DNA from: Acidobacteriota bacterium | GTDB taxonomy: Bacteria; Acidobacteriota; Thermoanaerobaculia; Multivoradales; UBA5704 | Length of the DNA: 64,000 bases | Assembly (NCBI GenBank): GCA_040349255.1 | Contig: JBEQUE010000144.1 | Coordinates: forward strand, 15,524 to 79,523 | Direction of reading: 5' to 3' | Part shown: positions 1-64,000 of the stretch, one piece after another | Layout: every line of letters begins with the position of its first letter | How positions within the stretch are numbered: the first letter of the stretch is position 1 | Notes under the pieces: model-generated | The model's database searches: none | What the model saw: the letters and a program-made list of their open reading frames with translations, nothing else | Told to the model about the DNA's origin: nothing | Translations under genes and position numbers: made by a program

Positions 1-1
1 C

Positions 2-193
2 CAGCGCTACGCCGAGCTGGCCGCCATGCTGAGCTCGGAGCTGGAGGACGTGCGCGCGTTCCCCGGCAAGAACCCGCTCCTGCTCACCGAGCTCTGGACG
101 GCCCACAACGACGCCCGGGGATACGCCCTGCTCGGCGATCCGGCGGTGCGCCTGCCCGAAGCTTCCACGACCGGAAAGCCGGAGCGCCCCTAG
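2..193 (+). CDS. 3' end of an upstream gene entering the window (C-terminal 63 aa, ...ELWTAHNDARGYALLGDPAV...). Product unknown. The 'LLGDP' tail is reminiscent of C-termini of caspase-fold (C25/clostripain-like) peptidases.
   Basis: Open frame from the window edge to TAG at 191-193, 3 nt before the ATG of the next gene. Codon usage matches neighbours. Confidence 0.4.
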   Translation, partial: QRYAELAAMLSSELEDVRAFPGKNPLLLTELWTAHNDARGYALLGDPAVRLPEASTTGKPERP

Positions 194-196
194 ACC

Positions 197-2280
<2,084 letters not shown>

Positions 2281-2299
<19 letters not shown>

Positions 2300-4674
2300 G
2301 CGAGCCCTCCAGCCAGTCGTCCGGCGAGCAGTCGGGCGGCAATCCCTACGTCGGCCCGCGCGCCTTCCGGACCGGGGAGCTCCTCTTCGGCCGCGACCGC
2401 GAGGTGCGCGAGCTGCTCTCCATGTTGATCGCCGACCGCATCGTGCTCCTCTACTCCCCCTCGGGAGCGGGGAAGACCTCGCTGATCCAGGCCCGGCTCG
2501 TCAAGGCGCTCGAAGAGGAAGACCTCCGCGTCCTGCCGCTCCTGCGCGTCTCCTCCGCGCCGCGCCCCGAGGACGCGGAGCTTTGCCAGGGAGCCAACCG
2601 CTACCTGCTCGGCACCCTCCTCTCCCTCGATCCCGACCGGCGGATCCCCGTCGCCGAGCTGGTGCGCCTCGGTCTCGACGGCCTTCTCGAGCGGTTCGCC
2701 GAGGAGAGCCAGGACGACCGGCCGCAGGTGCTGGTCTTCGACCAGTTCGAGGAGATCCTGACCCTCGATCCGGCGGACCAGGAGAGCAAGCGGAAGTTCT
2801 TCGAGGAGGCCGGCGCCGCGTTGCGCAACCCGCAGCGCTGGGCGCTGTTCTCCATGCGGGAGGACTACATCGGCGCGCTGGAGCCCTACGTGGGCCACCT
2901 GCCCTCCCGGCTGCGCACCATGTTCCGCCTCGACCTGCTGAGCCCGGCGGCGGCGAGCCTCGCGATCCGCGAGCCGGCCCGCTCCCGAAAGGTGGACTTC
3001 AAGAAAGCCGCGGCCGACCTCCTGATCGACGACCTCCGGACCATGCTGGTCCAGGGACCGGACGGGACGGCCGAAAAGAAGAGCGGTCCCTTCATCGAAC
3101 CGGTCCAGCTCCAGGTGGTGTGCCACCGTCTCTGGAGCCGGCTGCCGGAGGGCGCGACGGCGATCGAGGCCGACCAGATCGATCCCAAGGGCGGCGACGT
3201 GGACGCGGCGCTGGCCGAGTACTACGCGGAGTGGGCCGGGAGGATCGCGCAAGGGGACGAGACCCGGGAGCGGCTCGTCCGGGACTGGTTCGAGAACGCG
3301 CTGATCACGGAGCACGGGACGCGCGGGCAGGTCCTTCTGACCCCCGGAGAAAGCCAGGGCCTGGACAACGAGACCATCCAGTCGCTGGTCAAGGAGGCCC
3401 ATCTGGTGCGGGCCGAGGCGCGGCGGGGCGCCACCTGGTTCGAGCTCGCCCACGACCGCCTGATCGGGCCGGTGAAGGCCGGCAATGCCGAGTGGCGGGA
3501 GACGCACCTCGACGAATTCCAGCGGCGCGCCCTGGCCTGGGGCGAGCGCGGCCTGTATCCCGAGGCGCTCCTGCTGCGCGGCAAGTCCCTGGAGGAGGCG
3601 GAGGCTGGGACCGGAACCCGCACGCTCACGGACCTCGAGAAGGATTTCCTGGAGGCCAGCCGCAAGGCCCGCGAGGAAGCCGAGAAGGAGCAGGAGCTCC
3701 GGCGCGCGGGAGAGGAGCTGGTCTGGCAGCGGCGCCAGGCCCGGCGCCTTGCAGCGTTCATGGTCGTCGCGCTGGCGCTCGCGGCCTTCGCGACCTACAG
3801 CTACATCCAAGCCCGGGCCGAGACGAAGAGAGCGAACCAGGAGACGGAGCGTGCCAACCAGGAAGCGAAGCGGGCGGGCAAGGCCGAACAGCTCGCCCGG
3901 CAGAAGATCGAGCAGCTCCAGGCGACGAACGACAAGCTGACCCTGGCCAGCGCGAAGCTGCTCGAACAGAGCGAGCAGCTCGGCACGAGCGCCCCCGTGG
4001 AGCAGGTCGCCGCGGCGAAGGAGTTGCTCGCGCAGACCGGGGGTGAGGACGTGGGCATACCTGCCTTGTCCACGCCGGTCCGCGTGCAGTTCTTCGCGCG
4101 GAGCTCGGGGAGAAACGACCGCGCCATGGCGGCGCTCCGGAAGCAGGGATTCGAGGTCGAGCCCGAGAAGGGCAGATCGACGGTGGTCAACGCGGTCTGG
4201 TACGGCCCGGGCGTGGAGGCCGAGAGCGTCCAGCAGGTGATCCTGACCCTCATCGGCTCCGGCGTGGAGATCCAGCGGGTCGCGCCCACCAGCAAGCCCG
4301 GCCTGATCCAGGTCGGGACCGACGAGAGGTGGCTCTATCGCGACGCCCTGACGGTAGATCAGGTCGCGGCGCTGCAGCCCTGCTCGTCGGAGGAGGATCT
4401 GGCCTGTTCCGGCGCCCTCTCGGTGCCACCCGGTGGCAATTCCCGTCCCAGGTGCCGGAACATCGTGGCCTACGCGCAGCCGGCGAGCGCGAATCCAGGC
4501 AGGGTCTACTGGCTCCGCATCACCGCCGGCGGCCGGCCCTTCGAATGCAAGGACCTGATGTCCGGGCAGGGCTGCACCTTCTCCTTCCGCGGCAGGAAAT
4601 GGACCGCGACGCTCGGCGCCGTGGACTCCGCCGGCGCCGCGGCGGACGTGCGATTCGCTCCGGTGTGCGAGTAG
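2281..4674 (+). CDS. STAND-type P-loop NTPase (nSTAND-like) with coiled-coil segments, one predicted TM helix and a Cys-containing C-terminal domain
   Basis: ATG at 2281 overlaps the upstream gene by 19 nt. N-terminal GNPYVGPRAF..LLFGRD motif, Walker A SPSGAGKTSL, Walker B QVLVFDQFEE. Hydrophobic helix LAAFMVVALALAAFATYSYI flanked by Lys/Glu/Gln-rich coiled coil. Six Cys in the last ~110 aa. Confidence 0.8.
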
Positions 4675-4691
4675 GGCGGCGGTCTCGCCTC

Positions 4692-6524
4692 ATGATCAGC
4701 GAGAAGCGTCTCAACGCACTGCGACATCTGCCCGGCTATCTGCACGAGATCGAAGACGGGGATCGACTGCGCGCCCTCCTGAGCTCCTTTTCCTTCCTGG
4801 AAAGGAAGGTCAGAAACCTGAATGCCTCCGAGCTGGTTTCTGACTATGAGTATCTTCCCGAGGACTCCCCACTGCGGCTCGTCCAGGCGGCGGTACGACT
4901 GTCAGCCTATATCTTGGACCGTGATCCTGGCCAGCTTGCAGGCCATCTTCTTGGACGACTCCTAGATCACGACGCGACCGAAATCACGGACCTGTTGGAC
5001 ACAATACGGGAGCAGCACCCCTTAGGATTGTTTCCGACTGTAGCCTCAATGACGCGGCCCGGGGGGGCACTGCTTCAAACCTTTTCGGCACTGCCCTCTA
5101 TTGGCACCATCTACGCCATCGTTCCAACCCTTGATGGGGAGCGTGTCGTGTCCGCATCCTCGGACCGGACGATCCGGATCTGGAGCCTCGCGTCGGGCCA
5201 AGCGCTCCGGATTCTGAGGGGACATGAAAGAGAGGTCACTGCGCTCAAGCTCATATCCGACGGTCGCCTTGCCGTTTCAGGCTCACGAGATCGGACGGTA
5301 CGAATCTGGGACCTGGAAACGGGTATCCAGAAGATAAAAATGCCGACAGCTCGGGGAGTGGAGGCTATAGCAGTGACGCCGAATGGCCAACAGGCCATAG
5401 CCGGCCTGGATGATGGCTCGATCGAGGTTCTGTCCATCTCGACGGAAGATGTACAGCATCTGTTCGGACATGAGAAACAAATCCTTTGCCTTGCGATCAC
5501 GCCGGACGAACAACGCCTGATTTCTGGATCGGAAGACGGAACTCTGCGCGTCTGGAATCTGTCGAGCGGTGCCCTGGAGCGAGTCGAAAGCTTTGGAATG
5601 AAGGTCTGGTCCGTAATCGCAACGCCTGAGAGCAGCAGACTCATCTTCTCTCTCCAGGATGGTACCATCGCCATCCACAACCTGATCGACGGACGCTCGA
5701 TCGACAGATTCAAGGGGCACCGCTTTCCAGCAACTTTCCTGACCCTTGCACGAGACGGCAGGACTCTGATCTCTGCGTCCAGCGGAAAGATCGTGATTTG
5801 CGATCTTGAAAACGTACACACGCAAACGACCATGGCTACGCCAGGTAATCTCTCGGCCATGGCTCTCACCTTGGATGAAAATCGCGCGTTGATCAGTAGC
5901 TATAGCGGTCGGATAACCTTGTGGGATCTCTCTGCGCTTCGACCGACGGAAGAACAGGCCGAGGAGCACAGCATTGGCTCGCTTGCCTTGATTCCAGGCA
6001 GTGCTCTTCTTCTCTCCGCGTCGGGCCGCACAGTCAAGATCTGGGATGCCGAGAAAGGACAAGAGATCCGGACGCTAACCGGGCATACGGATAGAGTCGC
6101 GAGCCTCGCGGTGTTACCAAACGGCGCTTACGCGGTCTCAGGCTCGCTTGACAAGACCATCAAGGTTTGGGATCTGAGAACCGGGGAGAACCTCCGAACG
6201 CTCCAAGGGCATGAAAGCGCGATCATCGCCCTCGCCGTCACAGAGGACGGGAAACGCGTCATCTCCGGCGGCCTTCATGCCGAAGTGAAGGTTTGGTCGC
6301 TGGAGGATGGGCGTGAGCTCTACTCCCGACGCAGACCTCGCGGCTACTTGACGACGCTTGCAGCGACCTCGGACGGGCGCCTCGCCGTTGTCGGCTTGAG
6401 GATGAGGGGAATGCATGGCCGACGATTCTCGACCTTACGACAGGTCGTGTCGTCGGAGAGTTGCGCGGGCATGAGGATCCAGTGGAGACAGCGCTTTTCC
6501 TCCCGGGTGACAACCGCATTCTGA
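4692..6524 (+). CDS. WD40 beta-propeller repeat protein with N-terminal helical arm (sensor module of NACHT-WD40 type); frame is lost near 6395
   Basis: ATG at 4692, 17 nt after the upstream stop. 'FSFLERKV' arm motif followed by ~10 WD repeats (DRTIRIWSL, DRTVRIWDL, DGTLRVWNL, DKTIKVWDL, VKVWSLEDG...). The last ~40 codons of the ORF are out-of-frame garbage. GC is lower than in the two upstream genes. Confidence 0.7.
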   Translation: MISEKRLNALRHLPGYLHEIEDGDRLRALLSSFSFLERKVRNLNASELVSDYEYLPEDSPLRLVQAAVRLSAYILDRDPGQLAGHLLGRLLDHDATEITDLLDTIREQHPLGLFPTVASMTRPGGALLQTFSALPSIGTIYAIVPTLDGERVVSASSDRTIRIWSLASGQALRILRGHEREVTALKLISDGRLAVSGSRDRTVRIWDLETGIQKIKMPTARGVEAIAVTPNGQQAIAGLDDGSIEVLSISTEDVQHLFGHEKQILCLAITPDEQRLISGSEDGTLRVWNLSSGALERVESFGMKVWSVIATPESSRLIFSLQDGTIAIHNLIDGRSIDRFKGHRFPATFLTLARDGRTLISASSGKIVICDLENVHTQTTMATPGNLSAMALTLDENRALISSYSGRITLWDLSALRPTEEQAEEHSIGSLALIPGSALLLSASGRTVKIWDAEKGQEIRTLTGHTDRVASLAVLPNGAYAVSGSLDKTIKVWDLRTGENLRTLQGHESAIIALAVTEDGKRVISGGLHAEVKVWSLEDGRELYSRRRPRGYLTTLAATSDGRLAVVGLRMRGMHGRRFSTLRQVVSSESCAGMRIQWRQRFSSRVTTAF

Positions 6525-6904
6525 CGGGCTCCTTTGATGCCACCATCCGCCTGTGGGATTTTGCGACCCGCCGGGAGTTGCTTCGACTGGAGGGGCACGC
6601 TGACAGAATCCTGAGCCTGGCGGTGACTCCGGACGGTCGCCACATCGCATCGAGCTCGGACGACAATACAGTGCGTGTTTGGCGTCTCGATACAGGGGAG
6701 TGCCTGGCTGTTTTCTTCGCAGAGGGAATAAGCGCTGCTTGCGCCATCTCGTTGGACGCCCAGTGCGTCTATGCTGGCGAACTGTCGGGGAAACTGCACT
6801 TCCTGAAACGGAAACCCTCCGTCATTCCTCTGAAAGCAAGTCCCCCCACAACACATCCGCAACCCGGCGGTTCGCTTCCATCAGATCGACGCCCTTCTCC
6901 TTGA
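6461..6904 (+). CDS. Continuation of the WD40 repeat protein in another frame (2-3 more WD repeats). Together with 4692-6524 it is either a frameshifted pseudogene or a sequencing indel.
   Basis: In this frame the WD pattern continues upstream to ~6392 (LEDEGNAWPTILDLTTGRVVGELRGHEDPV...IRLWDF...VRVWRLDTGE). It overlaps the convergent gene 6822-9968 by ~80 nt. Confidence 0.5.
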   Translation: MRGHEDPVETALFLPGDNRILTGSFDATIRLWDFATRRELLRLEGHADRILSLAVTPDGRHIASSSDDNTVRVWRLDTGECLAVFFAEGISAACAISLDAQCVYAGELSGKLHFLKRKPSVIPLKASPPTTHPQPGGSLPSDRRPSP

Positions 6905-9900
6905 CCTGATCCTTGCCCTTGATGAAGTCGTGGAAGGAGTCGTGATAGAGGCGATAGCGCAACTCCGGACCGTCGTCTCCGTCCTCCACGGAAATGGGTT
7001 GGAGGAACTGGCTCCATTCGTCGAGAGCCATCTGGACCCGGGCGCGGTCCTGAATTCCGGAGAAGTCGGAGATCAGGCCGGTGGAGATCGGCTCCCTCGC
7101 CACGGTGAGGCCAACGAGGACGGGCAGCTTGTATTCGAACCAGCCCTGGGTATCCAGCTCCTTCATGCGCTCCCACTGATCCTCGTAATAACTCTGGAGC
7201 CCTGTCGGCAGCGTTGTGAGGTCGCGCGTCTTGTAGGCTCCCTTCTCGATCTCCGGGAGGACATAGTGGAGATACATGAAGTTTCCTTCGCTGCGCTTCA
7301 CGAGCTCGTCGACAAAGGTCGCCTCGTCCAGACCCTGAGCGGTGATGTAGGCTCCGATGCCCGGCCGCAGGGCGTAATTCTGAGTGAAAAGCCGGACATC
7401 CGCGAAATTGTTCTCCCTTTCCCTCTGTAGATCGATGGTGTGGCCTTCGCAGGTGAACTGGAGCTTGAACTGGCCGCGCCGCGAGGTGACCACGGCAAAC
7501 ACGCCCGGCGGCAGGTCGGAAGGCAAGTACAGAGTGTTCGCGCCCTTCGACACCGCGCCCGAATCGGCTTCGTCCAGCGCATCGACCAGGAAAAGGAGCT
7601 TCGTCCCCGAGGCGAGAAGCTTGGTCGAAATCCCGCCCAGAAGCTCCTTGAGAAACCGGGGATCACGGGAGGCCTCCGGCGGCAGGGCGGAGTAGCCGAG
7701 ATCGAAGTCCCGGATGAGCTGCGCGCAGAGGTTGGGAAGGAACTGGGAGGGCTTCGTGATTCCTTCGGCGCGCACGTTGAAGTGGAGCGGGTACCGCCGG
7801 AGCTGCGCAAGCCTGGCGACGATCGCGGTCTTGCCGATCCCCGGATCGCCGAGGACCTGAATGTAACCACTGTTGCTCTTCTGAACGAAGTCGTCGAGAG
7901 CGTCGAAAAGCCATTGCCTTCCGACGTAGCCTTCGGTCTTGCGGCGGATGAGAGGCGTGAAATCGAGGATGTGCTTCTGGATCTCGGGCGGAGCCCGCTT
8001 TTCTGCGGGTTCGCGGACGCCCGGGGCGTCTCCCAGCGCGATCCGTCCGTTAGCGTGCGCATAGATCACATAGGTGAGCCAGGCGGGATCGTCCGCGTCC
8101 GCTTCGCGGAGAGCGAGACGCGCGATGCGCGCGGCACGGCCGAACGTCTCTCCCTGCGCGAGCGCGCCGTAAAAGCTTCTGGCGAATTCGAAGGCCCGGG
8201 AATCCCGGACCGGCCAGGCCGGCCCCAGGAAGGCGCCGCAGCCACAGACCCGCACCCAGCGATCGGCCCACCCGCCCAGGCCGGTCAGGGACCATGCCTG
8301 CTGTCCGATCCAGCAGGCATTGAGGAAGACCAGGGGGCGATTCCTGCCGATCTCCGTCGCGAGCGCTCCTGTCAGGTCTCCTGCCCGAAAGAAGCTCTCA
8401 TCCTCCAGAGGCAGGGCGGATTCATTCGGCTGATCCGGATTGAAGCCGCCGTGGCCAACGAAGTGAAGGAGATCGAGGCCTCCCTTTCCCAGAATGGTTT
8501 CGATCTCCTCCGCCGAGGCGACCGGGACGGTGGCATCCTCGATCCCGGAATGATCGCGCGCGAGATCCGTCACGAGCCCCTGCTCCTCTTCGGCCCGGGT
8601 CAGCTCGGAGCTCGTCGTGAAGCACGCGAGCCGCCGCACCTGAATCTCGGCCGCAGGGCTCCTGTTTCCCGCCAGCCACCGGGTGAGCTCAAACTGGATG
8701 CAGAGAAAATCGTCGTCGATGACGTCGTCAGGATCCTCCGCGTCATACGGCTTGACCAGCTCCCAGGGAATCCAGGGCTCGTCGGAGATGATCGTCAGCG
8801 TGGTTACAGAACGCCGGATCTTCCGGTAGAGCAGCTGCATTTCGCCGCTGAAGAGCTCGCGGTAGAGGTCCTGGCCGAGAGCCTCCAGCTTGCGCCGGAT
8901 CTCGCCACGCAGCAGCAGAGAGTCGTCCGTGTCGATCCGTTCGCCCAATTTCCGGACCTTGTCCAGAATGGACGAGCGGTATTCCTCGACACGGCCCTGG
9001 AACGACGGCCCATCGACCCCCCGATACGAGAAGCCGTCGATGCCGACTGGCGAATGGAGGATGTAATGGAGCTGTGTTCTTCCGTCGCGGAATCCAATCG
9101 TGACGCGGAGCTCGAGATCGACCGGCGCTGCGCTGGAGCTTGGCAAGGAGCGCGTTCCTCCCCGGGTGTCCAGGCCGGCGCCCTGAACAGATGCCGGCAG
9201 GGCCTTCTCCCCTTCGGAGACATCTGACTGCCGAATCTTCAGAATGACGTGTCGGAAGCCGTATTTATTTAAATCAATACCGCTCTTTGCAAATGCCCCC
9301 TGAAGAGCGTGCGCGCTGTCGCGCGGGAGATCTATAATTACCTTTGTGCTACCTTCTAATACTTTTCTGATATTGACATCTGAAAGCTCTATGTCGAGAA
9401 ACTTGGCAAGTGCATATTGAAGCCTGCTTCTCTCTACTTCGGAAAACTGTGCAAACTGCAGATCCAGGGTTACCTCTACTTTAGTAGTGGGTTGTCCATA
9501 GAGAGTGAAGGAGGGGAAATAACGACGCGCTACCTCGTGGCGTTTATATATCCTACCTTCAATTTCACGCCTAGTCCATACCGAAAGGAGATAAGGAGGA
9601 TGACTCACGCTAGTTGCTCCACGCAATTCCTCGTAAGCTTTATGAGTCACCCTCCCGTTTGTGATTAGAAAGAATCCTTCTACTTTGAACCTAGCGAGTA
9701 TGTTAACTATATTCCCAAGTTCACCTGGCTTGACGGTAGCATCTGCACTCTGCTTGTACTTGAACTGAGCAGCCCAACGCAACCGGCTGGGTGTAGCATC
9801 TGGAAGCATTATTGTCTGAAGGAGAATTGCGTCGACACCTCCGTCTGGACCAACACCCTGATCCTGCACTCCAAATCCCTCGACTGCGAGCAGGTCCATG

Positions 9901-9968
9901 CAGAGCTCTTGGAAGCGGTATCCATCGATAGTCTGCCAATCGACAGAAATCGGCCTAGTTAGTGTCAT
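6822..9968 (-). CDS. Multidomain defence protein: N-terminal Mrr-like PD-(D/E)xK restriction-endonuclease domain, CHAT protease domain, NACHT-type STAND NTPase, helical C-terminus
   Basis: 1048-aa ORF. REase motif GPDGGVDAIL...AAQFKYK at N-terminus. CHAT: EPWIPWELV, LLHFVGHGG ... LVFLNACWIG. NTPase: Walker A GDPGIGKTAI, Walker B LLFLVDALDEAD. The first ~250 codons (9215-9968) are markedly AT-richer. Confidence 0.85.
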   Translation of the reverse strand: MTLTRPISVDWQTIDGYRFQELCMDLLAVEGFGVQDQGVGPDGGVDAILLQTIMLPDATPSRLRWAAQFKYKQSADATVKPGELGNIVNILARFKVEGFFLITNGRVTHKAYEELRGATSVSHPPYLLSVWTRREIEGRIYKRHEVARRYFPSFTLYGQPTTKVEVTLDLQFAQFSEVERSRLQYALAKFLDIELSDVNIRKVLEGSTKVIIDLPRDSAHALQGAFAKSGIDLNKYGFRHVILKIRQSDVSEGEKALPASVQGAGLDTRGGTRSLPSSSAAPVDLELRVTIGFRDGRTQLHYILHSPVGIDGFSYRGVDGPSFQGRVEEYRSSILDKVRKLGERIDTDDSLLLRGEIRRKLEALGQDLYRELFSGEMQLLYRKIRRSVTTLTIISDEPWIPWELVKPYDAEDPDDVIDDDFLCIQFELTRWLAGNRSPAAEIQVRRLACFTTSSELTRAEEEQGLVTDLARDHSGIEDATVPVASAEEIETILGKGGLDLLHFVGHGGFNPDQPNESALPLEDESFFRAGDLTGALATEIGRNRPLVFLNACWIGQQAWSLTGLGGWADRWVRVCGCGAFLGPAWPVRDSRAFEFARSFYGALAQGETFGRAARIARLALREADADDPAWLTYVIYAHANGRIALGDAPGVREPAEKRAPPEIQKHILDFTPLIRRKTEGYVGRQWLFDALDDFVQKSNSGYIQVLGDPGIGKTAIVARLAQLRRYPLHFNVRAEGITKPSQFLPNLCAQLIRDFDLGYSALPPEASRDPRFLKELLGGISTKLLASGTKLLFLVDALDEADSGAVSKGANTLYLPSDLPPGVFAVVTSRRGQFKLQFTCEGHTIDLQRERENNFADVRLFTQNYALRPGIGAYITAQGLDEATFVDELVKRSEGNFMYLHYVLPEIEKGAYKTRDLTTLPTGLQSYYEDQWERMKELDTQGWFEYKLPVLVGLTVAREPISTGLISDFSGIQDRARVQMALDEWSQFLQPISVEDGDDGPELRYRLYHDSFHDFIKGKDQVKEKGVDLMEANRRVADVLWGDLLSEE
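9131..9162. repeat. ~28-bp direct repeat (GGAGCTTGGCAAGGAG...CTCC), copy 1, inside the REase-CHAT-NACHT gene just downstream (in gene sense) of the low-GC module
   Basis: Near-identical to 10039-10070 by direct reading. Confidence 0.6.
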
Positions 9969-10038
9969 TTCTTATCTCTCTCGACAAAAATTGCGCCCGC
10001 AGTCGGGTCTGCGATAACCTGGAACCGCTTCGGCGACG

Positions 10039-10070
10039 CGCCGGAGCTTGGCAAGGACTCGCTCCTCCTC
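10039..10070. repeat. ~28-bp direct repeat copy 2 (GGAGCTTGGCAAGGAC...CTCCTC), just upstream of the gene start at 9968
   Basis: Matches 9131-9162. Together the two copies bracket the low-GC segment ~9215-10000. Confidence 0.6.
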
Positions 10071-10072
10071 AA

Positions 10073-10118
10073 GGCTTTCCGTCCGTCCTCGTCGATTATC
10101 TTATCGAGACTCCCGCCT
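10073..10118. repeat. ~46-bp boundary motif (GGCTTTCCGTCCGTCCTCGTCGATTATCTTATCGAGACTCCCGCCT), copy 1
   Basis: ~80% identical to 10504-10550. In frame it encodes GFPSVLVDYLIETPA versus GFPSVRVDYLIDTPA in the second copy. Confidence 0.5.
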
Positions 10119-10489
10119 TCAAGATACGTCCGTTCAGGCCCGAGCCGTCATGACCGGACGGTAGGCGTTATCCTTCCGCCATGCGCCAGCCCATTCCGAC
10201 GCTCTTCCTCCTCGCCCTGCCGCTCCTCGCCGCCTGCGCCACCTCTTCGACACCCCCGGCTCCATCGGCGATCACCGCACCCGCCGCACAGGCTCAGGCG
10301 GAATCTCCGGCTCGCGAAGAAGACGAGTACTCCCGCTACGAGCTGCTCGAACCCGGGCTCGGCGCGGTTCCACATTCTCTTCGAGGTCACCGCGACCGAG
10401 CCGGCGCGACGGTCTACTTCAACCCGATCCGCAAGGGCAGCGCCGCGAGCGACGAGTCGGTGCGCGACCGGGCGACCGGACAGCCGCTG
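10118..10489. repeat. ~372-bp direct repeat copy 1 (5' UTR plus first ~100 codons of the lipoprotein gene). It is the degenerate copy, with compensated indels.
   Basis: Aligns base-for-base with 11917-12287 (offset 1799 bp) with scattered substitutions and two indels ~50 nt apart. Confidence 0.75.
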
Positions 10490-10588
10490 AGCGCGTACCT
10501 CCCGGGTTTTCCATCTGTCCGCGTCGATTATCTCATTGATACGCCCGCCTGTCAGTCGAACACGGAGAACGAGACGCGGCCCGATTGA
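10181..10588 (+). pseudogene. Truncated, frameshifted duplicate of the lipoprotein gene 5' end (paralog of 11980-13251)
   Basis: Identical signal/lipobox (MRQPIPTL.LLALPLLAACATSS). A 14-residue stretch differs through a +1/-1 indel pair. The copy diverges after ...GQPL into the boundary motif and terminates. Confidence 0.6.
10504..10550. repeat. ~46-bp boundary motif copy 2 (GGGTTTTCCATCTGTCCGCGTCGATTATCTCATTGATACGCCCGCCT)
   Basis: See 10073-10118. It lies at the junction between the truncated lipoprotein copy and the 3' end of the DUF4157 gene. Confidence 0.5.
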
Positions 10589-11883
10589 CGGATCTGCGCC
10601 GCACGCCGCAACACCTTGGGATCGTGGCGCAGCCGTTCATAGACCCAGGGCTCCTGGTCCCGGAGCCTCCCCTCGCGCGCCCGGCGCTCGAGCTGGATCA
10701 GGAACTCGCCCATGGACTGATAGTAATTTTCATCGTACATCTCGCCCTTCTCGTCCCAGGTGAGCTCCTCTCCGAGAAGCGATCTCTTGAGGAGCGCGGC
10801 GGCGCGGCGGTTGTACGGGTAGGTATCGAACCCCTGCAGCTCGGCGCGCTCCTCCTTCGTGATCGTTCCCAGGATCCGTTTCGCGGAAAGAGCGGCGGCG
10901 CGCGGATTGTCCGGATAACCGTTGTAGCCCTGCAGCTCGGCCTCTTCCTGCCGGGACAGCGGCCCGGCGGCCTGCTTCGCGCGCAGCGCGGCGGCGCGCG
11001 GGTTCTCGCGCGTCCCATCCGGAGACCAGAGGCCGGCGTCGAAGCTGCGGTCCCGCGCCACGAGCCGCGAGAAATGGCCGCGAAGCTCCTCCTGCTCCGC
11101 CGGCGTGATCGTCCCCGCGTCCTGTTTCGCGTAGAGCATGGCGGCGCGCGGGTTGTCGGGGAAGCTCGCGATGCCGCGGAGCTCCGACAGCTCCGGCTTC
11201 GTGATCGTGCCGAGGATCCTCTTCTTCTGAAGCGCGGCGGCGCGCGGGTTGTTCGGATACGCGTTGCGCGCCTGCCGCTCCGCGACCTCTGGCGATGGTG
11301 GCGACGGCCTCTCCTCCACGGCGGGCGCCGGAGCGCCCGGCACCGGATCGCGGGCGATGACCGCAGGATGGAGCGACCCGGCGCCGGACCGCAGGCCCTG
11401 CGCCTCGGCCGGAGACGCGGCGCGAGCCATCCGATGCGCCTGCCGCTCCTGGGCGGAGTCCGGGGAGCCGAGCTGGAGCGGCCCCTCCGGCATGGGCGAC
11501 CCGGACCGCTGCATGACGTGGGACAGCTCGTGGTACAGGCGGTGGCGGCCGGTCTCGGTGTCCGGGGCGTAGCCGCCGCTTCCGAAAACGATGTGAGGAC
11601 CGAGAGTGTAGGCGTTGGCGTGCAGCGCGCGGGCCGACTCCGCCGCGCTCTCGCCGGTGTGGATCCGCACGTTGCTGAAGTCGAATCCGAGCCGCTGCTC
11701 GGCCGTGTCGCGGATCGAAGCGTCCAGCGGTTGACCCGGATGACGCAAAGCCCCCTCCGCGGTGGACGAAAGATCCTCGCCGGAAGCCGTGTCATTCCCC
11801 CGCTGGGAAACGCGCCGGCCGGACGAGGACGGAGAACGCATTCCGGTCGAAAACCCGCGCCGTTCGTGGTCGAACCTGTTCAT
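10552..11883 (-). CDS. DUF4157-type zincin-like metallopeptidase-domain protein with C-terminal tandem ~33-aa repeats
   Basis: N-terminal GQPLDASIRDTAEQRLGFDFSNVRIHTGESAAESARALHANAYTLGPHIVFG...HELSHVMQ (HExxH). Six to seven repeats of the consensus PDNPRAAAL.AKRILGTITKEE.AEL.G. Probable ATG at 11883 with a GGGAGG SD; the track ORF extends to a GTG at 11907. Confidence 0.8.
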   Translation of the reverse strand: MNRFDHERRGFSTGMRSPSSSGRRVSQRGNDTASGEDLSSTAEGALRHPGQPLDASIRDTAEQRLGFDFSNVRIHTGESAAESARALHANAYTLGPHIVFGSGGYAPDTETGRHRLYHELSHVMQRSGSPMPEGPLQLGSPDSAQERQAHRMARAASPAEAQGLRSGAGSLHPAVIARDPVPGAPAPAVEERPSPPSPEVAERQARNAYPNNPRAAALQKKRILGTITKPELSELRGIASFPDNPRAAMLYAKQDAGTITPAEQEELRGHFSRLVARDRSFDAGLWSPDGTRENPRAAALRAKQAAGPLSRQEEAELQGYNGYPDNPRAAALSAKRILGTITKEERAELQGFDTYPYNRRAAALLKRSLLGEELTWDEKGEMYDENYYQSMGEFLIQLERRAREGRLRDQEPWVYERLRHDPKVLRRAAQIRQSGRVSFSVFD

Positions 11884-11916
11884 GCTTGCTCTCCAGCCTC
11901 CCAACACCCCACATCT

Positions 11917-12287
11917 TCAAGATACGTGAGTTCCGGTCCCGAGCCGTCATGATCGGACGGCAGGCGCTATCCTTCCGCCATGCGCCAGCCCATTCCGACG
12001 CTCTCCCTCCTCGCCCTGCCGCTCCTCGCCGCCTGCGCCACCTCTTCGACACCTCCGGCTCCCTCGACGATCACGGCTCCCGCCGCACAGGCCCGGGCGG
12101 AGTCTCCGGATCGGGAGGAAGACGAGTACTCCCGCTACGAGCTGCTCGAACCCGGGTCGGCGCAGTTCCACATCCTCTTCGAGGTCACCGCGACCGAGCC
12201 CGGCGCGACGGTCTACTTCAACCCGATCCGCAAGGGAAGCGCCGCGAGCGACGAGTCGGTGCGCGACCGGGCGACCGGACAGCCTCT
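11917..12287. repeat. ~372-bp direct repeat copy 2 (intact copy, start of the full-length lipoprotein gene)
   Basis: See 10118-10489. Confidence 0.75.
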
Positions 12288-13251
12288 GCCCTTCGAGGAG
12301 GTCACCGGAGAGGAAGCGAGAGCCAGCGGCCTGCCCGACGCCGACCTGTCGATGAGCTACATCCGCATCCACCTGCCGCACCCGGTGCCGGAGGAAGGCG
12401 GGATCCGCCTGCTGATCGAGAAGACCTACAAGGACCCGCAAAGTTATGAGACCAAAGGCGGTGACCAGGACGGGCGCCTCGTCTTCCAGCGCACCCTGGG
12501 CATCCGCCGGAACTCGATCGTCCTGCCGCGGGGTTACGAGCTGACCGCCTGCAACGCGCCGGCCCAGATCCTGTCCGAGCCGGACGGCCGGGTCTCCGTG
12601 AGCTTCATGCACCCTGGACCCGACGCCTTTCCGCTGGTGATCGAAGCCCGCCGGACCGCTCCGACCGGGGCTTCCTCACCGGAAGCAAGCGAAAGACTGT
12701 CCGAACGGGCGCACCAGGACCGCGAGATCGTCTATTTCCTGCAGCAGCCCGAGACCCACGCTTTCGACCTCTACCACGACTACACCGAATCGAGGCCCGG
12801 CGTGGACCGCTATCTGAACGTCGTGCGCGCGGGCAGCACCGCCTCCAATCCCTCGGCGCGGAACCTCGACACCGGAGAGGTCCTCAAGGTCGAGACCCTG
12901 CGCGGCGACGCGCTCCCGAAGAGCGCTGTCGAAGAAGACGAGATTCCGCCGGACGCCGACGTCGTCGTGGCCCACTTCGCCCCGGTCCCGCCGGGAGGCT
13001 CGGTCCGCCTCCGCATCTCGGAGACCTACACCGATCCGAAGAGCTATCGGCTGGAAGGAGACGAGCTCGTCTTCGACCGCACTCTGGGCCGTCCGAGGAA
13101 CGCCGTCGTCCTCCCCGCCGGCTGGCTCCTGACCGCCAGCTCAATCCCCGCCCAGGTCTCCGAGACCGCCGACGGCCGGATCCGGCTGGATTTCACCAAT
13201 CCGCGGCCGGACGAGATTGCGGTGTTGATCAAGGCGCAGCGGCGCGAGTAG
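11980..13251 (+). CDS. Lipoprotein of unknown function with an internally duplicated ~75-aa domain
   Basis: Signal peptide plus lipobox LLAAC. Two similar segments: YKDPQSYETKGG...RLVFQRTLGIRRNSIVLPRGYELTA... and YTDPKSYRLEGDELVFDRTLGRPRNAVVLPAGWLLTA... Confidence 0.8.
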   Translation: MRQPIPTLSLLALPLLAACATSSTPPAPSTITAPAAQARAESPDREEDEYSRYELLEPGSAQFHILFEVTATEPGATVYFNPIRKGSAASDESVRDRATGQPLPFEEVTGEEARASGLPDADLSMSYIRIHLPHPVPEEGGIRLLIEKTYKDPQSYETKGGDQDGRLVFQRTLGIRRNSIVLPRGYELTACNAPAQILSEPDGRVSVSFMHPGPDAFPLVIEARRTAPTGASSPEASERLSERAHQDREIVYFLQQPETHAFDLYHDYTESRPGVDRYLNVVRAGSTASNPSARNLDTGEVLKVETLRGDALPKSAVEEDEIPPDADVVVAHFAPVPPGGSVRLRISETYTDPKSYRLEGDELVFDRTLGRPRNAVVLPAGWLLTASSIPAQVSETADGRIRLDFTNPRPDEIAVLIKAQRRE

Positions 13252-13347
13252 AGCGGCGTATACTCAGCGTTGCCGCAAGTTCTGCCGAACAATTCGGCAG
13301 GGTGCTCGCGACATCCATGGTCTCGTCCTTCCTGACAGGAGGTTCGC

Positions 13348-14190
13348 GTGAGAAAAAGAGGCGTTCCGGCAATGCTCGTGCTCTCTGCCCTGCTCGGTCT
13401 CTCCCCTCTGGCCGCCGATCCCACGATCCGGCGCGGCATCGACGTCTTCACCACCCGCGCCGACGGAAGGACCTACTACGACTTCGCCAAGCAACCCATT
13501 CCCGCGGGTTTCTTCTGCAACGCCTCCAAGGCCTTCACCGGCCGGGTGCCGCTCAAGGGGCTGCCTCTCGCAACCCAGACGCCGGGAGAGCTCCGGAATG
13601 CCGACACGATCGTCGAGCGTCTCGACGATGCCGTCTTCAACGGTAAGGACGTTGCCGAGACGCGCATCCGATTCCGGGCCTTGTCGCTGGTGAGCATCGC
13701 CCCCATCAAGACGGCCTGCGGCGACTTCCATGTCTACGTCACCCTCAACGGCCCGCAGCGGGCGACGACGATGAGCATCAGCCGCACCCAGCAAGGAGGC
13801 GGGACCTTTTCCGCGCCTCTCGCGGTCGACGCGCGCATGACCTTCATCCCCGTGAAGAAGTCCGTGAAATCCGCGACCGGCAACAGCGCGCAGAAGTGGG
13901 AGCTCACCGGAAGCTTCACCTTCCCTGCCAGCCCCGTCGCGTGGAGCCTGGGAAATGAGGCGATGAAGAGAATCAGCTCCCCGGTCGTCGACACCAATGG
14001 AGACCTGACTCCGGACACGCGGCTTCCCGGCACCTCGAACTTCCTGGCGGGCACGCCGCCCGGCAATGTCATGACTGGCGCGTACGGCAATATCGGGGCC
14101 TGCCCGTGTGAGCCGGTATGCCATGCCACCTCCGGCGAGATGCACTGCTCCTACCCGACAGAAGACTGCTACCCCGTCGTCTGTCCATAA
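13348..14190 (+). CDS. Secreted hypothetical protein with Cys-rich C-terminus
   Basis: N-terminal signal peptide MRKRGVPAMLVLSALLGLSPLAADP. Eight Cys near the C-terminus (ACPCEPVCHATSGEMHCSYPTEDCYPVVCP). Confidence 0.7.
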   Translation: MRKRGVPAMLVLSALLGLSPLAADPTIRRGIDVFTTRADGRTYYDFAKQPIPAGFFCNASKAFTGRVPLKGLPLATQTPGELRNADTIVERLDDAVFNGKDVAETRIRFRALSLVSIAPIKTACGDFHVYVTLNGPQRATTMSISRTQQGGGTFSAPLAVDARMTFIPVKKSVKSATGNSAQKWELTGSFTFPASPVAWSLGNEAMKRISSPVVDTNGDLTPDTRLPGTSNFLAGTPPGNVMTGAYGNIGACPCEPVCHATSGEMHCSYPTEDCYPVVCP

Positions 14191-14287
14191 CTCCGCATTC
14201 CTGCGAAGAGCCTCGAGGCGGCCGGACAGGGCCGCCCGAGGCCTGGCCGGCTTCCCGTCCTGATGAACGCCGCCTTGCTTCGTCGCT

Positions 14288-14851
14288 TTAGAGGAAGATC
14301 TCGCCGAGAGGGATCTCCAGGCCGGGCAGGAGCGGGCTGGTCAGAATGTCGCCATCCGCCGCGGTCAGCTCCGCGCCCCCCTGGAGGCATTCCCCCATCC
14401 TGCGGAAGATCCGGGCCGCGTTCCGCGTCGGATCGACCATCCAGTACTCCTGGACGCCCAGGATCTCATAGCGCTCCAATTTGAGACCCTCGTCCCGTTT
14501 CCGAGTCGACGGCGAGAGCACCTCGATGACGAGGTCCGGCGCTCCCTGGACGTTCATCTCGGTAAGAATCCTCGCTCTCGCCTGGGAGACGAACAGGAGA
14601 TCCGGCTGGACGACGTCATGCTTGCCGAGCAGAACGTCGGCGGGAGCCACAAAGAGACGGCCCAGTCGATGACGGCGGACGAACGGCGCGATCCAGGAAG
14701 TCAGCTCGACGACGATGCTCTGATGCCACAGGTTCGGAGCCGCCGTCACGAAGTGCTCCCCGTCGAGGATCTCGTGACGGTACCCATCCTCCGGGAACAG
14801 GAGGTAGTCCTCGTAGGTGAGCTTGCGACGGACTGGATCTCGAAGGGCCAT
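14288..14851 (-). CDS. Uma2-family (DUF820) PD-(D/E)xK endonuclease-like protein
   Basis: MALRDPVRRKLTYEDYLLFPEDGYRHEILDGE...PDLVIEVLSPST.R.DEGLKLERY. The start is taken at an internal ATG; the track ORF extends upstream. Confidence 0.7.
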   Translation of the reverse strand: MALRDPVRRKLTYEDYLLFPEDGYRHEILDGEHFVTAAPNLWHQSIVVELTSWIAPFVRRHRLGRLFVAPADVLLGKHDVVQPDLLFVSQARARILTEMNVQGAPDLVIEVLSPSTRKRDEGLKLERYEILGVQEYWMVDPTRNAARIFRRMGECLQGGAELTAADGDILTSPLLPGLEIPLGEIFL

Positions 14852-15021
14852 GGCGACTCCCGTTTGCAGAGCCAGGAAGAGTTTAGCACGGGACACAATC
14901 CTCGGGTCGGAAGAAGTTCCGCCGGAGGATATCTCAGGACTCGCCGTCGTGGAACTCGCGACGAGGCTCGACTGCAATCGAGTCCGCGCTCCTCGAATCC
15001 TCGGACACCTTCTCCCGGAAT

Positions 15022-17424
15022 TCACGCTTTCCGGCGGCAGATAATCTTGTCTCCACTCGTTCCCACGTGATCAAAATACTTGGTTATGATCTCATGGCAA
15101 TGTCGACAACTGGGCCTTATGTCCTCGTGAAGTTCTAGGATGAGGGTATCCACTCTAGGAAGCCAGGAGGCGGAGGTCTCGAGGACCTCGACCTCAGAGC
15201 CTTCGATGTCGAGCTTCAGTATGTCGATGAAAGAGATGCCATACTCCTCCATAAGCCCATCGACAGTGACGGCTGGAACGGTTTGCATAACACTCCTACC
15301 ATCTAGATCACCTTCTACGGTCTGGAATCCCCATGCTCCACTTCCACCATCGATAACCTGGACGCAGGCTTTCTTGCACCAGAGCGCCCCTCTCACTGGG
15401 AATATATTTGGGAAAGGCATCGAATTTCGAACCAGGAGTTGAAAGTTGTGTTCCTCGGGTTCGATCGCGATGATTCGGGCATCGGGATATCGCAGGGCAA
15501 AGTCAACCGATGAAGCACCTATGTTGGCTCCCCCGTCAACAATCACTTTTGGAGGATGTCCGACCTCAAGGATATGAGGCTTCTCGCGGAAGATCTCGCG
15601 ATACACATCGAGATCCGTGGTCTCTGGTCGTATGTGCAGAATGTGACTACCTTCCAGGGCAACCCTTATTGTTGCCTCGTCGAGTTCGGTCCCATTGACA
15701 CTCTCTCCAGTCTCGCCAAACGAAAAATAAGAAGTAGCGGCCAGCCCAAGAAGGCGCTGCCCGACAGGCAGCAAAGAATGGATGTCTTCCCACTTATTTT
15801 CCCATAACGAACCTTGAAAGCCGAGTTCTTTCCAGAGGCGCTCGGCAAAATTGGGCATTATTGGCGCAGAGAGGATGGCCAAGAGCTTCGCCGCGAGCAG
15901 TTCTAGCGCGACGGCTGTCCGCCGCCTTTCATTTTGCGCGATAACTCGAAGCCAGCTTTCCTCGGATTTCGCGAAGCGCCTCGCATCGCGAACGAGCCAA
16001 CCGAGGACGCTTGCAGCGCACTGAGGCGAGAACGTCCTCGCCTCGTAGGCTTTGCTCGCCTGGGCAGTTAGCATGGTTAGTCGTTCTGCGAATCGCAAGT
16101 GCTCTTCCGCCCAACTACCAGCCCCAGGCACCCGTTCCTCGAACTCTCTAGCAGCCCGAACCGCCAATTCCCTGAGCCAAGCCTGCCATTCACGGATCAG
16201 TTCCCGGTCCACGTCCGCGGCGAGCTCAGCCAAACTGAAGTTGGTCCTCTCCACCTCGGGATATGTTGTCGCCATGTGAAAGCGTAGGGAGTCTGCGGGC
16301 ACCCTGCTCAGCAGATGCTGTCCCCAGATTGCATGCTGCCGGCTGGTTGAGAACTTGGAATGATCAAGAAGACGGAACTCGTTCATGAGCAGCGCCGAAG
16401 GAAGACGGATTTGCGAGTCAAAAGCCATCAGCAACGCGGGCACCAGAACTGCGTAGTAAAAAGCATTGTCGAATCCGAAACATTGAATAGCAAGGGAATC
16501 CCCATTCTTCCAGAATTGCTCCCAGCGGCCATCGAGATGCTGGGCATAGGTGAGATAGCGCGCGGCTTCGTCGCACCACGTATAGACTGTCTGGCCCTCG
16601 AATCCTGGAATTGCAATCGGCACCCCCCAGTTATCGTAATGAGAAACAGCAAAATTCCAGAAACCAACCTGTAGAGCCTGCTCGCAGAAAGATCTCAGAT
16701 TAGAGCTCATCGCCACCTTGCTCCAATATTCCTGCAGCCTGCCGCTATACTGGTCAAGCGGGAAGTAGAGGCGCTTCATAGCCCTGAAGGACGGAGGAGC
16801 GCCGCACTGGGCGCAGACCGGATCCAGAAGATCTACACAGCGGTTGGGCATACCGCAACTCTCACATCCGCTTCCCGTGGTACGGCTTCCACAATAGGGG
16901 CAGTGTCCAGAGATATAGTTCTCATAAAGCTGGCGACGACACGGTTCACAATAGGTAGTCGGGTCCACGCGGGAAATGAGCAATCCACGGGCATACAGGT
17001 TACCTAGAAAATCTTGTACGGTCGGTACGTAGAAGAGCGATGAATTCGGCCGAATAAACTGGTCGACGTCAATCCGCGCCCCCCTGAGCGTACTCGCTAT
17101 ACTTTCCGCCATTTGGTCTGCAACCTGCTGAGGGGAGACGCCAGCCTCCATTGCATGGATCTTGACGTCACTCTGATTGTCATCTGTACCAGTGAAAAAG
17201 TGAACCTCTGCGCCACGAAGCCGGAGGTAGCGCGACTGAATGTCTCCTGCAAGGTAGGGCCCGGAGAGATGGCCCACATGCAGATCGCCATTCGGGGTTG
17301 GGGGCGCTGCCATGACAAGTACGCGAAGAGAAGCATAGCGCAACGTATCCCGGCAGTCGCTCGCCAGGCCCTCGACCGCTCCATAACTAGAAATTATCTG
17401 CTTCTTCTCCCTGGGTTCTTCCAT
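15022..17424 (-). CDS. Methionyl-tRNA-synthetase-like class I aaRS catalytic domain (HIGH/KMSKS-like, Zn knuckles) fused to a C-terminal FkbM-family methyltransferase domain
   Basis: PPTPNGDLHVGHLSGPYLAGDIQSRYLRLRGAEVHFFTGTDDNQ (MetRS-like HIGH region). CEPC...CPYC...CESCG...CAQCG knuckles. LLDHSKFSTSRQ (KMSKS-like). C-terminus VVDGGANIGASSVDFALRYPDARIIAIEPEEHNFQLL (FkbM MT motif). ATG at 17424 with GGAGAG SD. Low-GC gene. Confidence 0.8.
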   Translation of the reverse strand: MEEPREKKQIISSYGAVEGLASDCRDTLRYASLRVLVMAAPPTPNGDLHVGHLSGPYLAGDIQSRYLRLRGAEVHFFTGTDDNQSDVKIHAMEAGVSPQQVADQMAESIASTLRGARIDVDQFIRPNSSLFYVPTVQDFLGNLYARGLLISRVDPTTYCEPCRRQLYENYISGHCPYCGSRTTGSGCESCGMPNRCVDLLDPVCAQCGAPPSFRAMKRLYFPLDQYSGRLQEYWSKVAMSSNLRSFCEQALQVGFWNFAVSHYDNWGVPIAIPGFEGQTVYTWCDEAARYLTYAQHLDGRWEQFWKNGDSLAIQCFGFDNAFYYAVLVPALLMAFDSQIRLPSALLMNEFRLLDHSKFSTSRQHAIWGQHLLSRVPADSLRFHMATTYPEVERTNFSLAELAADVDRELIREWQAWLRELAVRAAREFEERVPGAGSWAEEHLRFAERLTMLTAQASKAYEARTFSPQCAASVLGWLVRDARRFAKSEESWLRVIAQNERRRTAVALELLAAKLLAILSAPIMPNFAERLWKELGFQGSLWENKWEDIHSLLPVGQRLLGLAATSYFSFGETGESVNGTELDEATIRVALEGSHILHIRPETTDLDVYREIFREKPHILEVGHPPKVIVDGGANIGASSVDFALRYPDARIIAIEPEEHNFQLLVRNSMPFPNIFPVRGALWCKKACVQVIDGGSGAWGFQTVEGDLDGRSVMQTVPAVTVDGLMEEYGISFIDILKLDIEGSEVEVLETSASWLPRVDTLILELHEDIRPSCRHCHEIITKYFDHVGTSGDKIICRRKA

Positions 17425-17454
17425 ACACACTCTCCATGGCTGACTTAAATTAGC
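17425..17454. promoter_or_regulatory. 30-bp divergent intergenic spacer between the aaRS-like/FkbM gene and the CHAT-SIR2-NACHT gene. Promoters must overlap the coding regions.
   Basis: ATG 17424 (minus) and ATG 17455 (plus). Confidence 0.3.
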
Positions 17455-20400
17455 ATGCCTGACTATAACATACCGAAGACCTCGCCGAGAAGAGTCCTCG
17501 TTCTGTCGACAAACCCTGAGGATACCGAAAGGCTAGCACTTGAACGGGAAACCCGTCAAATTGAGCGTGCATTAGCGCATCGCGAAGGAAGTTTCACGGT
17601 GCGACACGCTATGGCTGCTCACCTTGAAGATCTCGAGGACAGCCTATTCGATTTTAAGCCGCAGTACGTTCATTTCTGCGGCCATGGCTTAAAAGGAGGC
17701 CGAGGTCTTGCCTTCCAGGATGACTCGGGAAGGACGAGTCCCGTTACCACGCGGCAGCTTAAGGAGTTGTTCTCTATCTTCAAAACGAACATCAGCTGCG
17801 TATTTCTCAATTGCTGCTTTTCGCGCCCCCAGGCAGAAGTGATTTCCGCTCATGTCCCCTACGTGATTGGAACAAGTGAGGCGTTTGACGATGAGTTGGC
17901 CGTTGTCTTCGCTTCAAAGTTCTACAAGGCGATTGGTCGTGGAAAAACGGTCCCATTTGCGTTCAAGTTCGCCCGCGCTGTTACCGCCGACAATTTGGAT
18001 TCCCTGATTCCGGTCCTAGTCCGAGGGCGGCGCAAAAATAAAACAAACCCTGGAGATAGCGTCGGCTCTTCTGGCACCAGCCAGTGGAAGGCAGGAAATT
18101 TAGGGCAACCCAAGGAGTTCCGCTCGTTCGATTTAGAAGCAAAGGAAGAACAGGCTTCGTTACACCTCAATACCTCGCAAAAAGAACAGGATCAGGATGC
18201 TCGGCGCGCTTCCCTGAGCCGCCTCTGGAATCGATTAGAACAAAAGCGCGAAGCCGTCATTTTTCTGGGTTCTGCTGCCTGCGCGGAGGGCTTCAAGGAG
18301 GGCAAGCCCTACCCCAGCTTGGATGCCATCGCCAAGCGAATTCTCGATGATGAAGGTCGAAGCACTGGCAATATGACCGACGTTCGCAAGGAGCTGAGAA
18401 ATACATTGCGGATGTGGACTGAAGGGGAGGGAGATCTTTCCGATTTTCTCCGAAAATATATTTCAGGGCAGCCCGGCGCTGCCCATCACTATCTTGCAGC
18501 CTTGGCTCTAGGCCTTTTCCCGGAGTTCAATCTCCTTCTGTTTGTAACGGCCGGATTCGATGACTTGATGGAGGAAGCATTCGTCAGTCTGCTAAGAGGT
18601 GAAACCCGACCCAAGATAAGGCATTACAGCATTGGGCATCAAGAAGAAACAGTTCCTAGAATTTTCGAGGAAGTCTCCGGTCAAGTGCGCAAGGGAGTGC
18701 CTGTTATACTCAAACTATTTGGCGATCTGGACGCAGAGAGTCCCCTGCTCTACCCAAAGACCAAAATTCGTCAGAAGCTTGGGAGCAGTATTCAAGGCTG
18801 GTTCAGCCGTCCCGTGCTCTTCATCGATTGCGGGCCCGAGGATAAAGCCTTTGAAGATTTGTTCTTTAAGACAGAAAAGCGTGGCCCCTTGTTTGTTATT
18901 GGTAAGAACCTTGCACAATATCGAAACGATCCTACTATTCATCATGTCGCCATATCGCTCATGGAATTCGGCCTAGAGTTCCTCGATATGGTGAGATCTA
19001 AAAATCAGGACCTTCTTAAGCGGGTAGAAGATCTCCTGCATAATGTAGATCCTCTCGCGCTCTATCCTGATTGTGAATCTATCATGGCACGCGCCGCTAT
19101 CGCCTCTCGCGCTTCGTTACTACGGGTGGAAGAGCGACTGCCGCGTAGCCGTTCCAATGAGGAAGGCCACGCCTTTGTGCCCATCGCTCGAATTGACACG
19201 CAACCTGATTTCGCGGCCTTCTTGCGGGACGGTAGGCCTCTCCTTGCATTAATCGGTGATTCCGGTTCCGGTAAGTCTACTCTCTTCTACCAAGTCCACC
19301 AAGCCGCGGGTGCTTTCATTTCGATCTTTTATGACATCCATCAACTTCAGGCCACGCGCACGCTTGCTGGTAGGCTTGCCCACGACTTCCTCTGTGACGA
19401 ACGCAATTTCGTCGACCTTGTTAGAGTACTCGACAAGGCATTGAAATTTGAGCAGCGAAAGCTTGTCATTTTTATTGATGGACTCAACGAAAGCCTTGAT
19501 CTGAAGCCTTCCACCTTGCGCTTTGAAATCGAGGATCTTGGCGCGAAACTGCCAGGAACAATCAAGATTGCCTATTCGTGCCGCAGAGTCTATTGGGACA
19601 ATTTCATCCGCAATACATCGCCGCTTTCCAAAGAACTATACTTTAATTCAAAAGAAATAGTTCTAGAGCACTTTTCTCCAAGAGAGGCGGAAAGCGCCTT
19701 CAAGTCATACCAGGAACTTTACGGATTCCTCGGTAACTATGCTTCATTGAGCTCCGAATTCAAGTTGAGAATTAAGGACCCGCTGATGTTGCGTATGCTC
19801 GCAGAGGGTTACGCGGGGAAGAAGCTTCCTGATTTCGCGCCTGCAGTGCTGATCTTCGATACTTACCATAAACGTTTCCGGCAGCGCTTCAAAGGCACTG
19901 TTGTACCGGCTTTCCTCGATGCGCTAGTGGCCGCGAAGGTAAATGAGACCGAGGCGGAACTCGCCTCCGATCAGTTCATCACTGAAGATGTGCGAACGCA
20001 CCCGAAACTCAGTCTTCTGATTCAACAGCAGATGTTGAATGCGCATCGGGGTGGGGACCCACTCCTGCTCCTCGAAGATGAAGGGATACTGACAGCTATC
20101 GATGACGATAGCACATCCTATCGATTCGCCTACGACCGGTTTTTTGAATATCTACTCGGAAAATCACTTTCAAAACTTCTGACTACCGGTTCTAGAGAGA
20201 GGTTCCGAGAGCGTCTTGAGAAGCAGATACGTAGATTAAGCCCCTTTCATTTTTCCTTCCTGCAAGCGCTGAAGTCGGAGGTCATTCGTCTCAACATTCT
20301 CGAGCCAAGCGGGCCCTGCTCCTTTTACGACCCTGAACTTGTGAGAGGACTTCTTGAGAACGAGGATGCGGGGATCGTTGCGTTCACGAAGGACCTGTTA

Positions 20401-21909
20401 AGAGAGTTGATGTTCGAGGGGGGGCGGGACCTCACGTCAGTGATAGCGCAGGTCTTTCAGGATGAGACGGCTAATCAGCTCTTGATGCTGGACATAGCCC
20501 CTGATTCGCCGCGCACGCTCCCCTTGGTTGTGAGAGGGTTGATGCAGGGTGCGAGAGAGATCGCTCGTCGCTGCTGCCATATCCTTGTCAACTTCTTATC
20601 CGAGCCGGAATCCCGGCGCCTCATCGAGGATGAACTCTTTCTCGAGCTTCGCAGGCCGCTTCAGGTCGCGACAATAGGTGGAATGATTTACTATTCAGCA
20701 GCCTTGGCCGGAGAAGCCGATCGTAGGGGTGCTGACCCTCTACCGATAATCCTAGATTTCTGGCGCCGAGCATGGGGAGTCGCAGAAAGGGACGAAAGGG
20801 ATGTCGAGGCGCTGGTCGGCGGCCTAGTGAGAATAGTACACACTGAGGCTGGCCGATTCTTCGGTGATGACAGCAGGAACGCTATGGACTACATATGGAC
20901 AGGCATGCCTCGTGAGATCAAGGATGTTTCCCTTCAGATGGTTCCATTTATTGTCGATTCTGACCGAAGGCTCCCCCCTGACATTCAGGAGATTCTCCTC
21001 TTCTTCGGATCGACCATACGCGATTGGTCAACTCGTCGCGATCCTGCTGCCTATGTAGAGAAGGACTATAAAATAGAGTTCACGATGGCACAGTGGATCC
21101 TGGTGCAGAGGGCGAGGCACCAATACAGCGACGTGAAGGAGACTCTTGAAAGCTTCGTCGCCACAGGTTATTCACGAAGCATTGAGGTGGCGCTTAGCAA
21201 TATGGAGTCCTGTTGCCTCCATATGCTCCTGAATGACAAAGCGCTTCTTAATGACGCTTATCAGACCATGCTTAAGTGGATGCCGATTTACCAGAGTGAT
21301 GAGCAAGGATTTTACGGGCACTTGGCCAAGGAGGACCCCTTCTCGCGCAACGAGTGCCCGATAGATATGGTTGGTCGAATTTCTCTCCTGGATGAGTTTT
21401 CTCCCAAGGAGGGGCGAATCCCGTTTCTTGAGCCTTGGTTCACTAGCCTGGACAGGAGAGACCGCCTGTACGCCCTAATCTGCGCCAGGAAATTGTGGCG
21501 TCATCAACCCGTAAAGATGCTCCAAACCCTCGAAGTCGTTTGTAGCTCGGATGACGAAACCGTCGCCTCTTGGCTGGACGTCATACTCAAGGAAATCTAC
21601 ATGGTTCTCCCGCGTCTCGTGGAGGAGTTCTTTCGGCGTACCGGCATGGAGCCGGCCCGAGCCCAAAGAATCAAGACTCGGTCGGACGTGGTGGACCCTA
21701 GCGCTGTTGTCCACCCTGGAGAGCCCCTCTACAAAGCGCTCTTCCTCGGCCCCCGAGAGCGCCGCAAGAAATTAGCTGAATGGTACCTTCATCTTCTTCA
21801 GTCCGACAGCTTAGAGGATTACTGCGACGCCCTTGCACGATGGTTCATTTCGAAGATCCACAACATGGATACGGGGAACCATGGGTTGAGCGCCGACCTT
21901 GATCCTTGA
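17455..21909 (+). CDS. Giant CHAT-like caspase domain, SIR2-like domain, NACHT-type STAND NTPase and long helical-repeat C-terminus protein (1484 aa)
   Basis: N-terminus RVLVLSTNPEDTERL...YVHFCGHG...CVFLNCCFS (His/Cys dyad). SIR2_2-like motifs AVIFLGSAACAEG, LLFVTAGFDDLMEEAF, ILKLFGDLD. Walker A LLALIGDSGSGKSTLF, Walker B KLVIFIDGLNESLD. Low-GC gene. Confidence 0.85.
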   Translation: MPDYNIPKTSPRRVLVLSTNPEDTERLALERETRQIERALAHREGSFTVRHAMAAHLEDLEDSLFDFKPQYVHFCGHGLKGGRGLAFQDDSGRTSPVTTRQLKELFSIFKTNISCVFLNCCFSRPQAEVISAHVPYVIGTSEAFDDELAVVFASKFYKAIGRGKTVPFAFKFARAVTADNLDSLIPVLVRGRRKNKTNPGDSVGSSGTSQWKAGNLGQPKEFRSFDLEAKEEQASLHLNTSQKEQDQDARRASLSRLWNRLEQKREAVIFLGSAACAEGFKEGKPYPSLDAIAKRILDDEGRSTGNMTDVRKELRNTLRMWTEGEGDLSDFLRKYISGQPGAAHHYLAALALGLFPEFNLLLFVTAGFDDLMEEAFVSLLRGETRPKIRHYSIGHQEETVPRIFEEVSGQVRKGVPVILKLFGDLDAESPLLYPKTKIRQKLGSSIQGWFSRPVLFIDCGPEDKAFEDLFFKTEKRGPLFVIGKNLAQYRNDPTIHHVAISLMEFGLEFLDMVRSKNQDLLKRVEDLLHNVDPLALYPDCESIMARAAIASRASLLRVEERLPRSRSNEEGHAFVPIARIDTQPDFAAFLRDGRPLLALIGDSGSGKSTLFYQVHQAAGAFISIFYDIHQLQATRTLAGRLAHDFLCDERNFVDLVRVLDKALKFEQRKLVIFIDGLNESLDLKPSTLRFEIEDLGAKLPGTIKIAYSCRRVYWDNFIRNTSPLSKELYFNSKEIVLEHFSPREAESAFKSYQELYGFLGNYASLSSEFKLRIKDPLMLRMLAEGYAGKKLPDFAPAVLIFDTYHKRFRQRFKGTVVPAFLDALVAAKVNETEAELASDQFITEDVRTHPKLSLLIQQQMLNAHRGGDPLLLLEDEGILTAIDDDSTSYRFAYDRFFEYLLGKSLSKLLTTGSRERFRERLEKQIRRLSPFHFSFLQALKSEVIRLNILEPSGPCSFYDPELVRGLLENEDAGIVAFTKDLLRELMFEGGRDLTSVIAQVFQDETANQLLMLDIAPDSPRTLPLVVRGLMQGAREIARRCCHILVNFLSEPESRRLIEDELFLELRRPLQVATIGGMIYYSAALAGEADRRGADPLPIILDFWRRAWGVAERDERDVEALVGGLVRIVHTEAGRFFGDDSRNAMDYIWTGMPREIKDVSLQMVPFIVDSDRRLPPDIQEILLFFGSTIRDWSTRRDPAAYVEKDYKIEFTMAQWILVQRARHQYSDVKETLESFVATGYSRSIEVALSNMESCCLHMLLNDKALLNDAYQTMLKWMPIYQSDEQGFYGHLAKEDPFSRNECPIDMVGRISLLDEFSPKEGRIPFLEPWFTSLDRRDRLYALICARKLWRHQPVKMLQTLEVVCSSDDETVASWLDVILKEIYMVLPRLVEEFFRRTGMEPARAQRIKTRSDVVDPSAVVHPGEPLYKALFLGPRERRKKLAEWYLHLLQSDSLEDYCDALARWFISKIHNMDTGNHGLSADLDP

Positions 21910-22144
21910 GTATCCGCCATCTTTCAATAGCCGAGGCATTGCTACTCCCGCCGAGGTGATAAACCAAGCTGACCGCTTCACTGCATGTTGCCCTGACTCC
22001 AGCTGCCCGAATGGCCAGATTCCACAGATCATCATAGCTAGCATTAGCCATAAGGTCGTAGAATCCATACAGTTCAATCGGTCGGTCGTGCGTGACAACC
22101 ACGAAGGAAATCAGGAACTTCGATCTCATCGGGTTGGCCTCTCG

Positions 22145-22867
22145 TCAACTGTGTAATGCGCGAGGGGCTTTGACTAGATGTTTGTGGTCGTTTTCGCCAG
22201 GGCCAAAGTATTCCCGGTTGTTGCAGCGGCGGCATATCTCTGAAGCCTCCTGCCTTTTGCCTTCTTGGAGCAGGTTACGGAGGTGGACGAATCGCGGGGA
22301 AAACCAAATCTCCTCAAGAGTCTGAACCGATATATTTCCCATGACATGGCTTCGCTCGGCGTCGTCACAGCAGAGCAGGACATCCCCGCCAACTGTAATT
22401 ATCAACATGTCAGTCGGAGCATAACATGGCAAGAACAGTGGCTCCTCCGTTGTACCCAGGAGCCCACCTCGATTCACAAGAACAAGATCCGAGGGGAACT
22501 GGATCGTCTGATAGGGCCTTTCCGGCATCGGCTCATAATCATGGCGTGTCACAATGAAGTGATCTATGCCGGCCTCCCTTAGGGAGGTGTAACGCTCATC
22601 AAGGAGAAGGTCTCCGTTGGTGAATAAAACCTGAAATGCATTTGGAAGACGGGCGGCCGCCTTCCTTACCAAAGTTTCCAGATCGCGACGCAAGAGCGGC
22701 TCATTGAACAAGTGATACGATAGGTTCCCTTGGAAATTGACCCGCTCCAACTCGGAAACAATACGATCGAACAACGATTCGCTCATAAAGAGATCGGTCT
22801 TGGGCGCGGGTAATACCGACACGGGGCAATAGCTGCACCGGCGATTGCACCGAGCATTGACCTCCAT
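22145..22867 (-). CDS. Small radical SAM enzyme with SPASM/twitch-like C-terminal Cys cluster (BtrN-like size)
   Basis: CNRRCSYCP (CxxxCxxC) near the N-terminus. C-terminal LLCCDD...CRRCNN. The start is taken at an internal Met (MEVNARCNRRC), which leaves a 5-nt gap after the DegT stop; the track ORF extends to 22966. Confidence 0.7.
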   Translation of the reverse strand: MEVNARCNRRCSYCPVSVLPAPKTDLFMSESLFDRIVSELERVNFQGNLSYHLFNEPLLRRDLETLVRKAAARLPNAFQVLFTNGDLLLDERYTSLREAGIDHFIVTRHDYEPMPERPYQTIQFPSDLVLVNRGGLLGTTEEPLFLPCYAPTDMLIITVGGDVLLCCDDAERSHVMGNISVQTLEEIWFSPRFVHLRNLLQEGKRQEASEICRRCNNREYFGPGENDHKHLVKAPRALHS

Positions 22868-22872
22868 TTCGA

Positions 22873-24225
22873 CTACGCTGAACCAACTTCCCTGGGGCTC
22901 GACAGGTTGTCCTCTAAACACGAGTTTGCCTCCGACGGCACGCTGGCGTTTTCCAATTGGTGCCAATAGTGCATGACCTTTTCTACAGCCCTGACGATAT
23001 CTTCAATCTCCGCGAGGCCCCCAAGAAGTGCATTGTGGGGGATGGCGATATAGCGACGGCGGGCCGCAACTGCCGTTGGTAGGTGGAAACGGGAAGGTTC
23101 GAAAGGGCTCGGCCCAGTCGCCTGATGGCGCCGCGGAGATCTCATGGGATTGAACAGTTGATTCTGGTTCAATGGATCATAGAGAGGCTGAATCGTCAAG
23201 CCTAACTCCGCCGTCAATGCGGCGGCAACGGTCTCTATGGGCACGCAGCCGAACCGCTCAAGTTGAAACTCCAGGCAGTAGCGGTAGAAGGTAGGCCGTC
23301 CCGCCGCCTCGGGTTTGTGGAGGGGGCGGACTCCCGATATCTCGCGGAGCCGCGAAGTCAGATGTGACGCGTTCTCTGTCCGAATGGCGTTCTCCTCGTC
23401 TAGAAATCGTAGACGATCGTGGAGAATGGCCGCATGGAACTCTGAAAGGCAATGGTTGTGTCCCTGGACATCTCCTGCGGGTTCAAGCTCCAGGCCTCTC
23501 GGTATTCGGCGCGCTACGTAGCGTCGGCCATCGGCCCGGAACTGCTGCAAGAGGCTGTACAGATTGGCATCCTTGGTAATCACGGCTCCGCCTTCGCCGC
23601 TGGCCAGGACTTTGCTCTGTTGCATGCTGAACACACCTGCAGCGCCGAAGGTTCCTACCTTTCTACCCTGCCAAGAAGCACCATGAGCATGCGAACAATC
23701 CTCGATCAATGGGATTCCGGTCGTGCTCGACAACTCTTGGAATGACGCGAGGTCGGCAACTGTGCAGTAGAGATGGACCAGCATAATAGCCGCCGTCGCT
23801 CTGGTAATTGCGTTCCGTGCCGCGTTAACGGACATACAGAGCGTATCAGGATCAACGTCGACCAGTATGGGGATACCTCCCAAGCGCGCTACAGAGGAGC
23901 CGCAGGCAACCCAAGTGAGGCCAGGAACGAGAACCTCCCGTCCCGGACCGATACCGAGGGCTTCGAGCGCGATTGTAAGGGCTGACGAACCGTTGGCTGT
24001 CGGAACACAGTAGGGCACTTCGTGGAAGGCGGCGAACGACTCTGCGAATTGTCGTTCGAAGGGAAGATCCTCCAAGCATGGCCCGCTGATCGTCCAGCGC
24101 TGCGAGCGAAGAACTTTCAAGAGAGCTTCTTCCGTGGATTGCTCCGCGCGCGGCCAGTTAGGCCAGGAAAGGCTTCTGACAGGAATTCCGCCGAGGATCG
24201 CCAAGAGAGACGAGGAAGCAGTCAT
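22873..24225 (-). CDS. DegT/DnrJ/EryC1/StrS-family PLP-dependent aminotransferase
   Basis: FSMQQSKVLASGEGGAVIT (PLP-Lys motif). The family also contains scyllo-inosose aminotransferases. ATGA overlap with the upstream gene. Confidence 0.85.
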   Translation of the reverse strand: MTASSSLLAILGGIPVRSLSWPNWPRAEQSTEEALLKVLRSQRWTISGPCLEDLPFERQFAESFAAFHEVPYCVPTANGSSALTIALEALGIGPGREVLVPGLTWVACGSSVARLGGIPILVDVDPDTLCMSVNAARNAITRATAAIMLVHLYCTVADLASFQELSSTTGIPLIEDCSHAHGASWQGRKVGTFGAAGVFSMQQSKVLASGEGGAVITKDANLYSLLQQFRADGRRYVARRIPRGLELEPAGDVQGHNHCLSEFHAAILHDRLRFLDEENAIRTENASHLTSRLREISGVRPLHKPEAAGRPTFYRYCLEFQLERFGCVPIETVAAALTAELGLTIQPLYDPLNQNQLFNPMRSPRRHQATGPSPFEPSRFHLPTAVAARRRYIAIPHNALLGGLAEIEDIVRAVEKVMHYWHQLENASVPSEANSCLEDNLSSPREVGSA

Positions 24226-25379
24226 CGTTGCAGTGTCAAGAATTCAATAAGTTTTCGGAACTGCTCTGGCACGGAGTGCTCACAGGAGGCTCCTTCGCCG
24301 ACAATAGGATCCTTGAAAAAATATGAAGCGGCATCCAATGAGCCGTGACAACCCGCTTCCGCAGCGTAGGCGACCACTCGTACAAGATCAATTATTGCAG
24401 GCGCTGCCAGAATTGAGTCCTGTCCTAGCCAATTGATCTTCAATTGCATTGGGACACCCAGGAAGCCGCGAAAATCAATGTTGTCCCACGCTTCCTTGGA
24501 GTCACCGCGCGGGGGATAATAATGGATATGGACTTGATGACCCGTCCCGTGCGCGCCTCCGGGCACATAGCCGAGGATGGAGCTCAGGCATTTGCTCTTC
24601 GAGATGATCTTCGTCTCACCGGCTCCAGGCTTGGACAAGGAGAGACCATCGTCATTACCGAGCAGGTTTGTACTGAACCACCCATCGATCCGAAGGTTCT
24701 TGTCCCTGAATGCCGGCGCGAGAGTAGTCTTGATGAAGGTCTGACCGGTTTTGCCATCGCGGCCAGCATAGATTAAACCCTTCTCTTCGGCGAGTTCCCG
24801 CAGGGGAGTAATTTCGGCCGGGTTCGGAGTGAAGTTAATAAAATGGGCTCGCGCCTCAATAGCGAGACGGAAGTAGATTTGGCTAACCGAATACGAGGCA
24901 CCCAACTCCAATTCATCGAGATTCCTCCAATCGATCCGCTCGTCAGCGTCCTGCTTGGGCACGGGCTCCGTCGGGCAAAGATTGACCAGTATCACGTGTC
25001 GCCAATCTTCTCTCCGCCGCTTCCTGTTCAGGTGGGCCGCTTCCCGTCGGATCCAATCGCCTATTGATTCTCTTTGGAGCTCAATTCCCTTTCTTGGCTT
25101 GATCCTTTGCAGGCGTTGCTTCGCCTTCGAGAGTACCTCCGGGGGGCATATGCGGTGTCGCTTACAGGAAGCGTACAAAGTGTCCTGATTCATGTCCCAG
25201 CCATGGATGGACATGGAGGAGAATGGCAAAAGCCGGCAACCGGATGCACGCACCAGAGGCGACTCCGTCGCCACGCCGAAACCGGCAATTTCTTCAGGTG
25301 GCATCGAAAGCCCAGCTGCCAACGTGCTACCGACCGCCCCTGCCAGTCCAGCAACCATGATAAGAGCTGGTTCTGCCAT
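24222..25379 (-). CDS. myo-Inositol-1-phosphate synthase (Ino1/MIPS) family protein
   Basis: IMVAGLAGAVGSTL (Rossmann), FINFTPNP, GRDGKTGQT, STNLLGNDDG (matches the MIPS SYNHLGNNDG motif). First gene of the MIPS-DegT-rSAM operon. Confidence 0.75.
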   Translation of the reverse strand: MAEPALIMVAGLAGAVGSTLAAGLSMPPEEIAGFGVATESPLVRASGCRLLPFSSMSIHGWDMNQDTLYASCKRHRICPPEVLSKAKQRLQRIKPRKGIELQRESIGDWIRREAAHLNRKRRREDWRHVILVNLCPTEPVPKQDADERIDWRNLDELELGASYSVSQIYFRLAIEARAHFINFTPNPAEITPLRELAEEKGLIYAGRDGKTGQTFIKTTLAPAFRDKNLRIDGWFSTNLLGNDDGLSLSKPGAGETKIISKSKCLSSILGYVPGGAHGTGHQVHIHYYPPRGDSKEAWDNIDFRGFLGVPMQLKINWLGQDSILAAPAIIDLVRVVAYAAEAGCHGSLDAASYFFKDPIVGEGASCEHSVPEQFRKLIEFLTLQR

Positions 25380-25650
25380 TCAGTTCTCCATACAGATTTC
25401 GGAAGAAGCAGATAATTTCTAGTTATCCGCTATCTCGAAGGTCCACTAGTAGAATATTCCTGCTGGGCGTTCAGTGATTATAGTGCCATTGTAAGTGTAT
25501 TCTGGCGATAGTCAACACATAATCCTTGTTCCGAACAAATATAAATCTTCGCGCTATAGCAACCGGCTGATCCCGTCGCATCGCATTATTTGTACCTTCC
25601 CTAGTAACCGCGTGTTCCTCAAGCGTGCCTGCGAACTTAGTTGTGACTGT
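25380..25650 (-). promoter_or_regulatory. AT-rich upstream/promoter region of the MIPS-DegT-rSAM operon and boundary of the low-GC island
   Basis: AT-rich non-coding stretch immediately 5' of the ATG at 25379. GC rises sharply after ~25650. Confidence 0.3.
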
Positions 25651-26018
25651 TGCTGATATGCGCACCTTGGACTATCTGCCGTGACGATCCGCTGGATGTG
25701 TCCGCGTTCCAGTTGAACGGTTCCGGGACTCCTGTTTCGTCGTATACGCACCGCCAACACCGGAACGTCTTCGATCATCTCGGCCTGGAAGACCGACCGC
25801 CGGCAACAGAACCGGGGAGGTCACCTGCACAAAGAGGTCCCCGGCGCACGCCCAGCGCCGGACCGCCCCCTCCCCGGCAGGCGGGCCTCTTCGGAACGGC
25901 GGCGGCCTTGGACCCGGCAGCCGCCGCTCCTCCTGGTTGTCAATGAACCTCGCTTCGCTCGGGGGCCGGCGAGGACGCCGGCGGTCCCAGCGAGCCCCCG
26001 CCCTCCCTCTTTCCTTCG

Positions 26019-26468
26019 CTAACCGGCCGCCGCAGCGACCTGCCGCCTCCGCCTGGCCTGGATGCCGAAGTCCTCCAGCTTGTCTGCGGCCGGTCCGTAG
26101 TGATGTTTCAGCGAGAACCGCAGGACCGTCGCCAGCCTCTGGCAGTCGGCCAACAGCGTCGCCAACTGCTTCGTCGCTTCCTGCTTGAGCGACGACAGGG
26201 CGGCCTGGGCCTGGATCAGCTCCTCCATATGGTTCAGCAGTTCCTCGAACTGGACCCGCTGGGCCTCCAGGTACGACAGCTCCGGGCGGTTCTCCTGCAT
26301 TCCGGTCAACAGGCGATGCCACTCCCTCAACTGCGCCGACCGGGTCCGGTCCGACGAGGGCTCCGTCCGGGCGGGAACGGCCGGGAGCTCCTCGGCCGGG
26401 CGCTCTCCGACGCCGTCCAACAGCTCCTGCACGTCTCGCAGGAGGTCCGTATACGTGCTTTCGGGCAT
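26019..26468 (-). CDS. Hypothetical protein, tandem paralog A
   Basis: 149 aa. Shares QRLATVLRFSLKHHYGP..KLEDFGIQ with the next gene. Confidence 0.6.
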   Translation of the reverse strand: MPESTYTDLLRDVQELLDGVGERPAEELPAVPARTEPSSDRTRSAQLREWHRLLTGMQENRPELSYLEAQRVQFEELLNHMEELIQAQAALSSLKQEATKQLATLLADCQRLATVLRFSLKHHYGPAADKLEDFGIQARRRRQVAAAAG

Positions 26469-26534
26469 GATCTCTCTCCTTGAAAAAAGGTGAGGGGGCT
26501 CGAACGGCCCGCCCCCTCGCCAAGTCAGAGGACG

Positions 26535-26927
26535 CTAATCAACCGACGGAACGGCAGTTTCGACCAGGGCGACCGACTCCGCCGGCGGCGGCGGCAGCTC
26601 GGGCTTCCTCGCACGGCTGCGGAAGGGCTGGATGCCGAACTCCACCAGCTTCTCCGACCTCGGGCCGTAGAGCTGCTTCAGCGAGACGCGCAGTACCGTC
26701 GCCAGGCGCTGGCACTCCATCGTCACGTCTTCCACCTGCTGCGTCGCCTTCTGCCTGCTCGCCGTCAGCGCGGCCTGGTTCTGGAACAGGTCCTCCGCCT
26801 GGGCCACCAGCGCCACGAGCTGCGTGCGCTGCGTTTCCAGGTGCGGAAAGTCCGCCAGGTTCACCTGCAGCGCCGCCAACAGCCGCTGCCACGCCCCCAA
26901 CTTCCCCGATCTCGTCGTCTCTCCCAT
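26535..26927 (-). CDS. Hypothetical protein, tandem paralog B
   Basis: 130 aa. QRLATVLRVSLKQLYGPRSEKLVEFGIQP. Confidence 0.6.
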   Translation of the reverse strand: MGETTRSGKLGAWQRLLAALQVNLADFPHLETQRTQLVALVAQAEDLFQNQAALTASRQKATQQVEDVTMECQRLATVLRVSLKQLYGPRSEKLVEFGIQPFRSRARKPELPPPPAESVALVETAVPSVD

Positions 26928-27365
26928 GGTCCTTCTCCTTTCCGAGCCTCGTGGCTCCTGAAAATCCGGCTCCTCCCCAGAGCCGGAATCCTTCTCCTTT
27001 CGCCTTCGAGGAGAGTCTACGAGGGATATTTACGAACTGTCTATGAATTTTTTGATGCCAACTGTGACCAAAAAGTCGGTGTCACCGACTTTTTGGTGCG
27101 AAGCACCGGATGGGGACGAAAAACTCCAACAAAGCCCCAAGACTCTTGGGGGATCAGGGGGCGAGGCGCTCGACCGCGGCGTCGGCGTGCACCTCGGCTG
27201 TCCTTGAGGGTAGGCACGGGGCGGTCCGTATCGATAGAATCCGGAGCGGTCCACAGGCTCGCGAAGAGGTTCCAAATCTGGCTCAGGGACGACGTCGGGC
27301 TTTGACGGGCGAGCACCGGGTTTACGGCCTACATAGTGCGGCAGGACGACTCAAGGAGGCATGGC

Positions 27366-28187
27366 ATGGCGCGGGGTCTAACGCGGGCGCAGCTCAAGGT
27401 GCGGATGCTTCGGGCGCTCTCCGGCCAGTCCCAGAAGGAATTCGAGCAGGCCACGAAGGTGGCCAACGTCACCGGGATGGAGAACGGCCAGCGCCACCCC
27501 ACCGCGGCCCAGATCGCCCTGATGTGTGAGAGCCTGGGCATCAGCACGGACGACTGCGAGACGCTGCTCCAGGACTACGAGGCGCGCGTCGCCCGGCATC
27601 AGGCGGCGAAGGCCGGCTCGGGCTCGGCCGGGCCGGAGCCGCCGCTGGTAATGCCGGCGAACGCTCAGGGTACCCAGGGCATTGCGTCCATCCTGGAGGA
27701 GGCCGAGGCGCGGCTCGGACGGGCCGGCGAGGAGCGCGCCGCCACCCGCGCCGCCGAGCGCGAGCAGGCGAAAGGACCGTGGGAGCGCCTGCGCAGGCTC
27801 GAGAGCTTCGACGAGATGGTGCTGGTGGCGCGGTCGTCCAAGGAGCTTCAGACCTGGGCCGTGGTCGAGCTGATCTGCGACGAGAGCGCGCGGATGGCGT
27901 CAGCCGGCGACCGCGAGTCCGCCGGGCGCGCCCGTAATCTCGCGGAGCTCGCGGTGGAGGTCGCCGGACGCATCCGGGCCACGGACGCCTGGCGCACCCG
28001 CGTCCGCGGCTTTGCCATGGCGCATCTCGCGAATGCCCTCCATGCCTCTGGCGAGGGCGACCTGGCCCGCGAGACCATGGAAGAGGCCGAGCGCCTCTGG
28101 GAAGCCGGCCAGGACCCCGAGCAGATCCTCGATCCCGGCCGCTTCCACGACCTCGTCGGCTCGATCAGCTTCTCGGACGCGACCTGA
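27366..28187 (+). CDS. XRE-family helix-turn-helix transcriptional regulator with ~200-aa C-terminal domain
   Basis: LSGQSQKEFEQATKVANVTGMENGQRHPTAAQIALMCESLGIS (HTH_3-like). Confidence 0.7.
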   Translation: MARGLTRAQLKVRMLRALSGQSQKEFEQATKVANVTGMENGQRHPTAAQIALMCESLGISTDDCETLLQDYEARVARHQAAKAGSGSAGPEPPLVMPANAQGTQGIASILEEAEARLGRAGEERAATRAAEREQAKGPWERLRRLESFDEMVLVARSSKELQTWAVVELICDESARMASAGDRESAGRARNLAELAVEVAGRIRATDAWRTRVRGFAMAHLANALHASGEGDLARETMEEAERLWEAGQDPEQILDPGRFHDLVGSISFSDAT

Positions 28188-28450
28188 CCTCATCCTTCGC
28201 GGCTTGACCTCATCCTTCGCGACTCTGGCTTATCCGCCGCGAAAAAGCCTTATCCGTCGCGAAGTCGGCTCATCCGTCTCAAAACAGCCTTATCCACGGC
28301 AGGACAAGGGTTTTCCGCCGTGGATGAGACCGTTTCGCGGCGGATACGGTTTTTCCGCGGTCGATAAGCCTGTCGCGGCCCGGATAGGCCGTTTCGCCGC
28401 GGATAAGGCGAAGCCGCGGCGGATAAGGCGGAATCGCCTTGGATAAGGCG
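28185..28450. repeat. Phased array of 13 x 20-bp units: 6 direct copies (consensus CTTATCCGYCGCGAA) followed by 7 inverted copies (TTCGCGGCGGATAAG), forming a ~265-bp imperfect palindrome centred ~28308
   Basis: ATCC cores at 28192, 28212, 28232, 28252, 28272, 28292. GGAT cores at 28322, 28342, (28362 variant CGAT), 28382, 28401, 28421, 28441. Spacing is exactly 20 bp. Confidence 0.85.
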
Positions 28451-28503
28451 TGCCCCCGCAGGTGCCAGATCACCACGTCCGAGTCCAGGAGGAAATCAGC
28501 CAT
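28279..28503 (-). pseudogene. Remnant of a PIN-domain (VapC-like) toxin gene: only the N-terminal MADFLLDSDVVIWHLRG motif remains, then it reads into the repeat array
   Basis: ATG 2 nt after the RHH gene stop, as in vapBC pairs. The PIN body is replaced by repeats. Confidence 0.45.
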
Positions 28504-28750
28504 GATCCGGATCGCCGGGAAGGCGCCGGCTGTCCCAGGCCCGCCGCGCTTCCCGGATCGCACGCGAGGGCTCCTCCCGGCCTTCGTTGCTCCACGCACC
28601 CGCAGCGTCCCTGGCCGCCTTGAGCTGCCTCAGCTGCGCCAGCCGTTCCCGAACCGCCTCTTCGATGAACTCACTCCTCTGCCGGACCGGCACGAGCTCG
28701 CGCATCTCCTTGAGCAGAGAATCCTTGAAAACGACGTTCATGCGTGCCAT
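28496..28750 (-). CDS. Ribbon-helix-helix (CopG/VapB-like) DNA-binding protein. It could alternatively be a ParR/ParG-like centromere binder.
   Basis: MARMNVVFKDSLLKEMRELVPVRQRSEFIEEAVRERLAQL (RHH pattern). Confidence 0.65.
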   Translation of the reverse strand: MARMNVVFKDSLLKEMRELVPVRQRSEFIEEAVRERLAQLRQLKAARDAAGAWSNEGREEPSRAIREARRAWDSRRLPGDPDHG

Positions 28751-28805
28751 AGGTATGCCTCTCTCCAGCACACAGGAATGTACCTTCCAGGCCACGGGTG
28801 TCAAT

Positions 28806-29865
<1,060 letters not shown>

Positions 29866-29876
<11 letters not shown>

Positions 29877-30672
29877 GGAGGACTCTTGCGGCGTCGAGCT
29901 TCTGGATGCGATGGAGCGCGAAGACCATCGAGGAGCCGACCACGAGCGCCGCGACGGCCGCCGAAGCCATCGATGGTACGAGATAGCTGCTCCAGGTCAT
30001 CCAGTGGCCCGATCCGGCGCCGAGCAGGCGGTCGGCGAGCTCTCCGGCGGCAAGGTCGCCGAGAAGCTGGCCCGCGAGGCTCGCGATCACCGCGGCGGCG
30101 AGCAGCTCGGCCGCGAGAAAGCCGCCGACGCGCCGGCCGGTGTAGCCGAGCGCGAGCAGGAGGCCGACCTCGGTCCGGCGCTCGCCGAGGAGCGCGGTCG
30201 TGGCGGCGCCGACCGAGATCAGGGCCAGGACGAAGGAGACGGCGCTGACCGCGAGGAGCACCAGCGTCAGCCGGCGGGTGAGCCGGGCGTCCGAGGCGCT
30301 CACCTTGAGGATCGGCCGCGCCTCGACGCCTTCGACGCGGCTCTCGATCTCCCGCGCCACCTCGTCGAGGCGGGCGGGGTCGGCGCGCAGGTCGATGCGG
30401 CCCGAGTCGGAGGCGACGACGGCCTGCGCCCCGGCGATCTCCTGGATGCGCGCCGCCATGCCGCGGGTGATCGTCTCCGGACCGCCGACCTGCGGCCGGA
30501 CGGTGAGGTTCGGGCCGAAGGCGGAGAGGCTCGACCCGAGACGTTCCTGGGTGCGGGCCGAGAAACCCGCCAGCGTGGCCACGGTCGCGGCGGCCACGAG
30601 GACGGCGGTCGCGATGAGCGCGAGCTGGCGCGAGCGGCGCCGCAGGCTGGCGAGGACGACCCGGAGGATCAT
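29866..30672 (-). CDS. ABC transporter permease, FtsX-like (short form)
   Basis: MILRVVLASLRRRSRQLAL...; four TM segments at the C-terminus. TAATG overlap with the upstream permease. Confidence 0.75.
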
Positions 30673-31919
30673 TACGCGGTGGCCCTCTTGAGGATGGCGG
30701 CCGGGTAGCGCTCCAGGGCGCGCAGCACGGGCAGCAGGCTCGCGGTCACGGCGAGGAGCAGGCCGGCCAGCGCGGCGAACGGCAGGAGGAGCGGCACCCA
30801 GGCCACCTCGACTCCGAGCACCGCACTGCCGAGCCACCGGCCGGCCACGAGACCGGCGGCGCCGCCGGCGGCGCCGCCGAGGAGGCCGAGCAGCGCGGCC
30901 TCGCTCAGGAAGAAGAGGACCACCCGCGGGCGCGCGGCGCCGATGGCGATCATCAGGCCGGCCTCCAGGCGGCGCTCCAGGACGGTGGCGGTCATGGCCG
31001 CGGTCACGCCGACCGCCGCCCCCGCCAGCGCCACCGCGGCGAGCGCCGCGAGCACGCCGCGCAGCCGGCCAAGGACGTCGGAGGTGGCCCCGGTCACGCC
31101 GTAGACCACGCTCGCCCGCGCCTGCGGCAGGATCTCGTTGATCTGCCAGGCGACGGAGGACGGGTAGGCCGTGCAGTACCAGGCCTCGTACTCCTGCGGG
31201 CTCATGCGGCGTGGGTCTCTGCCGTTCTTTGCCTCGGGGTTGGTCAGCGCGAAGATCTCGGCCCGGGTATAGCCGTCAGGCCGGCCCGTGAGGCTCTGGA
31301 CCGTCGCAAGCGGCGCGTAGGCCTCTTCCTCCTCGTCGCCGCCGCTGGTCAGGATCCCGGTCACGGTCAGCCGCGCGGTCCGGTCGCCGAGCACGGCCGT
31401 CATCTCACTCCCGGACCGGACGCCGAGGCGCTCGGCCAGGCGGCGGCCGATCGCGACCTCGGGGTTGCCATCGACCGGCCAGCGGCCTTCGACCTGGAGG
31501 GTCGGCCGGGTGCGCGGCAGGCCGGTGCGCCAGCCGGGCTCCAGCTCGTGGTCGAACCAGGTGCCGACGAGCGGCGCCACGATCCCGGCCGGCTGGTTGA
31601 TCCGGGGAGCCGCCCTGTCGGTCGGCTCCATCCTGACCCGCAACGGCCAGAGCGGGCTGAGCGCGACGATGTTGTTGCGCCAGAAGATCTTCCGGACCTT
31701 GGCGAGGCTCTCGACGGGCAGCGTGTCGCGGCCCGGTTCGGGCGCGAGCTGGAGGTTGGCGCCGTAGGAGCCCATCTCGGCCGCGAGGCGGTCGCCGGAG
31801 GCCAGGACGACCTCGGCGAGCGCGGTCGCACCCAGGGTGCCCAGGGCCACGGCCGTCACGGCCAGCAGCTTCCGGCGCGTGCCCCGGCGCAGCGACTCGG
31901 CGAGGAGGCGGACGTACAT
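30672..31919 (-). CDS. ABC transporter permease, FtsX/MacB-like with periplasmic domain
   Basis: MYVRLLAESLRRGTRRKLLAVTAVALG... N-terminal TM, ~250-aa periplasmic domain, C-terminal FtsX TM bundle. The start is taken at an internal ATG (31919); the track ORF 5' extension is a GC-rich artefact. Confidence 0.75.
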   Translation of the reverse strand: MYVRLLAESLRRGTRRKLLAVTAVALGTLGATALAEVVLASGDRLAAEMGSYGANLQLAPEPGRDTLPVESLAKVRKIFWRNNIVALSPLWPLRVRMEPTDRAAPRINQPAGIVAPLVGTWFDHELEPGWRTGLPRTRPTLQVEGRWPVDGNPEVAIGRRLAERLGVRSGSEMTAVLGDRTARLTVTGILTSGGDEEEEAYAPLATVQSLTGRPDGYTRAEIFALTNPEAKNGRDPRRMSPQEYEAWYCTAYPSSVAWQINEILPQARASVVYGVTGATSDVLGRLRGVLAALAAVALAGAAVGVTAAMTATVLERRLEAGLMIAIGAARPRVVLFFLSEAALLGLLGGAAGGAAGLVAGRWLGSAVLGVEVAWVPLLLPFAALAGLLLAVTASLLPVLRALERYPAAILKRATA

Positions 31920-31921
31920 CT

Positions 31922-33250
31922 CTAGTTCCCGGTCCCCATCGAATGGCCGGCATGCGCTCCGGTCGCCTGGAAAAGGCTCGATCCCGAGGCGAGATCGGAG
32001 GCCGCGAGCACGAGCTGGCCGGCCTCGACCCGCGACTTGAGCGGCACCGGGTTGCAGCCGCCCGACTGGCCGATCGACGGCGGATAGATGGCCGACCCGC
32101 AGTGGAGGCAGGTCACGTTGGGGCCGTCCTGGTAGTAGCCGCGCGGGCCGCAGATCAGGCAGGAATCGAACGCCGTCGCGATATCTCCCTTGTCGTCGAC
32201 CGGCACCGCGATGAACCGCACCGGGTGGCCATGGACCGTGACCTGGAAACGCTGGAGCCGCATGTCCTGGAAGGCGGCGAGCGGGATGCGCACGGTGCCG
32301 TCCGCGCCGACCTGGACCGGCGTGGCCGGCGAGAGCGCGGCCGGCGGCTGGGCGTAGACGAACTCGAGGCCGAGCACGACCAGGATGACCAAGCCGAGCA
32401 CCGCGCCGACCGCCCTCGCCCGCTGCTGGCGCTGGCTCTGCGCGCGGGCGAGGCGCGCCGCCGCGCCGGCATCCTCCGGCGCGGCCGGGGCGGCGGCGTC
32501 CTTCGCCCGGCCCGGGATCAGGAGCATCAGGAGCGGCAGCGCGAGGACCGCGGCGATGAAGAAGAACTCGTTCTTGACCAGCGGCCCGATCGTGGCCATG
32601 GTGGTCGGGTTGGCCGGCAGCCAACCGCCCTCGGAGAGCTCGTGGTACCCGTTGATCAGGAGCTGGAGCACGAAGACGCCGAGCGCGATGCCGGTGATCT
32701 TGAAGAACCGCCCGAGGTCCACCCGCAGGCTGCCGCGCACGAAGAGGACGCCGAAGAGGATGGCCGCCGCGAGGCCGATCAGCACGCCGAGGATGGCGAG
32801 CAGGCCGTTCGTGGTGAGCGACAGCGCGGAGAGGAAGAGCACGGTCTCGATGCCTTCGCGGAAGACCATCAGGAAGGTGAAGAGGAACAGGCCGAGGCCG
32901 ACCGAGCGCGCGTCGTCGCGGGCGAGGATCTTCGACAGCGAGCCCTTCATCTCGCCCGAGATCGTGTGCGAGTGCCGCCACATCCAGACCATCATGCTGC
33001 CGACGATCAGCGCGGAGCCGAGGTAGAGCAGGCCCTCGAAGACCTCCTCGTTGACCGCCCAGCGGTAGAGCAGCCAGGCGCCGGCCAGGCTGGCCGCGGC
33101 GGCCGTGCCGATCCCGGCCCAGACCGCGCCAAGATGGCGCTCGAATCCTTCGCGGCGCAGGAAGGCGACGATGATGCCGACGACCAGCGCGGCCTCGACC
33201 CCTTCTCGCAGCGTGACCACCAGGGCCTCAAACATGGACCACCCCTCCAC
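31922..33250 (-). CDS. FTR1/EfeU-family high-affinity iron permease fused to a C-terminal Cys-rich (DUF2318-like) domain
   Basis: REGVEAAL and REGIETVL (REGxE motifs) in TM helices. C-terminal FDSCLICGPRGYY...CLHCGSAIY...GGCNPVPL. Confidence 0.8.
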   Translation of the reverse strand: MEGWSMFEALVVTLREGVEAALVVGIIVAFLRREGFERHLGAVWAGIGTAAAASLAGAWLLYRWAVNEEVFEGLLYLGSALIVGSMMVWMWRHSHTISGEMKGSLSKILARDDARSVGLGLFLFTFLMVFREGIETVLFLSALSLTTNGLLAILGVLIGLAAAILFGVLFVRGSLRVDLGRFFKITGIALGVFVLQLLINGYHELSEGGWLPANPTTMATIGPLVKNEFFFIAAVLALPLLMLLIPGRAKDAAAPAAPEDAGAAARLARAQSQRQQRARAVGAVLGLVILVVLGLEFVYAQPPAALSPATPVQVGADGTVRIPLAAFQDMRLQRFQVTVHGHPVRFIAVPVDDKGDIATAFDSCLICGPRGYYQDGPNVTCLHCGSAIYPPSIGQSGGCNPVPLKSRVEAGQLVLAASDLASGSSLFQATGAHAGHSMGTGN

Positions 33251-33710
33251 CGACCGCCGCCGCCGGCGCGGTCTGGGCTCCAGCGCAGTCGTTGCAGAGA
33301 CCGCTGATCTGGAGCGTGTGGCGCGTCGGCACGAAGCCGTGCGCGCGGCAGATTTCGGACTGGAGCGCGGCGATACCCGGGCTCACGAACTCGACGACGC
33401 GCCCGCAGCCGGTGCAGACCAGGTGGTCGTGGTGCTGGCCGCCGTGCACGTGCTCGTAGAGGAACCGGTCCCGGCCGAGCCGCTGCTTGCGCACCATGCC
33501 GCACTCGACGAGGAGGTCCAGGTTGCGGTAGACCGTGGCCCGGGAGATCTTCAGGCCGCGCGCCTTCATCGTCGCGAGCAGCTCCTCGGCGTCGATGTGC
33601 TTGTGCTGTGCGAAGATCTCCTCGAACAGCGCGAGCCGCTCCTGAGTGACGCGCTGGCCCCGGCTGCGCAGGAATTGGAGGAAGCGCTCCCGTTCGCGAG
33701 CGTTGGACAT
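33228..33710 (-). CDS. fur: Fur-family transcriptional regulator
   Basis: MSNARERERFLQFLRSRGQRVTQERLALFEEIF...HHDHLVCTGCG...CNDC. The start is taken at an internal ATG (33710). Confidence 0.85.
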   Translation of the reverse strand: MSNARERERFLQFLRSRGQRVTQERLALFEEIFAQHKHIDAEELLATMKARGLKISRATVYRNLDLLVECGMVRKQRLGRDRFLYEHVHGGQHHDHLVCTGCGRVVEFVSPGIAALQSEICRAHGFVPTRHTLQISGLCNDCAGAQTAPAAAVGGGVVHV

Positions 33711-33883
33711 GACCGTTCTTTCCTGATCCTCTTGTCTCTTGAGATGAAGTCTCAATAATCGAGCACCATTCTGGACGTATCTGGTCCGGTTTGTCAACCG
33801 CCTGTCGAGCGCCTGTCAAGCCGCGCCGCGGGTCCCGGGTGCTATCCTGAGACAGGTATGGAAGATGCAGACTTTTTTCCACG

Positions 33884-34213
33884 ATGATCATGCCCGAGAC
33901 GCCGCCCGAGTCGCTCGATGACACCTACCACCGGCGCCGCCGCCTGCGGCGCCCTTTACCGCTCTGGCTGCGCATCGTGGTCTTCCTGGCGGGCTGGATC
34001 GTGGTCCTGGTGGGCATCGCCGGGCTGGTGCTGCCGGGCCCGGGGATCCCGACGATCATCGCGGGCGCCGCGATCCTCTCGATCGTGAGCGAGGCGACCT
34101 ACGAGCTGACCCGGAAGTCGCTGCAGCGCTGGCCGTTCATCTGGGACCGGGTGGAGGCGTTCCGCGAGCGCATCCACGACCGGCTGCACCGCTGGGCGCA
34201 CGGGAAGAAATAG
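33884..34213 (+). CDS. Small membrane protein with PGPGW-type motif
   Basis: Two TM helices containing LPGPGIPTIIAG. Confidence 0.65.
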   Translation: MIMPETPPESLDDTYHRRRRLRRPLPLWLRIVVFLAGWIVVLVGIAGLVLPGPGIPTIIAGAAILSIVSEATYELTRKSLQRWPFIWDRVEAFRERIHDRLHRWAHGKK

Positions 34214-34222
34214 GGGACGTCC

Positions 34223-34244
34223 GGGGCGCGATGAATCGCGCCCC
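34223..34244. terminator. GC hairpin (GGGGCGCG-ATGAAT-CGCGCCCC) in the 45-bp gap between convergent genes; probable bidirectional terminator
   Basis: Perfect 8-bp stem with modest T-rich flanks on both strands. Confidence 0.4.
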
Positions 34245-34258
34245 CATCCCCTATTGTT

Positions 34259-35599
<1,341 letters not shown>

Positions 35600-35671
35600 T
35601 TCAGGTCTCCTAAGAGGTCGCTCCAGGCCGCTCGGGGCCTGGAGCGCCGCGGCGATTCTATCCCAAAAGCG

Positions 35672-36862
35672 TCAAAGCTCCCGCAGCGCCGATGCCACCG
35701 GCATGCGCGCCGCCCGGATGGCCGGGAAGAGACCGCCGAAGAGACCGATCACCAGGGCCATGACGATGCCCATCACCAGAAGCGCCGGCGTCACCGCGAA
35801 CGAGAACGCCACCTGGCTGAAGGTCGACCAGTTCATGGTCGCCGCCTGGTAGCCGTTGAACGCGGCGTAGGCGGCCAGGCCGCCCAGGACGCCGCCGAGC
35901 AGCGCCAGGGTGAGCGACTCCAGCAGCACCGAGATGACCACCGGGCCCGAGCCGTAGCCCAGCGCCCGCAGCGTCGCCACCTCGCGGGTGCGCGAGGAGA
36001 CCGCCGAGTACATGGTGTTGAGCGCGCCGAAGATCGCGCCGATCGCCATCACCACGGAGATGGACACGCCGAGGCCGGTGATGATGCCGTGCAGGGTCCG
36101 CGACTGCGCCTCGTAATACTCGGTCTCGCGGATCACCTTCACGTCGAGCCTCGGATCGGTCGTCAGCGTGTCCTTGAAGCGGTCGAACGTCTCCGGCGAC
36201 TCGAGCTTCGCATAGACCGCCTGGAAGGTGCTGCCGCGGCGGTAGGCCGGCTGGAGCACGCCGGCGTCGCACCAGATCTCGGACTCGGCGAGGGCGCCGC
36301 CGGCCGAGAAGATTCCGACCACGGTCCACTCGTTGCCGCTCCAGCGCTTCTTGTCGCCGACCTGGAGGCCGGCGAACTCGGCGGCCGCGGCCTTGCCGGC
36401 GATGACCTCGTTGCGGCCCGGCTGGAAGTTGCGGCCCTCGACGATCTTGACCTCGTCGCGGACCTGGAAGGCGGCCGGCTGGACGCCGCGCAGAGGCACG
36501 TTGGCGTCCGTCCCCGTCGAGCGCTTGGGCACGTCGACGACCACGTAGAGCTCGGAGGACGCCATCGGCCCCTGGGCCGAGCGCATCACGCCGGGCGCCT
36601 CGGCGATGATCCGCGTCACGTCGCGGGTGAGGCCGCTCGTCATCTCGCTGTCGCTGCCGCTGCGCAGGACGATCGCCGTGTCGGGCGAGCCCGCGGAGAC
36701 CAGCGTGCGCTTGAAGCCTTCGCCGATCGACAGCACGGCCACGAGGACGCCCACCACGCCCATGACGCCCACGACCGTGGCCGCGGATGCGCCGAGGCGC
36801 TGGTTGATCGTGCGCACGTTGAGCCAGGTCACCACACCTACCTGAGAGAGCCAGCGGAACAT
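35672..36862 (-). CDS. ABC transporter permease (FtsX/MacB family)
   Basis: N-terminal TM + periplasmic domain + C-terminal FtsX helices. Confidence 0.85.
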   Translation of the reverse strand: MFRWLSQVGVVTWLNVRTINQRLGASAATVVGVMGVVGVLVAVLSIGEGFKRTLVSAGSPDTAIVLRSGSDSEMTSGLTRDVTRIIAEAPGVMRSAQGPMASSELYVVVDVPKRSTGTDANVPLRGVQPAAFQVRDEVKIVEGRNFQPGRNEVIAGKAAAAEFAGLQVGDKKRWSGNEWTVVGIFSAGGALAESEIWCDAGVLQPAYRRGSTFQAVYAKLESPETFDRFKDTLTTDPRLDVKVIRETEYYEAQSRTLHGIITGLGVSISVVMAIGAIFGALNTMYSAVSSRTREVATLRALGYGSGPVVISVLLESLTLALLGGVLGGLAAYAAFNGYQAATMNWSTFSQVAFSFAVTPALLVMGIVMALVIGLFGGLFPAIRAARMPVASALREL

Positions 36863-36874
36863 TCGAATCCCTCC

Positions 36875-38029
36875 TCAGCGCCGCAGCGCTTCGGCGATGC
36901 GCAGCCGCATCGCCTGCAGCGCCGGCAGGAAGCCCGTCACGAGACCGAGCAGGACCGCGAAGACGACGCCCAGGGCCGCATCCCGCCCGGGCAGATAGAA
37001 CACCGGAAGCTGACCATTCGTCGGGTCGCCGGCCGAGATGGCGAGCCATGCGATCCCGAGGCCGGCCAGGCCGCCGAGCACGGCGAGCAGGCACGACTCG
37101 GCGAGCACCAGCCCGAGCGCCTGGCCGTGGCTGAAGCCCAGGGTCTTGAGCACCGCGATCTCGTTCGTGCGCTCGCGCACCGCCTGCGCCATGGTGTTGC
37201 CGACCACCAGGAGCAGCGTGAAGAACACCGCCAGCAGGATGCCGGTCAGGATGCGGCCGACGTCGCCCACCTGGTTGGCGAACGACTGGGCCAGCGCCTT
37301 CTCGGACTGGGTCTTGGTCTCGGCCGGCGAGTTGGCGAACAGCGAATCGATCTTCTTCGAGATCTCGGCCGTGTGCTTCGGGTCGTCGATCCGGAGCACG
37401 TACCAGCCGACGACCCCGAGGTTGCCGTTGCGCACCGCCTGGTTCAGGTAGTCGTAGTGGAAGAAGAAGGACGAGGTGTCCACCCCCTTCTCCTTGCCGT
37501 CGTAGATGCCGTCGATCGTGAACTCGAAGGTCGAGGAGCCGTCCGTCTTGCGGAAGAAGGTGCCCTGGATGGGCACACGGTCGCCGACCTTCCAGTGGAA
37601 GCGGTCGGCGGTCGCGCGGCCGACGATGGCGCCCGTGCGGTCCTCCTTCCAGGCCGCCACCTGCGCCTTCGGGATCACGAGCTCGGGGTACATGTCCAGA
37701 TAGGTATCGGTGTCGACCGCCATCTGCGGGAAGAAGTTCTTGGGGTCCTGATAGACGCCGCCGAACCAGTTGAGGTGCGTCACGGCCTCCACGCCGGGCA
37801 CGGAGGCGATGCGGTCCTTGTAGGAGATGGGCAGCGGCATGATGATCGCGGTCTTGTGGATGGTCGACAGCCGATCGGTGCCGACCACGTCCACGCCCAT
37901 GCTGAAGGCCATGCGGATGGCCGCCAGGTAGCCGAACAGCAGGAAGGCGACCAGGATCGACAGCAGCGTGAAGAAGGTGCGCACCTTGCGCCGCTTCAGG
38001 TTGCTCCAGATCAGCGGGAAGAACTTCAT
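36875..38029 (-). CDS. ABC transporter permease (FtsX/MacB family)
   Basis: MKFFPLIWSNLKRRKVRTFFTLLSILVAFLLFGYL... The start is taken at an internal ATG (38029), overlapping the ATPase stop (ATGA). The track ORF 5' extension was rejected. Confidence 0.85.
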   Translation of the reverse strand: MKFFPLIWSNLKRRKVRTFFTLLSILVAFLLFGYLAAIRMAFSMGVDVVGTDRLSTIHKTAIIMPLPISYKDRIASVPGVEAVTHLNWFGGVYQDPKNFFPQMAVDTDTYLDMYPELVIPKAQVAAWKEDRTGAIVGRATADRFHWKVGDRVPIQGTFFRKTDGSSTFEFTIDGIYDGKEKGVDTSSFFFHYDYLNQAVRNGNLGVVGWYVLRIDDPKHTAEISKKIDSLFANSPAETKTQSEKALAQSFANQVGDVGRILTGILLAVFFTLLLVVGNTMAQAVRERTNEIAVLKTLGFSHGQALGLVLAESCLLAVLGGLAGLGIAWLAISAGDPTNGQLPVFYLPGRDAALGVVFAVLLGLVTGFLPALQAMRLRIAEALRR

Positions 38030-38715
38030 GCCGCCGCCTCCGTGGTGAGGGCGCCCTTGTCCAGGTGGAGGGTGCGCTTGGCGCGCGCCGCGGCGTGCGG
38101 GTCGTGGGTGACCATGATGATGGTCTTGCCGTGCTCGCGGTTGAGCGCCTGGAGCAGGTCCAGGATCTCGTCGCCGGACCTGCGGTCGAGGTCGCCCGTC
38201 GGCTCGTCGCAGAGCAGCAGGGTCGGATCGGTGACGATGGCGCGCGCGATGCCCACGCGCTGCTCCTGGCCGCCGGAGAGCTGCCGCGGGTAGTGCCCGG
38301 CGCGGTCCGCGAGCCCCACGACCGACAGCGCGGTGGACACGTGCTGCCGGCGCTGCGTCTTGGACAGATGGGTCAGGAGCAGCGGCAGCTCCACGTTTTT
38401 CTCCGCGGTGAGCACCGGCAGGAGGTTGTAGAACTGGAACACGAAGCCGATGTGGCGGGCGCGCCACTGGGCGAGCTTGCGGTCGGGCAGGCCGCTGATG
38501 GGCTCGCCGGCCACGACAACCGAGCCCGAGCTCGGACGGTCGAGCCCGCCGATCAGGTTGAGCAGCGTGCTCTTGCCCGAGCCCGACGGCCCCATGAGCG
38601 CCAGGAAGTCGCCCTGCGGCACCTCCAGGCTCAGGTTCCTCAGGATGTCGAGCCGCTCGCCTCCGCGGTGAAACACCTTCTGTACGTCCCGGACCTCGAC
38701 CAGCGCCTGCGCCAT
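38026..38715 (-). CDS. ABC transporter ATP-binding protein (MacB/LolD-like)
   Basis: MAQALVEVRDVQKVFH...GPSGSGKST...LSGGQEQR...LLLCDEPTGDLD. 229 aa from ATG 38715; the upstream extension was rejected. Confidence 0.9.
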   Translation of the reverse strand: MAQALVEVRDVQKVFHRGGERLDILRNLSLEVPQGDFLALMGPSGSGKSTLLNLIGGLDRPSSGSVVVAGEPISGLPDRKLAQWRARHIGFVFQFYNLLPVLTAEKNVELPLLLTHLSKTQRRQHVSTALSVVGLADRAGHYPRQLSGGQEQRVGIARAIVTDPTLLLCDEPTGDLDRRSGDEILDLLQALNREHGKTIIMVTHDPHAAARAKRTLHLDKGALTTEAAA

Positions 38716-38729
38716 GACTCGTATCTCCT

Positions 38730-39974
38730 TCAGGTTTCGTTTCGAACCTTGACTTTGTAGCCGTCCGCGAGCTGCTCTGGTCCTTCGATCACGACCGCCT
38801 CGCCGCCGGAGAGGCCGGAGACGACGGCCACGTCGTCGCCCGAGGCGGGAGCCGTCTTGATTGCGCGACGTTCGACCTTGTCGCCCTGGACGACGAGGAC
38901 GTACGGCTGGTCCTCGCCGCGCACGGCGGCCTTGGGGACCAGCACCTTCGGCTTGGCCTCGGCGGCATTCGCGGCGGCCGCTGTCGTCTCCTTCTCGTCG
39001 CTCAGGAACGACACCTTGACGCCCATGTCCGGCAGGATGCGCGGATCGAGCTGGTCGAACCCGAGGCGCACCTTGACCGTGGCCTTCTGGCGGTCGGCGG
39101 CGGGCACGGTGGTGATGACCCGGGCCGGGATCTGCCAGTCCGGATAGGCGTCGAGGACCGCCACGGCGCGCTGGTCGTCGCGCACCCGGTTGATGTAGGC
39201 CTCGTTGACGTCCACCTCGATCTCGAGCGACGCCATGTCGACCAGCGTGCAGATGCCGGTGCGCGTGAAGCCTCCGCCCGCGGACACCGGCGAGATCATC
39301 TCGCCGGGCTGAGCGTCCTTGGAGATCGCCACGCCGGAGAACGGCGCGCGGATGACCAGGTCGTCCAGGTTCTGGCGGTAGACCTCGACCTGGCGGCGCG
39401 AGACCTCGGCGTCCTGGCGCTGGACTTCCAGCCGCGCGGCGAACGAATCGACCTGCGCGTCGGCGGTGTCGAGCTGGGACTGCGTGGAGACGCCTTCCTT
39501 GAGGAGGTCGCGCATGCGCTTCTGGTTGAGCCGGGCTTCCTTCAGACGGACCTCGGTCTCCTGGAGCGCGTGGCGGGCGGAGACGCTCTGGGCCTCGGCG
39601 AGCGCGAGCTGGCGGCGGGCCGTGGAGTCGTCGAGCCGGGCCAGCACCTGGCCGGCCTGGACCTTCATGCCCTCCTCGACGTGGATCTCGACGACCTTGC
39701 CGGTGACCTTGGAGGAGACGGTGGCCTGGCGGCGCGCGGTGACATAGCCGGAGGCGTCGAGCACGGCGCCGGCCGCGGAGCCGCCGGCCACGGCGCGGGC
39801 GGTGGCGGTGCGGACCTCGACGGCGCGCGGGATCTTGAGCCACGCCCAGGCTCCGCCGCCGATGGCGAGCAGGACGATGGCGAGCGCGAGCCACAGCTTC
39901 CAGCCGGGGCCGCTGCGCTCCTCCGCCCCGCTGCGGTCGATGCGCAGCCCGTCGAGAGAGGGTTTTTCGGTCAT
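38730..39974 (-). CDS. Efflux periplasmic adaptor subunit (HlyD/MacA family)
   Basis: N-terminal TM, coiled-coil hairpin, beta-barrel/lipoyl-like motifs. Confidence 0.85.
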   Translation of the reverse strand: MTEKPSLDGLRIDRSGAEERSGPGWKLWLALAIVLLAIGGGAWAWLKIPRAVEVRTATARAVAGGSAAGAVLDASGYVTARRQATVSSKVTGKVVEIHVEEGMKVQAGQVLARLDDSTARRQLALAEAQSVSARHALQETEVRLKEARLNQKRMRDLLKEGVSTQSQLDTADAQVDSFAARLEVQRQDAEVSRRQVEVYRQNLDDLVIRAPFSGVAISKDAQPGEMISPVSAGGGFTRTGICTLVDMASLEIEVDVNEAYINRVRDDQRAVAVLDAYPDWQIPARVITTVPAADRQKATVKVRLGFDQLDPRILPDMGVKVSFLSDEKETTAAAANAAEAKPKVLVPKAAVRGEDQPYVLVVQGDKVERRAIKTAPASGDDVAVVSGLSGGEAVVIEGPEQLADGYKVKVRNET

Positions 39975-40099
39975 GACTCCATCCTTGAAAGGACCCGGGG
40001 CTTTCCAGGTACAGGCTCGGGTCCAGGCAGTGTTACGTCCCGGTGCGGCAAAAGTTTGCCGGGACGGTTTCGCTCGTATCGGGGGATTCTATCGCGGAT

Positions 40100-40483
40100 T
40101 CAGGGCTCGAACACGGCGCAAGCGGTATCGTTCTCCCAGACCTCGACGCGGACGACGCGGACGCGGTCGCGATCCTCGCCGCGCTCCGCCAGCCGGCGGG
40201 CGACTTCCTGGAACACATATTCGCTGAAGAGCTCGGCGGTCGTGTTCTTCTCGTCAAAAGGAGGAATGTCGTTGATCACCCGGTGGTCGAACGGACCGAG
40301 GATTTCCTGCATCATCTCCTTGAGGTCGGCGAAGTCGAGGACCATGCCCAGCCCGTCCAGCTTCCCGGCCCTCAGGTGAACCCTAACCCGATAGTTGTGG
40401 CCGTGCAGGTTCTCGCAGCCGCGGGTGTGGCCGCGGATGGCGTGGGCCGCGGAAAAGGTGAAGTCCTTGAAGATGGTGTGCAT
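40100..40483 (-). CDS. queD: 6-carboxy-tetrahydropterin synthase / 6-pyruvoyl-tetrahydropterin synthase family (QueD-like)
   Basis: FSAAHAIRGHTRGCENLHGHNYRV. 127 aa. Confidence 0.8.
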   Translation of the reverse strand: MHTIFKDFTFSAAHAIRGHTRGCENLHGHNYRVRVHLRAGKLDGLGMVLDFADLKEMMQEILGPFDHRVINDIPPFDEKNTTAELFSEYVFQEVARRLAERGEDRDRVRVVRVEVWENDTACAVFEP

Positions 40484-40485
40484 GG

Positions 40486-41445
40486 CTACGGCATCCGGCC
40501 TTCCAGGATAGCGCAGAGCTTCGCGGCGTCCAGGTTGCCGCCGGAGACCACGCAGACCACCTTCCCGCCCTGCGGAAGGGTGGTGAGCGCGGCGGCCACC
40601 GAGGCGGCGCCGGCGCCCTCGGCGATGACCCGGTGGCGCTCGGCGAGCAGGCGGATGGCGTCCGCCACCGCCTCCAGGGAGACGATGCAGGCCCCGGCGA
40701 GCAGACGGTCCACGAGCGGCCACATCTCGGGCAGGAGGCTCCTGCCGCCGATGCCGTCCACGAAGCTCGGCTGGTAGTCCACGGTCTGCGGCGAGCCTTC
40801 GCCCAGCGATTCGGACAGCGGCGTGGCCGTCGAGACCTCGCAGCCGAGCACCTGGACCTCCGGCCGGAGAGCGGCGAGCGCCGCGGCGATGCCGCAGGAG
40901 AGCCCGCCGCCGCCGAACGGGACGAGGACGGTGTCCACGTCGGGCAGGTCCTCGAGGATCTCCAGCGCGATGGTGCCGTTGCCGGCCATCACCGCCCGGT
41001 CCGCCACCGGGTGGATGAAGAGGCCGTCGAGCCCGGGATAGGAGTGCTCGACGAGCACGTCCCACCAGCGGTCGAACGGCACCTTGATCACCTGGCCGCC
41101 CAGGCGCTCGATCGCCGCCAGCTTGGTGGCCGGCGCGTGGTCCGGCACGACGACGGACGCCGGCACGCCCATCTCCCGGGCGCTCCAGGCCACGCCCTGC
41201 GCCATGTTGCCGGCGCTCGCCGTGTAGACGCCGTCCCGGAGCGTCTCCGGGTCGGCCAGGCGCATGGCGTTGGTGGCGCCGCGCAGCTTGAACGAGCCGA
41301 TCGGCTGGAGGTTCTCCAGCTTGAGCCAGATCTCGATCGGAGAGTCCGCATTCAGGCGGACGAGCGGCGTGCGCACCGTGACCCCGGCCAGGCGCTCGCG
41401 CGCGGCGCGGATCTCGTCGAGGGTGGGAGCTTCCAGGGCGGTCAT
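40486..41445 (-). CDS. PLP-dependent threonine/serine dehydratase-family enzyme
   Basis: IGSFKLRGA PLP-lysine motif. GGGGLSCG glycine-rich loop. Confidence 0.85.
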   Translation of the reverse strand: MTALEAPTLDEIRAARERLAGVTVRTPLVRLNADSPIEIWLKLENLQPIGSFKLRGATNAMRLADPETLRDGVYTASAGNMAQGVAWSAREMGVPASVVVPDHAPATKLAAIERLGGQVIKVPFDRWWDVLVEHSYPGLDGLFIHPVADRAVMAGNGTIALEILEDLPDVDTVLVPFGGGGLSCGIAAALAALRPEVQVLGCEVSTATPLSESLGEGSPQTVDYQPSFVDGIGGRSLLPEMWPLVDRLLAGACIVSLEAVADAIRLLAERHRVIAEGAGAASVAAALTTLPQGGKVVCVVSGGNLDAAKLCAILEGRMP

Positions 41446-41489
41446 CCGCCGGAGCTTACCTGAAACCCGTTTCGTTATACTCCCCGGCC

Positions 41490-43919
41490 ATGCCGCAGCC
41501 CCGACCGTCCAGCAGCGGACCGCTGATCGCCGCCGTCGCCTACGCCAACCTGGTGTCGCTCGCGGCCCAGGTGATCTGGGTGCGCAAGGTCACCCTCCTC
41601 TTCGGCGCCACGGCCGGGGTGTTCGCCAGCGTGCTGGCGGTGGTGCTCGCCGGCCTCGCCTGCGGCGCGGCCTGGGGCGGCCGGCGAGCGGCCTCCACCC
41701 TCCAAGACACTCGGCCGGAGCGGCTGCTCGCCATCCTCCTGGTAGCGCTCGGCGCGCTCTGCGCCGCGAGCCTGCCGCTGCTCGACGCGGCGCGCTCGCT
41801 CTTCCTGGCGCTGGGCCCCGAGGGCCTGGAGCCCGCGGCCCGCGCCGCGGTGCGGATCCCGTTCGTGGCGCTCGTGCTCCTGCCGCCGACCTTCGCGATC
41901 GGCGCCATCCTGCCGCTCGCCACCCAGCTCTACAGCCGGGTCTCGGCGGGCGCGGTGGCGGCGCTCTACGCGGCGGACACGCTCGGCGCCGCGGTCGGCG
42001 CCCTGGTCGGCGGCTTCCTCCTGGTGCCGCAGCTCGGCCTGAGCGTCTCCACCTGGCTCCTGGGAGCCGGAGCGCTGGCGCTCGCGGCGCTCCTCTGGCA
42101 GAGCGCTCCTCTCCCGTTGCCCGCCAAGACCGCGGCCCCCGAGACGCCGTTGGCCGGCCGCAAGAAGAAAGCCGCGAAGGTGGTCGCCGCCCCGACTGCG
42201 CCGGCCGAGCTCGGGACCGGGGCCCGGCGGGCCGTGCTGGTCTCCTTCTTCCTGACCGGCGGCGCCGCGCTCCTCCTGGAGACCGGCTGGAACCGGTTCT
42301 TCTATCTCCTGAACGGCACCAGCATCTTCTCTCTCAGCACGGTCCTCGCCGGCTTCCTGACCGGCATCGGCCTCGGCAGCGCGCTCGTGCGGCGGCGTCT
42401 GGAGCGCGGCGGCGACGTCCCGGCCCTGGTCGCCTTCCTCCAGGCCCTGGTCGCGCTCGGCGGCATCCTGGTCTTCCGCGCCCGCGAGCTGTTCGAGCGC
42501 ACCTACCTGGCGATCTACGAGGCGTCCGCGAGCCACGCCGCGTTCCAGCTCAAGATCTACGTCGCGGTCTTCGCCCTGGTCGCGCTGGCCACGCTGGCGA
42601 TGGGCGCGAACTTCCCGGCCGTCGTGCGCCTGCTCGCGCCGCGGCGGGACGAGGAGGCGCGCGCGCTCGGCCGGGTCTACTTCATCAACACCGCCGGCGC
42701 GGTCGCCGGGGCCCTGGCCGGCGAGTTCCTGATCCTGCCGCGCCTCGGGTTCGACGGCCTGCTCGCCACCGTGACGCTGATCTACCTGGGCAGCGCCGCG
42801 CTGTTCTTCAGCCTCGCGGCGCCGGCGGCCCGGCGCTCCGCGGCGCTGCCGGTCGGCGCCGCGGCCCTGGCGGCGCTCCTGATCACGCCGCCCTTGCGCG
42901 CCTACGAGCCGCCCTGGAACGCCGTCTACTACAGCGGCGTGCGCCAGGGCACGTACTCGAAATACCAGATCCTCAACAACGCCCACACCGTGGTCTTCCG
43001 GCGCCAGGGCTTCTACGGCCAGGTGACGGTCAGCCAGACCCTGACCGAGCTCTACCTCAAGCACAACGGCAAGACCGACGCCTCGACGAACGTGGTCGAC
43101 AGCTTCGCCCAGTACCTGCTCGGGCACGTGCCGCTGCTCCTCCATCCGAAGCCGGACAGGGTGGTCAACATCGGCCTCGGCGGCGGGATCACGCTGGGCG
43201 CGATCACCGCGCACCCGGAGCCGAAGGAGATCGTGCAGGTCGAGCTCGACCCGCTGGTCGTCGAGGCCACCCGCACCTGGTTCGGAGAGGCCAACCATCA
43301 CGCGCTCGACGACCCGCGCGTCCATCTGGCCGTGGACGACGGCCGGAGCTTCATCGAACGGAGTATCGGCCGGGGGGACCGGTTCGACGTGATCATCAGC
43401 GAGCCGCCGAACCTCTGGGTCTCGGGCGTCTCGGGGCTGTTCACGACCGAGTTCTACCGCGCCGCCCGGGCGCGCCTGAATCCCGGCGGCCTCCTCTGCC
43501 AGTGGCTGCCGCTCTACGAGCTCGGCGAGGAGGACTTCGCGACCGCGCTCGCCACCATGGGCACGCAGTTCAAGCACCTCGCCGGCTGGACGAACGGCTC
43601 GGTGGCGGTGATCGTGGCCTCGAACGAGCCGCTGCCGCTCCAGGGTCCGCACCCGTCCGCCGCCGAGCTCCCGCCGCCGCCGTCGGTCATCGCGACCGAT
43701 CTCCAGAACGCCGGCGTGCTGCCATGGCAGGTGGAGTCGTTCCTCTCGCAGCCCGACCTCGACGCCGCGGCCATCGCGAAGCTCCAGGCCGAGGCCCCCG
43801 ACCTGAACCGCGACGACCGCCCGGTCCTGGAGTTCCGCACGGCGCGCAATCTCTTCCGCCTCACCAAGCCGGGCGCGGACGCGGGCTGGAGGGCCCGGCT
43901 GCCGCGCGCGCGGGAGTGA
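41490..43919 (+). CDS. Fused polytopic membrane (MFS-like) / spermidine-synthase-like aminopropyltransferase protein
   Basis: ~12 TM helices followed by VVNIGLGGG...DVIISEPP...GGLLCQW (SpeE fold). Confidence 0.8.
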   Translation: MPQPRPSSSGPLIAAVAYANLVSLAAQVIWVRKVTLLFGATAGVFASVLAVVLAGLACGAAWGGRRAASTLQDTRPERLLAILLVALGALCAASLPLLDAARSLFLALGPEGLEPAARAAVRIPFVALVLLPPTFAIGAILPLATQLYSRVSAGAVAALYAADTLGAAVGALVGGFLLVPQLGLSVSTWLLGAGALALAALLWQSAPLPLPAKTAAPETPLAGRKKKAAKVVAAPTAPAELGTGARRAVLVSFFLTGGAALLLETGWNRFFYLLNGTSIFSLSTVLAGFLTGIGLGSALVRRRLERGGDVPALVAFLQALVALGGILVFRARELFERTYLAIYEASASHAAFQLKIYVAVFALVALATLAMGANFPAVVRLLAPRRDEEARALGRVYFINTAGAVAGALAGEFLILPRLGFDGLLATVTLIYLGSAALFFSLAAPAARRSAALPVGAAALAALLITPPLRAYEPPWNAVYYSGVRQGTYSKYQILNNAHTVVFRRQGFYGQVTVSQTLTELYLKHNGKTDASTNVVDSFAQYLLGHVPLLLHPKPDRVVNIGLGGGITLGAITAHPEPKEIVQVELDPLVVEATRTWFGEANHHALDDPRVHLAVDDGRSFIERSIGRGDRFDVIISEPPNLWVSGVSGLFTTEFYRAARARLNPGGLLCQWLPLYELGEEDFATALATMGTQFKHLAGWTNGSVAVIVASNEPLPLQGPHPSAAELPPPPSVIATDLQNAGVLPWQVESFLSQPDLDAAAIAKLQAEAPDLNRDDRPVLEFRTARNLFRLTKPGADAGWRARLPRARE

Positions 43920-43947
43920 GAGGAACACCCGGCAAGCGGGCAGCGCC

Positions 43948-44253
43948 ATGAAGAAGCTACGTATCTACATCGACACGTCCGTGATCGGAGGCTGCTTTGA
44001 CGCCGAGTTTTCACAATGGCCGAACAGCCTGATGCAGGATTTCGCGGCGGGCACATTCATTCCCATTGTCTCGGACGTGCTGGCCGCCGAGATCCAGGAC
44101 GCACCGGAGGCTGTTCGCCAGGAGTACGACCATCTCATCAGCAGCGAACACGAGCTCATGCTTGTCACGGAAGCTGGAGCTGGGCTACAAGCCGCTGCAG
44201 ATCTACTCACCGCGGGAAGTTACGAAGGCGGAAGGAGATTAGCTCGTGAGTGA
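43948..44253 (+). CDS. Hypothetical protein (weak PIN-like N-terminus IYIDTSVI)
   Basis: 101-aa ORF, 28 nt after the upstream stop. Confidence 0.4.
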   Translation: MKKLRIYIDTSVIGGCFDAEFSQWPNSLMQDFAAGTFIPIVSDVLAAEIQDAPEAVRQEYDHLISSEHELMLVTEAGAGLQAAADLLTAGSYEGGRRLARE

Positions 44254-44443
44254 TGCTGCTATTCGAGCCGTTGAAATGGTGCGCACCATCCGTGAGGCGC
44301 ACTACGAACAGCTCAAGGAGCTGTCTCCGCAGGAGAAAATCGCGTTCTTCCGGGAAAAGGCAAGACGGCTGCACGCCGAGTTGGGAAAGCCCGAAGAGCT
44401 TCTGGCCCGCGCCAGCCAGGGAGCTGAGGCTCACTTCGGATAG
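44246..44443 (+). CDS. Hypothetical small protein
   Basis: 65-aa ORF overlapping the previous gene by 8 nt. Confidence 0.35.
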   Translation: MSDAAIRAVEMVRTIREAHYEQLKELSPQEKIAFFREKARRLHAELGKPEELLARASQGAEAHFG

Positions 44444-46032
44444 GTCGCGACGAAGTACGCGTAGGTCTTCGGGCGGATGGCCTTGAGCAGGTCCGGGTCC
44501 ACGTAGTAGAGCGCGAAGCTCTCGGCGAACAGCTCGTCCCAGCTCTTCTCGCCGTACCTGGTGACGCCGCCGGAGACGATCTCCTTGCTGTCGTCCTTGA
44601 CGGACAGCCCGTCTTGGATCGCGGCCTCGCGGAACGAGCCCTTGGGGGCTCCGCCCGTCCGGGTGCTCGTGTACTGGTTGGCCTTGCCCGCCACCTTGAT
44701 CCAGGCCTCGCCGGTGCGCGACCGAGCCCGCAGCACCTTCGCCTCGTCCAGGTCCTTCACGAACTTCGCCCAGGCGGCGTTCAGCGGCGCGTCGTCGGCG
44801 ATGTGTCCCAGCTCGTGCGCCACCACGACCTCCAGCCAGGTGGACTGCCCGAAACGGGTGGTCGACGAGGCGAAGGCGGTATCGAAGAGCCGGATGGTCT
44901 TGTCCCTCGGATTGGTCTCCCCCGACCGTTCCGGGCTGCAGGTCTTCGCCTCCAACTCGGCCTCCGTGCACACTTTCTTCGCCTCGCGGAGGAACTTCAC
45001 GCCGCTCGCGTGCTTGAGGGCGGAGTCCGGCAGCGCCGCCAGGGCGGACTCGACCGCGCTCCACTCGGTCGCCTTCCAGCCGGGCCCGCGCTTGAATTTG
45101 ACCTTGCGGATCTCCGCCTTGCCCTCGTCGAGGATGCGCGGCGAGGGCTCGGGAGCTCCGATGCCCAGCACCAGTTTCCGGCACGCGTCCAGGCCCGCGC
45201 CGAGCCCCCGGCAGTCGCGCATCCCGCGGGCCTCCCGGACCGGCAACGGCCCCTGCGCCTGGGAGAAGGGGCCGGGGAAGGCTTCCCAGAGCGGCTTCGG
45301 CGGGCGCGGCGCGACGCCGCTCTCCTCGACGAGCCAGAGCTCGAGGGGCAGGCCGTTCTTCCCCTTCAGCGGCCGGTCGACGCGCGTGAACCGGTAGGCC
45401 CGCTCCACGGTCGTGATCGCCAGCTCGATGGCGGCGTTCCGCGGCAGGAAGGCCTCTCCGGTGTCGCTGATCTCCGTGAGGTAGATCGCGACGTTCCGGA
45501 GCCCGTCCTGCAGCCCCGCGTCGATCGACGCCCCGAAGCGGACGGTCGTGCCTGCGGGAAGCTCGAGCTTCTCCTTGTCCAGGAAGAGCTTCTCGATGTT
45601 CTTCTGCACGCCCGCGGTGAATTGAGCCGTCTCGAGCCGCAGGGTCTTCGCCTCGGGGACGGATTCGAGCTCGCTGTCGAGTTGGAGGGCGGCGCGGCCC
45701 GACCGCGCCTGCTGGACCACGTGGGCCAGCTCGTGGGCGACGAGGTTCCTGCCGGCCGCCGAGGCCGCGTCGTACCGGCCGGGGCCGAACACGATGTCCT
45801 GGCCCAGGGTATAGGCGCGGGCCTGGACGGCGGCGGCCGAGGCGGCGGCCCGGCCATCGGTGTGCACCCGGACCTTGCCGAAGTCGTGACCGAAACGGGG
45901 CTCGAAATCGGCGCGCAGGCCGGCGTCGAGAGGCTGTCCGGGCGAGCGCAGGGCCTCCTCGGCCCAGGCCGGGACCGGCTCGGACGGCTCCGGCACGGAC
46001 CGGAGCCCGGCTGCGGGCTGCCCGCGGGTCAC
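44431..46032 (-). CDS. DUF4157 zincin-like metallopeptidase-domain protein with a second HExxH motif
   Basis: GQPLDAGLRADFEPRFGHDFGKVRVHTDGRAAASAAAVQARAYTLGQDIVFG...HELAHVVQQ. Later VVAHELGHIADD. Confidence 0.8.
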   Translation of the reverse strand: MTRGQPAAGLRSVPEPSEPVPAWAEEALRSPGQPLDAGLRADFEPRFGHDFGKVRVHTDGRAAASAAAVQARAYTLGQDIVFGPGRYDAASAAGRNLVAHELAHVVQQARSGRAALQLDSELESVPEAKTLRLETAQFTAGVQKNIEKLFLDKEKLELPAGTTVRFGASIDAGLQDGLRNVAIYLTEISDTGEAFLPRNAAIELAITTVERAYRFTRVDRPLKGKNGLPLELWLVEESGVAPRPPKPLWEAFPGPFSQAQGPLPVREARGMRDCRGLGAGLDACRKLVLGIGAPEPSPRILDEGKAEIRKVKFKRGPGWKATEWSAVESALAALPDSALKHASGVKFLREAKKVCTEAELEAKTCSPERSGETNPRDKTIRLFDTAFASSTTRFGQSTWLEVVVAHELGHIADDAPLNAAWAKFVKDLDEAKVLRARSRTGEAWIKVAGKANQYTSTRTGGAPKGSFREAAIQDGLSVKDDSKEIVSGGVTRYGEKSWDELFAESFALYYVDPDLLKAIRPKTYAYFVATYPK

Positions 46033-46157
46033 CCGGCCGGCGGCCTGGCGGGCTTCGCGCTCTCCGGCAGCGCGCGCGGCGGACCGTTGGACCCGAAGCG
46101 CGCTCAGGGAGCTCCCCTCATCGTCATGCCTTCATGAGGCTCCAGACGGCGTGGACC

Positions 46158-46523
46158 TCAGAGGGTCTGCGCCGCTCCGAGCTCCCGAAGGATGGTCCGG
46201 GAGACCGGGATGCCGAAGGCGTCGAGCCTGTCGCGCACGCGCTTGTCCAGCTCCGCGAGCATCGACTCCTCGCTCGCCGCCGCGACCAGCATCTCCGACA
46301 GGAAGCGGATCTGCCAGCGGTAGCGGTCGGCCCGATCGCCGGCCTGCTGCTTCAGGAGACGATGCTCCAGCCGAAAGGCGCCCACGGGCCGCCAGGTCAG
46401 CTCGAAGTGAGGCAGGACGTCCTTGAGGAGATGCGCTTCGAACGCCTCTTCCTTCACCCCGGGAAGGAGCGCGATCGAGTACTCGCAGACATGTTCCGCC
46501 AGATCGCCGTCTTTCGTCGCCAT
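46158..46523 (-). CDS. Hypothetical protein
   Basis: ORF with an internal ATG (MATKDGDLAEHV...). Confidence 0.45.
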   Translation of the reverse strand: MATKDGDLAEHVCEYSIALLPGVKEEAFEAHLLKDVLPHFELTWRPVGAFRLEHRLLKQQAGDRADRYRWQIRFLSEMLVAAASEESMLAELDKRVRDRLDAFGIPVSRTILRELGAAQTL

Positions 46524-46597
46524 GGCAAACCTCCTGTCCACGAGGCGACGGCGGGCTCGCCTTTGTTACGGTTCCGCTGAAATCTGGAGCGGGTTGC

Positions 46598-46852
46598 GTG
46601 GTCACGGGCTTATGGTATCCTTCGGGCATGACGGTCAAAGCTCGCGTTCACAAAGGTCGGCTCCTGTTGGATGAGCCGACGCAACTTCCTGAAGGGGCGA
46701 TCGTTGATCTCCTGCCCCTGGATCCGGGAGACTGGCTCGACCCTGCTGATCGCGCCGCTCTGCACCAGGCCCTTGTCGCTTCTCAGGAAGACGTTGCGGC
46801 TGGCCGGCTGATCGATGCCGAAGAGGTTCTGAAAGAACTGCGCGCATCGTGA
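46598..46852 (+). CDS. Hypothetical small protein (possible antitoxin-like)
   Basis: 84-aa ORF. No confident motif. Confidence 0.35.
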   Translation: MVTGLWYPSGMTVKARVHKGRLLLDEPTQLPEGAIVDLLPLDPGDWLDPADRAALHQALVASQEDVAAGRLIDAEEVLKELRAS

Positions 46853-47216
46853 CGCGCCGCAAGGTCCGTTTCACGGCAACGGCCCGGCCTGTGGCATGCC
46901 CGGCGCGGCTCCGGACCCGATTTCCGGACGATCGGCTGATCGTTGCGGACCTGCGGCCGGAGTTGGCGGATCACCGGCCAGGGTTTGCGGGTTCCCGCCA
47001 GGGCCGGCCGACGATCGGCCAGAGTGAGCGGATCCTCGGCTGGAACCAGCCGGTCGTCGGCCAGGATTGGCGAGTGATCAGCTGACCTCAGCGGGTCCTC
47101 GGCCGAGACTGGCGGTTGCTGGCTGGCACTGGCCGAAGGTCGGCCGGAGCCGGCCGGCGGTCGGCGCCCTCCGGCGGATCCTCGGCGAGGCGGTGCCGAA
47201 GGAGCGCCAGCGCGCC

Positions 47217-47840
47217 TCAGGGCGTCCCGTCCGGCAGCAGCTCCTTCACCGGCTTGCCGTCGGCGTCCAGGACCGTGATCCGGGTCCTGCCGTCGGCCGC
47301 GACCTGCATGAGCAGGCGCTTGCGGCCGGCGGCGTCGTGGAGCGCCAGGGTGGCGGCGCCGTCCTTGCCGTGCCCGAGCCAGATGCGCCGGTTGACCTCG
47401 GTGCCCGACGGGCTGTCGGAGACCGCCAGGCCCACGATCTTGTCCTCCTGGTCGTCCACGCCGAGAAGCTGGACGATCTGGTTGGCGCCGTACCGGTCGA
47501 ACGAGAGGCTTCCTCCGGAGTCCCGGATCTCCCCCTTCTCGTTCTTCCGCCCGCCGAAGATCAGGCCGCCGATCTCGGAGCCCTCGTCGTTCAGGAAGAG
47601 CAGACCGGCCTGAGGCCGTTCGAGCCGCTTCTCCTGGCCCTGCACGAGGACGCCCGGCAACCGAGCATGGTTCGAGATGACGAGACGGGGCGTCCCGTCG
47701 GGCTCGACGATGTTGATGCGCTGAACGTTGATCTCGTCGAATGTCTTCGCCCGCGGCGCCGCGGCGTAGAGCACCGTGGCGACGAAGACGGCGGTCAAGG
47801 CTCCTGAGTAGAACACGAGGAAGCGTTGGGCTTTCGGCAT
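47217..47840 (-). CDS. Membrane-anchored hypothetical protein
   Basis: N-terminal TM FLVFYSGALTAVFVATVLYAA. 207 aa. Confidence 0.6.
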   Translation of the reverse strand: MPKAQRFLVFYSGALTAVFVATVLYAAAPRAKTFDEINVQRINIVEPDGTPRLVISNHARLPGVLVQGQEKRLERPQAGLLFLNDEGSEIGGLIFGGRKNEKGEIRDSGGSLSFDRYGANQIVQLLGVDDQEDKIVGLAVSDSPSGTEVNRRIWLGHGKDGAATLALHDAAGRKRLLMQVAADGRTRITVLDADGKPVKELLPDGTP

Positions 47841-47870
47841 GGTCGTGGTACGCCCGGTGCGGGAGAAAGT

Positions 47871-49097
47871 TCAAGGACAGGCCAGGTCCCCCAGCAACTC
47901 GCCCAGGACCGCCTCCTCTTCCACGGCGACGCCGGCCTCGGCCATCGCCGGGGCCAGCTCGGGGTCCCAGGCCGCCTCGACCGGCCGGGTCCGCAGCTCG
48001 TAGCCCTCCTTCGGCGCCGCCCGATATTCGGCGGCGGTGAAGCGCCAGGGCTGAAAGGGGATCGCTTCCAGGATGCGATTCGCGATCCTCAGGCCGTCCC
48101 AGTCGAAGTCGCCGTGGTAGAGGATCCCGGATCGGCGGGCGAGCTTGCCGAGCAGAGTCAACACGGCATGGTTCGGATATCCGCCGGTGCAGACCAGCGG
48201 CGGACAGGCCGCCCCGAGACGATCCGCGGCGGCAGCCACGACGACCGGGTTCTCGCAGACGTAGACCCGGGGCGCCGACGGCAGGATGAAATCCCAGCCG
48301 ACGAGCTGCCGCAGGGTCAGCCTCACCGGCTCTCCCGCTTCCGCGAAACGGCGGACGCCCTCCCCGATCAGGCCGCCTTCGAGCGGCGCGAGGCCCAGGG
48401 TCAGCACATCGCAGCTCAGGTCGTTCTCGACGACTCCGGCCCGGTTCCAGAGATCCCGGCGCTCGGCGGAGCTTCGCGGCGGCGGCCGGTCGGCCACCGC
48501 GGCCAGTCCGCGCAGCACGAGCGTGGCGACCGGCCGGCCCGGGTCCAGGCCGTGACTCGTGCCGAGCACCTCGTTGGCCAGCACCGGCAGGCGGATGCCG
48601 TCCGGACGCCGGGACAGGAACAGGAGGACGGCGAGCGCCTGCTCCAGGAGCAGATCCTCCCGGCCCGGCCCGAGCCGTCTCAGCAGCCCGGTGGTGCGGA
48701 GATCCGCGAGCCAGGCGCGGAGGGCGGGCCAGACCGCCAGGACGGGATGGGCTTCGGCCTTCTCCCAGAGCGCCGCCCATCGGACCCGCTCCTGCTCGCG
48801 CTCGCCCGGCAGGTCCCGCAGCGGGCCGTCGAGGATCTCCATCGCGGTCCGCAGGTCGATGCCGAAGCGGGATTCCCGGAGCGCGCGGTCCAGACGGTCG
48901 AGGGGGACGCGCAGCTCTCCCTCCGGCAGCGTAGGAAGGCCGAGAAGATCGGCCAGGGCGCGGCGCTCGTCCTCCTCCAGGCCCTCCAGCCGCACGGTCC
49001 CTCGCGCTCCGCCGAGGCGTTCCAGCCGGTCCCGGACCTCCGGCCAGAGCCGGCGGAGGCCGGGGCGGGAGAGGAAGAGGAGAGCCTCGTCGTTCAT
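47871..49097 (-). CDS. jetD: Wadjet JetD-like (TIGR02679/DUF2220) Toprim-domain nuclease
   Basis: C-terminal VYVCENPVVV...HGDFDWDGLRIAN (Toprim E and DxD). ATGA overlap with the jetC stop. The start is taken at an internal ATG (49097). Confidence 0.8.
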   Translation of the reverse strand: MNDEALLFLSRPGLRRLWPEVRDRLERLGGARGTVRLEGLEEDERRALADLLGLPTLPEGELRVPLDRLDRALRESRFGIDLRTAMEILDGPLRDLPGEREQERVRWAALWEKAEAHPVLAVWPALRAWLADLRTTGLLRRLGPGREDLLLEQALAVLLFLSRRPDGIRLPVLANEVLGTSHGLDPGRPVATLVLRGLAAVADRPPPRSSAERRDLWNRAGVVENDLSCDVLTLGLAPLEGGLIGEGVRRFAEAGEPVRLTLRQLVGWDFILPSAPRVYVCENPVVVAAAADRLGAACPPLVCTGGYPNHAVLTLLGKLARRSGILYHGDFDWDGLRIANRILEAIPFQPWRFTAAEYRAAPKEGYELRTRPVEAAWDPELAPAMAEAGVAVEEEAVLGELLGDLACP

Positions 49098-52000
49098 TCT
49101 GTGGAATCCCTGCCGTGCCAGACCATGCGCACGGCGGCGACGCCTTCGAGCGCGGGGTCGCGGTAGAGCTGGTAGGTCGCGACCGCGGGCAGCTCCTCGT
49201 AGCAGCCCCACTCGTCGTGGCTGGTCATCAGGAAGTCGAGATCGAGCGCGACGAGCAGGCCCATGCAGCGGCCCCGCATACCCTGGTCGATGCCGGCGAA
49301 CGCCTCGTCGAGAAGGATGAGGCGCGGCGCGGTCGGTCGCGCCGAGCGGTAGTGGGCGGCCGCGGCGGCGAAGAGCGGCAGGTGGAGCGCGACCGCCTTC
49401 TCGCCGCCCGAGCTGGCGCCGTGGCCGCGGCGGGTCAGCTCGATCCAGTCTGTGCTCTCTCCAGTCCGGCGGAGGATGCGGAAGCGGTACCAGGAGCGGT
49501 AGTCGAGCGCCGCCATCAGGTGTTCGCGCCACGGCACGGCCTCCCACTGGTCGCGGGCCGCGGAGATACGCGCCTGGAAGAAGGCTTCGAGGCGCAGGCG
49601 CTCGGCGTCCTGGAGCAGGGCGAAGTCGCGGTTGAGCAGGCCGACGGCGTCCCTCACCTCCGGCGCCGACTCGGCGACCGGATCCCAGGCGAGCTTGAGC
49701 GCCATGCCGGAGGCGGTGCGGCAGCGCTCCAGCAGATCGTTCATCTCACCGACGAGCGAGCGCGCCTGCCGCAGCCGGTTGCGCAAGTGGTCGCCGACCT
49801 CGCCGAGCAGAAAGCGGCGGAGCAGCTCGCGCTCGTGGTCGGCCAGCAGGGCGCGGCGCACCTCGATGCTCTCGCGCAGGGCGTCGAGCAGGCCTTTCAC
49901 GTCGTGGTCCCGGCCGTTGAAGGCGACGCGCACGAGGATCAGCTCCTCGTCCTGGTCGAGCCGCGGCTGGTAGTCGGCGCCGAGGTCCGCGGCGAGGATC
50001 TGGAAGCGCTCCCAGAGCCGCTTGGCCCGGCGGTCCGCCGCCTCCTGCGCGAGGTCCACCTCGCGGGTCTCGCGATCGATCTCCCGCGCCAGGTCCAGGG
50101 CGCGCGTGAGCGACCACGCCGGCTCCTCTGGCAGGACGGAGAGCACCAGCGGCAGCCAGCCGGCGTCGACGATCGTGCGCAGGCGGGCGACGGCGCGCGC
50201 CCGCTCCTCGTCCCGCCCGGCCAGCTCGGCGCGGCGCAATTCGAGGCGCTCCTGGAAGCGGGCGCGCTGCTCGGCCGCGGCCCGGGCCTCCTGCTCCAGG
50301 ACGCGGCGCCGCGTCCTGAGGTCGTCCAGGCGGCGGGCCTCCTCCTGATGGAGACGCAGGATCTCGCGCACGTCGGCGCCGACGGTCGCCTCCAGCTCTT
50401 CGTGCTCGGCCCGCGCCGCTTCGGCGTCGGCGGCGATCTCCTGCGCCCGCAGCCGCAGCTCCTCCAGTCTTCCAACCGCCTCGTCGGCACGGCGGCCGGC
50501 CAGCTCGCAATGCTCCCGTGCCTGGACGGCTGCCGAAGCGGCCTGGACCAGCCTCTCGAAGGCGGTCTCGAACTGGCGGAGCCGCTCGCGGTGACCGTCC
50601 AGGTCGTTCAGATGGTTGGCGAGGCCCAGCTCGCGGGCCCGCGCCTGGAGCCGCCGCTCCAGATCCTCGCGGACGGCGCGGAGCGCGGCCAGCGCCGACT
50701 CGGCCACGGCCAGCTCGGACCTCCGTCGGGCCTCGTCTCCGGCCGCCGCTTCAGCCTGGTGCCAGGCGGCGAGGAGCGGCGCCGTGGACGGCAGCGAGCC
50801 GGTCTCCTGGCGGAGACGTTCGAGCCTCGCCTCCAGTTCTCCGACCTGAGCCGCGAGCGAGGCGAGACGTTCGGCGAGCGCGGCCAGGCGGGCGTCCAGC
50901 TCGGCGAGACGGCGCTGCCGGGCCGCCTCCCGCGCACCGGCTCCCACGTGCTCGGCCACGGGCTTGGACCCGGCTCCCTGGAGGATGCCGAGACGGAAGT
51001 GGCCATCGGCAGAGATGCTCTGGAGACCTTCGCCGAGATCGACGGAACGCAGCACGGCATCCAGAGCCTCGGATGCGACCCCATGGCCGGGGGCCGGAAC
51101 CAGCACGTCGCGCAGGGTCGGACCGGCCTGGAGGGGGGCCGGCACGAGCCAGGTGTCGAGCGTGCCCGGCGAGAGCATGGCGCCGTCTGGCGCGATCCAG
51201 GCGTCGAGCAGCCCGGCCGCCTCCAGGGCCGCTTCCAGTCCGGCCTGTTCGACCTCCGCGAGACCCGGCGCGAAATCACAGAGCAGATAGAGCGGGGCTC
51301 CAGGCCGTCCGGCGCGCTCGGCAACGCGGGTTCGGGGCGGCTCGGGGCCCAGCTCGCGCGCCTCGGCCACCTGCAGGCGCTCCTCTTCGGTGGCCTGCCG
51401 CTCGGCATCGACGGTGGCGGCCTCCGACTCCAGCTCGGCCTGGCGGCGGACCAGCGCGTCGCGGAACGGTGCCGCGGCAACCTCGACTCCGGAGGCCAGA
51501 CGGTCGGGACCTCCCGCGGCGATCTCCTCGATCCTTTCCTGGAGATTCGCAAACGCCTCATCGTCCAGCCGCAGCTCGGCAAGGCCCTGGCTCCAGGAGA
51601 GGAGCGCCTCGTGCAGGTCTGCGCGCTGGCGGTCCAGACTGACGCGGGCCGCCCGGCTCCGTTCGGCGGCGGCGCGCACCTGGGCGTCCAGGTCGCGCAG
51701 GCCCTCCCGGGCCAGCTCCTCGCGCAGCCGGACCCGGTCGAGTTCGGCCGCGTCCTGGCGCAGCTCCGCGATTCCCTCCTCCCGGCGGCGCACGGCGGAC
51801 CGGACGGTGGCCAGGGCGGCCGGCGGGCGGTCGAGCGCCTGCAGACCGGCGGCGTGGATGACTTCGAGGTCCGCCTCCCGGCCCGCGGCCTGGGCGGCGG
51901 CGGACCGGTCGTCGCGCTCGTCGTCGGCCTGGCGCGCGCCGGCCTCGGCCCGCTCCAGCTCCCGGCGGAGGCCTTCGGCGCGGCGGCTCTCCATCTCCGA

Positions 52001-53122
52001 ATCGTCGCGGCTCCGGGCCGCCTGGCGCGCGAGGACGGCGGCGGTCTCGCGCTTGGCCCGCAGGGCCTCGGCCGAGCGCATGGCATCGCTCTGCTCCAAG
52101 GCACGGAGCCGGCCGCGCGCCGCCTCGGTCTCGACCTCCGTCTCCTGCTCGCGCCGGGCCAGCTCGGCGCAGAGGGCGTCCTGGCTCCGGTAGCCCTCCT
52201 CGGCCTCGCGCATCTCGGCCGCGGTCCTGTGGTAGCGGCTGTCCGCCTGCCGCACCTCGGCCGCGCGGCTCCGGGCCATGCCCCGGCCATAGTCGCGGTA
52301 CAGGTCCAGGAACGAGGCCACGCCTGCCGCGGCGGACTCGACCCGCGCCAGCTCCTTCTGGTCGTTGTCCAGGCGCTCGAAAGACTCGGAGAGCTGGCCG
52401 ATCAGGAACGGGTCGAGCGGCGGCAGGCTCTCCTTCAGGGTCTCGGAGAGCGTCGGCGGATCGAGCCGCTCGGACAGGTGCGGCCGGCGGAGCTGAAGCA
52501 GGAGATGCCGGAGCGTGGCGAAGCGGTCCTCCCCCAAGCCGAAGAGGTGGTGGTCGAGCTTCTCCCGGTACTCGCGGCCGGTGTCGAACACCCATCCCTG
52601 CTCCCCGATCTGCTGGCGGAGTTGGTCGCGGAGGAGCGGCGTGCGGTGCGAGAGCAGCGCGAGGCCCTCGCCGATCCGGAGCCGGGTCAGGAAGTACCAG
52701 GAGTCCACACGCCGGGTGCGCTGGCTGGCGCGCAGGCCGCAGCCGAGAGTCCAGTGCTCGTCGTCACCCTCCTCGGTCCGCCTCCCCAGCTCCAGCCAGA
52801 CATAGCCGACCCGGCTGTCGTAGCGGCCGTCCTGAAGCAGGTTCCACTCCATGGTCCGTGACGTGCCGCCGAACGGGTCGAGGCGCTGCGGCGAGAGGTC
52901 GGCGTCGAGCAGGAACGGCAGGAGCAGCTCCAGCGCCTTCGACTTGCCAGCGCCGTTCTCGCCGCGCAGGATCAGGCGGCCGTCCTCGAACCGCAGCTCC
53001 TGCTCATCGTACTGCCAGAGATTGAAGATGCCGGCGCGCTGGAGCTGGAAACGCTCGCGGCCCGGGCGCGGCAGGTCCCCGGCGGACCCGATCTCCGGGA
53101 ACAGCTCGACGACCTCACTCAA
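49094..53122 (-). CDS. jetC: Wadjet JetC-like SMC-family ATPase (TIGR02680)
   Basis: N-terminal RGENGAGKSKALELL Walker A. ~900 aa of coiled coil. C-terminal ABC signature/Walker B region. 1342 aa. Confidence 0.85.
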   Translation of the reverse strand: MSEVVELFPEIGSAGDLPRPGRERFQLQRAGIFNLWQYDEQELRFEDGRLILRGENGAGKSKALELLLPFLLDADLSPQRLDPFGGTSRTMEWNLLQDGRYDSRVGYVWLELGRRTEEGDDEHWTLGCGLRASQRTRRVDSWYFLTRLRIGEGLALLSHRTPLLRDQLRQQIGEQGWVFDTGREYREKLDHHLFGLGEDRFATLRHLLLQLRRPHLSERLDPPTLSETLKESLPPLDPFLIGQLSESFERLDNDQKELARVESAAAGVASFLDLYRDYGRGMARSRAAEVRQADSRYHRTAAEMREAEEGYRSQDALCAELARREQETEVETEAARGRLRALEQSDAMRSAEALRAKRETAAVLARQAARSRDDSEMESRRAEGLRRELERAEAGARQADDERDDRSAAAQAAGREADLEVIHAAGLQALDRPPAALATVRSAVRRREEGIAELRQDAAELDRVRLREELAREGLRDLDAQVRAAAERSRAARVSLDRQRADLHEALLSWSQGLAELRLDDEAFANLQERIEEIAAGGPDRLASGVEVAAAPFRDALVRRQAELESEAATVDAERQATEEERLQVAEARELGPEPPRTRVAERAGRPGAPLYLLCDFAPGLAEVEQAGLEAALEAAGLLDAWIAPDGAMLSPGTLDTWLVPAPLQAGPTLRDVLVPAPGHGVASEALDAVLRSVDLGEGLQSISADGHFRLGILQGAGSKPVAEHVGAGAREAARQRRLAELDARLAALAERLASLAAQVGELEARLERLRQETGSLPSTAPLLAAWHQAEAAAGDEARRRSELAVAESALAALRAVREDLERRLQARARELGLANHLNDLDGHRERLRQFETAFERLVQAASAAVQAREHCELAGRRADEAVGRLEELRLRAQEIAADAEAARAEHEELEATVGADVREILRLHQEEARRLDDLRTRRRVLEQEARAAAEQRARFQERLELRRAELAGRDEERARAVARLRTIVDAGWLPLVLSVLPEEPAWSLTRALDLAREIDRETREVDLAQEAADRRAKRLWERFQILAADLGADYQPRLDQDEELILVRVAFNGRDHDVKGLLDALRESIEVRRALLADHERELLRRFLLGEVGDHLRNRLRQARSLVGEMNDLLERCRTASGMALKLAWDPVAESAPEVRDAVGLLNRDFALLQDAERLRLEAFFQARISAARDQWEAVPWREHLMAALDYRSWYRFRILRRTGESTDWIELTRRGHGASSGGEKAVALHLPLFAAAAAHYRSARPTAPRLILLDEAFAGIDQGMRGRCMGLLVALDLDFLMTSHDEWGCYEELPAVATYQLYRDPALEGVAAVRMVWHGRDSTE

Positions 53123-54239
53123 GCGGAGGCTCCTCCACCTTGTAGCGGGCGATCGCCGGCCGGAGGTGCATCGCGCCGTCCCGCCGGGCGATCAGCCCCA
53201 TCAGCTCCAGGCGTTCCAGGGCCTCGGAGAGCAGCCGGCCGCGGTCCTCCCGGTACTCCTGGCTCCAGAGGTGGCCGTAGCGCTCCACGAGCGTGTCGAG
53301 GACGGCTGCCAGATCGGTCTCTCCGCATACCAGCCTCTCGGCGAGGAGAAGCGCAGCATGGGAAACAGTGCCGGTCCCGGGAAAGGTCAGGTCGGTGAGA
53401 CGGCCGAGTGGATCGACTGCGGCGAGCCCCTCGCGCCGGATCTCGACGGCGAGGCCGGTCTTCGCCGTCACCTGGCCGATGAGGTAGTGGCGCTGCGAGG
53501 CCAGATAGGCCCGCTCGGTCTCCTCCAGCTCGTCCAGGTACAGGGCCGGCTCCTCGACCAGCCGCCGCATCAGGCGGTGCCGGGCCCGACGGTTGGCGCC
53601 GTCCTCGGTGTCCGGATACACCTCGGCTCCCAGCTCAGCAGACGAGACCGGTATCGCTGGTATTGCCGGGACGGGCACGGAAAGAAGCTGCGTCAGGCGC
53701 CGGCTGTGGATGTCGTAGAGGGCGTCGCCTCGGCCTTCGAGGAAAGCCGTGTCCTCGCCGTCGGCCAGGGTCAGGACGCCGAGCGACCCGAGCCAGCGGA
53801 CGACGTCCACGAACGCCTGTCGCTCGGCGTAAACCTGGAGGTCGAGCCGCCGCACCCCGTCCTCGGACGCGGCGAGGAGGGCCACCTGCTCGGCCAGCTC
53901 GGAGAGGACGGTCTGGACCTCCAGCCGTTCCAGAGCGGCCAGCACCAGGCAGAGGATCGCGTACCGGCGCGGATCGAACGGAGAGTGGGCTTGGGTGCGC
54001 ACCGGCCGCAGCCGGGCGCCGGGCGCGGGCCGCTTGTGGAGCCGGGCCAGCTCGGAGTCCACGACCAGTCGGTAGCCGAGCTGCTCGGAGAACCAGCGCT
54101 GGAGCTCCCGGGCATGCCTCCGGACCAGGGAGAACGTCTCGGGGTCCGGCCGCGAATCGGCGACGAAGGGATGGGCGAGCAGGAGGCGAACTGCCCGCCG
54201 CTGCTCCTCGGCCAGGATCGAGACGTCCTCGTCGCTCAT
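53115..54239 (-). CDS. jetB: Wadjet JetB-like (TIGR02678) protein
   Basis: Position and size in a conserved four-gene cassette. Overlaps both neighbours. Confidence 0.7.
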   Translation of the reverse strand: MSDEDVSILAEEQRRAVRLLLAHPFVADSRPDPETFSLVRRHARELQRWFSEQLGYRLVVDSELARLHKRPAPGARLRPVRTQAHSPFDPRRYAILCLVLAALERLEVQTVLSELAEQVALLAASEDGVRRLDLQVYAERQAFVDVVRWLGSLGVLTLADGEDTAFLEGRGDALYDIHSRRLTQLLSVPVPAIPAIPVSSAELGAEVYPDTEDGANRRARHRLMRRLVEEPALYLDELEETERAYLASQRHYLIGQVTAKTGLAVEIRREGLAAVDPLGRLTDLTFPGTGTVSHAALLLAERLVCGETDLAAVLDTLVERYGHLWSQEYREDRGRLLSEALERLELMGLIARRDGAMHLRPAIARYKVEEPPLE

Positions 54240-55732
54240 GCCGACCGCCGGACCGGGAGCCCGTCCTCGACCGTCAACACCCAGGCCGGCAGCGTGAGGC
54301 GGCCGGCCGGAGACTCCACGGTCGCCGATCCCGGCCCGGCTTCGAGACGGAGCCCCAGGCGGCCGTCGCGGCTGCGGGCCTCACGCCGGCCGTCGGGTCC
54401 CGGAGCGGCGGCGAGGAGGCGGTCGAGGAGCGCAAGGAGGAGGGAGAATTCGTCGCCCGAGAGCGGCGGCAGGCCGGCGAGCGCGACAGGTCCGCGGCCG
54501 GCGAAGCGGGCGAGCGCCGCGGCCTGCGCCTCCTGCTCGCGGCGGTAGCGCGCGGCGAGGAAGCCCTTCACCTCCGAGTGATCGGCCACCGGGCCCGTGC
54601 GGCCCAGGGCGGTGCCGCGGCCAGTCCGGCGCAGGGCAGGTGCGACGGGCACGGGCGGCGCCTCCCACCAGCTCGCACCCGGTTGGACGAGGTCCGGGTC
54701 CTCATGGAGCCCTCCGAGATGCCGGGCGCCGAAGAGGCCGAACGCCTGCTGGAACAGGCGGTGCGCCTCCTCCCCGGCGAGCCGGTCGAACCAGCCGGCA
54801 AGGCGCAGCAGGTCGGCGGTGCGGCTGAAGCGGCGGAAGCGCTTCTCGTGCAGCCGTTCGAGCACCAGGAGGATGCGGTTGATCGCGCCGCGCGCCGCAG
54901 CCCGCAGGTGCTCGACCGTGGCCGGCTCCCGGCCGTCGCCGACGAACCAGGCCGCGATGCCGCGCCACTTGCGGCGCAGTCCCTCGGACGGATCTTCGAT
55001 ACCGAGCGGCGAGGGCGCCGCGTCGGCCTGCGCCGCGAGGAGGACCAGGCGCTCCGCGTCGAGATCGATCCGCTGGACCTCGGCCGTGATCCGCGGCGCG
55101 GTCTCCGACAGCTCGCCGAGAAACTGCTCCAGGTACTCCAGCACCGCCTGCTTGTAGGCCAGGAAGGCCTCGGCGTGGACCTCGCCCTGGTCGATGGCCT
55201 CGTGGAGCCGGGCCAGGAATGTGCTCGCGTTCTCGGTCAGCGCCCGGAACTGCTCGGTGACGTTGAACAGGTGCTCGAAGATCCGCTCCGGCCGGGGAGC
55301 CGGCTGCTCCAGTTCCCGGCGGATCTCGCCCAGGTTGCGCAGGATCGTGCCGAGCATTACGCGCTGGAGCGAGCCGCTCCGTTCAAGCGCCGCCACCACC
55401 TCGCCGACCGCGCGCTCGGCGGCCTCGCCGGCCGGCGTGAGCTGATAGATCAGGTGCCGGCGGCGGAAGTCCGCCAGCGTGGCCACGCGGCCGGTGTCGT
55501 GGCTGCGCCGCAGGTTCCCCCACTGGACGAGCTGGTCGAGCGCCCGCTCGACGTCCTGCGCCCCGAAACGCAGCTCGGCCGCGACCTCGTCCGGCCGGAA
55601 CTGGATGCGGTAGAGCGCCTTGGCCTCCAGGAACAGCCGGAGGATCGACCGGTAGAGCGGCGCGAGCGACTCGACGGTGTACGCGAAGATCGCCAGGCGG
55701 CCGAATTCAGAAGATGTGGCTTCCGGGTTCAT
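54236..55732 (-). CDS. jetA: Wadjet JetA-like (TIGR02677) kleisin-like protein
   Basis: First gene of the cassette. 498 aa. Confidence 0.7.
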   Translation of the reverse strand: MNPEATSSEFGRLAIFAYTVESLAPLYRSILRLFLEAKALYRIQFRPDEVAAELRFGAQDVERALDQLVQWGNLRRSHDTGRVATLADFRRRHLIYQLTPAGEAAERAVGEVVAALERSGSLQRVMLGTILRNLGEIRRELEQPAPRPERIFEHLFNVTEQFRALTENASTFLARLHEAIDQGEVHAEAFLAYKQAVLEYLEQFLGELSETAPRITAEVQRIDLDAERLVLLAAQADAAPSPLGIEDPSEGLRRKWRGIAAWFVGDGREPATVEHLRAAARGAINRILLVLERLHEKRFRRFSRTADLLRLAGWFDRLAGEEAHRLFQQAFGLFGARHLGGLHEDPDLVQPGASWWEAPPVPVAPALRRTGRGTALGRTGPVADHSEVKGFLAARYRREQEAQAAALARFAGRGPVALAGLPPLSGDEFSLLLALLDRLLAAAPGPDGRREARSRDGRLGLRLEAGPGSATVESPAGRLTLPAWVLTVEDGLPVRRSA

Positions 55733-55783
55733 CCGTAGCGCTCCGGCGGCAGGATATCACCGGACCGCGCTACGCGAAGCCCC

Positions 55784-56926
55784 CTATCGGAGCGACACCG
55801 TCACCGTGTAGTTGACCCGGATCGGCTTGCCACCGGACGTGGCCGGCTTGAACTTCCAGGTGCGGACGGTCTCCAGCGCCTTCTCGTCGAGGCCCATCGG
55901 CAGGCCCTCGACGACCTTCGCATCGACCACGTTGCCCTGCTCGTCGATCACCGCCTCGATCGTGATCGTGCCCGAGATCCCGGCCTTGCGGGCCATCCCG
56001 GTCAGCTCGGTCTGGTCGCCCGAGACCTTCTCCGGGAACGTCATGCCGCCGAGGAAGCCGGGCTTTTTCGTCCGCTGCCCGGCCTGGCCCTCCAGGCGGT
56101 CCGCCTCGTCACGGACCGCCTGCGCGTCCGGGTCGTCGTCGGACATGCCCGACGCCTTGCGCCGCAGGAGGGTGCTCTTGATCGAGAGCGCGCCCGGATC
56201 GTCCGGCCGCAGCGCCAGCGCCTTGTCGATGGACTGGAGCCCCAGCTCCACGAGGTCGTAGCGCTCCGTCGAGTCGAGCGTGTCCCAGGCCTGGTTCTGG
56301 GCGTTGACCGCGAAGAAGTAGGCGAGCTCGACGGTATCCGGGCCGTCGTAGGCCCGGATCTCGTCCCAGGCCTCGTCCATGTGGTGGTCCGCCATCAGGA
56401 CGTAGGTCCGGGCGAGGCGCAGCTCCTGGTCCTGCGGCCGCTCGGCGGACCAGCGGTCCAGGAGCGCCAGGGCGTCCCCGTAGCGCTTCGCCTCCACCGT
56501 CTCGGCGAAGTCCGGGTGCTGCTGGAGAAACTCGCCGAACCGGGAGCCGAAGCTGAGCTCCATGCCGAGCTGGAAGTTGATCGTCAGGGTGTAGTAGACC
56601 GGAACCGCCTTGCCGCGGAACGTCGCAGGCTTGAACTTCCAGGTCTTGAGGGCGTCCACCGCCATGCGGTCGAGCCCCATGGGCAGGCCCTTGAGGACTC
56701 TCGTGTCCGTGACGTTGCCCTGCTCGTCGATCACCGCCTCGACGATCACGACGCCCGTGACCCGGGCCCGCCGGGCGAGCTCCGAGTACTGCGGCCCGTC
56801 GCCGGAGACCTTCTCCGGCCGGGTCACCTCGCCGCCGACCCGGTAGGGCGTGCCGGCCGGCATCTCCTGCGCCAAGACGACGGTGAGGGGGAGGAGGAGA
56901 ACAAGGGTCGCCAGGATTCCGCGCAT
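55784..56926 (-). CDS. Secreted protein with two TonB C-terminal domains flanking a helical (TPR-like) region
   Basis: Signal peptide MRGILATLVLLLPLTVVLAQ. PEKVSGD..Y.ELARRARVTGVVIVEAVIDEQGNV...WKFKPA occurs twice. Confidence 0.8.
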   Translation of the reverse strand: MRGILATLVLLLPLTVVLAQEMPAGTPYRVGGEVTRPEKVSGDGPQYSELARRARVTGVVIVEAVIDEQGNVTDTRVLKGLPMGLDRMAVDALKTWKFKPATFRGKAVPVYYTLTINFQLGMELSFGSRFGEFLQQHPDFAETVEAKRYGDALALLDRWSAERPQDQELRLARTYVLMADHHMDEAWDEIRAYDGPDTVELAYFFAVNAQNQAWDTLDSTERYDLVELGLQSIDKALALRPDDPGALSIKSTLLRRKASGMSDDDPDAQAVRDEADRLEGQAGQRTKKPGFLGGMTFPEKVSGDQTELTGMARKAGISGTITIEAVIDEQGNVVDAKVVEGLPMGLDEKALETVRTWKFKPATSGGKPIRVNYTVTVSLR

Positions 56927-56975
56927 GATCGGGTTCCTCTTGGACGCTGTCGTGCCCTTCATCGTATCCTCAAGC

Positions 56976-59780
56976 ATGCTCTCTCCATTACGACGCATCC
57001 TCGCGCCCTGTTTCGTCCTGTGCGCCCTGGCCGTTCCGGCCGCCGCCGAGACCTCCGACGGCCCGGCCCGCCTCGTCGCCGACCTGGCGCCGGAGAGCGC
57101 GAGCGTCCCGCTGAACGGCTGGAGCCTGGCGCCGGTCGGCAACCGCGCCGTCTTCCTGCGCATGGACAACGAGTACGCGCCCGCCCTGTGGGTCACGGAC
57201 GGCACCCCGGAAGGCACGAGCGAGCTGGCCGTCCTCTGCCCGCCCTGCGGAGGTGCCATCCTGCTCGGCTCGACGGGCGGCGTGGCCTTCTATCGGATCA
57301 GCGAGAGCGGTCCGAGCCCCCGGATGCAGATCTGGCGCACCGACGGCACGAAGGCCGGGACCTTCCCGGTGATCTCCGGCGTCACCAACCTGATCTCCCC
57401 CTCCCTCGACGGCGGACGGCTCTTCTTCACTGCCTGCACGCCCGGGCAGGGCTGCGAGCTGTGGTCGAGCGACGGCACGGTGGCCGGGACACGGCTCACC
57501 GGAGAGATCGCTCCCGGACCGGCGAACGCGAACGTCCGCCAGGTCTCGGCGGCCGGCGACAGGGCGTTCGTGATCGTCGGCACCTCCGCCCTCTGGGTCG
57601 CGGACGCTTCCGGTGTCCGGCCTCTCCGCGAGTTGGAAAAGATCCGCTACCTCCTCGCCGGCAGTGACGGACGCGCCTACTTCGTCGCCGAGGAGGGTGG
57701 TGCCCAGGAGGGTGGCCTCGAGGTCTGGACGAGCGACGGCACCGCCGCCGGGACGCGGCCGGTGACGAGCTTTAAGCTGCAGAGCCCGTTCAGCCGCAAC
57801 CCGTTCGCGGCGCTCGCCGAGGACCGCTTCTACTTCTCGGCCCGGAGCGGCAAGGGCAACGAGCTCTGGAGCGTCGGGCCGACCCCGCAGAGCCTGCGCC
57901 GCCTGACCGATTTCAACGATCCCTTCGCCTACTTCTCCTCCGTCCGGAAGACCGGCAGCCGGACCCTCTTCGTGGCCCAGATCCAGGATCGGCAGCAGTT
58001 CACCCCGCCGAGGCTCTGGGCCTCGCGCGGCGACTTCCGCACGACGGCGCGGCTCTCCTCCGCGGATGTCGAAGGCTCCCTGGCTCCCCTGGGCCAGGGC
58101 CGTTTCGCGTTCCACAGCAACAACCCGAAGGACTCCCTCTGGGTCACGGACGGCACCGTCCCCGGCACCCGCCTGCTCCAGCCCTCGGGGCGCTGGCACG
58201 ACCTCTCCCAGTCCATGCCTCTCGGCGACCGCGTCCTGTTCGAGCTGACCAACGAGTACGAGACCGGAGACCTGTGGCTGACCGACGGCACCGCCGCCGG
58301 CACCTTCTTCGTCGCCCAGGGCGGGCCGAAATGGTCGCACTACTGGGGATGGGGCGGCTCGCTCATCGCCGCCCGGGCGAGCGGCCGGCTCCTGTTCGAC
58401 GCCCTGCCCGATCCCGAGAACGACCCCGTCAGCACCCTGCTGAGCAGCGACGGCTCGCCGGGCGGGATGCGCGAGCTCGCCCGCTTCCAGGTCGGGAGGA
58501 GCTCGTACCCCCAGCAGCTCCTGCCCCTGCGCGACCGGCTGCTCGTCCAGATCTGCGCCGGGACGACGCTGGAGATGCACGCGGTGCGCGGCACGGAGAC
58601 GGAGCTCCTGGCCTCGCAGCCCTACGAGTCCTCGTGCGGCGGCCCCACCCTGTCCTACCGGTACGCCGCGCTCGACGACCGGGCGGCGTTCCTGACCTTC
58701 TCGCCGACGGAGGGGAGCGAGCTCCTGGCGACCGACGGCACGCGCGCCGGCACGCGCGTCCTCATCCCGGCCTCCCGGCCCGACGAGCCGATGGACGTGG
58801 TCCGCTTCGGCGACCGGTTCGCCATCTGGGTCTTCGTGCCGACCGGCACCGCGGAGTACGGATCGCAGCTCTGGGTCAGCGACGGTACTCCGGAGGGGAC
58901 CGCCAGGCTGCTCGATCTGCCGGCCGGCATGGAGATGTACCGGCTCACCGGGATCGGGAACAAGCTGTACTTCTACGACGTGACGCAGGAAGGAGCCAAC
59001 CTCTGGATGCAGGCCTGGGTGACCGACGGCACCGCCGCCGGCACCCGGCAGCTCACCAGCGTCAAGGCCAGCACGCCCGACCTGGTCTTCACCGAGGCGG
59101 CCGGCCGGGTCTGGTTCCGCCTCACCCCGCAGGGAGGAAAGACCGAGATCTGGAGCACGGACGGCACGCCGGCCGGCACCCGTCCGGCGGTATCGGCGGG
59201 TGGCGCCTCCGGCATGCTGGACCCGCAGCTTCTGTCGGGAGCCGGAGGACGCCTCTACTTCGCGGCGCGCCGCGCGGACGATCCCAAGGGACCGCTCCGG
59301 CCCTGGGTCTCGGACGGCACCGACGCCGGGACCGCGATGCTCGCCGACGTCGCGCTGGAAGAAGGCGAGAACACCTACTATTTCCTGCCCGGGGAACAGC
59401 CGGGCTTCACGGAGGCGGGAGGCCGCGTGTACTTCGGCGCCTCCGACCCTGCGCACGGAGACGAGCTGTGGTCCACTGACGGCACGCCCGAGGGCACGGC
59501 GCTGGTGAAGGACATCGCGCCCGGCCTGCTCGGCTCCTTCCCGCGCAGCCTGACGGTCTGGAACGGCCGGCTCTGGTTCCGCGCCCGCGATCTCGGCGGC
59601 ATGGCGCACGGCATGGAGCTGTGGTCCACCGACGGCACGGCGGACGGCACGCAGCTCGTCCAGGACCTGTCGCCCGGCCCCTCCTGGTCCTTGCCACAGG
59701 AGCTGACCGTCGCCGGCGGGAGCCTCTACTTCTCGGCCCACGACGGCGAGCACGGCCGCGAGCTCTGGGAAGTGCCGTAG
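56976..59780 (+). CDS. Secreted ELWxxDGT-type repeat protein (~16 repeats)
   Basis: Signal peptide. Repeated (E/D)LW.(T/S)DGT.AGT motifs along the whole length. The start is taken at an internal ATG (56976). Confidence 0.8.
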   Translation: MLSPLRRILAPCFVLCALAVPAAAETSDGPARLVADLAPESASVPLNGWSLAPVGNRAVFLRMDNEYAPALWVTDGTPEGTSELAVLCPPCGGAILLGSTGGVAFYRISESGPSPRMQIWRTDGTKAGTFPVISGVTNLISPSLDGGRLFFTACTPGQGCELWSSDGTVAGTRLTGEIAPGPANANVRQVSAAGDRAFVIVGTSALWVADASGVRPLRELEKIRYLLAGSDGRAYFVAEEGGAQEGGLEVWTSDGTAAGTRPVTSFKLQSPFSRNPFAALAEDRFYFSARSGKGNELWSVGPTPQSLRRLTDFNDPFAYFSSVRKTGSRTLFVAQIQDRQQFTPPRLWASRGDFRTTARLSSADVEGSLAPLGQGRFAFHSNNPKDSLWVTDGTVPGTRLLQPSGRWHDLSQSMPLGDRVLFELTNEYETGDLWLTDGTAAGTFFVAQGGPKWSHYWGWGGSLIAARASGRLLFDALPDPENDPVSTLLSSDGSPGGMRELARFQVGRSSYPQQLLPLRDRLLVQICAGTTLEMHAVRGTETELLASQPYESSCGGPTLSYRYAALDDRAAFLTFSPTEGSELLATDGTRAGTRVLIPASRPDEPMDVVRFGDRFAIWVFVPTGTAEYGSQLWVSDGTPEGTARLLDLPAGMEMYRLTGIGNKLYFYDVTQEGANLWMQAWVTDGTAAGTRQLTSVKASTPDLVFTEAAGRVWFRLTPQGGKTEIWSTDGTPAGTRPAVSAGGASGMLDPQLLSGAGGRLYFAARRADDPKGPLRPWVSDGTDAGTAMLADVALEEGENTYYFLPGEQPGFTEAGGRVYFGASDPAHGDELWSTDGTPEGTALVKDIAPGLLGSFPRSLTVWNGRLWFRARDLGGMAHGMELWSTDGTADGTQLVQDLSPGPSWSLPQELTVAGGSLYFSAHDGEHGRELWEVP

Positions 59781-59783
59781 CGG

Positions 59784-60767
59784 TCAGGTCGCCTGCAGGT
59801 GCCGCACCGTCGGCGGCAGCCCCTCGTCCAGGGTGCGCGGCGTCCAGTCCAGCTCGGTCCGGGCGCGGCGATCGTCGAACGCCCAGTGGCGCGCCAGGTT
59901 GTCGAGTTGGTCCGGGGAGACCGGCGGCCGGCGGCCCTTCATCCTGTAGAACGGCCCGGCGAGCGCCATGGCCACGCGGGCGGCGGGGATCGGCAGGCTG
60001 AGCTTCGGCGGCTTCACCCCGCCCAGCGCGCAGACCCGGTCCACCAGACTCCGCAGGGCCGTGACGTCCCCGGTCAGGAGATACCCACGACCCGGATCGA
60101 TCGTCCCGGCCTTGTGGACGATCCTGACCATGGCGTCCACCACGTCGTCGAGGAAGATCCAGGAGGTCTTCCGGTCGGCGCCGACCAGGACCGGGAAGCG
60201 GCCCTTCAGGAGCTGCCGGAGCAGCGCGTTCGCGCCCTCCTTCTTGCCCGGCGGGCCGTAGACCAGGCTCGGGAAGACGGTGTTGACCCGGAGCCCCTTC
60301 TTCGCCCACTCCTGGATCGCCAGCTCTCCCGAGTGCTTGGTGGCGCTGTAGAGCGTCGGGAACGGCTCCCGGGCGCGCGCGGTCTCGTCGGCCGGGGTGC
60401 CGTCATCCGGGCTGCCGCCGAAGTAGGCCATCGAGGAGACCGAGAGGAACCGGCCCACCCCGAGCTTGTAGGCCAGGGATGCCACGTTGTCGCTCCCGTC
60501 CACGTTCGTCTGGCGCATGCGCGCGGCCGGGCCGGTCAGATCCAGATCGGCCGCGGCGTGGATCACCCAGTCCGCGCCCGACATGCCCTCCCTCATCGAG
60601 TAGCGGTCCTGGAGGTCGCCCACGAACGTGGCGACGCCGAGGTCCTGGAGAGGCTGGGCGTTGCTGGTGGCCCGGACGAGCGCCCGGACCTCGTGGCCGG
60701 CCTCGACCAGCCGCCGCGCCAGCGCCCTGCCGATGTAGCCGGTGCCGCCCGTCAGATAGATCCGCAT
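59784..60767 (-). CDS. NAD-dependent epimerase/dehydratase (SDR family)
   Basis: GGTGYIG and YSATK motifs. Confidence 0.85.
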   Translation of the reverse strand: MRIYLTGGTGYIGRALARRLVEAGHEVRALVRATSNAQPLQDLGVATFVGDLQDRYSMREGMSGADWVIHAAADLDLTGPAARMRQTNVDGSDNVASLAYKLGVGRFLSVSSMAYFGGSPDDGTPADETARAREPFPTLYSATKHSGELAIQEWAKKGLRVNTVFPSLVYGPPGKKEGANALLRQLLKGRFPVLVGADRKTSWIFLDDVVDAMVRIVHKAGTIDPGRGYLLTGDVTALRSLVDRVCALGGVKPPKLSLPIPAARVAMALAGPFYRMKGRRPPVSPDQLDNLARHWAFDDRRARTELDWTPRTLDEGLPPTVRHLQAT

Positions 60768-60911
60768 GGAGGAAGTCTATCCGACACGAGGGGGCGGGAA
60801 TGGCGCGGAGGTCGGACGGGTTTTCAACAGGTGAGAGGGGCGGGTATTGCCGGGAGTTGGACCCGCCCCGGAGGCCATACTCCGAAACTCTCCTTCAGCT
60901 CCCTCTCCTCC

Positions 60912-60950
60912 CCCCGCGCCGACCTCCCTCCACGGCGCGGGGATTTTTAT
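60912..60950 (+). terminator. Hairpin CCCCGCGCCG-(11 nt)-CGGCGCGGGG followed by ATTTTTATT. Plus-strand intrinsic-terminator-like element with no annotated plus-strand gene upstream.
   Basis: 10-bp GC stem plus T-run, read directly from the sequence. Confidence 0.3.
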
Positions 60951-61016
60951 TGATCCCGTTCCCCCCTCTCCCCGGCCCTCTCCCCCGTTCCGGGGGAGAG
61001 GGAGAAAGCAAGGCGC

Positions 61017-63779
<2,763 letters not shown>

Positions 63780-63870
63780 GGGTGTCTCCTCGATCCCGGG
63801 CGGGAGCCCGGGGCCTCCAACGATAACAGCTTGAGACCGCTGGCTGCCAGCGGTGCTCCGGCGGGTTAAG

Positions 63871-64000
63871 ATGGGGCGCATGCCGGCGATCGCCTCCGAC
63901 CTCACCACCCCGGTCCTGCTCCTCGCCATGCCTCAGGTGGTGGACCCGTTCTTCCACAAGAGCGTCGTGCTTCTCCTCCACCATGAAGAGGAAGGGAGCT
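63871..64000 (+). CDS. YqgE/AlgH-family protein, 5' partial
   Basis: [42 protein letters not shown] matches the AlgH N-terminal pattern. It runs off the window end. Confidence 0.6.

Follow-up and report, generated by a model that had tools for sequence, protein, structure and literature searches.

The window analysed here, a stretch of 64,000 nt from an Acidobacteriota bacterium, raises the question of why a gene for a STAND NTPase shares a low-GC island with genes for small-molecule biosynthesis. The original prediction left a choice between two independent cargo modules and a functional link. The ~10.6-kb low-GC island that it described by eye was borne out by GC, GC3 and tetranucleotide analyses. 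GC content is 0.503–0.587 at 15,001–25,000, compared with 0.64–0.77 on both flanks (1-kb windows), and the borders lie at ~14,900–15,100 on the left and ~25,700 on the right (200-nt GC). The five island genes have GC3 values of 0.57–0.63, whereas host-like genes have values of 0.83–0.97 (codon-position GC). Tetranucleotide correlation with the host profile (taken from 27–64 kb of the window) is 0.39–0.62 for 5-kb windows of the island and at least 0.96 elsewhere; with GC-normalised usage, r is 0.68 for the island versus 0.94–0.98. The host backbone at 26,058–39,945, which shares 75–96% amino acid identity with relatives L173 and L172, ends at the island edge, and beyond this breakpoint L172 contains unrelated genes. 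The STAND/operon unit described below is also present in other taxa and contexts, each time with GC below that of its own flanks. Because the composition deviates, the host backbone stops at the edge, and the unit recurs in other taxa, the proposed horizontal acquisition of the island as foreign DNA is supported. No tRNA or Rfam families were found in the window.

All five island genes named earlier were recovered, as were the Uma2-family gene just past the left edge and the AT-rich promoter region at the right edge; features that had not been described are the inverted repeats of 25 nt, what is left of the GT2 gene, and a SIR2-like domain that has lost its canonical catalytic His. The features are as follows.

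14288–15025, minus strand: Uma2-family gene (PF05685, 2e-34; PADLOC PDC-S03, 2.5e-33), just outside the island
15022–17430, minus strand: MetRS-like and FkbM methyltransferase fusion gene (PF09334, 4e-79; PF05050, 2e-12)
17383–17407: left inverted-repeat arm, with core site ATAACTAGAAATTAT at 17383–17397
17455–21909, plus strand: STAND NTPase, 1484 aa (CHAT, SIR2_2 and AAA_16 by Pfam, PADLOC and fold)
21917–22114, minus strand: GT2 glycosyltransferase remnant (tblastn with the L005 GT2)
22145–22966, minus strand: BtrN-like radical-SAM (rSAM) dehydrogenase with a SPASM/twitch auxiliary-cluster domain (profile versus BtrN 4m7t)
22873–24225, minus strand: DegT-family PLP aminotransferase, L-glutamine:(2-deoxy-)scyllo-inosose type (PDB relatives)
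24222–25379, minus strand: MIPS-type carbocycle-forming enzyme, first gene of the operon (PF01658, PF07994)
25402–25426: right inverted-repeat arm, with the core site at 25412–25426 on the minus strand
25427–25700: AT-rich non-coding outside flank, the right end of the island, foreign low-GC DNA (GC rising from 0.485–0.49 to 0.675 at 25,700)
25488–25515, minus strand: predicted external promoter P_ext (TTGACT-16-TACAAT; σ70-like consensus match)

The STAND protein comprises a CHAT protease domain (residues ~10–190), a SIR2-like domain (~255–530), a NACHT/AAA_16 domain (~590–900) and a C-terminal helical sensor region. Pfam matches are weak, and the assignment is confirmed by fold (SAVED-CHAT 8tl0, 3e-11; Avs5 SIR2-STAND 9jap, 1e-6). 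Intact motifs include HFCGHG73, FLNCC117, Walker A at 601 and Walker B at 671. The position of the SIR2 catalytic His is occupied by Phe (KLFG420) and the Asn motif reads TAGFDD. The family is rare: a word-indexed search returned eight relatives, and ~36 representatives were found at E≤1e-30 among 1.84 billion proteins. The layout of N-terminal effector, STAND NTPase and C-terminal sensor resembles that of Avs5 (AVAST type 5) and bacterial NACHT anti-phage proteins, and, in addition to the intact Walker motifs, the SIR2 fold matches both EfAvs5 (9jap) and the AVAST5 filament (9nc9). Unlike Avs5, however, the higher-GC clade of the family carries the additional caspase-like CHAT domain, every member has Phe or Tyr in place of the canonical SIR2 catalytic His, PADLOC Avs models match the NTPase core of this protein only, and weakly (1e-6), and the gene shares its invertible block with an operon for biosynthesis. 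The protein thus appears to be an Avs5-like NTPase. Since no member has the catalytic His of the SIR2-like domain and CHAT is missing from the low-GC clade, effector activity is uncertain, and so, therefore, is an immune, anti-phage role.

STAND relatives (37–80% identity) are convergent on a MIPS/DegT/rSAM operon at L001, L005, L006/L007, L008, L009, L010, L012, L093, L095/L096 and L098, as are all relatives with readable downstream DNA. Reciprocally, a STAND partner accompanies each MIPS of the clade (≥50% identity) whose downstream sequence is long enough to tell, and the clade was found solely beside STAND; where the MIPS gene belongs to the broader family (≤40% identity; 76 loci), neither STAND genes nor the inverted sites were found. 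Identities of STAND, MIPS, DegT and rSAM to their counterparts in the window drop in parallel across loci, and the pairing persists to 38% STAND identity and over host GC from 0.33 to 0.57. The convergent gene ends range from an 83-nt overlap to a 25-nt gap. In L104, where an unrelated Mrr-nuclease STAND takes the place of the partner, the arrangement is otherwise kept: sites bracket it, a recombinase gene flanks it, and DegT, BtrN-like and FemAB-like genes are present. The rSAM gene is decayed in L006, and L011 has a STAND gene with one site, the operon not being found in the visible 2 kb. The STAND gene and the operon are thus one conserved cassette and not chance neighbours. We found no prior description of this system.

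In all 12 STAND loci, the STAND/operon pair is bracketed by an inverted, imperfectly palindromic site of ~17 nt, (G)ATAACTWRNRATTAT(C). The pattern ATAACTWRNRATTAT has two matches in the window, inverted (0.00 expected by chance), occurs twice and inverted in 11 related loci and once at the contig start of L011, and is absent from all 159 other (control) loci. The two arms of the window are complementary over 25/25 nt, and 22 nt separate the right arm from the start codon of MIPS downstream of it. The site, itself resembling a palindrome, might also serve as an operator.

Natural examples of the block exist in either orientation. In L006 and L008 the block is collinear, but its two flanks (a recombinase gene at one end, gene X and a DUF2196 gene at the other) have changed places and are inverted. 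A single arm-to-arm inversion separates the window from L001; the MIPS-side context of the right arm matches the MIPS|MetRS junction of L001, so that this ancestral junction is kept there. The contigs of L007, L010, L093, L011 and L014 end exactly at the site. Contig breaks at the arms could also be caused by the presence of the block in several genomic contexts within one sample. A XerC/D-like recombinase gene often adjoins the cassette (XerC, 8e-72; XerD, 8e-70; tyrosine-type DNA invertase models, 1e-17 to 4e-20), and it is presumably this tyrosine recombinase, encoded beside the cassette in several relatives, that inverts the segment. No recombinase gene was found within the 64 kb of the window. 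Since this copy also has a decayed GT2 gene, and since the MetRS-FkbM gene would lose its ATG, with a changed N-terminus, in a simulated flipped window, it may be locked in one orientation rather than switching.

Promoter-outside invertible segments include the phage Mu G segment with Gin and the Salmonella Hin system, and further such switches are the Mycoplasma vpma/vsa loci flipped by Xer-like recombinases, the Clostridioides difficile RecV switches and the Bacteroides invertons. The cassette resembles them in its bracketing inverted recombination sites, the outward-facing 5' ends of its alternative genes, a fixed (predicted) outside promoter, a site-specific recombinase alongside and the two natural orientations. 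It differs in that its cargo consists of two unrelated modules rather than surface-protein or specificity variants, in its size (8–11 kb, with a STAND NTPase and a multi-enzyme operon, far larger than typical invertons), in its XerC/D-like recombinase as opposed to the serine invertases Gin and Hin and, in the window copy, in having no recombinase nearby. Related work on such segments is available (PMC5386303, PMC7672463, PMC12529663).

The operon, described earlier only as small-molecule biosynthesis-like, can be assigned more specifically to a putative aminocyclitol core pathway of the 2-deoxystreptamine type. The rSAM family profile matches BtrN (4m7t) over its full length (E=5e-60), with CxxxCxxC at C40/44/47 and further Cys residues at 181, 199, 200, 245 and 248. 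The best PDB relatives of the DegT protein (5w70, 1e-109; 5w71; 2c7t, 3e-92) are all L-Gln:2-deoxy-scyllo-inosose aminotransferases, and the MIPS family profile matches inositol-3-phosphate synthases (7nwr, 9e-64; 1u1i, 4.5e-52). The MIPS-type cyclase would convert a hexose phosphate into a six-membered cyclitol phosphate, and the BtrN-like dehydrogenase and the aminotransferase would alternate oxidation and transamination to yield an inosamine- or streptamine-like aminocyclitol. Both homologues, and the order of carbocycle synthase, transamination, radical-SAM oxidation and second transamination, are shared with the butirosin-type 2-deoxystreptamine core pathway (BtrC, BtrS/BtrR, BtrN). In the cassette, however, the carbocycle enzyme is a MIPS-type inositol-phosphate synthase and not a DHQS-like 2-deoxy-scyllo-inosose synthase, so the expected product is a cyclitol of the inosamine or streptamine type and not 2-deoxystreptamine. 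A point against this model is that the MIPS product is a phosphorylated, fully reduced cyclitol, and the operon core contains neither a phosphatase nor an NAD-dependent dehydrogenase.

Tailoring genes in the relatives encode a GT2, an APH(2'')-like kinase (2e-23), a NodU/TobZ-like carbamoyltransferase (NodU-like, 3e-43) and a FemAB-like transferase; the first three of these enzyme classes (glycosyltransferase, kinase and carbamoyltransferase) are also characteristic of aminoglycoside clusters. Such lineage-specific enzymes would then decorate the aminocyclitol, and the product would be an aminoglycoside-like compound. In the window the GT2 is lost: tblastn aligned residues 213–265 of the L005 GT2 with 22075–21917 (64%) and residues 7–21 with 22114–22070 (93%), indicating an internal deletion of ~190 codons, and intact GT2 genes are found at the equivalent position in L001, L005, L008, L010 and L012. 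Further differences from the butirosin-type pathway are the GT2 family of the glycosyltransferase, the hosts (Acidobacteriota and low-GC bacteria) and the MetRS-like ligase fused to FkbM that serves as the predicted tailoring enzyme in the window.

The MetRS-FkbM gene encodes a MetRS-like amino-acid-activating enzyme fused to an FkbM methyltransferase; it lies beyond the invertible block and reads outward, except that its first ~16 codons span the left arm and extend into the block. Besides Pfam and NCBIfam matches, it retains HIGH (HVGH51), KMSKS (KFSTS359), four CxxC knuckles and FkbM GANIG634. Its closest homologues, P0002 (74%) and P0003 (69%), both have the FkbM fusion, and L005 has a stand-alone FkbM gene (53% identical) at the equivalent outside position. 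More distant MetRS-like homologues (45–60% identity) form a large cupin-fusion family adjoining Lys/Orn N-monooxygenases. Hydrazine synthetases combine a cupin with a MetRS-like domain, as in Spb40/Tri28-type enzymes (PMC12376268, PMC10445470). The window protein shares 45–60% identity with these cupin-fused enzymes and keeps HIGH and KMSKS but has no cupin and no N-hydroxylase, is fused to FkbM and has cyclitol enzymes as neighbours; N–N bond formation is therefore not expected. Its decoration step would involve ATP-dependent amino-acid ligation and methylation, the likely chemistry being aminoacyl transfer onto the aminocyclitol. The Uma2-family gene, which probably starts near 14851 and has an intermediate GC3 (0.77), is not a member of the conserved unit; of the related loci, L006 alone has a homologue (63% identity).

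Promoters were predicted as matches to a σ70-like consensus, in phyla whose own promoter sequences are poorly characterised. P_ext lies 61 nt outside the right arm, is directed into the block towards MIPS and is the sole match in 25300–26100 (mean of 0.2 in shuffles); no promoter-like site was found at the STAND end (17200–17800). L012 has a similar promoter (TTGACT-16-TAAAAT) in the same place, also facing MIPS. In seven of eight loci, an inward σ70-like promoter occurs on one flank only, facing MIPS in the window, L012 and L008 and STAND in L006, L009, L096 (12/12 match) and L098; a clear outside promoter was not detected in L005. Promoter and arm are 17–20 nt apart in L009, L096 and L098 and 54–61 nt apart in the window and L012. 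Across loci, the start codon of MIPS is 13–32 nt inside the arm, leaving no room for an internal promoter, and the abutting or overlapping convergent gene ends leave none for a terminator; no terminator-like site was found in this junction.

One promoter outside one arm may thus drive transcription across the site and into the unit that is turned towards it, producing the mRNA of that unit followed by antisense RNA of the other, and this transcription may extend past the block into the tailoring gene that reads outward at the opposite end. Two convergent units in one invertible segment with an apparently single outside promoter argue for alternative rather than joint expression, and a lineage would toggle between making the aminoglycoside-like compound and arming the STAND sensor. 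We consider this reading, a conserved three-part system of aminocyclitol pathway, STAND protein and DNA switch, to be probable (roughly 60%). The window copy is predicted to be in the operon-ON/STAND-OFF orientation. A strict ON/OFF outcome is not general, since genes read inward on both flanks of L104 and L005 has no clear promoter.

The functional link proposed originally therefore stands in altered form: not a second-messenger synthase beside its receptor in one operon, but two convergent units in one invertible segment. It is nevertheless possible, though considerably less likely, that the operon makes a cyclitol-derived signal or cofactor that is bound by the jointly expressed STAND protein, perhaps via its degenerate SIR2-like Rossmann domain, the site being mainly a shared operator and inversion incidental. 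The tight, reciprocal linkage of co-diverged genes, the missing catalytic His (which fits binding over catalysis), the palindrome-like site upstream of both units and the inward-reading neighbours in L104, which could transcribe both, are consistent with such a link. However, the one-sided predicted promoters, the short distance from arm to MIPS start, and convergent units whose abutting or overlapping ends favour interference over co-expression all point away from it, as do the documented inversions; moreover, the recurrent accessory gene encodes a recombinase, no transcription-factor gene is conserved, and a multi-enzyme de novo pathway from a sugar phosphate would be an unusual route to an alarm signal.

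Inversion might instead re-wire two units that are expressed in both orientations, exchanging their upstream promoters or partners, or the STAND protein might be a guard or addiction module stabilising the biosynthetic island. The inward-reading genes on each flank of L104, the undetected promoter in L005 and the 5' end of the MetRS-FkbM gene, whose start codon and N-terminus are altered by inversion, agree with re-wiring, but the strong single-sided promoters at conserved arm distances and the opposite end lacking a promoter-like site make it unlikely. Independent cargo modules sharing a mobile island, or a transposon with the arms as terminal inverted repeats, might account for block GC below that of the flanks everywhere, the nearby recombinase genes and the individual decay of copies (GT2 in the window, rSAM in L006 and the orphan STAND gene in L011). 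Both versions, the first of which the original prediction had entertained, are very improbable given a pairing that was found in every locus examined across such divergence and that keeps its partner class even where an unrelated STAND substitutes (L104). In addition, the block contains no transposase; genes of related function (FkbM methyltransferase genes, the MetRS-FkbM fusion gene and, in L104, a second DegT gene) and foreign low-GC DNA reach past the arms; and L006 and L008 have the same frame with the block flipped.

Phage infection is inhibited by aminoglycosides (PMC9239200, PMC11350373). The most likely role of the cassette would be phase-variable, serving defence or competition by chemical means in one state and by a response of the abortive-infection type in the other.

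The low-GC island of the window carries a block in which a STAND gene is convergent with an operon for an inositol-3-phosphate synthase-like cyclase (MIPS), a DegT aminotransferase and a BtrN-like radical-SAM dehydrogenase (rSAM), both units lying between the arms of an inverted repeat. The features with defined positions are as follows.

15022–17430, minus strand: MetRS-FkbM fusion gene, a tailoring gene outside the block
17383–17407: left inverted-repeat arm
17455–21909, plus strand: STAND gene
21917–22114: ~200-bp remnant of a GT2 glycosyltransferase gene
25402–25426: right inverted-repeat arm

The arms are complementary at 25/25 nt and enclose 7,994 nt. The core site, ATAACTWRNRATTAT, is usually extended to (C)GATAAC…ATTATC(G). 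It occurs exactly twice in the window, in inverted orientation (0.00 expected by chance), as two inverted copies in each of 11 related loci, and once at the start of the L011 contig; it was found in 0 of 159 other loci. All 12 STAND loci have the block bracketed by this site, with one arm 13–32 nt upstream of the MIPS start codon and the other 47–120 nt upstream of the STAND start.

The STAND gene lies tail to tail with the MIPS-DegT-rSAM operon in every relative with readable downstream DNA, namely in loci L005, L006/L007, L008, L009 and L010, in L001 and L012 (the latter from a Holophagales MAG), and in L093, L095/L096 and L098, which came from a metagenome scan. L001 was considered as a possible operon without STAND, and this was rejected because its left edge encodes a STAND C-terminus (79% identity). 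A search for the unit in other taxa recovered the STAND-operon block repeatedly in related loci. Across the loci, the four proteins lose identity to their window counterparts in step, from 80/79/74/76% in L001 down to 38/52/55/52% in L096, and the host GC content of the paired loci ranges from 0.33 to 0.57, that of the block being always below its flanks. The MIPS clade at ≥50% identity was seen only with STAND, and rSAM and STAND were both absent from 76 loci of the broader MIPS family (≤40% identity).

Inversion of the block has actually taken place, as three kinds of evidence show. The block is collinear in L006 and L008, yet its flanks are swapped and inverted, with a XerC/D-like recombinase gene on one side and gene X and a DUF2196 gene on the other. 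In L001, MIPS diverges from MetRS-FkbM and the 26-bp gap between them holds the site; the right arm of the window retains this L001-type MIPS-side context and the body of MetRS-FkbM now follows the left arm, so that a single inversion between the arms would interconvert the two gene orders. Finally, the L007, L010 and L093 contigs start and stop exactly in the arms, and those of L011 and L014 start in one. Assemblers break contigs where the sequence past a repeat branches, and these ends would fit an assembly-graph branch of this kind. The bracketing repeats could also be read as the terminal inverted repeats of a transposon; this reading was rejected because there is no transposase, because related genes and foreign DNA are found beyond the arms, and because L006 and L008 carry the flipped block in the same frame. 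We regard a conserved, invertible STAND-operon pairing as well established (probability about 0.9).

A XerC/D-like recombinase gene adjoins the block in L005, L006, L008 and L104 and lies at a greater distance in L098 and L009. Its product matches the XerC (8e-72) and XerD (8e-70) models, in both cases below the equivalog cut-offs, and also matches models of tyrosine-type DNA invertases. The site resembles the dif pattern (ATAA-N-TTAT), with a spacing off by one base, and this serves as a lead only. No homologue of the recombinase was found by tblastn in the 64 kb of the window.

L104 presents a second, independent instance of the arrangement. Near-consensus sites, ATAACTCGGAATTAT, at 8588 (plus strand) and 15121 (minus strand) bracket DegT, BtrN-like rSAM and FemAB-like genes that are convergent on a gene for a STAND-class protein, and a Xer-like recombinase gene lies just outside the bracketed segment. 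The partner is a 1129-aa Mrr-nuclease and AAA_16 protein with no detectable similarity to the STAND family of the window, and the persistence of a STAND-class partner after its family was exchanged speaks for functional coupling and against hitch-hiking. The other sister BtrN/DegT clusters contain neither STAND nor repeats. Within 6356–19546 of L104, genes for a SAM-methyltransferase and a second DegT protein read inward from beyond the arms, and a ResIII/SNF2 helicase gene adjoins.

The space between an arm and the MIPS start codon is too short for a promoter, so transcription of the operon would have to begin outside the block. A scan of 260 nt outside each arm for a σ70-like consensus predicted an inward promoter on a single flank in 7/8 loci, all being consensus matches only.

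Table. Predicted inward σ70-like promoters outside the arms (locus; unit faced; promoter; position)
Window; MIPS; TTGACT-16-TACAAT; 61 nt to arm
L012; MIPS; TTGACT-16-TAAAAT; 54 nt to arm
L008; MIPS; homologue of the L006 promoter; recombinase side
L006; STAND; TTGCCG-17-TATACT; 65 nt to arm
L009; STAND; TTGACT-17-TAAAAT; 17 nt to arm
L096; STAND; TTGACA-17-TATAAT (12/12); 20 nt to arm
L098; STAND; TTGACA-17-TAAAAT; 19 nt to arm

In L005, no outside promoter was detected within 260 nt of either arm, and in L104 genes read inward on both flanks; these two loci fit a one-promoter pattern poorly. The convergent gene ends range from an 83-nt overlap to a 25-nt gap, and no terminator-like site was found at the STAND/operon junction of the window. 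Since the gene ends abut and such a site is lacking, read-through into the antisense strand of the distal unit is expected. A transcript from the outside promoter would pass through the proximal unit, then along the antisense strand of the distal one, and could reach as far as the tailoring gene that faces outward beyond it, i.e. MetRS-FkbM in the window, for which no promoter-like site of its own was found. The Mu G segment and the Mycoplasma vpma loci are promoter-outside inversion switches, and the block has their layout; unlike in those switches, its cargo consists of two unrelated modules. An either/or expression model with one promoter and a role in defence or competition appears reasonably likely to us.

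The operon-ON/STAND-OFF orientation is predicted for the copy in the window. In a simulated flip, MetRS-FkbM loses its ATG. That the two window arms are identical over 25 nt points to recent recombination or gene conversion. A ~650-bp deletion has removed the rSAM gene from L006, and L011 contains STAND (37% identity) and the site at the contig start, with no operon within the 2 kb visible. L011 could be a derivative without the operon or a carrier of other cargo. Where the operon is expected, this contig (1–5873) encodes AP_endonuc_2 and a His_Phos_1 phosphatase; AP_endonuc_2 denotes a TIM barrel of the sugar-phosphate isomerase/inosose-dehydratase type, and one also flanks the L009 block. 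A 130-aa MIPS fragment lies within the low-GC operon of L009 (18445–18837).

The operon enzymes point to aminocyclitol chemistry. The rSAM family profile matches BtrN (4m7t) over its full length (E = 5e-60), and the protein contains CxxxCxxC and five further conserved Cys residues. Butirosin biosynthesis uses BtrN as its radical-SAM dehydrogenase for 2-deoxy-scyllo-inosamine (PMC10337720). Among solved structures, DegT comes closest to three L-glutamine:2-deoxy-scyllo-inosose aminotransferases, from 1e-109 (5w70) to 3e-92 (2c7t); AHBA synthase is the next class at only 4e-49, and sugar-nucleotide aminotransferases are far behind. PF01658 and PF07994 mark the cyclase as MIPS-type; it matches inositol-3-phosphate synthases at 9e-64 (7nwr) and 4.5e-52, and a DHQS-like 2-deoxy-scyllo-inosose synthase was not called in any block. 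From these matches, the core trio mirrors the logic of 2-deoxystreptamine biosynthesis on an inositol-type carbocycle: compared with the BtrC/BtrS/BtrN pathway, the rSAM enzyme and the aminotransferase are alike, but the cyclase is MIPS-type rather than DHQS-like. We infer that the operon product is probably aminocyclitol/aminoglycoside-like. In related loci, the operons also contain genes for a GT2 glycosyltransferase, a FemAB-like transferase, FkbM-type methyltransferases, an APH(2'')-like kinase (2e-23) and a NodU/TobZ-family carbamoyltransferase (3e-43), which are typical of aminoglycoside clusters.

BtrN-like rSAM (45–56%) and inosose-type DegT (44–50%) proteins are also encoded in the metagenomic clusters L094, L097, L099 and L101–L118, from which this MIPS clade, STAND and the inverted sites are absent, except for the sites and the Mrr-nuclease STAND-class partner in L104. 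No bracketing repeats were found in L094, L097, L101, L102 and L105–L118, and the repeat-less clusters are probably conventional aminocyclitol gene clusters of uncultured bacteria.

The MetRS-like protein encoded next to the left arm retains HIGH, KMSKS and the zinc knuckles. Its MetRS-like domain has >100 cupin-fused homologues at 45–60% identity, which adjoin Lys/Orn N-monooxygenases; a cupin and MetRS-like fusion near an N-monooxygenase is the architecture of hydrazine synthetases (PMC12376268). FkbM replaces the cupin only in the window protein and its two closest relatives (C-terminal domain PF05050; TIGR01444 at 1e-20), and these fusions sit with cyclitol genes and without an N-hydroxylase. 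A PF13434 gene is absent from the island and present beside the cupin fusions in L002, L003 and L004. Compared with hydrazine synthetase, the MetRS-like domain is alike, but the window fusion has neither a cupin nor an accompanying N-hydroxylating monooxygenase, and MetRS-FkbM may be an amino-acid ligase acting on the aminocyclitol. The cupin-fused relatives next to Lys/Orn N-monooxygenases were found in L002 (1–17900), L003 and L004 (8631–11989). On a Thermoanaerobaculia-type contig, such fusions also lie beside genes for nitric-oxide synthase, a carrier protein, an ATP-grasp-like protein and a radical SAM/SPASM protein, and large Ser/Thr kinases flank them in Pendulispora brunnea. The cupin-fusion loci look like uncharacterised biosynthetic clusters for N-N bonds (hydrazine-type).

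Because Pfam support for the CHAT and SIR2 domains of the STAND protein was weak, residues 1–560 were modelled (mean pLDDT 72.7). In Foldseek searches, the first domain matched caspases and, in the SAVED-CHAT filament 8tl0, the CHAT protease (3e-11), and the second matched EfAvs5 (9jap, 1.4e-6), PsSIR2 (8w9l, 3e-5) and AVAST5 (9nc9, 9e-4). The NTPase core matches the AAA_16, NACHT and NPHP3_N profiles, and its Walker A (GDSGSGKS at 601) and Walker B (VIFIDG at 671) motifs are kept in 11 family members. The CHAT His and Cys motifs are intact, and the CHAT domain is missing in the low-GC clade (L009, L011, L096 and L098). In 11/11 aligned members, Phe or Tyr (Phe in the window, KLFG420) stands where the SIR2 catalytic His would be, a position that aligns with His146 of the NADase KomC, whose H146N mutant structure has been deposited; in the CHAT-bearing clade, a conserved SIR2 Asn has also given way to Gly. 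The protein thus shares the SIR2-STAND architecture of Avs5 but lacks one of its defining catalytic features, and its SIR2-like domain may act as an effector or may instead bind a ligand. PADLOC gave matches to Avs2 (1e-6, NTPase region only) and 'chat' (5e-10) and no Avs5-specific match.

The STAND protein is rare: a word-indexed search of 5.8 billion clusters returned 8 relatives, and a HMMER search of 1.84 billion representatives found ~36 sharing the whole NTPase-plus-sensor region (E ≤ 1e-30). The protein had no match among annotated phages, and plasmid matches were confined to a recurring CHAT-like N-terminus of ~200 aa. This module occurs at 36–40% on cyanobacterial plasmids of Acaryochloris, Tolypothrix and Microcystis (e.g. 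NC_009932.1, 13861–14475), and its plasmid copies (H1–H8) are annotated in TIR- or CHAT-domain proteins, a pattern pointing to a mobile effector or adaptor common to conflict systems. In L009, PDDEXK_3 fragments and a second SIR2/CHAT gene lie just outside the right arm (21309–23693), and a separate gene may supply the CHAT/SIR2 functions there.

The original prediction had treated the island as a horizontally acquired low-GC unit, and its composition is deviant in GC, GC3 and tetranucleotides alike. GC content is 0.50–0.59 across 15,001–25,000 versus 0.64–0.77 in both flanks (1-kb windows), with edges at ~14,900–15,100 and ~25,700 (200-nt resolution), and GC3 is 0.57–0.63 in five island genes versus 0.83–0.97 in host-like genes. 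The tetranucleotide correlation to the host profile is 0.39–0.62 inside the island and ≥0.96 elsewhere (5-kb windows); with base composition normalised out, the values are 0.68 and 0.94–0.98, respectively. Every one of the gene calls made with that prediction was also confirmed. The segment 26,058–39,945 of the window is collinear with L173 and L172 (75–96% amino-acid identity), and this backbone collinearity ends at the right edge of the island. Beyond the junction, L172 has an unrelated 111-aa ORF and a HATPase_c_4 gene (2.3 kb visible), the L173 contig stops within ~200 nt, and L174 diverges earlier. No relative spans both flanks, so this comparison goes only part of the way to showing that relatives lack the island. 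No tRNA was found in the window by a tRNA scan, an Rfam scan was likewise empty, and tblastn detected no integrase homologue in the 64 kb; around the island, repeat matches were short and at chance level, with no convincing direct repeat or att site.

The Uma2 gene was rejected as a member of the unit, since a homologue was found in L006 only and its GC3 is intermediate. Further conflict-type genes of intermediate GC lie to the left of the island, which therefore sits in a variable region. They include a second conflict-type locus at 4329–9968 (GC 0.51–0.65, GC3 0.65–0.71), near which no inversion sites were found. The features of the surrounding DNA are as follows.

4329–6524, plus strand: 731-aa WD40-repeat protein, adjoining the second STAND gene
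6822–9968, minus strand: second STAND gene, for a 1048-aa Mrr_cat-CHAT-NACHT protein
10552–11907: 451-aa eCIS_core protein (PF13699, 5e-28), between the two STAND loci
11980–13251 and 13348–14190: neighbours of the eCIS_core gene, no Pfam match
26019–26927, minus strand: two paralogous small ORFs of 149 and 130 aa, neither with a Pfam match
27067–27097: perfect 15-nt hairpin palindrome, ACCAAAAAGTCGGTG / CACCGACTTTTTGGT, with a 1-nt loop

Kinship of the second STAND protein with the Mrr-STAND protein of L104 was rejected, the two being unrelated in sequence. The two small ORFs have in common a 104-nt direct repeat of 77% identity (26044–26147 and 26614–26717), and they represent host backbone ending at the island edge because their homologues are kept in L172 and L173. 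The hairpin lies in a low-GC patch (26900–27099, GC 0.52) upstream of an HTH_3 gene (27336–28187).

Switches of this kind are already known, the chemistry varies an established pathway, and the STAND protein diverges within a recognised class. In the literature, we found no matching account of an invertible defence/NLR cassette or of a pathway combining BtrN with an inositol-phosphate synthase, and neither the literature searched nor annotated phages or plasmids showed switch, pathway and STAND combined in a single invertible cassette. A more far-reaching proposal, which we hold only tentatively and think rather doubtful, is that a Xer-like flip alternates the lineage between two defence modes, forming a programmed, heritable bet-hedging switch. 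In one mode, a secreted aminoglycoside-like aminocyclitol would provide a shared shield against phages or competitors; in the other, an NLR-type STAND sensor would be armed for cell-autonomous, abortive-type immunity. Read-through across the convergent units would keep the two modes mutually exclusive, and this exclusivity may be needed if the compound, or its effect on translation, might otherwise trigger STAND. Aminoglycosides inhibit phage infection (PMC9239200, PMC11350373), and it is this inhibition, together with the Avs-like architecture, from which an anti-phage role is inferred.

The locus points to a putative, undescribed aminocyclitol chemotype in uncultured Acidobacteriota, with a MIPS-based inosamine/streptamine core made with a BtrN-type enzyme and a predicted aminoacyl, methyl, carbamoyl or phosphoryl decoration, and to a new, FkbM-fused off-shoot of the hydrazine-synthetase MetRS-like enzymes. 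The conserved short site and the recombinase form a putative compact inversion module that is a potential genetic tool. For annotation, recombinase genes and short inverted repeats near defence genes should not automatically be taken for mobile-element debris. If the one-promoter, either/or model is correct, three fields that are mostly pursued separately would meet in it, namely inversion-based phase variation, NLR/STAND immunity and specialised metabolism. We know of no earlier case of a bacterial STAND immune-type gene under inversion control, nor of a switch with a complete small-molecule pathway as its alternative cargo. The model would also offer a directly testable account of how bacteria handle the cost or incompatibility of defence layers.

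Follow-up and report, generated by a model that had tools for sequence, protein, structure and literature searches.

We lean, on balance, towards reading the fusion of a methionyl-tRNA synthetase (MetRS)-like ligase and an FkbM-family methyltransferase encoded in the 64-kb window (the whole stretch of DNA that was analysed; Table 1) as a tailoring enzyme with two activities, aminoacylation and methylation, in a small aminocyclitol (aminoglycoside-like) pathway that was acquired horizontally. Sequence and predicted fold alike place the ligase closest to PyrN-C, which in bacterial hydrazine synthetases serves as the MetRS-like O-aminoacyl-hydroxylamine synthetase. By analogy with PyrN-C, the ligase module would bind ATP and a free amino acid other than methionine, form the aminoacyl-AMP and then, with no tRNA involved, transfer the aminoacyl moiety to a small-molecule nucleophile. 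Because the clade to which the fusion belongs is without a cupin partner and a lysine N-hydroxylase, this nucleophile would no longer be N6-hydroxylysine; we infer that it is an amine or hydroxyl of an inosamine/streptamine-type cyclitol, acylated in an amide or ester bond and supplied by the neighbouring myo-inositol-1-phosphate synthase homolog (MIPS), BtrS-type aminotransferase and BtrN-type radical-SAM dehydrogenase. The FkbM module (residues ~590-802) would methylate this scaffold as well, a ring hydroxyl being the most probable site.

Table 1. Features of the fusion gene and its surroundings, in window coordinates
Feature	Position	Strand	Basis or remark
Uma2-family putative endonuclease	14288..15025	-	Pfam Uma2 E 2e-34; PADLOC PDC-S03
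MetRS-like ligase + FkbM methyltransferase fusion	15022..17430	-	Single unbroken ORF
FkbM-family SAM-dependent methyltransferase module, residues ~590-801	15025..15663	-	Pfam, TIGR01444
Class-I aaRS-like module, residues 36-570	15721..17325	-	Hydrazine-synthetase (PyrN-C) type
Alpha-helix bundle, residues ~400-560, MetRS anticodon-binding-domain homolog	15751..16233	-	Pfam Anticodon_3, DSSP
KFSTS, residues 359-363	16342..16356	-	Counterpart of MetRS KMSKS and PyrN KFSTG
HVGH, residues 51-54, HIGH-type ATP-binding motif	17269..17280	-	Aligned to PyrN H147-LGH150
Left arm, perfect 25-bp inverted repeat	17383..17407	+	Inside codons ~8-16 of the fusion ORF
BIG, 1,484-aa CHAT-like/SIR2/NACHT-STAND protein	17455..21909	+	Pfam, PADLOC
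GT2 glycosyltransferase gene remnant	21917..22114	-	In-frame internal deletion
BtrN-type radical-SAM/SPASM (twitch) dehydrogenase	22145..22966	-	PDB 4M7T BtrN E 2.7e-45, full length; Pfam
BtrS/BtrR-type aminocyclitol aminotransferase, DegT family	22873..24225	-	PDB 5W70, 2C7T
MIPS family cyclase	24222..25379	-	Pfam Inos-1-P_synth + NAD_binding_5 (PF01658/PF07994)
Right arm, 25-bp inverted repeat	25402..25426	-	22 nt upstream of the MIPS start codon

Read from the GTG at 17430 the fusion is 802 aa long, and from the ATG at 17424 it is 800 aa. The latter is the start used by NCBI and was the limit given in an earlier, sequence-only reading of this DNA (15022-17424); the open frame itself reaches the GTG. 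The search for the phyletic distribution of the fusion that this reading had proposed recovered the same architecture in three independent assemblies at 69-74% identity, with P0002 (JGI) at 74% and P0003 (ENA) at 69%. Compared with locus L001, the gene has a dN/dS of 0.15 overall, with the ligase part at 0.14 and the methyltransferase part at 0.155, and is under purifying selection. Since three independent assemblies carry the same fusion under purifying selection, it is not an assembly chimera, the artefact against which the earlier reading had cautioned. In locus L003 the two parts are separate genes: a cupin-less ligase, an APH-family kinase and a stand-alone 227-aa FkbM protein lie consecutively on one strand, the last being 50% identical to the methyltransferase part of the fusion. 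This gene order counts as Rosetta-stone evidence in favour of the aminocyclitol reading.

The ligase module consists of a Rossmann core, a CP domain with two Zn knuckles, a KFSTS domain and a helix bundle. Pfam tRNA-synt_1g matched residues 38-416 (E 4e-79), and a phmmer search of the PDB with the ligase returned PyrN-C (9L8V/9VQ4) at E 1e-95, P. abyssi MetRS at 6e-74 and E. coli MetRS at 1e-36. The AlphaFold model of the module (pLDDT >90) superposed on PyrN-C 9L8V over all 531 residues (Foldseek TM 0.93, rmsd 2.2 Å), as against a TM of 0.77 for the best MetRS. Identity is 35% to PyrN-C and 55-60% to acidobacterial cupin-fused hydrazine synthetases; among the homologs, the nearest (45-60% identity) carry a fused cupin at the N-terminus, and one of these, P0005, is located in a canonical N-hydroxylase/hydrazine synthetase/FAD-oxidase cassette. 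In the tree, the ligase nests among hydrazine-synthetase ligases. These results support the earlier suggestion that a stand-alone aaRS paralog serves here as the ligase of a small-molecule pathway. The comparison that the sequence-only reading drew with MetRS and MshC has to be redirected: hydrazine synthetases, a family it did not consider, contain the nearest characterised relative in their MetRS-like domain (PyrN-C, PDB 9L8V).

The MetRS-core motifs that had been recognised from the letters are all present, namely PNGDLHVGH (residues 46-54), RYLRLRGAEVHF (67-78), the Zn-knuckle Cys pairs (C161/164, C177/180, C189/192 and C206/209) and KFSTS (359-363). HVGH is invariant across 120 homologs, and the ligase keeps the eight Zn cysteines together with the equivalents of PyrN T141, N143, Q182, D420, N421 and N449. 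With the MetRS-like domains of PyrN-C, Spb40, Tri28 and ThzN it shares the four-part architecture, the helix bundle, two Zn knuckles, HxGH and KFST[GS] (bioRxiv 10.1101/2025.08.22.671884; PMC8664883; PMC12376268), the PyrN form of the last motif being KFSTG (bioRxiv 10.1101/2025.08.22.671884). The PyrN reaction is tRNA-independent (PMC8664883), the 64-kb window contains no tRNA genes, and with the D420, N421, T141 and N143 equivalents in place a tRNA-independent, ATP-dependent aminoacyl transfer would be expected of the fusion by analogy.

The likeness to MshC, the CysRS paralog of the mycothiol pathway (cited in PMC2922099), that the sequence-only reading had proposed would hold at the level of the reaction. 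MshC is likewise a class-I aaRS paralog whose aminoacyl-adenylate acylates, without tRNA, the amine of an inositol-containing pseudo-disaccharide, in a pathway that begins with an inositol-phosphate synthase and uses a glycosyltransferase; it differs in being CysRS-derived, in having no methyltransferase fusion and in using GlcN-Ins, not an inosamine, as the acceptor. In sequence the two are not specifically related, and an MshC-type, CysRS-derived origin was rejected, as the CysRS-type Pfam model tRNA-synt_1e is marginal (18.5 bits, below the cut-off of 27) and the fusion is derived from the MetRS/hydrazine-synthetase line.

The proposed acceptor is drawn from the gene cassette nearby. The aminotransferase matches L-glutamine:2-deoxy-scyllo-inosose aminotransferase (5W70) at E 1e-109 and BtrR (2C7T) at 3e-92, and the MIPS matches PDB 7NWR and A. 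fulgidus 1U1I at E ~1e-46. Among solved structures, the window aminotransferase and radical-SAM dehydrogenase come closest to butirosin BtrS/BtrR and BtrN, which jointly oxidise and transaminate a cyclitol, and by these matches the cassette enzymes are specifically of the aminocyclitol type, in line with the earlier reading. The 2-deoxystreptamine pathway differs in its ring-forming enzyme: the cyclase here belongs to the MIPS family, and no gene resembling the BtrC-type 2-deoxy-scyllo-inosose synthase is present in the island gene lists. Because the cyclase is a MIPS homolog, a fully hydroxylated inosamine/streptamine-type ring would be expected rather than 2-deoxystreptamine. The sequence-only reading mentioned neither the radical-SAM dehydrogenase nor the giant NLR-like neighbour.

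That reading placed the ligase next to the inositol-phosphate synthase/aminotransferase cassette. It is indeed nearby (22873-25379), with the BIG gene intervening in the window, and the association recurs in independent loci: MIPS, DegT and BtrN-like genes are accompanied by the fusion or a stand-alone homolog in the window and in L091/L092, and likewise in L001, where the two lie side by side. Ligase and cassette occur together in these three loci only. Within 10 kb of the cassette in L012 the ligase is absent, which suggests that it contributes an accessory step and not a core one. Variable neighbours of the cassette are a GT2, an APH-family kinase and a NodU/CmcH-family (Carbam_trans) carbamoyltransferase, all of classic aminoglycoside tailoring types. 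Aminoacylated aminocyclitols occur in some aminoglycoside antibiotics.

The methyltransferase half passes both family models, with Methyltransf_21 (PF05050) at residues 632-771 (E 1.6e-12; 48.4 bits against a cut-off of 22.7) and TIGR01444 at 74.2 bits (cut-off 37.7). It carries the DxGAxxG SAM motif as VDGGANIG at residues ~631-638, of which D632, G634 and G638 are invariant among 112 methyltransferase-domain homologs. The FkbM family and motif named in the sequence-only reading are thus both present, the motif reading VIVDGGANIGASS and not VVDGG... as given there. The model of the domain (pLDDT 89) has a Rossmann-type, class-I methyltransferase topology. A fold search returned generic class-I methyltransferases only, which leaves the methyl acceptor unconstrained. 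The nearest relatives of the domain are stand-alone proteins of ~250 aa, one of them in a glycan cluster, or, where multidomain, glycosyltransferase fusions. Among the best 150 of 28,143 matches (1.84 billion representatives), an FkbM domain fused to an aaRS-like ligase was found in the present cluster only.

The intervening BIG gene raises an alternative that has some claim to attention, although we consider it unlikely. The five genes of the low-GC island (the cyclitol cassette as the core, the ligase-methyltransferase as one of the variable tailoring genes, and the CHAT-SIR2-NACHT protein) could form one previously undescribed conflict or anti-phage system, in which the product of the re-tooled ligase would act with the NLR-like protein, the modified aminocyclitol being either a chemical weapon against phage or a ligand or signal controlling that protein, and not an ordinary secreted antibiotic. 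BIG is conserved beside the cassette in every related locus examined. An ortholog convergent to the cassette was confirmed in five loci (the window, L001, L012, L091/92 and L093), with identities from 48 to 80% (48-49% over ~1,455 aa in L012 and L092, 49% for a partial sequence in L093 and 79-80% for the C-terminal part in L001); a sixth locus, the P0391 contig, has a gene of 946+ aa in the BIG position that may encode another ortholog. Proteins encoded on cyanobacterial plasmids share the first 200 aa of BIG, joined there to TIR, NACHT or SAVED domains. All five island genes have a GC content of 0.52-0.58 as against ~0.70 in the flanks, and the island is a mobile one. Its surroundings are full of defence-type genes (Uma2/PDC-S03, a second CHAT-Mrr-NACHT protein, toxin-antitoxin pairs, an AAA_15/DUF4276 pair and an integrase). 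Against this, the co-location may reflect no more than a shared mobile island, no PADLOC model includes the cassette, our literature search found no paper on such a system, and NLR-like defence proteins usually function as single genes. The pairing of the cassette with a SIR2-NACHT protein in defence-island-like DNA provides a testable candidate link between small-molecule biosynthesis and bacterial NLR-type immunity. Simple biosynthesis leaves the strict co-conservation of the NLR-like protein unexplained, an observation that weighs against the aminocyclitol reading.

The aminocyclitol reading also has to be set against the chemistry of the ligase family. To our knowledge, hydrazine-synthetase MetRS-like ligases are known only for the formation of O-aminoacyl-hydroxylamines that lead to N-N bonds, and descriptions of them make the tie to a cupin and a lysine N-hydroxylase a strict one. 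In the characterised members the attacking atom is the oxygen of a zwitterionic hydroxylamine; attack by an amine or hydroxyl of the ordinary kind would represent a different chemistry, which counts against the aminocyclitol reading. The fusion could still be imagined as part of a split hydrazine synthetase, making an O-aminoacyl-hydroxylamine from N6-hydroxylysine or an N-hydroxylated aminocyclitol, with a cupin and an N-hydroxylase elsewhere in the genome completing the N-N bond and the methyltransferase modifying the hydrazine product. The close identity to cupin-fused synthetases and the retention of every catalytic residue would agree with this, and there are precedents, such as the RHS1 partner and AsnHS, in which a MetRS-like protein stands alone and the cupin is separate.

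We regard a split synthetase as improbable, given the missing partners, the neighbourhood and the pocket. The split hydrazine-synthetase systems described have cupin and N-hydroxylase neighbours, reportedly "without exception" (Aravind 2010). Only ~35 residues precede the ligase core of the fusion, and tblastn with three hydrazine-synthetase cupins found no cupin in the 64-kb window (best E 0.29) or in the six related loci L001, L003, L012 and L091-L093. The same held for a lysine/ornithine N-hydroxylase, searched for with the N-hydroxylase domain of P0015 (best E in the window 0.23, none in the six loci). The positive control L004 was detected in these searches, its N-hydroxylase at 66% identity over 461 aa. 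The fusion has a C-terminal FkbM domain, and its conserved neighbours are aminocyclitol enzymes rather than hydrazine-processing ones, with no N-oxygenase among them.

As for the pocket, seven cupin-less sequences, the fusion included, form one clade (bootstrap 95/100). In an alignment with six clade members (the L092 protein was added later), four columns alone separate these six from 114 hydrazine-synthetase relatives. The clade-specific changes are, in PyrN numbering, Y184D, N283S, V383T and M387E, and the Glu at position 387 is also retained by the L092 protein. All four positions lie in or beside residues that contact the amino acid or N6-hydroxylysine in PyrN-C crystal structures, and those at 184 and 283 fall in the hydroxylamine-binding region. 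The 8-residue specificity code of the fusion, APDQWENY, differs from those of the hydrazine synthetases and had no match among the codes in the literature searched. If the aminocyclitol reading is correct, this would be the first clade to have shed both partners, with four pocket changes, the gain of a methyltransferase and a move into an aminocyclitol cassette. The hydrazine-synthetase ligase family would then be used for ordinary aminoacyl transfer onto a sugar-like scaffold, an ATP-only, tRNA-free route to aminoacylated aminocyclitols that would be new and a natural starting point for ligase engineering.

A macromolecular acceptor, either a protein such as the neighbouring NLR-like protein or an RNA, is very improbable. 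Protein-modifying aaRS paralogs do exist, the LysRS paralog PoxA/GenX modifying EF-P, and the ligase gene directly adjoins BIG in the window and in L092. In L001, however, it adjoins MIPS and not BIG, the closest relatives of the ligase work on small molecules and those of the FkbM domain are associated with carbohydrates. An RNA partner stays formally conceivable, a point against the aminocyclitol reading, since the bundle retains the Trp equivalent to MetRS W461.

The same bundle bears on whether the fusion could be a genuine second MetRS. The sequence-only reading had seen no anticodon-binding domain, which is incorrect for the fold: Pfam Anticodon_3 matched residues 434-559 (30.3 bits against a cut-off of 23.5), and DSSP of the AlphaFold model gave a confident helix bundle at residues 400-535. 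The alignment with MetRS that it had advised as a check for domain loss continues, for both the E. coli and the P. abyssi enzymes, to residue ~535-540, the bundle being kept. From sequence and model, it is the anticodon-reading residues that are absent and not the bundle fold. Residues were mapped on what we take to be the E. coli MetRS reference sequence, checked only at the motif positions of HLGH, KMSKS and W461. Four of the five anticodon-contact residues (N391, R395, N452, D456 and W461, here A, E, R, K and W) are replaced, W461 alone being kept. In the Met pocket W253 and Y260 are retained, and the changes are L13 to P, Y15 to T, A256 to E, P257 to A, I297 to N and H301 to Y. Because L13, Y15, A256, I297 and H301 are changed, methionine, the substrate assumed in the sequence-only reading, is unlikely. 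The fusion agrees with canonical MetRS in its overall fold and in the sequence of its domains, and it has the Zn knuckles, a HIGH-type motif, a D52 equivalent and the Lys that opens KMSKS; it differs in lacking the C-terminal tRNA-binding appendix and in having T at K335 of KMSKS. Its scores fall short of the NCBIfam MetRS equivalogs (best model NF001100, 298.5 bits against a cut-off of 587; TIGR00398, 261.8 against 336), and in weighing this alternative we placed it under half of every such cut-off. A true MetRS was rejected on the equivalog cut-offs, the Met pocket and the CAU-reading residues, so that a second MetRS, such as an antibiotic-resistant copy fortuitously fused to a methyltransferase, is hardly credible in spite of the full MetRS domain order and the W461 equivalent, the ligase being closer to PyrN-C than to any MetRS and nested inside the hydrazine-synthetase clade.

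The Uma2 gene, whose start overlaps the fusion stop by 4 nt, has no counterpart in L001; as it is not conserved in related loci, it probably lies outside the system. At the other end of the fusion, a perfect 25-bp inverted repeat (0 expected by chance) brackets 7,994 bp that are inverted relative to L001, as indicated by junction alignment, and this ~8-kb inversion replaced the first ~8 codons of the fusion gene together with its upstream region. The GT2 remnant matches only residues 4-18 and 211-263 of the 280-aa GT2 of L001. Given this deletion and the inversion at the 5' end of the fusion, the pathway of this strain may have been changed or may be only poorly expressed.

The fusion gene, in which a MetRS-like ligase is joined to an FkbM methyltransferase, is rare, and three assemblies support it as a genuine protein. 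The ATG at 17424 is the start of the 800-aa protein deposited at NCBI, which carries the name 'MAG: FkbM family methyltransferase [Acidobacteriota bacterium]' and is encoded on a contig of 100,651 nt. A sequence-only reading of this DNA had described the gene as a MetRS paralog fused to an FkbM-type methyltransferase, and that observation was confirmed for the most part, with every motif it quoted found in the ORF. Three assemblies, each of a different source, had the same architecture, the other two proteins being P0002 on a JGI contig (74% identity to the window protein) and P0003 on an ENA contig (69%). Together with a linker conserved across the assemblies and purifying selection on both halves (window versus the JGI locus L001, dN/dS 0.14 in the ligase part and 0.155 in the methyltransferase part), this rules out the assembly chimera that the same reading had considered. 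Proteins with both PF09334 and PF05050 were limited to these three among the 120 best matches. Among the best 150 FkbM-domain matches in 1.84 billion representatives, the ligase-FkbM architecture was confined to the window protein's cluster, the remaining long matches being glycosyltransferase fusions. Searches for further fusions with the FkbM half as query found only relatives that stand alone or are fused to glycosyltransferases, a metagenome scan with the same half returned just one distant FkbM, and a genome scan with an alignment of the ligase clade described below found zero relatives among 185,579 species representatives.

The island that holds the fusion is distinct in composition: its five genes, between 15022 and 25379, have a GC content of 0.52 to 0.58 versus approximately 0.70 in the flanks. 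The neighbors of the fusion are a giant CHAT-like/SIR2/NACHT-STAND protein (BIG) and a cassette comprising a myo-inositol-1-phosphate synthase (MIPS) homolog, a DegT-family aminotransferase and a BtrN-type radical-SAM (rSAM) dehydrogenase. Comparison of the window with L001 shows purifying selection on each of the five island genes (dN/dS 0.075 to 0.15). BtrS/BtrR and BtrN are the oxidation/transamination pair of 2-deoxystreptamine biosynthesis; as a MIPS-type cyclase here replaces 2-deoxy-scyllo-inosose synthase, the cassette is expected to yield an inosamine or streptamine-type ring that is fully hydroxylated. Residues ~19 to 210 of the glycosyltransferase (GT2) gene are gone in the window strain and, since only in-frame fragments are left, the glycosylation step appears to have been lost in this strain. 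In L001, nothing downstream of the fusion corresponds to the Uma2-family gene that adjoins it in the window.

Features of the fusion, its island and related loci (window positions unless a locus or residues are named)
Feature	Position	Strand	Details
Fusion ORF	15022-17430	minus	Single unbroken frame, GTG start, 802 aa
tRNA-synt_1g	fusion residues 38-416		Pfam, E 4e-79
Anticodon_3	fusion residues 434-559		Pfam, 30.3 bits, cut-off 23.5
FkbM Methyltransf_21	fusion residues 632-771		Pfam, E 1.6e-12
Uma2-family putative endonuclease	14288-15025	minus	Start overlaps fusion stop codon by 4 nt; PADLOC candidate PDC-S03
BIG	17455-21909	divergent from fusion	CHAT-like/SIR2/NACHT-STAND, 1,484 aa
BIG residues 1-200	17455-18054		N-terminal module
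GT2 remnant	21917-22114	minus	In frame; residues 4-18 and 211-263 of the intact L001/L012/L093 gene left
Radical-SAM/SPASM protein	in island		Only strong solved relative BtrN, E 2.7e-45, full length
DegT-family enzyme	in island		Best match L-glutamine:2-deoxy-scyllo-inosose aminotransferase, E 1e-109; BtrR 3e-92
MIPS homolog	in island		myo-Inositol-1-phosphate synthase family
25-bp perfect inverted repeat, arm 1	17383-17407		ATAACTAGAAATTATCTGCTTCTTC; inside fusion codons ~8-16
25-bp perfect inverted repeat, arm 2	25402-25426		ATAACTAGAAATTATCTGCTTCTTC; 22 nt upstream of MIPS start
Second lower-GC stretch	4329-9968		GC 0.58-0.61; HEAT/ARM-repeat protein (PADLOC HEAT-ARM_XIII), 1,048-aa Mrr-CHAT-NACHT protein
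eCIS-core-domain protein	10552-11907		Follows the second lower-GC stretch
HTH_3 ORF	27336-28187		Part 27759-28055 similar to L092 protein
L001 (JGI)	BIG 2-982		BIG (C-terminal part, 79-80% identity), then GT2, rSAM, DegT, MIPS on opposite strand, then fusion
L012 (Holophagales MAG)	BIG 12509-16918		MIPS-DegT-rSAM-GT2-APH facing BIG (48% over 1,455 aa); integrase nearby
L091/L092	BIG 12438-16805 (L092)		APH-family kinase, then MIPS-DegT-rSAM-carbamoyltransferase facing BIG (49%)
L092 carbamoyltransferase	L092 10787-12457		Carbam_trans
L092 unannotated protein	L092 19028-19753		241 aa, adjoins ligase
L093	BIG 6640-10458		MIPS-DegT-rSAM-GT2, second rSAM, carbamoyltransferase; facing BIG (49%)
L093 BtrN-like paralogs	L093 2534-3295; 4166-4954		71% and 61% identity to window protein
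L093 carbamoyltransferase	L093 4980-6653		Carbam_trans
L003		one strand	Clade ligase, then APH-family kinase, then stand-alone FkbM
P0391 contig			MIPS-DegT-rSAM-GT2 facing 946+ aa gene (candidate BIG in the same position)

The 25-bp repeat, for which the number expected by chance is 0, encloses 7,994 bp that hold BIG, the GT2 remnant and the rSAM, DegT and MIPS genes. In L001, the fusion is directly divergent from MIPS, and at this junction the sequence left of the repeat aligns to the MIPS side of the window while the sequence to its right aligns to the 5' end of the window ligase. The gene order of the window therefore resembles that of L001 after an inversion of the 7,994 bp from BIG to MIPS, so that the first ~8 codons of the fusion and its upstream region derive from BIG-proximal DNA and are not ancestral. 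The repeat prompted us to consider a programmed invertible element. This is disfavored, and a one-off inversion is the simplest reading, since the loci L001, L012, L092 and L093 lack a comparable repeat and a Pfam scan of island and flanking ORFs turned up no recombinase.

Comparison of related loci separates a core, consisting of MIPS, the aminotransferase, the BtrN-like enzyme and BIG, from variable tailoring steps. The ligase, alone or together with the methyltransferase, is one of the latter, as are a glycosyltransferase, a kinase, a carbamoyltransferase and a second dehydrogenase, all of kinds seen in aminoglycoside pathways. The contigs carrying P0009, P0023 and P0121 were too short for their gene neighborhoods to inform this comparison. 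Orthologs of BIG (~1,460 to 1,484 aa) were convergent to the cassette in the five loci checked, at 48 to 80% identity. Of 79 genome loci whose BtrN-like genes are more distant, L012 alone had BIG, and it alone had a close MIPS ortholog (61% identity); a distant MIPS homolog (30 to 40%), without BIG, occurred in three others. The ligase itself occurs as a 575-aa stand-alone protein directly upstream of BIG in L091/L092, and is absent within 10 kb in L012. In L003 the ligase is separate from an FkbM protein with 50% identity to the methyltransferase half of the window protein, and this split arrangement lends Rosetta-stone support to the idea that the halves of the fusion are functionally linked. 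Some cassette variants, such as L093, have a pair of BtrN-like paralogs, which would fit two successive oxidation-transamination rounds. The carbamoyltransferase of L092 and L093 (NodU/CmcH-family) replaces GT2 or adds to it. An HTH-type protein encoded ~2 kb from the island in the window shows weak similarity (38% over 99 aa) to the 241-aa L092 protein, and the two may be a shared regulator.

The conserved pairing of the cassette with an NLR-like protein is unexpected. We found no description in the literature of such a protein paired with a cyclitol pathway, and nothing relevant on the cassette in a SIR2 or anti-phage context. One possibility, compatible with the biosynthetic reading, is that the whole island may be a single conflict system. 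A BIG ortholog stands beside the cassette in five loci with divergence down to 48% identity, and BIG weakly matches the Avs2 and CHAT models of PADLOC, in which the fusion and the cassette match no model. Many cyanobacterial plasmid proteins, with TIR, NACHT, SAVED or CHAT domains in their annotation, start with a region 37 to 40% identical to the N-terminal 200 aa of BIG. The region is fused there to TIR, NACHT or SAVED, and its recurrence suggests that the module is a shared, shuffled conflict-system domain. The surroundings also contain Uma2/PDC-S03, a second CHAT-Mrr-NACHT protein, toxin-antitoxin pairs and an integrase. Separately, the region from 4329 to 11907 looks like a defence or conflict island.

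The ligase half belongs, by sequence and fold, to the MetRS-like family of the hydrazine synthetases. Its best solved relative is 9L8V/9VQ4 (E 1e-95), compared to 6e-74 for P. abyssi MetRS and 1e-36 for E. coli MetRS, and Foldseek aligned the same structure with a TM of 0.93 and an rmsd of 2.2 A over 531 residues, the best MetRS reaching 0.77. This structure is that of PyrN-C. In the pyrazomycin hydrazine synthetase, PyrN-C is the MetRS-like 'O-aminoacyl-hydroxylamine synthetase' domain, which converts an amino acid to the adenylate and transfers it to the oxygen of N6-hydroxylysine (bioRxiv 10.1101/2025.08.22.671884). The aminoacyl transfer by PyrN proceeds without tRNA (PMC8664883), and the cupin domain of PyrN rearranges the aminoacyl ester into an N-N bond. 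HVGH and KFSTS in the fusion correspond to HLGH and KFSTG in PyrN, eight of eight zinc cysteines are kept, as are the equivalents of PyrN T141, N143, Q182, D420, N421 and N449. The closest homologs (45 to 60% identity), mostly from Thermoanaerobaculia/Acidobacteriota and also from Pendulispora, are ~675 aa long and, like PyrN, have a cupin at the N-terminus. One close homolog is a three-part N-hydroxylase-cupin-ligase fusion, and the gene for P0005 (60% identity) is flanked by those for a Lys/Orn N-oxygenase and a DAO-family oxidase, which is the canonical hydrazine cassette.

As a system, however, the fusion is unlike a hydrazine synthetase. The family has been described as tied 'without exception' to a cupin and a lysine N6-monooxygenase (PMC2922099). 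Using tblastn, neither the hydrazine-synthetase cupin (three queries) nor an N-hydroxylase was found in the 64-kb window, L001, L003, L012 or L091 to L093, whereas both were readily detected in the control locus L004. In a neighbor-joining tree, the three fusions grouped with the stand-alone ligases P0004, P0009 and P0023; with the L092 ligase added, the clade has seven members and a bootstrap of 95/100, the values being 100 for the fusions alone and 99 for the fusions with P0004. The loci searched thus indicate that the ligase of this clade stayed competent for the chemistry, while both of the partners by which hydrazine synthesis is defined were lost. Only four alignment columns set the clade members (n = 6, the L092 protein having joined later) apart from the other homologs (n = 114), and all four fall in the substrate region: 184 (Y to D), 283 (N to S), 383 (V to T) and 387 (M to E) in PyrN numbering, or D88, S187, T284 and E288 in the ORF. 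Position 387 is part of the published amino-acid 'specificity code', 383 lies one turn ahead of it, and 184 and 283 adjoin N6-hydroxylysine-binding residues of the ternary crystal complex. The nine-position code of the fusion is APDQWERNY, that of the nearest hydrazine-synthetase relatives APDQWMRNY, and that of the glycine-type enzymes matching Spb40 TPDQWMGNH; the L092 ligase (APDQWEFNQ) keeps the Glu. The codes PDQWENY (clade) and PDQWMNY (nearest relatives) had no match in the searchable literature, and because the code of the fusion matches no characterised enzyme, prediction of the amino-acid substrate from it was impossible. Both the neighborhood data and the pocket changes disfavor the possible alternative of a split hydrazine synthetase whose partners are encoded at a distance.

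Aminoacylation of a macromolecule by the fusion has no specific support, and a true MetRS is essentially excluded. The statement in the sequence-only reading that no anticodon-binding domain is evident was wrong as regards the fold. In addition to the Anticodon_3 match, the AlphaFold model (pLDDT >90 over residues 30 to 570) has long helices at residues 400 to 535 and superposes on each residue of the top Foldseek match, and the alignment to MetRS proposed in that reading reaches query residue ~535 to 540 with both the E. coli and P. abyssi enzymes. Mapped on an E. coli MetRS sequence, checked by the HLGH, KMSKS and W461 positions only, the anticodon contacts N391, R395, N452, D456 and W461 correspond to A, E, R, K and W in the fusion. 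In the same numbering the methionine pocket is changed (L13 to P, Y15 to T, A256 to E, P257 to A, I297 to N, H301 to Y), and the second lysine of KMSKS is Thr. With the NCBIfam MetRS equivalog models the score was 298 bits, the cut-off being 587. On these scores and on the residues of the pocket and the anticodon contacts, a genuine second MetRS was rejected, and methionine, the amino acid suggested earlier, is an unlikely substrate. The remaining tryptophan, W493 in the fusion, is equivalent to the W461 that stacks on the anticodon in E. coli MetRS; it is kept in the acidobacterial hydrazine-synthetase relatives and most of the clade, and absent from PyrN.

The C-terminal half is a bona fide FkbM-family methyltransferase with an intact SAM-binding module. 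D632, G634 and G638 are invariant in 112 homologs, and the domain modelled alone had a pLDDT of 89; its value below 50 in the full-length model probably results from methyltransferase sequences poorly placed in the mixed alignment. Foldseek of the domain against the PDB returned only generic class-I methyltransferases (TM <0.5) and no substrate clue. Its nearest relatives either stand alone, within glycan clusters, or are fused to GT2, GT14 or GT7 glycosyltransferases.

The earlier idea of an aaRS-like ligase acting on an aminocyclitol is thus partly supported as to function, with the nearest relative and the amino acid wrongly assigned. It is established that relatives of the ligase form aminoacyl-AMP and transfer the aminoacyl group to small-molecule nucleophiles independently of tRNA. 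By analogy, the fusion would work as the PyrN-C/Spb40 ligases do in their first half-reaction and in aminoacyl transfer, in a manner comparable to MshC, which forms an amide on GlcN-Ins. We found nothing relevant in the literature on aaRS-like enzymes in aminocyclitol pathways. The nucleophile of the clade may be an amine or hydroxyl of the cassette aminocyclitol, giving an amide as with MshC or an ester, and the new acidic pocket residues D88 and E288 would suit a cationic substrate. The FkbM module would then O-methylate the ring, which fits with the glycan clusters and glycosyltransferase fusions of its nearest relatives.

Follow-up and report, generated by a model that had tools for sequence, protein, structure and literature searches.

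An NLR-like STAND protein with a CHAT protease domain and a degenerate SIR2 fold, encoded in a putative invertible module with an aminocyclitol-type cassette

The gene at positions 17455 to 21909 of the window (the whole 64-kb stretch of Acidobacteriota DNA analyzed here) encodes an NLR-like sensor of the NACHT-type STAND kind. Its motifs predict that the N-terminal CHAT caspase-like protease is intact, while the SIR2-fold domain that follows looks like a dead relic. A preliminary description of this DNA had handled the gene as standing alone; instead, it forms one half of a conserved, inverted-repeat-bounded module shared with an aminocyclitol cassette, and the segment has been shown to be inverted between relatives. 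In our best reading, programmed inversion would toggle expression between the STAND and the cassette, and we infer a defense or conflict role for the STAND module. Taken jointly, an NLR-like CHAT sensor with a dead SIR2 domain in a flipping STAND/cassette module is the best explanation, and we put its chances at about even.

Domain organization of the STAND protein

The open reading frame proposed earlier was recovered exactly (+ strand, 1484 aa, ATG start), and NCBI lists a protein of identical sequence from an Acidobacteriota MAG. Pfam, PDB, and model comparisons agreed with the proposed domain order of CHAT, SIR2 fold, NACHT-type NTPase, and ARM/HEAT-like solenoid, and all the quoted motifs were found: HFCGHG (aa 73-78), FLNCCFS (117-123), FLGSAAC (270-276), VTAGFDD (364-370), LKLFGDL (419-425), GDSGSGKST (601-609), and VIFIDGLNES (671-680).

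17455..21909, + strand: STAND gene encoding CHAT, degenerate SIR2, NACHT-type NOD, and ARM/HEAT-like solenoid (1484 aa)
17479..17979, + strand: short CHAT (caspase-like) protease domain (aa 9-175; catalytic His77 and Cys121)
18202..19074, + strand: SIR2-fold domain (aa 250-540) without the GAGxS loop, Asn (Gly367), or His (Phe422)
19150..20169, + strand: NACHT-type nucleotide-binding oligomerization module (aa 566-905; Walker A GDSGSGKST, Walker B VIFIDGLNE)
20170..21906, + strand: C-terminal all-helical ARM/HEAT-like solenoid (aa 906-1484), the presumed sensor

The N-terminal module scored 26.9 bits against Pfam CHAT (cut-off, 24) and was matched by the PADLOC chat profile at 5e-10. Its closest solved relative is the SAVED-CHAT protease of type III CRISPR (PDB 8tl0, E=6.6e-12; bioRxiv 10.1101/2023.06.23.546230), which likewise has a short CHAT core. 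The module does not lack the catalytic dyad: His77/Cys121 align with H375/C422 of SAVED-CHAT, and the dyad is kept in 14/14 CHAT modules of the family. SAVED-CHAT is itself activated by oligomerization, but it is triggered by cA3 on its SAVED domain rather than by a STAND, and no counterpart of its PCaspase substrate is present in the STAND loci.

An AF2 model of the NOD and solenoid half (pLDDT 87.6) matched NLRP7, Avs4, Avs5, and ARM/HEAT proteins in structure comparison, and the helical C terminus described earlier proved to be an alpha-solenoid, with Foldseek matches to CAND1, karyopherins, importin-alpha, and beta-catenin. The family is small (approximately 40 members at 50% clustering among 1.8 billion representatives). 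Pfam NACHT matches 18 of 23 family members, and the window protein itself scores under the curated cut-offs for NACHT-type and SIR2_2 models. PADLOC Avs2 models matched aa 595-918 (E=1e-6), and the score against the NCBIfam Avs2 equivalog was 13.4 bits (cut-off, 1000). bNACHT and Avs2-type STANDs with protease effectors (bioRxiv 10.1101/2022.07.19.500537; 10.64898/2026.08.25.746987) share the NACHT-type NOD, N-terminal effector, and C-terminal repeat sensor; however, their effector is trypsin-like and not CHAT. By analogy with Avs and bNACHT proteins, a ligand bound by the solenoid, together with nucleotide at the NOD, would drive STAND oligomerization, and the CHAT domains would become active through being brought together.

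The SIR2-fold domain

The claim that the middle region is SIR2-like held, with a Pfam SIR2_2 score of 23.7 bits, slightly below the 24.5 cut-off, and an AlphaFold model (pLDDT 83) whose PDB matches were solely SIR2 structures (best E, 2e-6). The claim that it is an NADase did not. The glycine loop GAGxS is replaced by GSAAC, and PDB alignments put Gly367 and Phe422 at the positions of the catalytic Asn (TTNYD to TAGFD) and His (KLHG to KLFG). The motifs fall into three tiers: outgroup SIR2_2 proteins keep GAGAS, TTNYD, and KLHGDL; CHAT-less family members retain GAGxS and Asn without His; and every CHAT-bearing member is without the glycine loop, Asn, and His. The CHAT-less relatives may still be enzymes, because EfAvs5, an active SIR2, has Asn at the His position (PMC11897194), which shows that His is not strictly needed.

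EfAvs5 (AVAST type 5, a SIR2-STAND; PDB 9jap and 9nc9; PMC11897194) joins an N-terminal SIR2 fold to a STAND NOD and a sensor made of helices. The window protein matches these structures by fold in both its halves, and the CHAT-less relatives share the EfAvs5 domain order. However, the EfAvs5 SIR2 is an active NADase needing N141, and N141A abolishes phage defense, whereas in the window SIR2 the glycine loop, Asn, and His position are all lost. The window protein also adds a CHAT protease, sequence similarity is negligible, and no report places Avs5 with a biosynthetic cassette or on invertible DNA.

An autonomous dual-effector STAND, in which CHAT protease and active SIR2 NADase both fire and the neighboring genes are irrelevant, would account for the intact SIR2 fold, for its purifying selection (39-52% identity and 35 invariant columns among CHAT-bearing members), and for the lack of His shared with active EfAvs5. 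We regard this as very unlikely, given the replacement of all three motifs in every CHAT-bearing member, the effect of N141A in EfAvs5 (PMC11897194), and a cassette-linked member, L016, in which the SIR2 domain is deleted to leave CHAT-NACHT with the CHAT, NOD, sensor, and cassette all kept. The neighborhood, moreover, is conserved and co-diverging and therefore not irrelevant. With the SIR2 motifs lost and the CHAT dyad kept, the effector would be the protease and not an NADase.

The apparently dead domain, which lies between CHAT and NOD, is proposed to be a scaffold or adaptor that acts homotypically. Two relatives, L013 and L014, encode a SIR2-NACHT STAND and, in a gene of its own, a SIR2-CHAT protein; the SIR2 domains of the two proteins are 47-53% identical. 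The family takes three forms: this split arrangement, the fused CHAT-SIR2-NACHT of the window, and CHAT-NACHT without SIR2. The split form recalls NLR adaptor logic (CARD/PYD in animals and bacterial CARD-like domains; PMC10312443), in that sensor and separate protease share a homologous noncatalytic domain and the protease is fused directly in other STAND lineages; however, the shared domain is a SIR2-fold ex-enzyme and not a death fold, and the interaction is one that we infer.

The gene had also been called the single-chain counterpart of genes 197-2299 and 2281-4674. Those genes are as described (CHAT, 1e-30, and SIR2_2, 3e-17, in the former; nSTAND1, 6.5e-30, in the latter), and the contrast in NTPase clade is right, NACHT versus nSTAND1, with DQFEE at aa 154 of the 2281-4674 product. 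The relationship itself was not borne out, as the CHAT-SIR2 modules of the two loci are only remotely alike: BLASTP gave E=6e-4 and 22% identity over CHAT, and the SIR2 profile match was confined to the TTN motif. The true split counterpart is the L013/L014 arrangement. The surrounding host region is an island of conflict systems, with Mrr-CHAT-NACHT and CHAT-SIR2 plus nSTAND1 also present.

The aminocyclitol cassette and its linkage to the STAND

The STAND gene would be one half of a mobile unit, the other being convergent MIPS, inosose aminotransferase, and BtrN-like dehydrogenase genes with variable tailoring genes.

15022..17343, - strand: MetRS-like enzyme fused to FkbM methyltransferase (ORF to 17430; TTG at 17343 the likely start)
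22145..22966, - strand: BtrN-like radical SAM/SPASM dehydrogenase (PDB BtrN 4m7t, E=2.7e-45; Pfam)
22873..24225, - strand: DegT-family L-glutamine:(2-deoxy-)scyllo-inosose aminotransferase homolog (PDB 5w70, E=1e-109; BtrR 2c7t, E=3e-92)
24222..25379, - strand: myo-inositol-1-phosphate synthase (MIPS) family cyclitol-phosphate synthase, the first gene of the cassette (PDB 7nwr and 1u1i, E=1e-46; Pfam)

The likely true start of the BtrN-like gene gives 240 aa (22145-22867), as in the NCBI gene model. The MetRS-FkbM gene, which probably encodes a tailoring enzyme, lies outside the left repeat and yet within the same low-GC island; a MetRS-like gene likewise adjoins the STAND in L041. Elsewhere, the tailoring genes vary by locus, including a carbamoyltransferase or APH kinase, GT2, and a FemAB-like protein.

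Homologs of BtrN and of the L-Gln:2-deoxy-scyllo-inosose aminotransferase recall the 2-deoxystreptamine core pathway of butirosin (BtrC, BtrS/BtrR, and BtrN), and related clusters carry FmrO-type 16S rRNA methyltransferases. Unlike in butirosin, the carbocycle-forming enzyme is of the MIPS type and not a DOI synthase, pointing to a product made from inositol, of the scyllo-inosamine or streptamine type, and the cassette, linked as it is to a STAND gene, has only three to six genes and no exporter.

STAND and BtrN-like genes lie tail-to-tail in all 12 distinct loci with at least 35% STAND identity, with the DegT aminotransferase and MIPS following wherever the contig reaches far enough. Divergence of the cassette enzymes tracks that of the STAND in hosts whose GC ranges from 0.36 to 0.67. 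Neither partner of this subclade was met alone among the loci compared, and 23 BtrN loci without a STAND were also without MIPS and core sites.

Such strict reciprocal linkage and co-divergence might be taken to mean that the solenoid binds the aminocyclitol or a precursor, as MalT binds maltotriose, making the STAND a pathway checkpoint or addiction device and not a phage sensor, with proteolysis when the metabolite appears or disappears. The diversification of tailoring genes and the conservation of the sensor (48-58% among close clade members) would fit, and MalT and AfsR are STAND regulators of sugar and antibiotic pathways. Against this, the large ARM/HEAT sensors of solved Avs proteins bind proteins, the 1484-aa protein has no DNA-binding domain, and in a distant clade (L009) the STAND is paired with glycan enzymes that are unrelated. 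Sensor and ligand would also rarely share a cell if inversion made their expression mutually exclusive. We consider metabolite sensing improbable. AfsR is cited in PMC12803255.

The low-GC island spans exactly the module genes, including MetRS-FkbM, and its composition marks the module as horizontally acquired. An ordinary Avs-like anti-phage STAND might accordingly travel with an unrelated cassette as cargo, the repeats being mobile-element ends or attachment sites that insert either way, with no regulatory coupling. The accompanying recombinase, the conflict-system island, and the occurrence of related BtrN-type enzymes in ordinary aminoglycoside-like clusters without a STAND all suit this explanation. 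It is nonetheless unlikely, given a gene order and convergent orientation that hold down to 35% STAND identity, partners that are not found apart, and the properties of the repeats described below.

Inverted core sites and segment orientation

The repeats and the nearby promoter-like site are as follows.

17383..17407, + strand: left inverted repeat, 25 nt, perfect, with core (C/G)ATAA-CTAGAAA-TTATC (repeat search)
25402..25426, - strand: right inverted repeat, 25 nt, perfect complement of the left arm (repeat search)
25488..25515, - strand: sigma-70-like site TTGACT-16-TACAAT (10/12) outside the right repeat, reading into the cassette

The STAND start codon lies 48 nt downstream of the end of the left repeat, and that of MIPS 23 nt downstream of the inner end of the right repeat. 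The two repeats are 8 kb apart, and the motif occurs twice in 64 kb (0 expected by chance). One inverted GATAA-N7-TTATC pair brackets the module in each of the 12 loci. The 7-bp spacer is the same within each locus, with nine different spacers across the 12, and the pairs are predicted to be tyrosine-recombinase core sites bounding the segment.

L009 and L010 are 100% identical with opposite junctions, and between L002 and L005 the flanks are swapped and reversed around a colinear 9-kb segment. Contigs L006, L011, L008, and L016 terminate at core sites. Identity apart from orientation, together with these breaks, argues for in situ flipping within populations rather than for cargo insertion. 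A Xer-like recombinase, which would flip the segment at the core sites, is found within or beside most related loci; its position outside the repeats is unlike that of a transposase and also counts against cargo. It is several kilobases away in L014 and absent from the 64-kb window, whose source genome showed one orientation only, so the switch may be locked there or served in trans.

In 10 of the 12 tabulated loci, 4-125 nt separate core and start; in L041 both distances are longer (151 and 462 nt). The 5' leaders of 4-60 nt leave little space for internal promoters, a further point against uncoupled cargo. A promoter within the repeat itself would be active at both ends in either orientation, which would count against a toggle.

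In the phage Mu G segment, a fixed promoter outside the segment makes expression depend on orientation; the invertases of Mu and P1 are of the serine type, and they exchange tail-fiber variants. Like Mu G, P1 C, and bacterial invertons (PMC9881135, PMC7672463), the module has two convergent gene sets, inverted sites, an adjacent recombinase, both orientations in nature, and a promoter-like site outside one end. Among known tyrosine invertons, the inverted DNA is mostly a small promoter or an hsdS fragment, whereas in this module a Xer-like tyrosine recombinase would turn over a segment of 6-11 kb holding an immune-type sensor and a small-molecule pathway, a pairing for which our literature search found no described inversion switch.

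In the window, L001, L013 (a perfect consensus), L014, and L019 (outside the repeat and similarly placed), a single flank carries an inward promoter-like site (at least 10/12) near the core site; the sites in these five loci are consensus matches that reach the threshold, with a background rate of 2.3% per random window and a consensus that may not apply to Acidobacteriota. With both 5' ends just tens of bases in from the core sites and a promoter-like site beyond only one of them, segment orientation would select the STAND or the cassette for transcription. In the window, the sole sigma-70-like match near either segment end points at the cassette.

Domains of the window protein and the state of its SIR2 fold

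The window protein is encoded by a genuine ORF (17455-21909, plus strand, ATG start, 1,484 aa) and is identical to an Acidobacteriota MAG protein annotated "CHAT domain-containing protein." Taken alone, it is a novel architectural variant of known NLR-like STANDs; the main point of the locus, missed by the preliminary description, is the invertible module that joins its gene to an aminocyclitol cassette. All motifs quoted in that description were found at their expected positions in the protein, and the domain succession that it proposed (CHAT, SIR2, a NACHT-type NOD, and helical repeats) was correct according to profiles, PDB matches, and AlphaFold models compared using Foldseek. Its observation stands and its interpretation is right in part, on architecture, but the NADase function and the relationship to the first locus of the window do not stand.

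Domains and motifs of the CHAT and NOD modules
aa 9-175: CHAT domain; Pfam PF12770, 26.9 bits, above the curated cut-off of 24; PADLOC chat, 5.4e-10; PDB 8tl0, E = 6.6e-12
aa 601-609: Walker A, GDSGSGKST, matching GxxxxGK[ST]
aa 671-679: Walker B, VIFIDGLNE, matching hhhhD[GA]hxE

The catalytic dyad of the SAVED-CHAT protease 8tl0 is H375/C422 (bioRxiv 10.1101/2023.06.23.546230). His77 and Cys121 of the window protein align with chain positions 355 and 402 of this structure, which correspond to H375 and C422 with a constant offset of +20, and all 14 family modules retain this expected dyad. Neither a gasdermin gene nor that of any other known protease substrate was found in the related loci or near the window STAND gene. 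Within the NOD, G601, K607, S608, D675, N678, and E679 are invariant across the close family. NPHP3_N (20.5 to 21.8 bits; cut-off, 24.8) and AAA_16 (23 bits; cut-off, 32.6) both score below their cut-offs in the window protein; the commonest NTPase profiles in the family are NPHP3_N (21 of 23 members) and NACHT (18 of 23), at an E value of ≤0.01. The AF2 model of aa 566-1484 (pLDDT 87.6) has an NBD-helical-WHD fold followed by a repeat sensor, with the N-terminal part matching NLRP7, STAND-TPR 6mfv, Avs4, EfAvs5, and Cdc6/Orc and the C-terminal 580 residues of the protein matching ARM/HEAT solenoids in Foldseek. Membership in Avs2 was rejected, as the NCBIfam equivalog NF041813 gave 13.4 bits against a cut-off of 1000; the PADLOC Avs2 match was partial, covering the NOD only (E = 1e-6). 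If it works as STANDs usually do, the protein would sense a ligand through its solenoid, oligomerize by way of the NOD, and so activate CHAT by proximity.

The SIR2_2 Pfam profile scored 23.7 bits on aa 250-540, slightly below its cut-off of 24.5. An AlphaFold model of this region built from the family alignment (pLDDT 83, pTM 0.84) nonetheless upheld the SIR2-like assignment, as the top 45 Foldseek matches were all SIR2 proteins and the PDB matches (SPARSA, SIR2/HerA, ThsA, EfAvs5, DSR2, and sirtuins; E values of 2e-6 to 1e-3) were SIR2 structures only. An exhaustive profile search with the region returned 104 proteins at an E value of <1e-3, 40 of them at <1e-10, and all were aligned to the profile.

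State of the NAD-site motifs in SIR2-like domains
Distant SIR2_2 outgroups: glycine loop GAGAS; Asn motif TTN[YF]D; His motif KLHGDL
CHAT-less family members (about 1,220 to 1,260 aa, SIR2 N-terminal): glycine loop kept; Asn kept; His replaced by Phe (some Trp, Leu, or Tyr)
CHAT-bearing members, including the window protein: glycine loop lost (GSAAC); Asn lost (Gly367); His lost (Phe422)

The window protein thus has GSAAC in place of the GAGxS NAD-binding loop, and across the whole STAND family the His position is occupied by Phe, Tyr, Trp, Leu, or Ile. The register was checked at both remaining positions: TTNYD of PsSIR2 (8w9l) aligns with the family T(T/A)GFD (TAGFD in the window protein, with Gly367), and KFHGD of KomC (8zsf) aligns with KLFGD (KLFG in the window protein, with Phe422). 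In EfAvs5, the substitution N141A abolishes phage defense, and this active protein carries Asn instead of His at the second position (PMC11897194). As EfAvs5 is active without the His, loss of the Asn and the glycine loop is a stronger argument than loss of the His. With all three elements gone, the NADase function proposed in the preliminary description is unsupported, and the residues present suggest that the window SIR2 domain would be unable to hydrolyze NAD+. Identity of the relic across CHAT-bearing members is 39 to 52%, much as for CHAT itself, and the relic is under purifying selection; it thus has some noncatalytic role and may serve as a scaffold in the activated STAND.

Within one orthologous STAND family, three architectures were found: (a) SIR2-NACHT-solenoid; (b) CHAT-SIR2-NACHT-solenoid, the window form; and (c) CHAT-NACHT-solenoid, from which the SIR2 region is cleanly deleted, the alignment of the protein of related locus L016 covering only window aa 7-173 and 541-1460. 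In L013 and L014, both of type (a), a separate gene encodes a paralogous SIR2-like domain fused to the same short CHAT type. The SIR2-like domain of this stand-alone SIR2-CHAT protein is 47 to 53% identical to that of its own STAND, with the motifs GAGAS/TTNYDD/KLFGDL in both. The true split counterpart of the window protein is the SIR2-NACHT and SIR2-CHAT pair of L013 and L014, not the locus at 197-4674 to which the preliminary description had likened it: the CHAT-SIR2 protein at 197-2299 is only remotely similar to the window CHAT-SIR2 module, and a close relationship is unsupported. The simplest reading of the three architectures is that sensor and protease make homotypic contact through their SIR2-like domains; in the window lineage, the protease would have been fused on first, after which the remaining NAD-site residues decayed. 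Such a change of a SIR2 enzyme fold into a protein-protein adaptor for a caspase-like protease would parallel the CARD/PYD logic of animal inflammasomes, with all three evolutionary stages preserved in living relatives.

Further variation was seen in family members and in other SIR2_2 domains. Protein P0002 (L004, 8001-13001) has, in the region of aa ~200-440, an insertion of approximately 190 aa between CHAT and the SIR2 relic with a Walker-B-like "CLIILEDIDSIL" stretch, and P0010 (2,058 aa) and P0025 (1,495 aa) are exceptionally long CHAT-less members. The SIR2_2 domain of the protein at 197-2299 (plus strand; aa 498-566) retains the Asn (ITTNPD) and has Phe at the His position (YYLFGRL versus IKFHGTL in solved SIR2 NADases). 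Tyr, Leu, or Asn occupies this position in about 10 of roughly 60 outgroup proteins, and judging from these residues, His-less SIR2_2 domains may be a wider phenomenon.

Linkage of the STAND gene to an aminocyclitol cassette

A low-GC stretch at approximately 15,000 to 25,500 of the window comprises exactly five genes, namely, a MetRS-FkbM fusion, the STAND gene (about 52% GC; genome, about 67 to 70%), and three convergent enzyme genes.

Genes and sites of the low-GC stretch
15022-17430 (minus strand): MetRS-like enzyme fused to an FkbM-family methyltransferase, outside the left repeat
17383-17407: left inverted repeat, perfect 25-mer
17455-21909 (plus strand): STAND gene
22145-22966 (minus strand): BtrN homolog, downstream of the STAND gene on the opposite strand; PDB 4m7t, E = 2.7e-45
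22873-24225 (minus strand): L-glutamine:2-deoxy-scyllo-inosose aminotransferase homolog (DegT), on the strand opposite to the STAND gene; PDB 5w70, E = 1e-109
24222-25379 (minus strand): myo-inositol-1-phosphate synthase (MIPS) family enzyme, on the strand opposite to the STAND gene; E = 1e-46
25402-25426: right inverted repeat, perfect 25-mer

Both the BtrN-type radical SAM dehydrogenase and the L-Gln:inosose aminotransferase of a 2-deoxystreptamine-type pathway are present in the window, and the carbocycle-forming enzyme of the cassette belongs to the MIPS family and is not a DHQS-like 2-deoxy-scyllo-inosose synthase. No PADLOC model matched the DegT or MIPS gene of the window. The MIPS would make a cyclitol phosphate, which the BtrN-like dehydrogenase and the aminotransferase would convert to an aminocyclitol of the scyllo-inosamine or streptamine type, and variable enzymes would tailor this product.

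A BtrN-like gene lies downstream of the STAND gene, on the opposite strand, in all 12 distinct loci whose STAND is at least 35% identical (the window, L001, L002/3, L004, L005/11, L006, L007, L012/13, L014, L016, L019, and L041, the numbered loci being on other genomes or metagenome contigs). DegT and MIPS genes follow wherever the contig reaches far enough, that of L007 stopping once past the BtrN-like and GT2 genes. The tailoring genes beside this core vary and encode a carbamoyltransferase or an APH-type kinase, GT2, FemAB-like proteins, methyltransferases, and sometimes a second BtrN paralog. Pairwise identities of the enzyme trio track those of the STANDs, with the same clade structure, across host GC contents of 0.36 to 0.67. 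In the reverse test, 21 of 22 BtrN-like loci from species-representative genomes, together with two long metagenome contigs (BtrN identity of at most 58%), lacked the STAND gene, MIPS, and repeat sites; these were larger aminoglycoside-type clusters, one with FmrO 16S rRNA methyltransferases. Two previously unseen loci with BtrN identity of at least 64% (L019 and L041) carried the full module. A distant STAND clade (L009, L010, and L018; 29% identity, SIR2-NACHT) has a methyltransferase-GT2 fusion and a GINT1_N/GH43-like gene as partners and no aminocyclitol cassette. That the SIR2 domain acts on the cassette product, for example, by ADP-ribosylating the aminocyclitol, was rejected as a general explanation, as the linkage to the cassette persists where the SIR2 motifs are destroyed or the domain is deleted (L016).

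Several additional genes were noted in or around the cassettes. In L013 (8391-9980) and L014 (14811-16320), both of the CHAT-less clade, two tandem BtrN-like radical SAM genes occur with an APH-family kinase gene; to the extent that gene content predicts chemistry, this suggests two separate oxidation steps and, hence, a diaminocyclitol product. AP_endonuc_2 genes (IolE/IolI-like sugar-phosphate isomerase/epimerase fold) recur just outside the invertible segment in the CHAT-less clade (L001, 6807-7709; L008, 4034-4978; and upstream of the STAND gene in L012/L013) and within the STAND-less BtrN clusters L042 and L043, and may be part of the cyclitol chemistry. L042 (Acidobacteria MAG GCA_018269055.1, contig JAFDVI010000024.1) is a large aminoglycoside-like cluster without STAND or MIPS genes, encoding two FmrO-type 16S rRNA methyltransferases, TGT, two DegT aminotransferases, GFO/IDH/MocA dehydrogenases, BtrN-like and FemAB-like proteins, a carbamoyltransferase, and a sulfotransferase. 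From the pared-down MIPS/DegT/BtrN cassettes, Acidobacteriota and other uncultured phyla would seem to harbor aminocyclitols that are yet to be explored. The MetRS-FkbM ORF overlaps the left repeat, and a TTG at 17343 is its more plausible start. Its MetRS-like domain has an HVGH motif and an anticodon-binding domain, and no KMSKS-type motif was found by a simple pattern search; a MetRS-like ligase is reminiscent of MshC in mycothiol synthesis. A 355-aa MetRS-like fragment (57% identical) adjoins the STAND gene in L041.

Inverted sites, recombinases, and the proposed switch

The core of the inverted repeats has exactly two copies in the 64 kb, with none expected by chance. The left site is 48 nt upstream of the STAND start, and the right site is 23 nt upstream of the MIPS start. 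In all 12 loci with both ends on the contig, one inverted pair of the core GATAA-N7-TTAT(C/G/T) brackets the STAND and partner genes; no such pair was found in any of the STAND-less loci checked. Within a locus, both sites share one 7-bp spacer (12 of 12), and nine different forms of it exist between loci, the pattern expected of tyrosine-recombinase crossover regions. Xer-like tyrosine recombinases with scores short of the XerC/XerD equivalog cut-offs are encoded outside the segment in L002, L004, L005, L009/10/18, L014 (several kilobases away), L016, and L019, and no recombinase gene was found anywhere within the 64-kb window. GATAA-N7-TTATC sites with an Xer-like recombinase provide a searchable signature for further such switches.

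Opposite orientations were seen in two comparisons between relatives. L009 and L010, from different samples, consist of 100% identical DNA in which the recombinase-side flank is joined to opposite ends of a 5.9-kb segment (L009, 9964-15898). In L002 and L005, whose STANDs are 79% identical, the flanks are 82 to 85% identical but have changed places and direction on either side of a colinear segment of approximately 9 kb, with breakpoints that coincide with the core sites. Contigs also break at cores (L006 and L011 at both ends, L008 at its start, and L016 at its end), which would be expected of sampled populations that hold a mixture of the two orientations. Only one orientation is available for the genome of the window itself, the opposite orientations being known from relatives.

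In 10 of the 12 tabulated loci, the core is 4 to 125 nt from the start codon at each end, so that there is scarcely any space for a promoter within the segment, above all on the cassette side; the exceptions are L041, with longer distances at both ends, and L010, in which the right flank is truncated. By consensus matching, five loci have inward sigma-70-like sites (at least 10/12) near the core, in each case on one flank only; these point toward the STAND gene in L001, L013 (a perfect TTGACA-17-TATAAT), and L014 and toward the cassette in L019 and the window (minus strand, 25515 to 25488). The background rate of such sites is 2.3% per random window. No promoter-like site was found in the left flank of the window segment, and neither terminator-like nor promoter-like sites were found between the convergent genes (21700-22300). 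The idea that transcription running on from the recombinase gene supplies the promoter is unsupported, as the promoter-like site is on the flank opposite the recombinase in L019, L005, and L014.

In the phage Mu G segment, inverted sites enclose two convergent gene sets, and a single promoter lies outside. The window module resembles it in its convergent gene sets, inverted sites, and single outside promoter-like site, and from this topology we propose that inversion toggles transcription between the STAND gene and the aminocyclitol cassette, the promoter sites being consensus matches and promoter elements within the repeat being possible. The orientation captured in the window would then be cassette ON and STAND OFF. 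If the toggle is real, a bacterial NLR-like gene would be expressed only in a subpopulation, in alternation with a chemical pathway, and three subjects mostly treated separately would be joined: the biosynthesis of aminoglycoside-type natural products, NLR-like immunity, and phase variation through DNA inversion. Our full reading, offered tentatively and with slightly less than even confidence, is of a mobile, recombinase-driven two-state switch in which a 6- to 11-kb invertible segment has one outside promoter drive either a cell-autonomous NLR-like sensor (effector, CHAT or SIR2) or an aminoglycoside-type small-molecule pathway, giving clonal bet-hedging between two exclusive conflict strategies, with the SIR2 fold acting as a death-domain-like adaptor that recruits a caspase-like protease.

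Distribution and genomic surroundings

The STAND family is rare and nearly all metagenomic, with 8 relatives identified by a word-indexed search and about 40 by an exhaustive one; no relatives were found in IMG/VR viral contigs, INPHARED phages, or PLSDB plasmids. A full-text literature search, of incomplete coverage, returned nothing linking STAND/NLR genes to aminocyclitol genes or to whole-gene invertons, and as far as can be told, a conserved invertible STAND-aminocyclitol module is undescribed. No tRNA genes were found in the 64-kb window, and no Rfam match was obtained for 14500-26500 at an E value of ≤0.1.

Conflict-type genes are abundant in the host region (CHAT-SIR2 with nSTAND1 and WD40 at 197-6524, together with the Mrr-CHAT-NACHT, eCIS_core, and Uma2 genes described below), and such surroundings fit a defense role of the window STAND but are no proof of one. 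A third CHAT-bearing STAND of the window, at 6822-9968 (minus strand), combines an Mrr_cat nuclease, CHAT, and NACHT in one 1,048-aa protein. Between the two STAND regions, in DNA of host GC content, are genes for an eCIS_core protein (10552-11907, minus strand) and a putative endonuclease of the Uma2 family (PADLOC PDC-S03; 14288-15025, minus strand). The nSTAND1 ORF (2281-4674, plus strand) and the WD40 beta-propeller ORF (4329-6524, plus strand) overlap by approximately 350 nt in different frames; they could be two genes or one gene broken by a frameshift. Another overlap, with the CHAT-SIR2 gene, involves a 1,375-aa ORF that begins at 547 in the nSTAND1 frame and is probably an artifact of high GC content.
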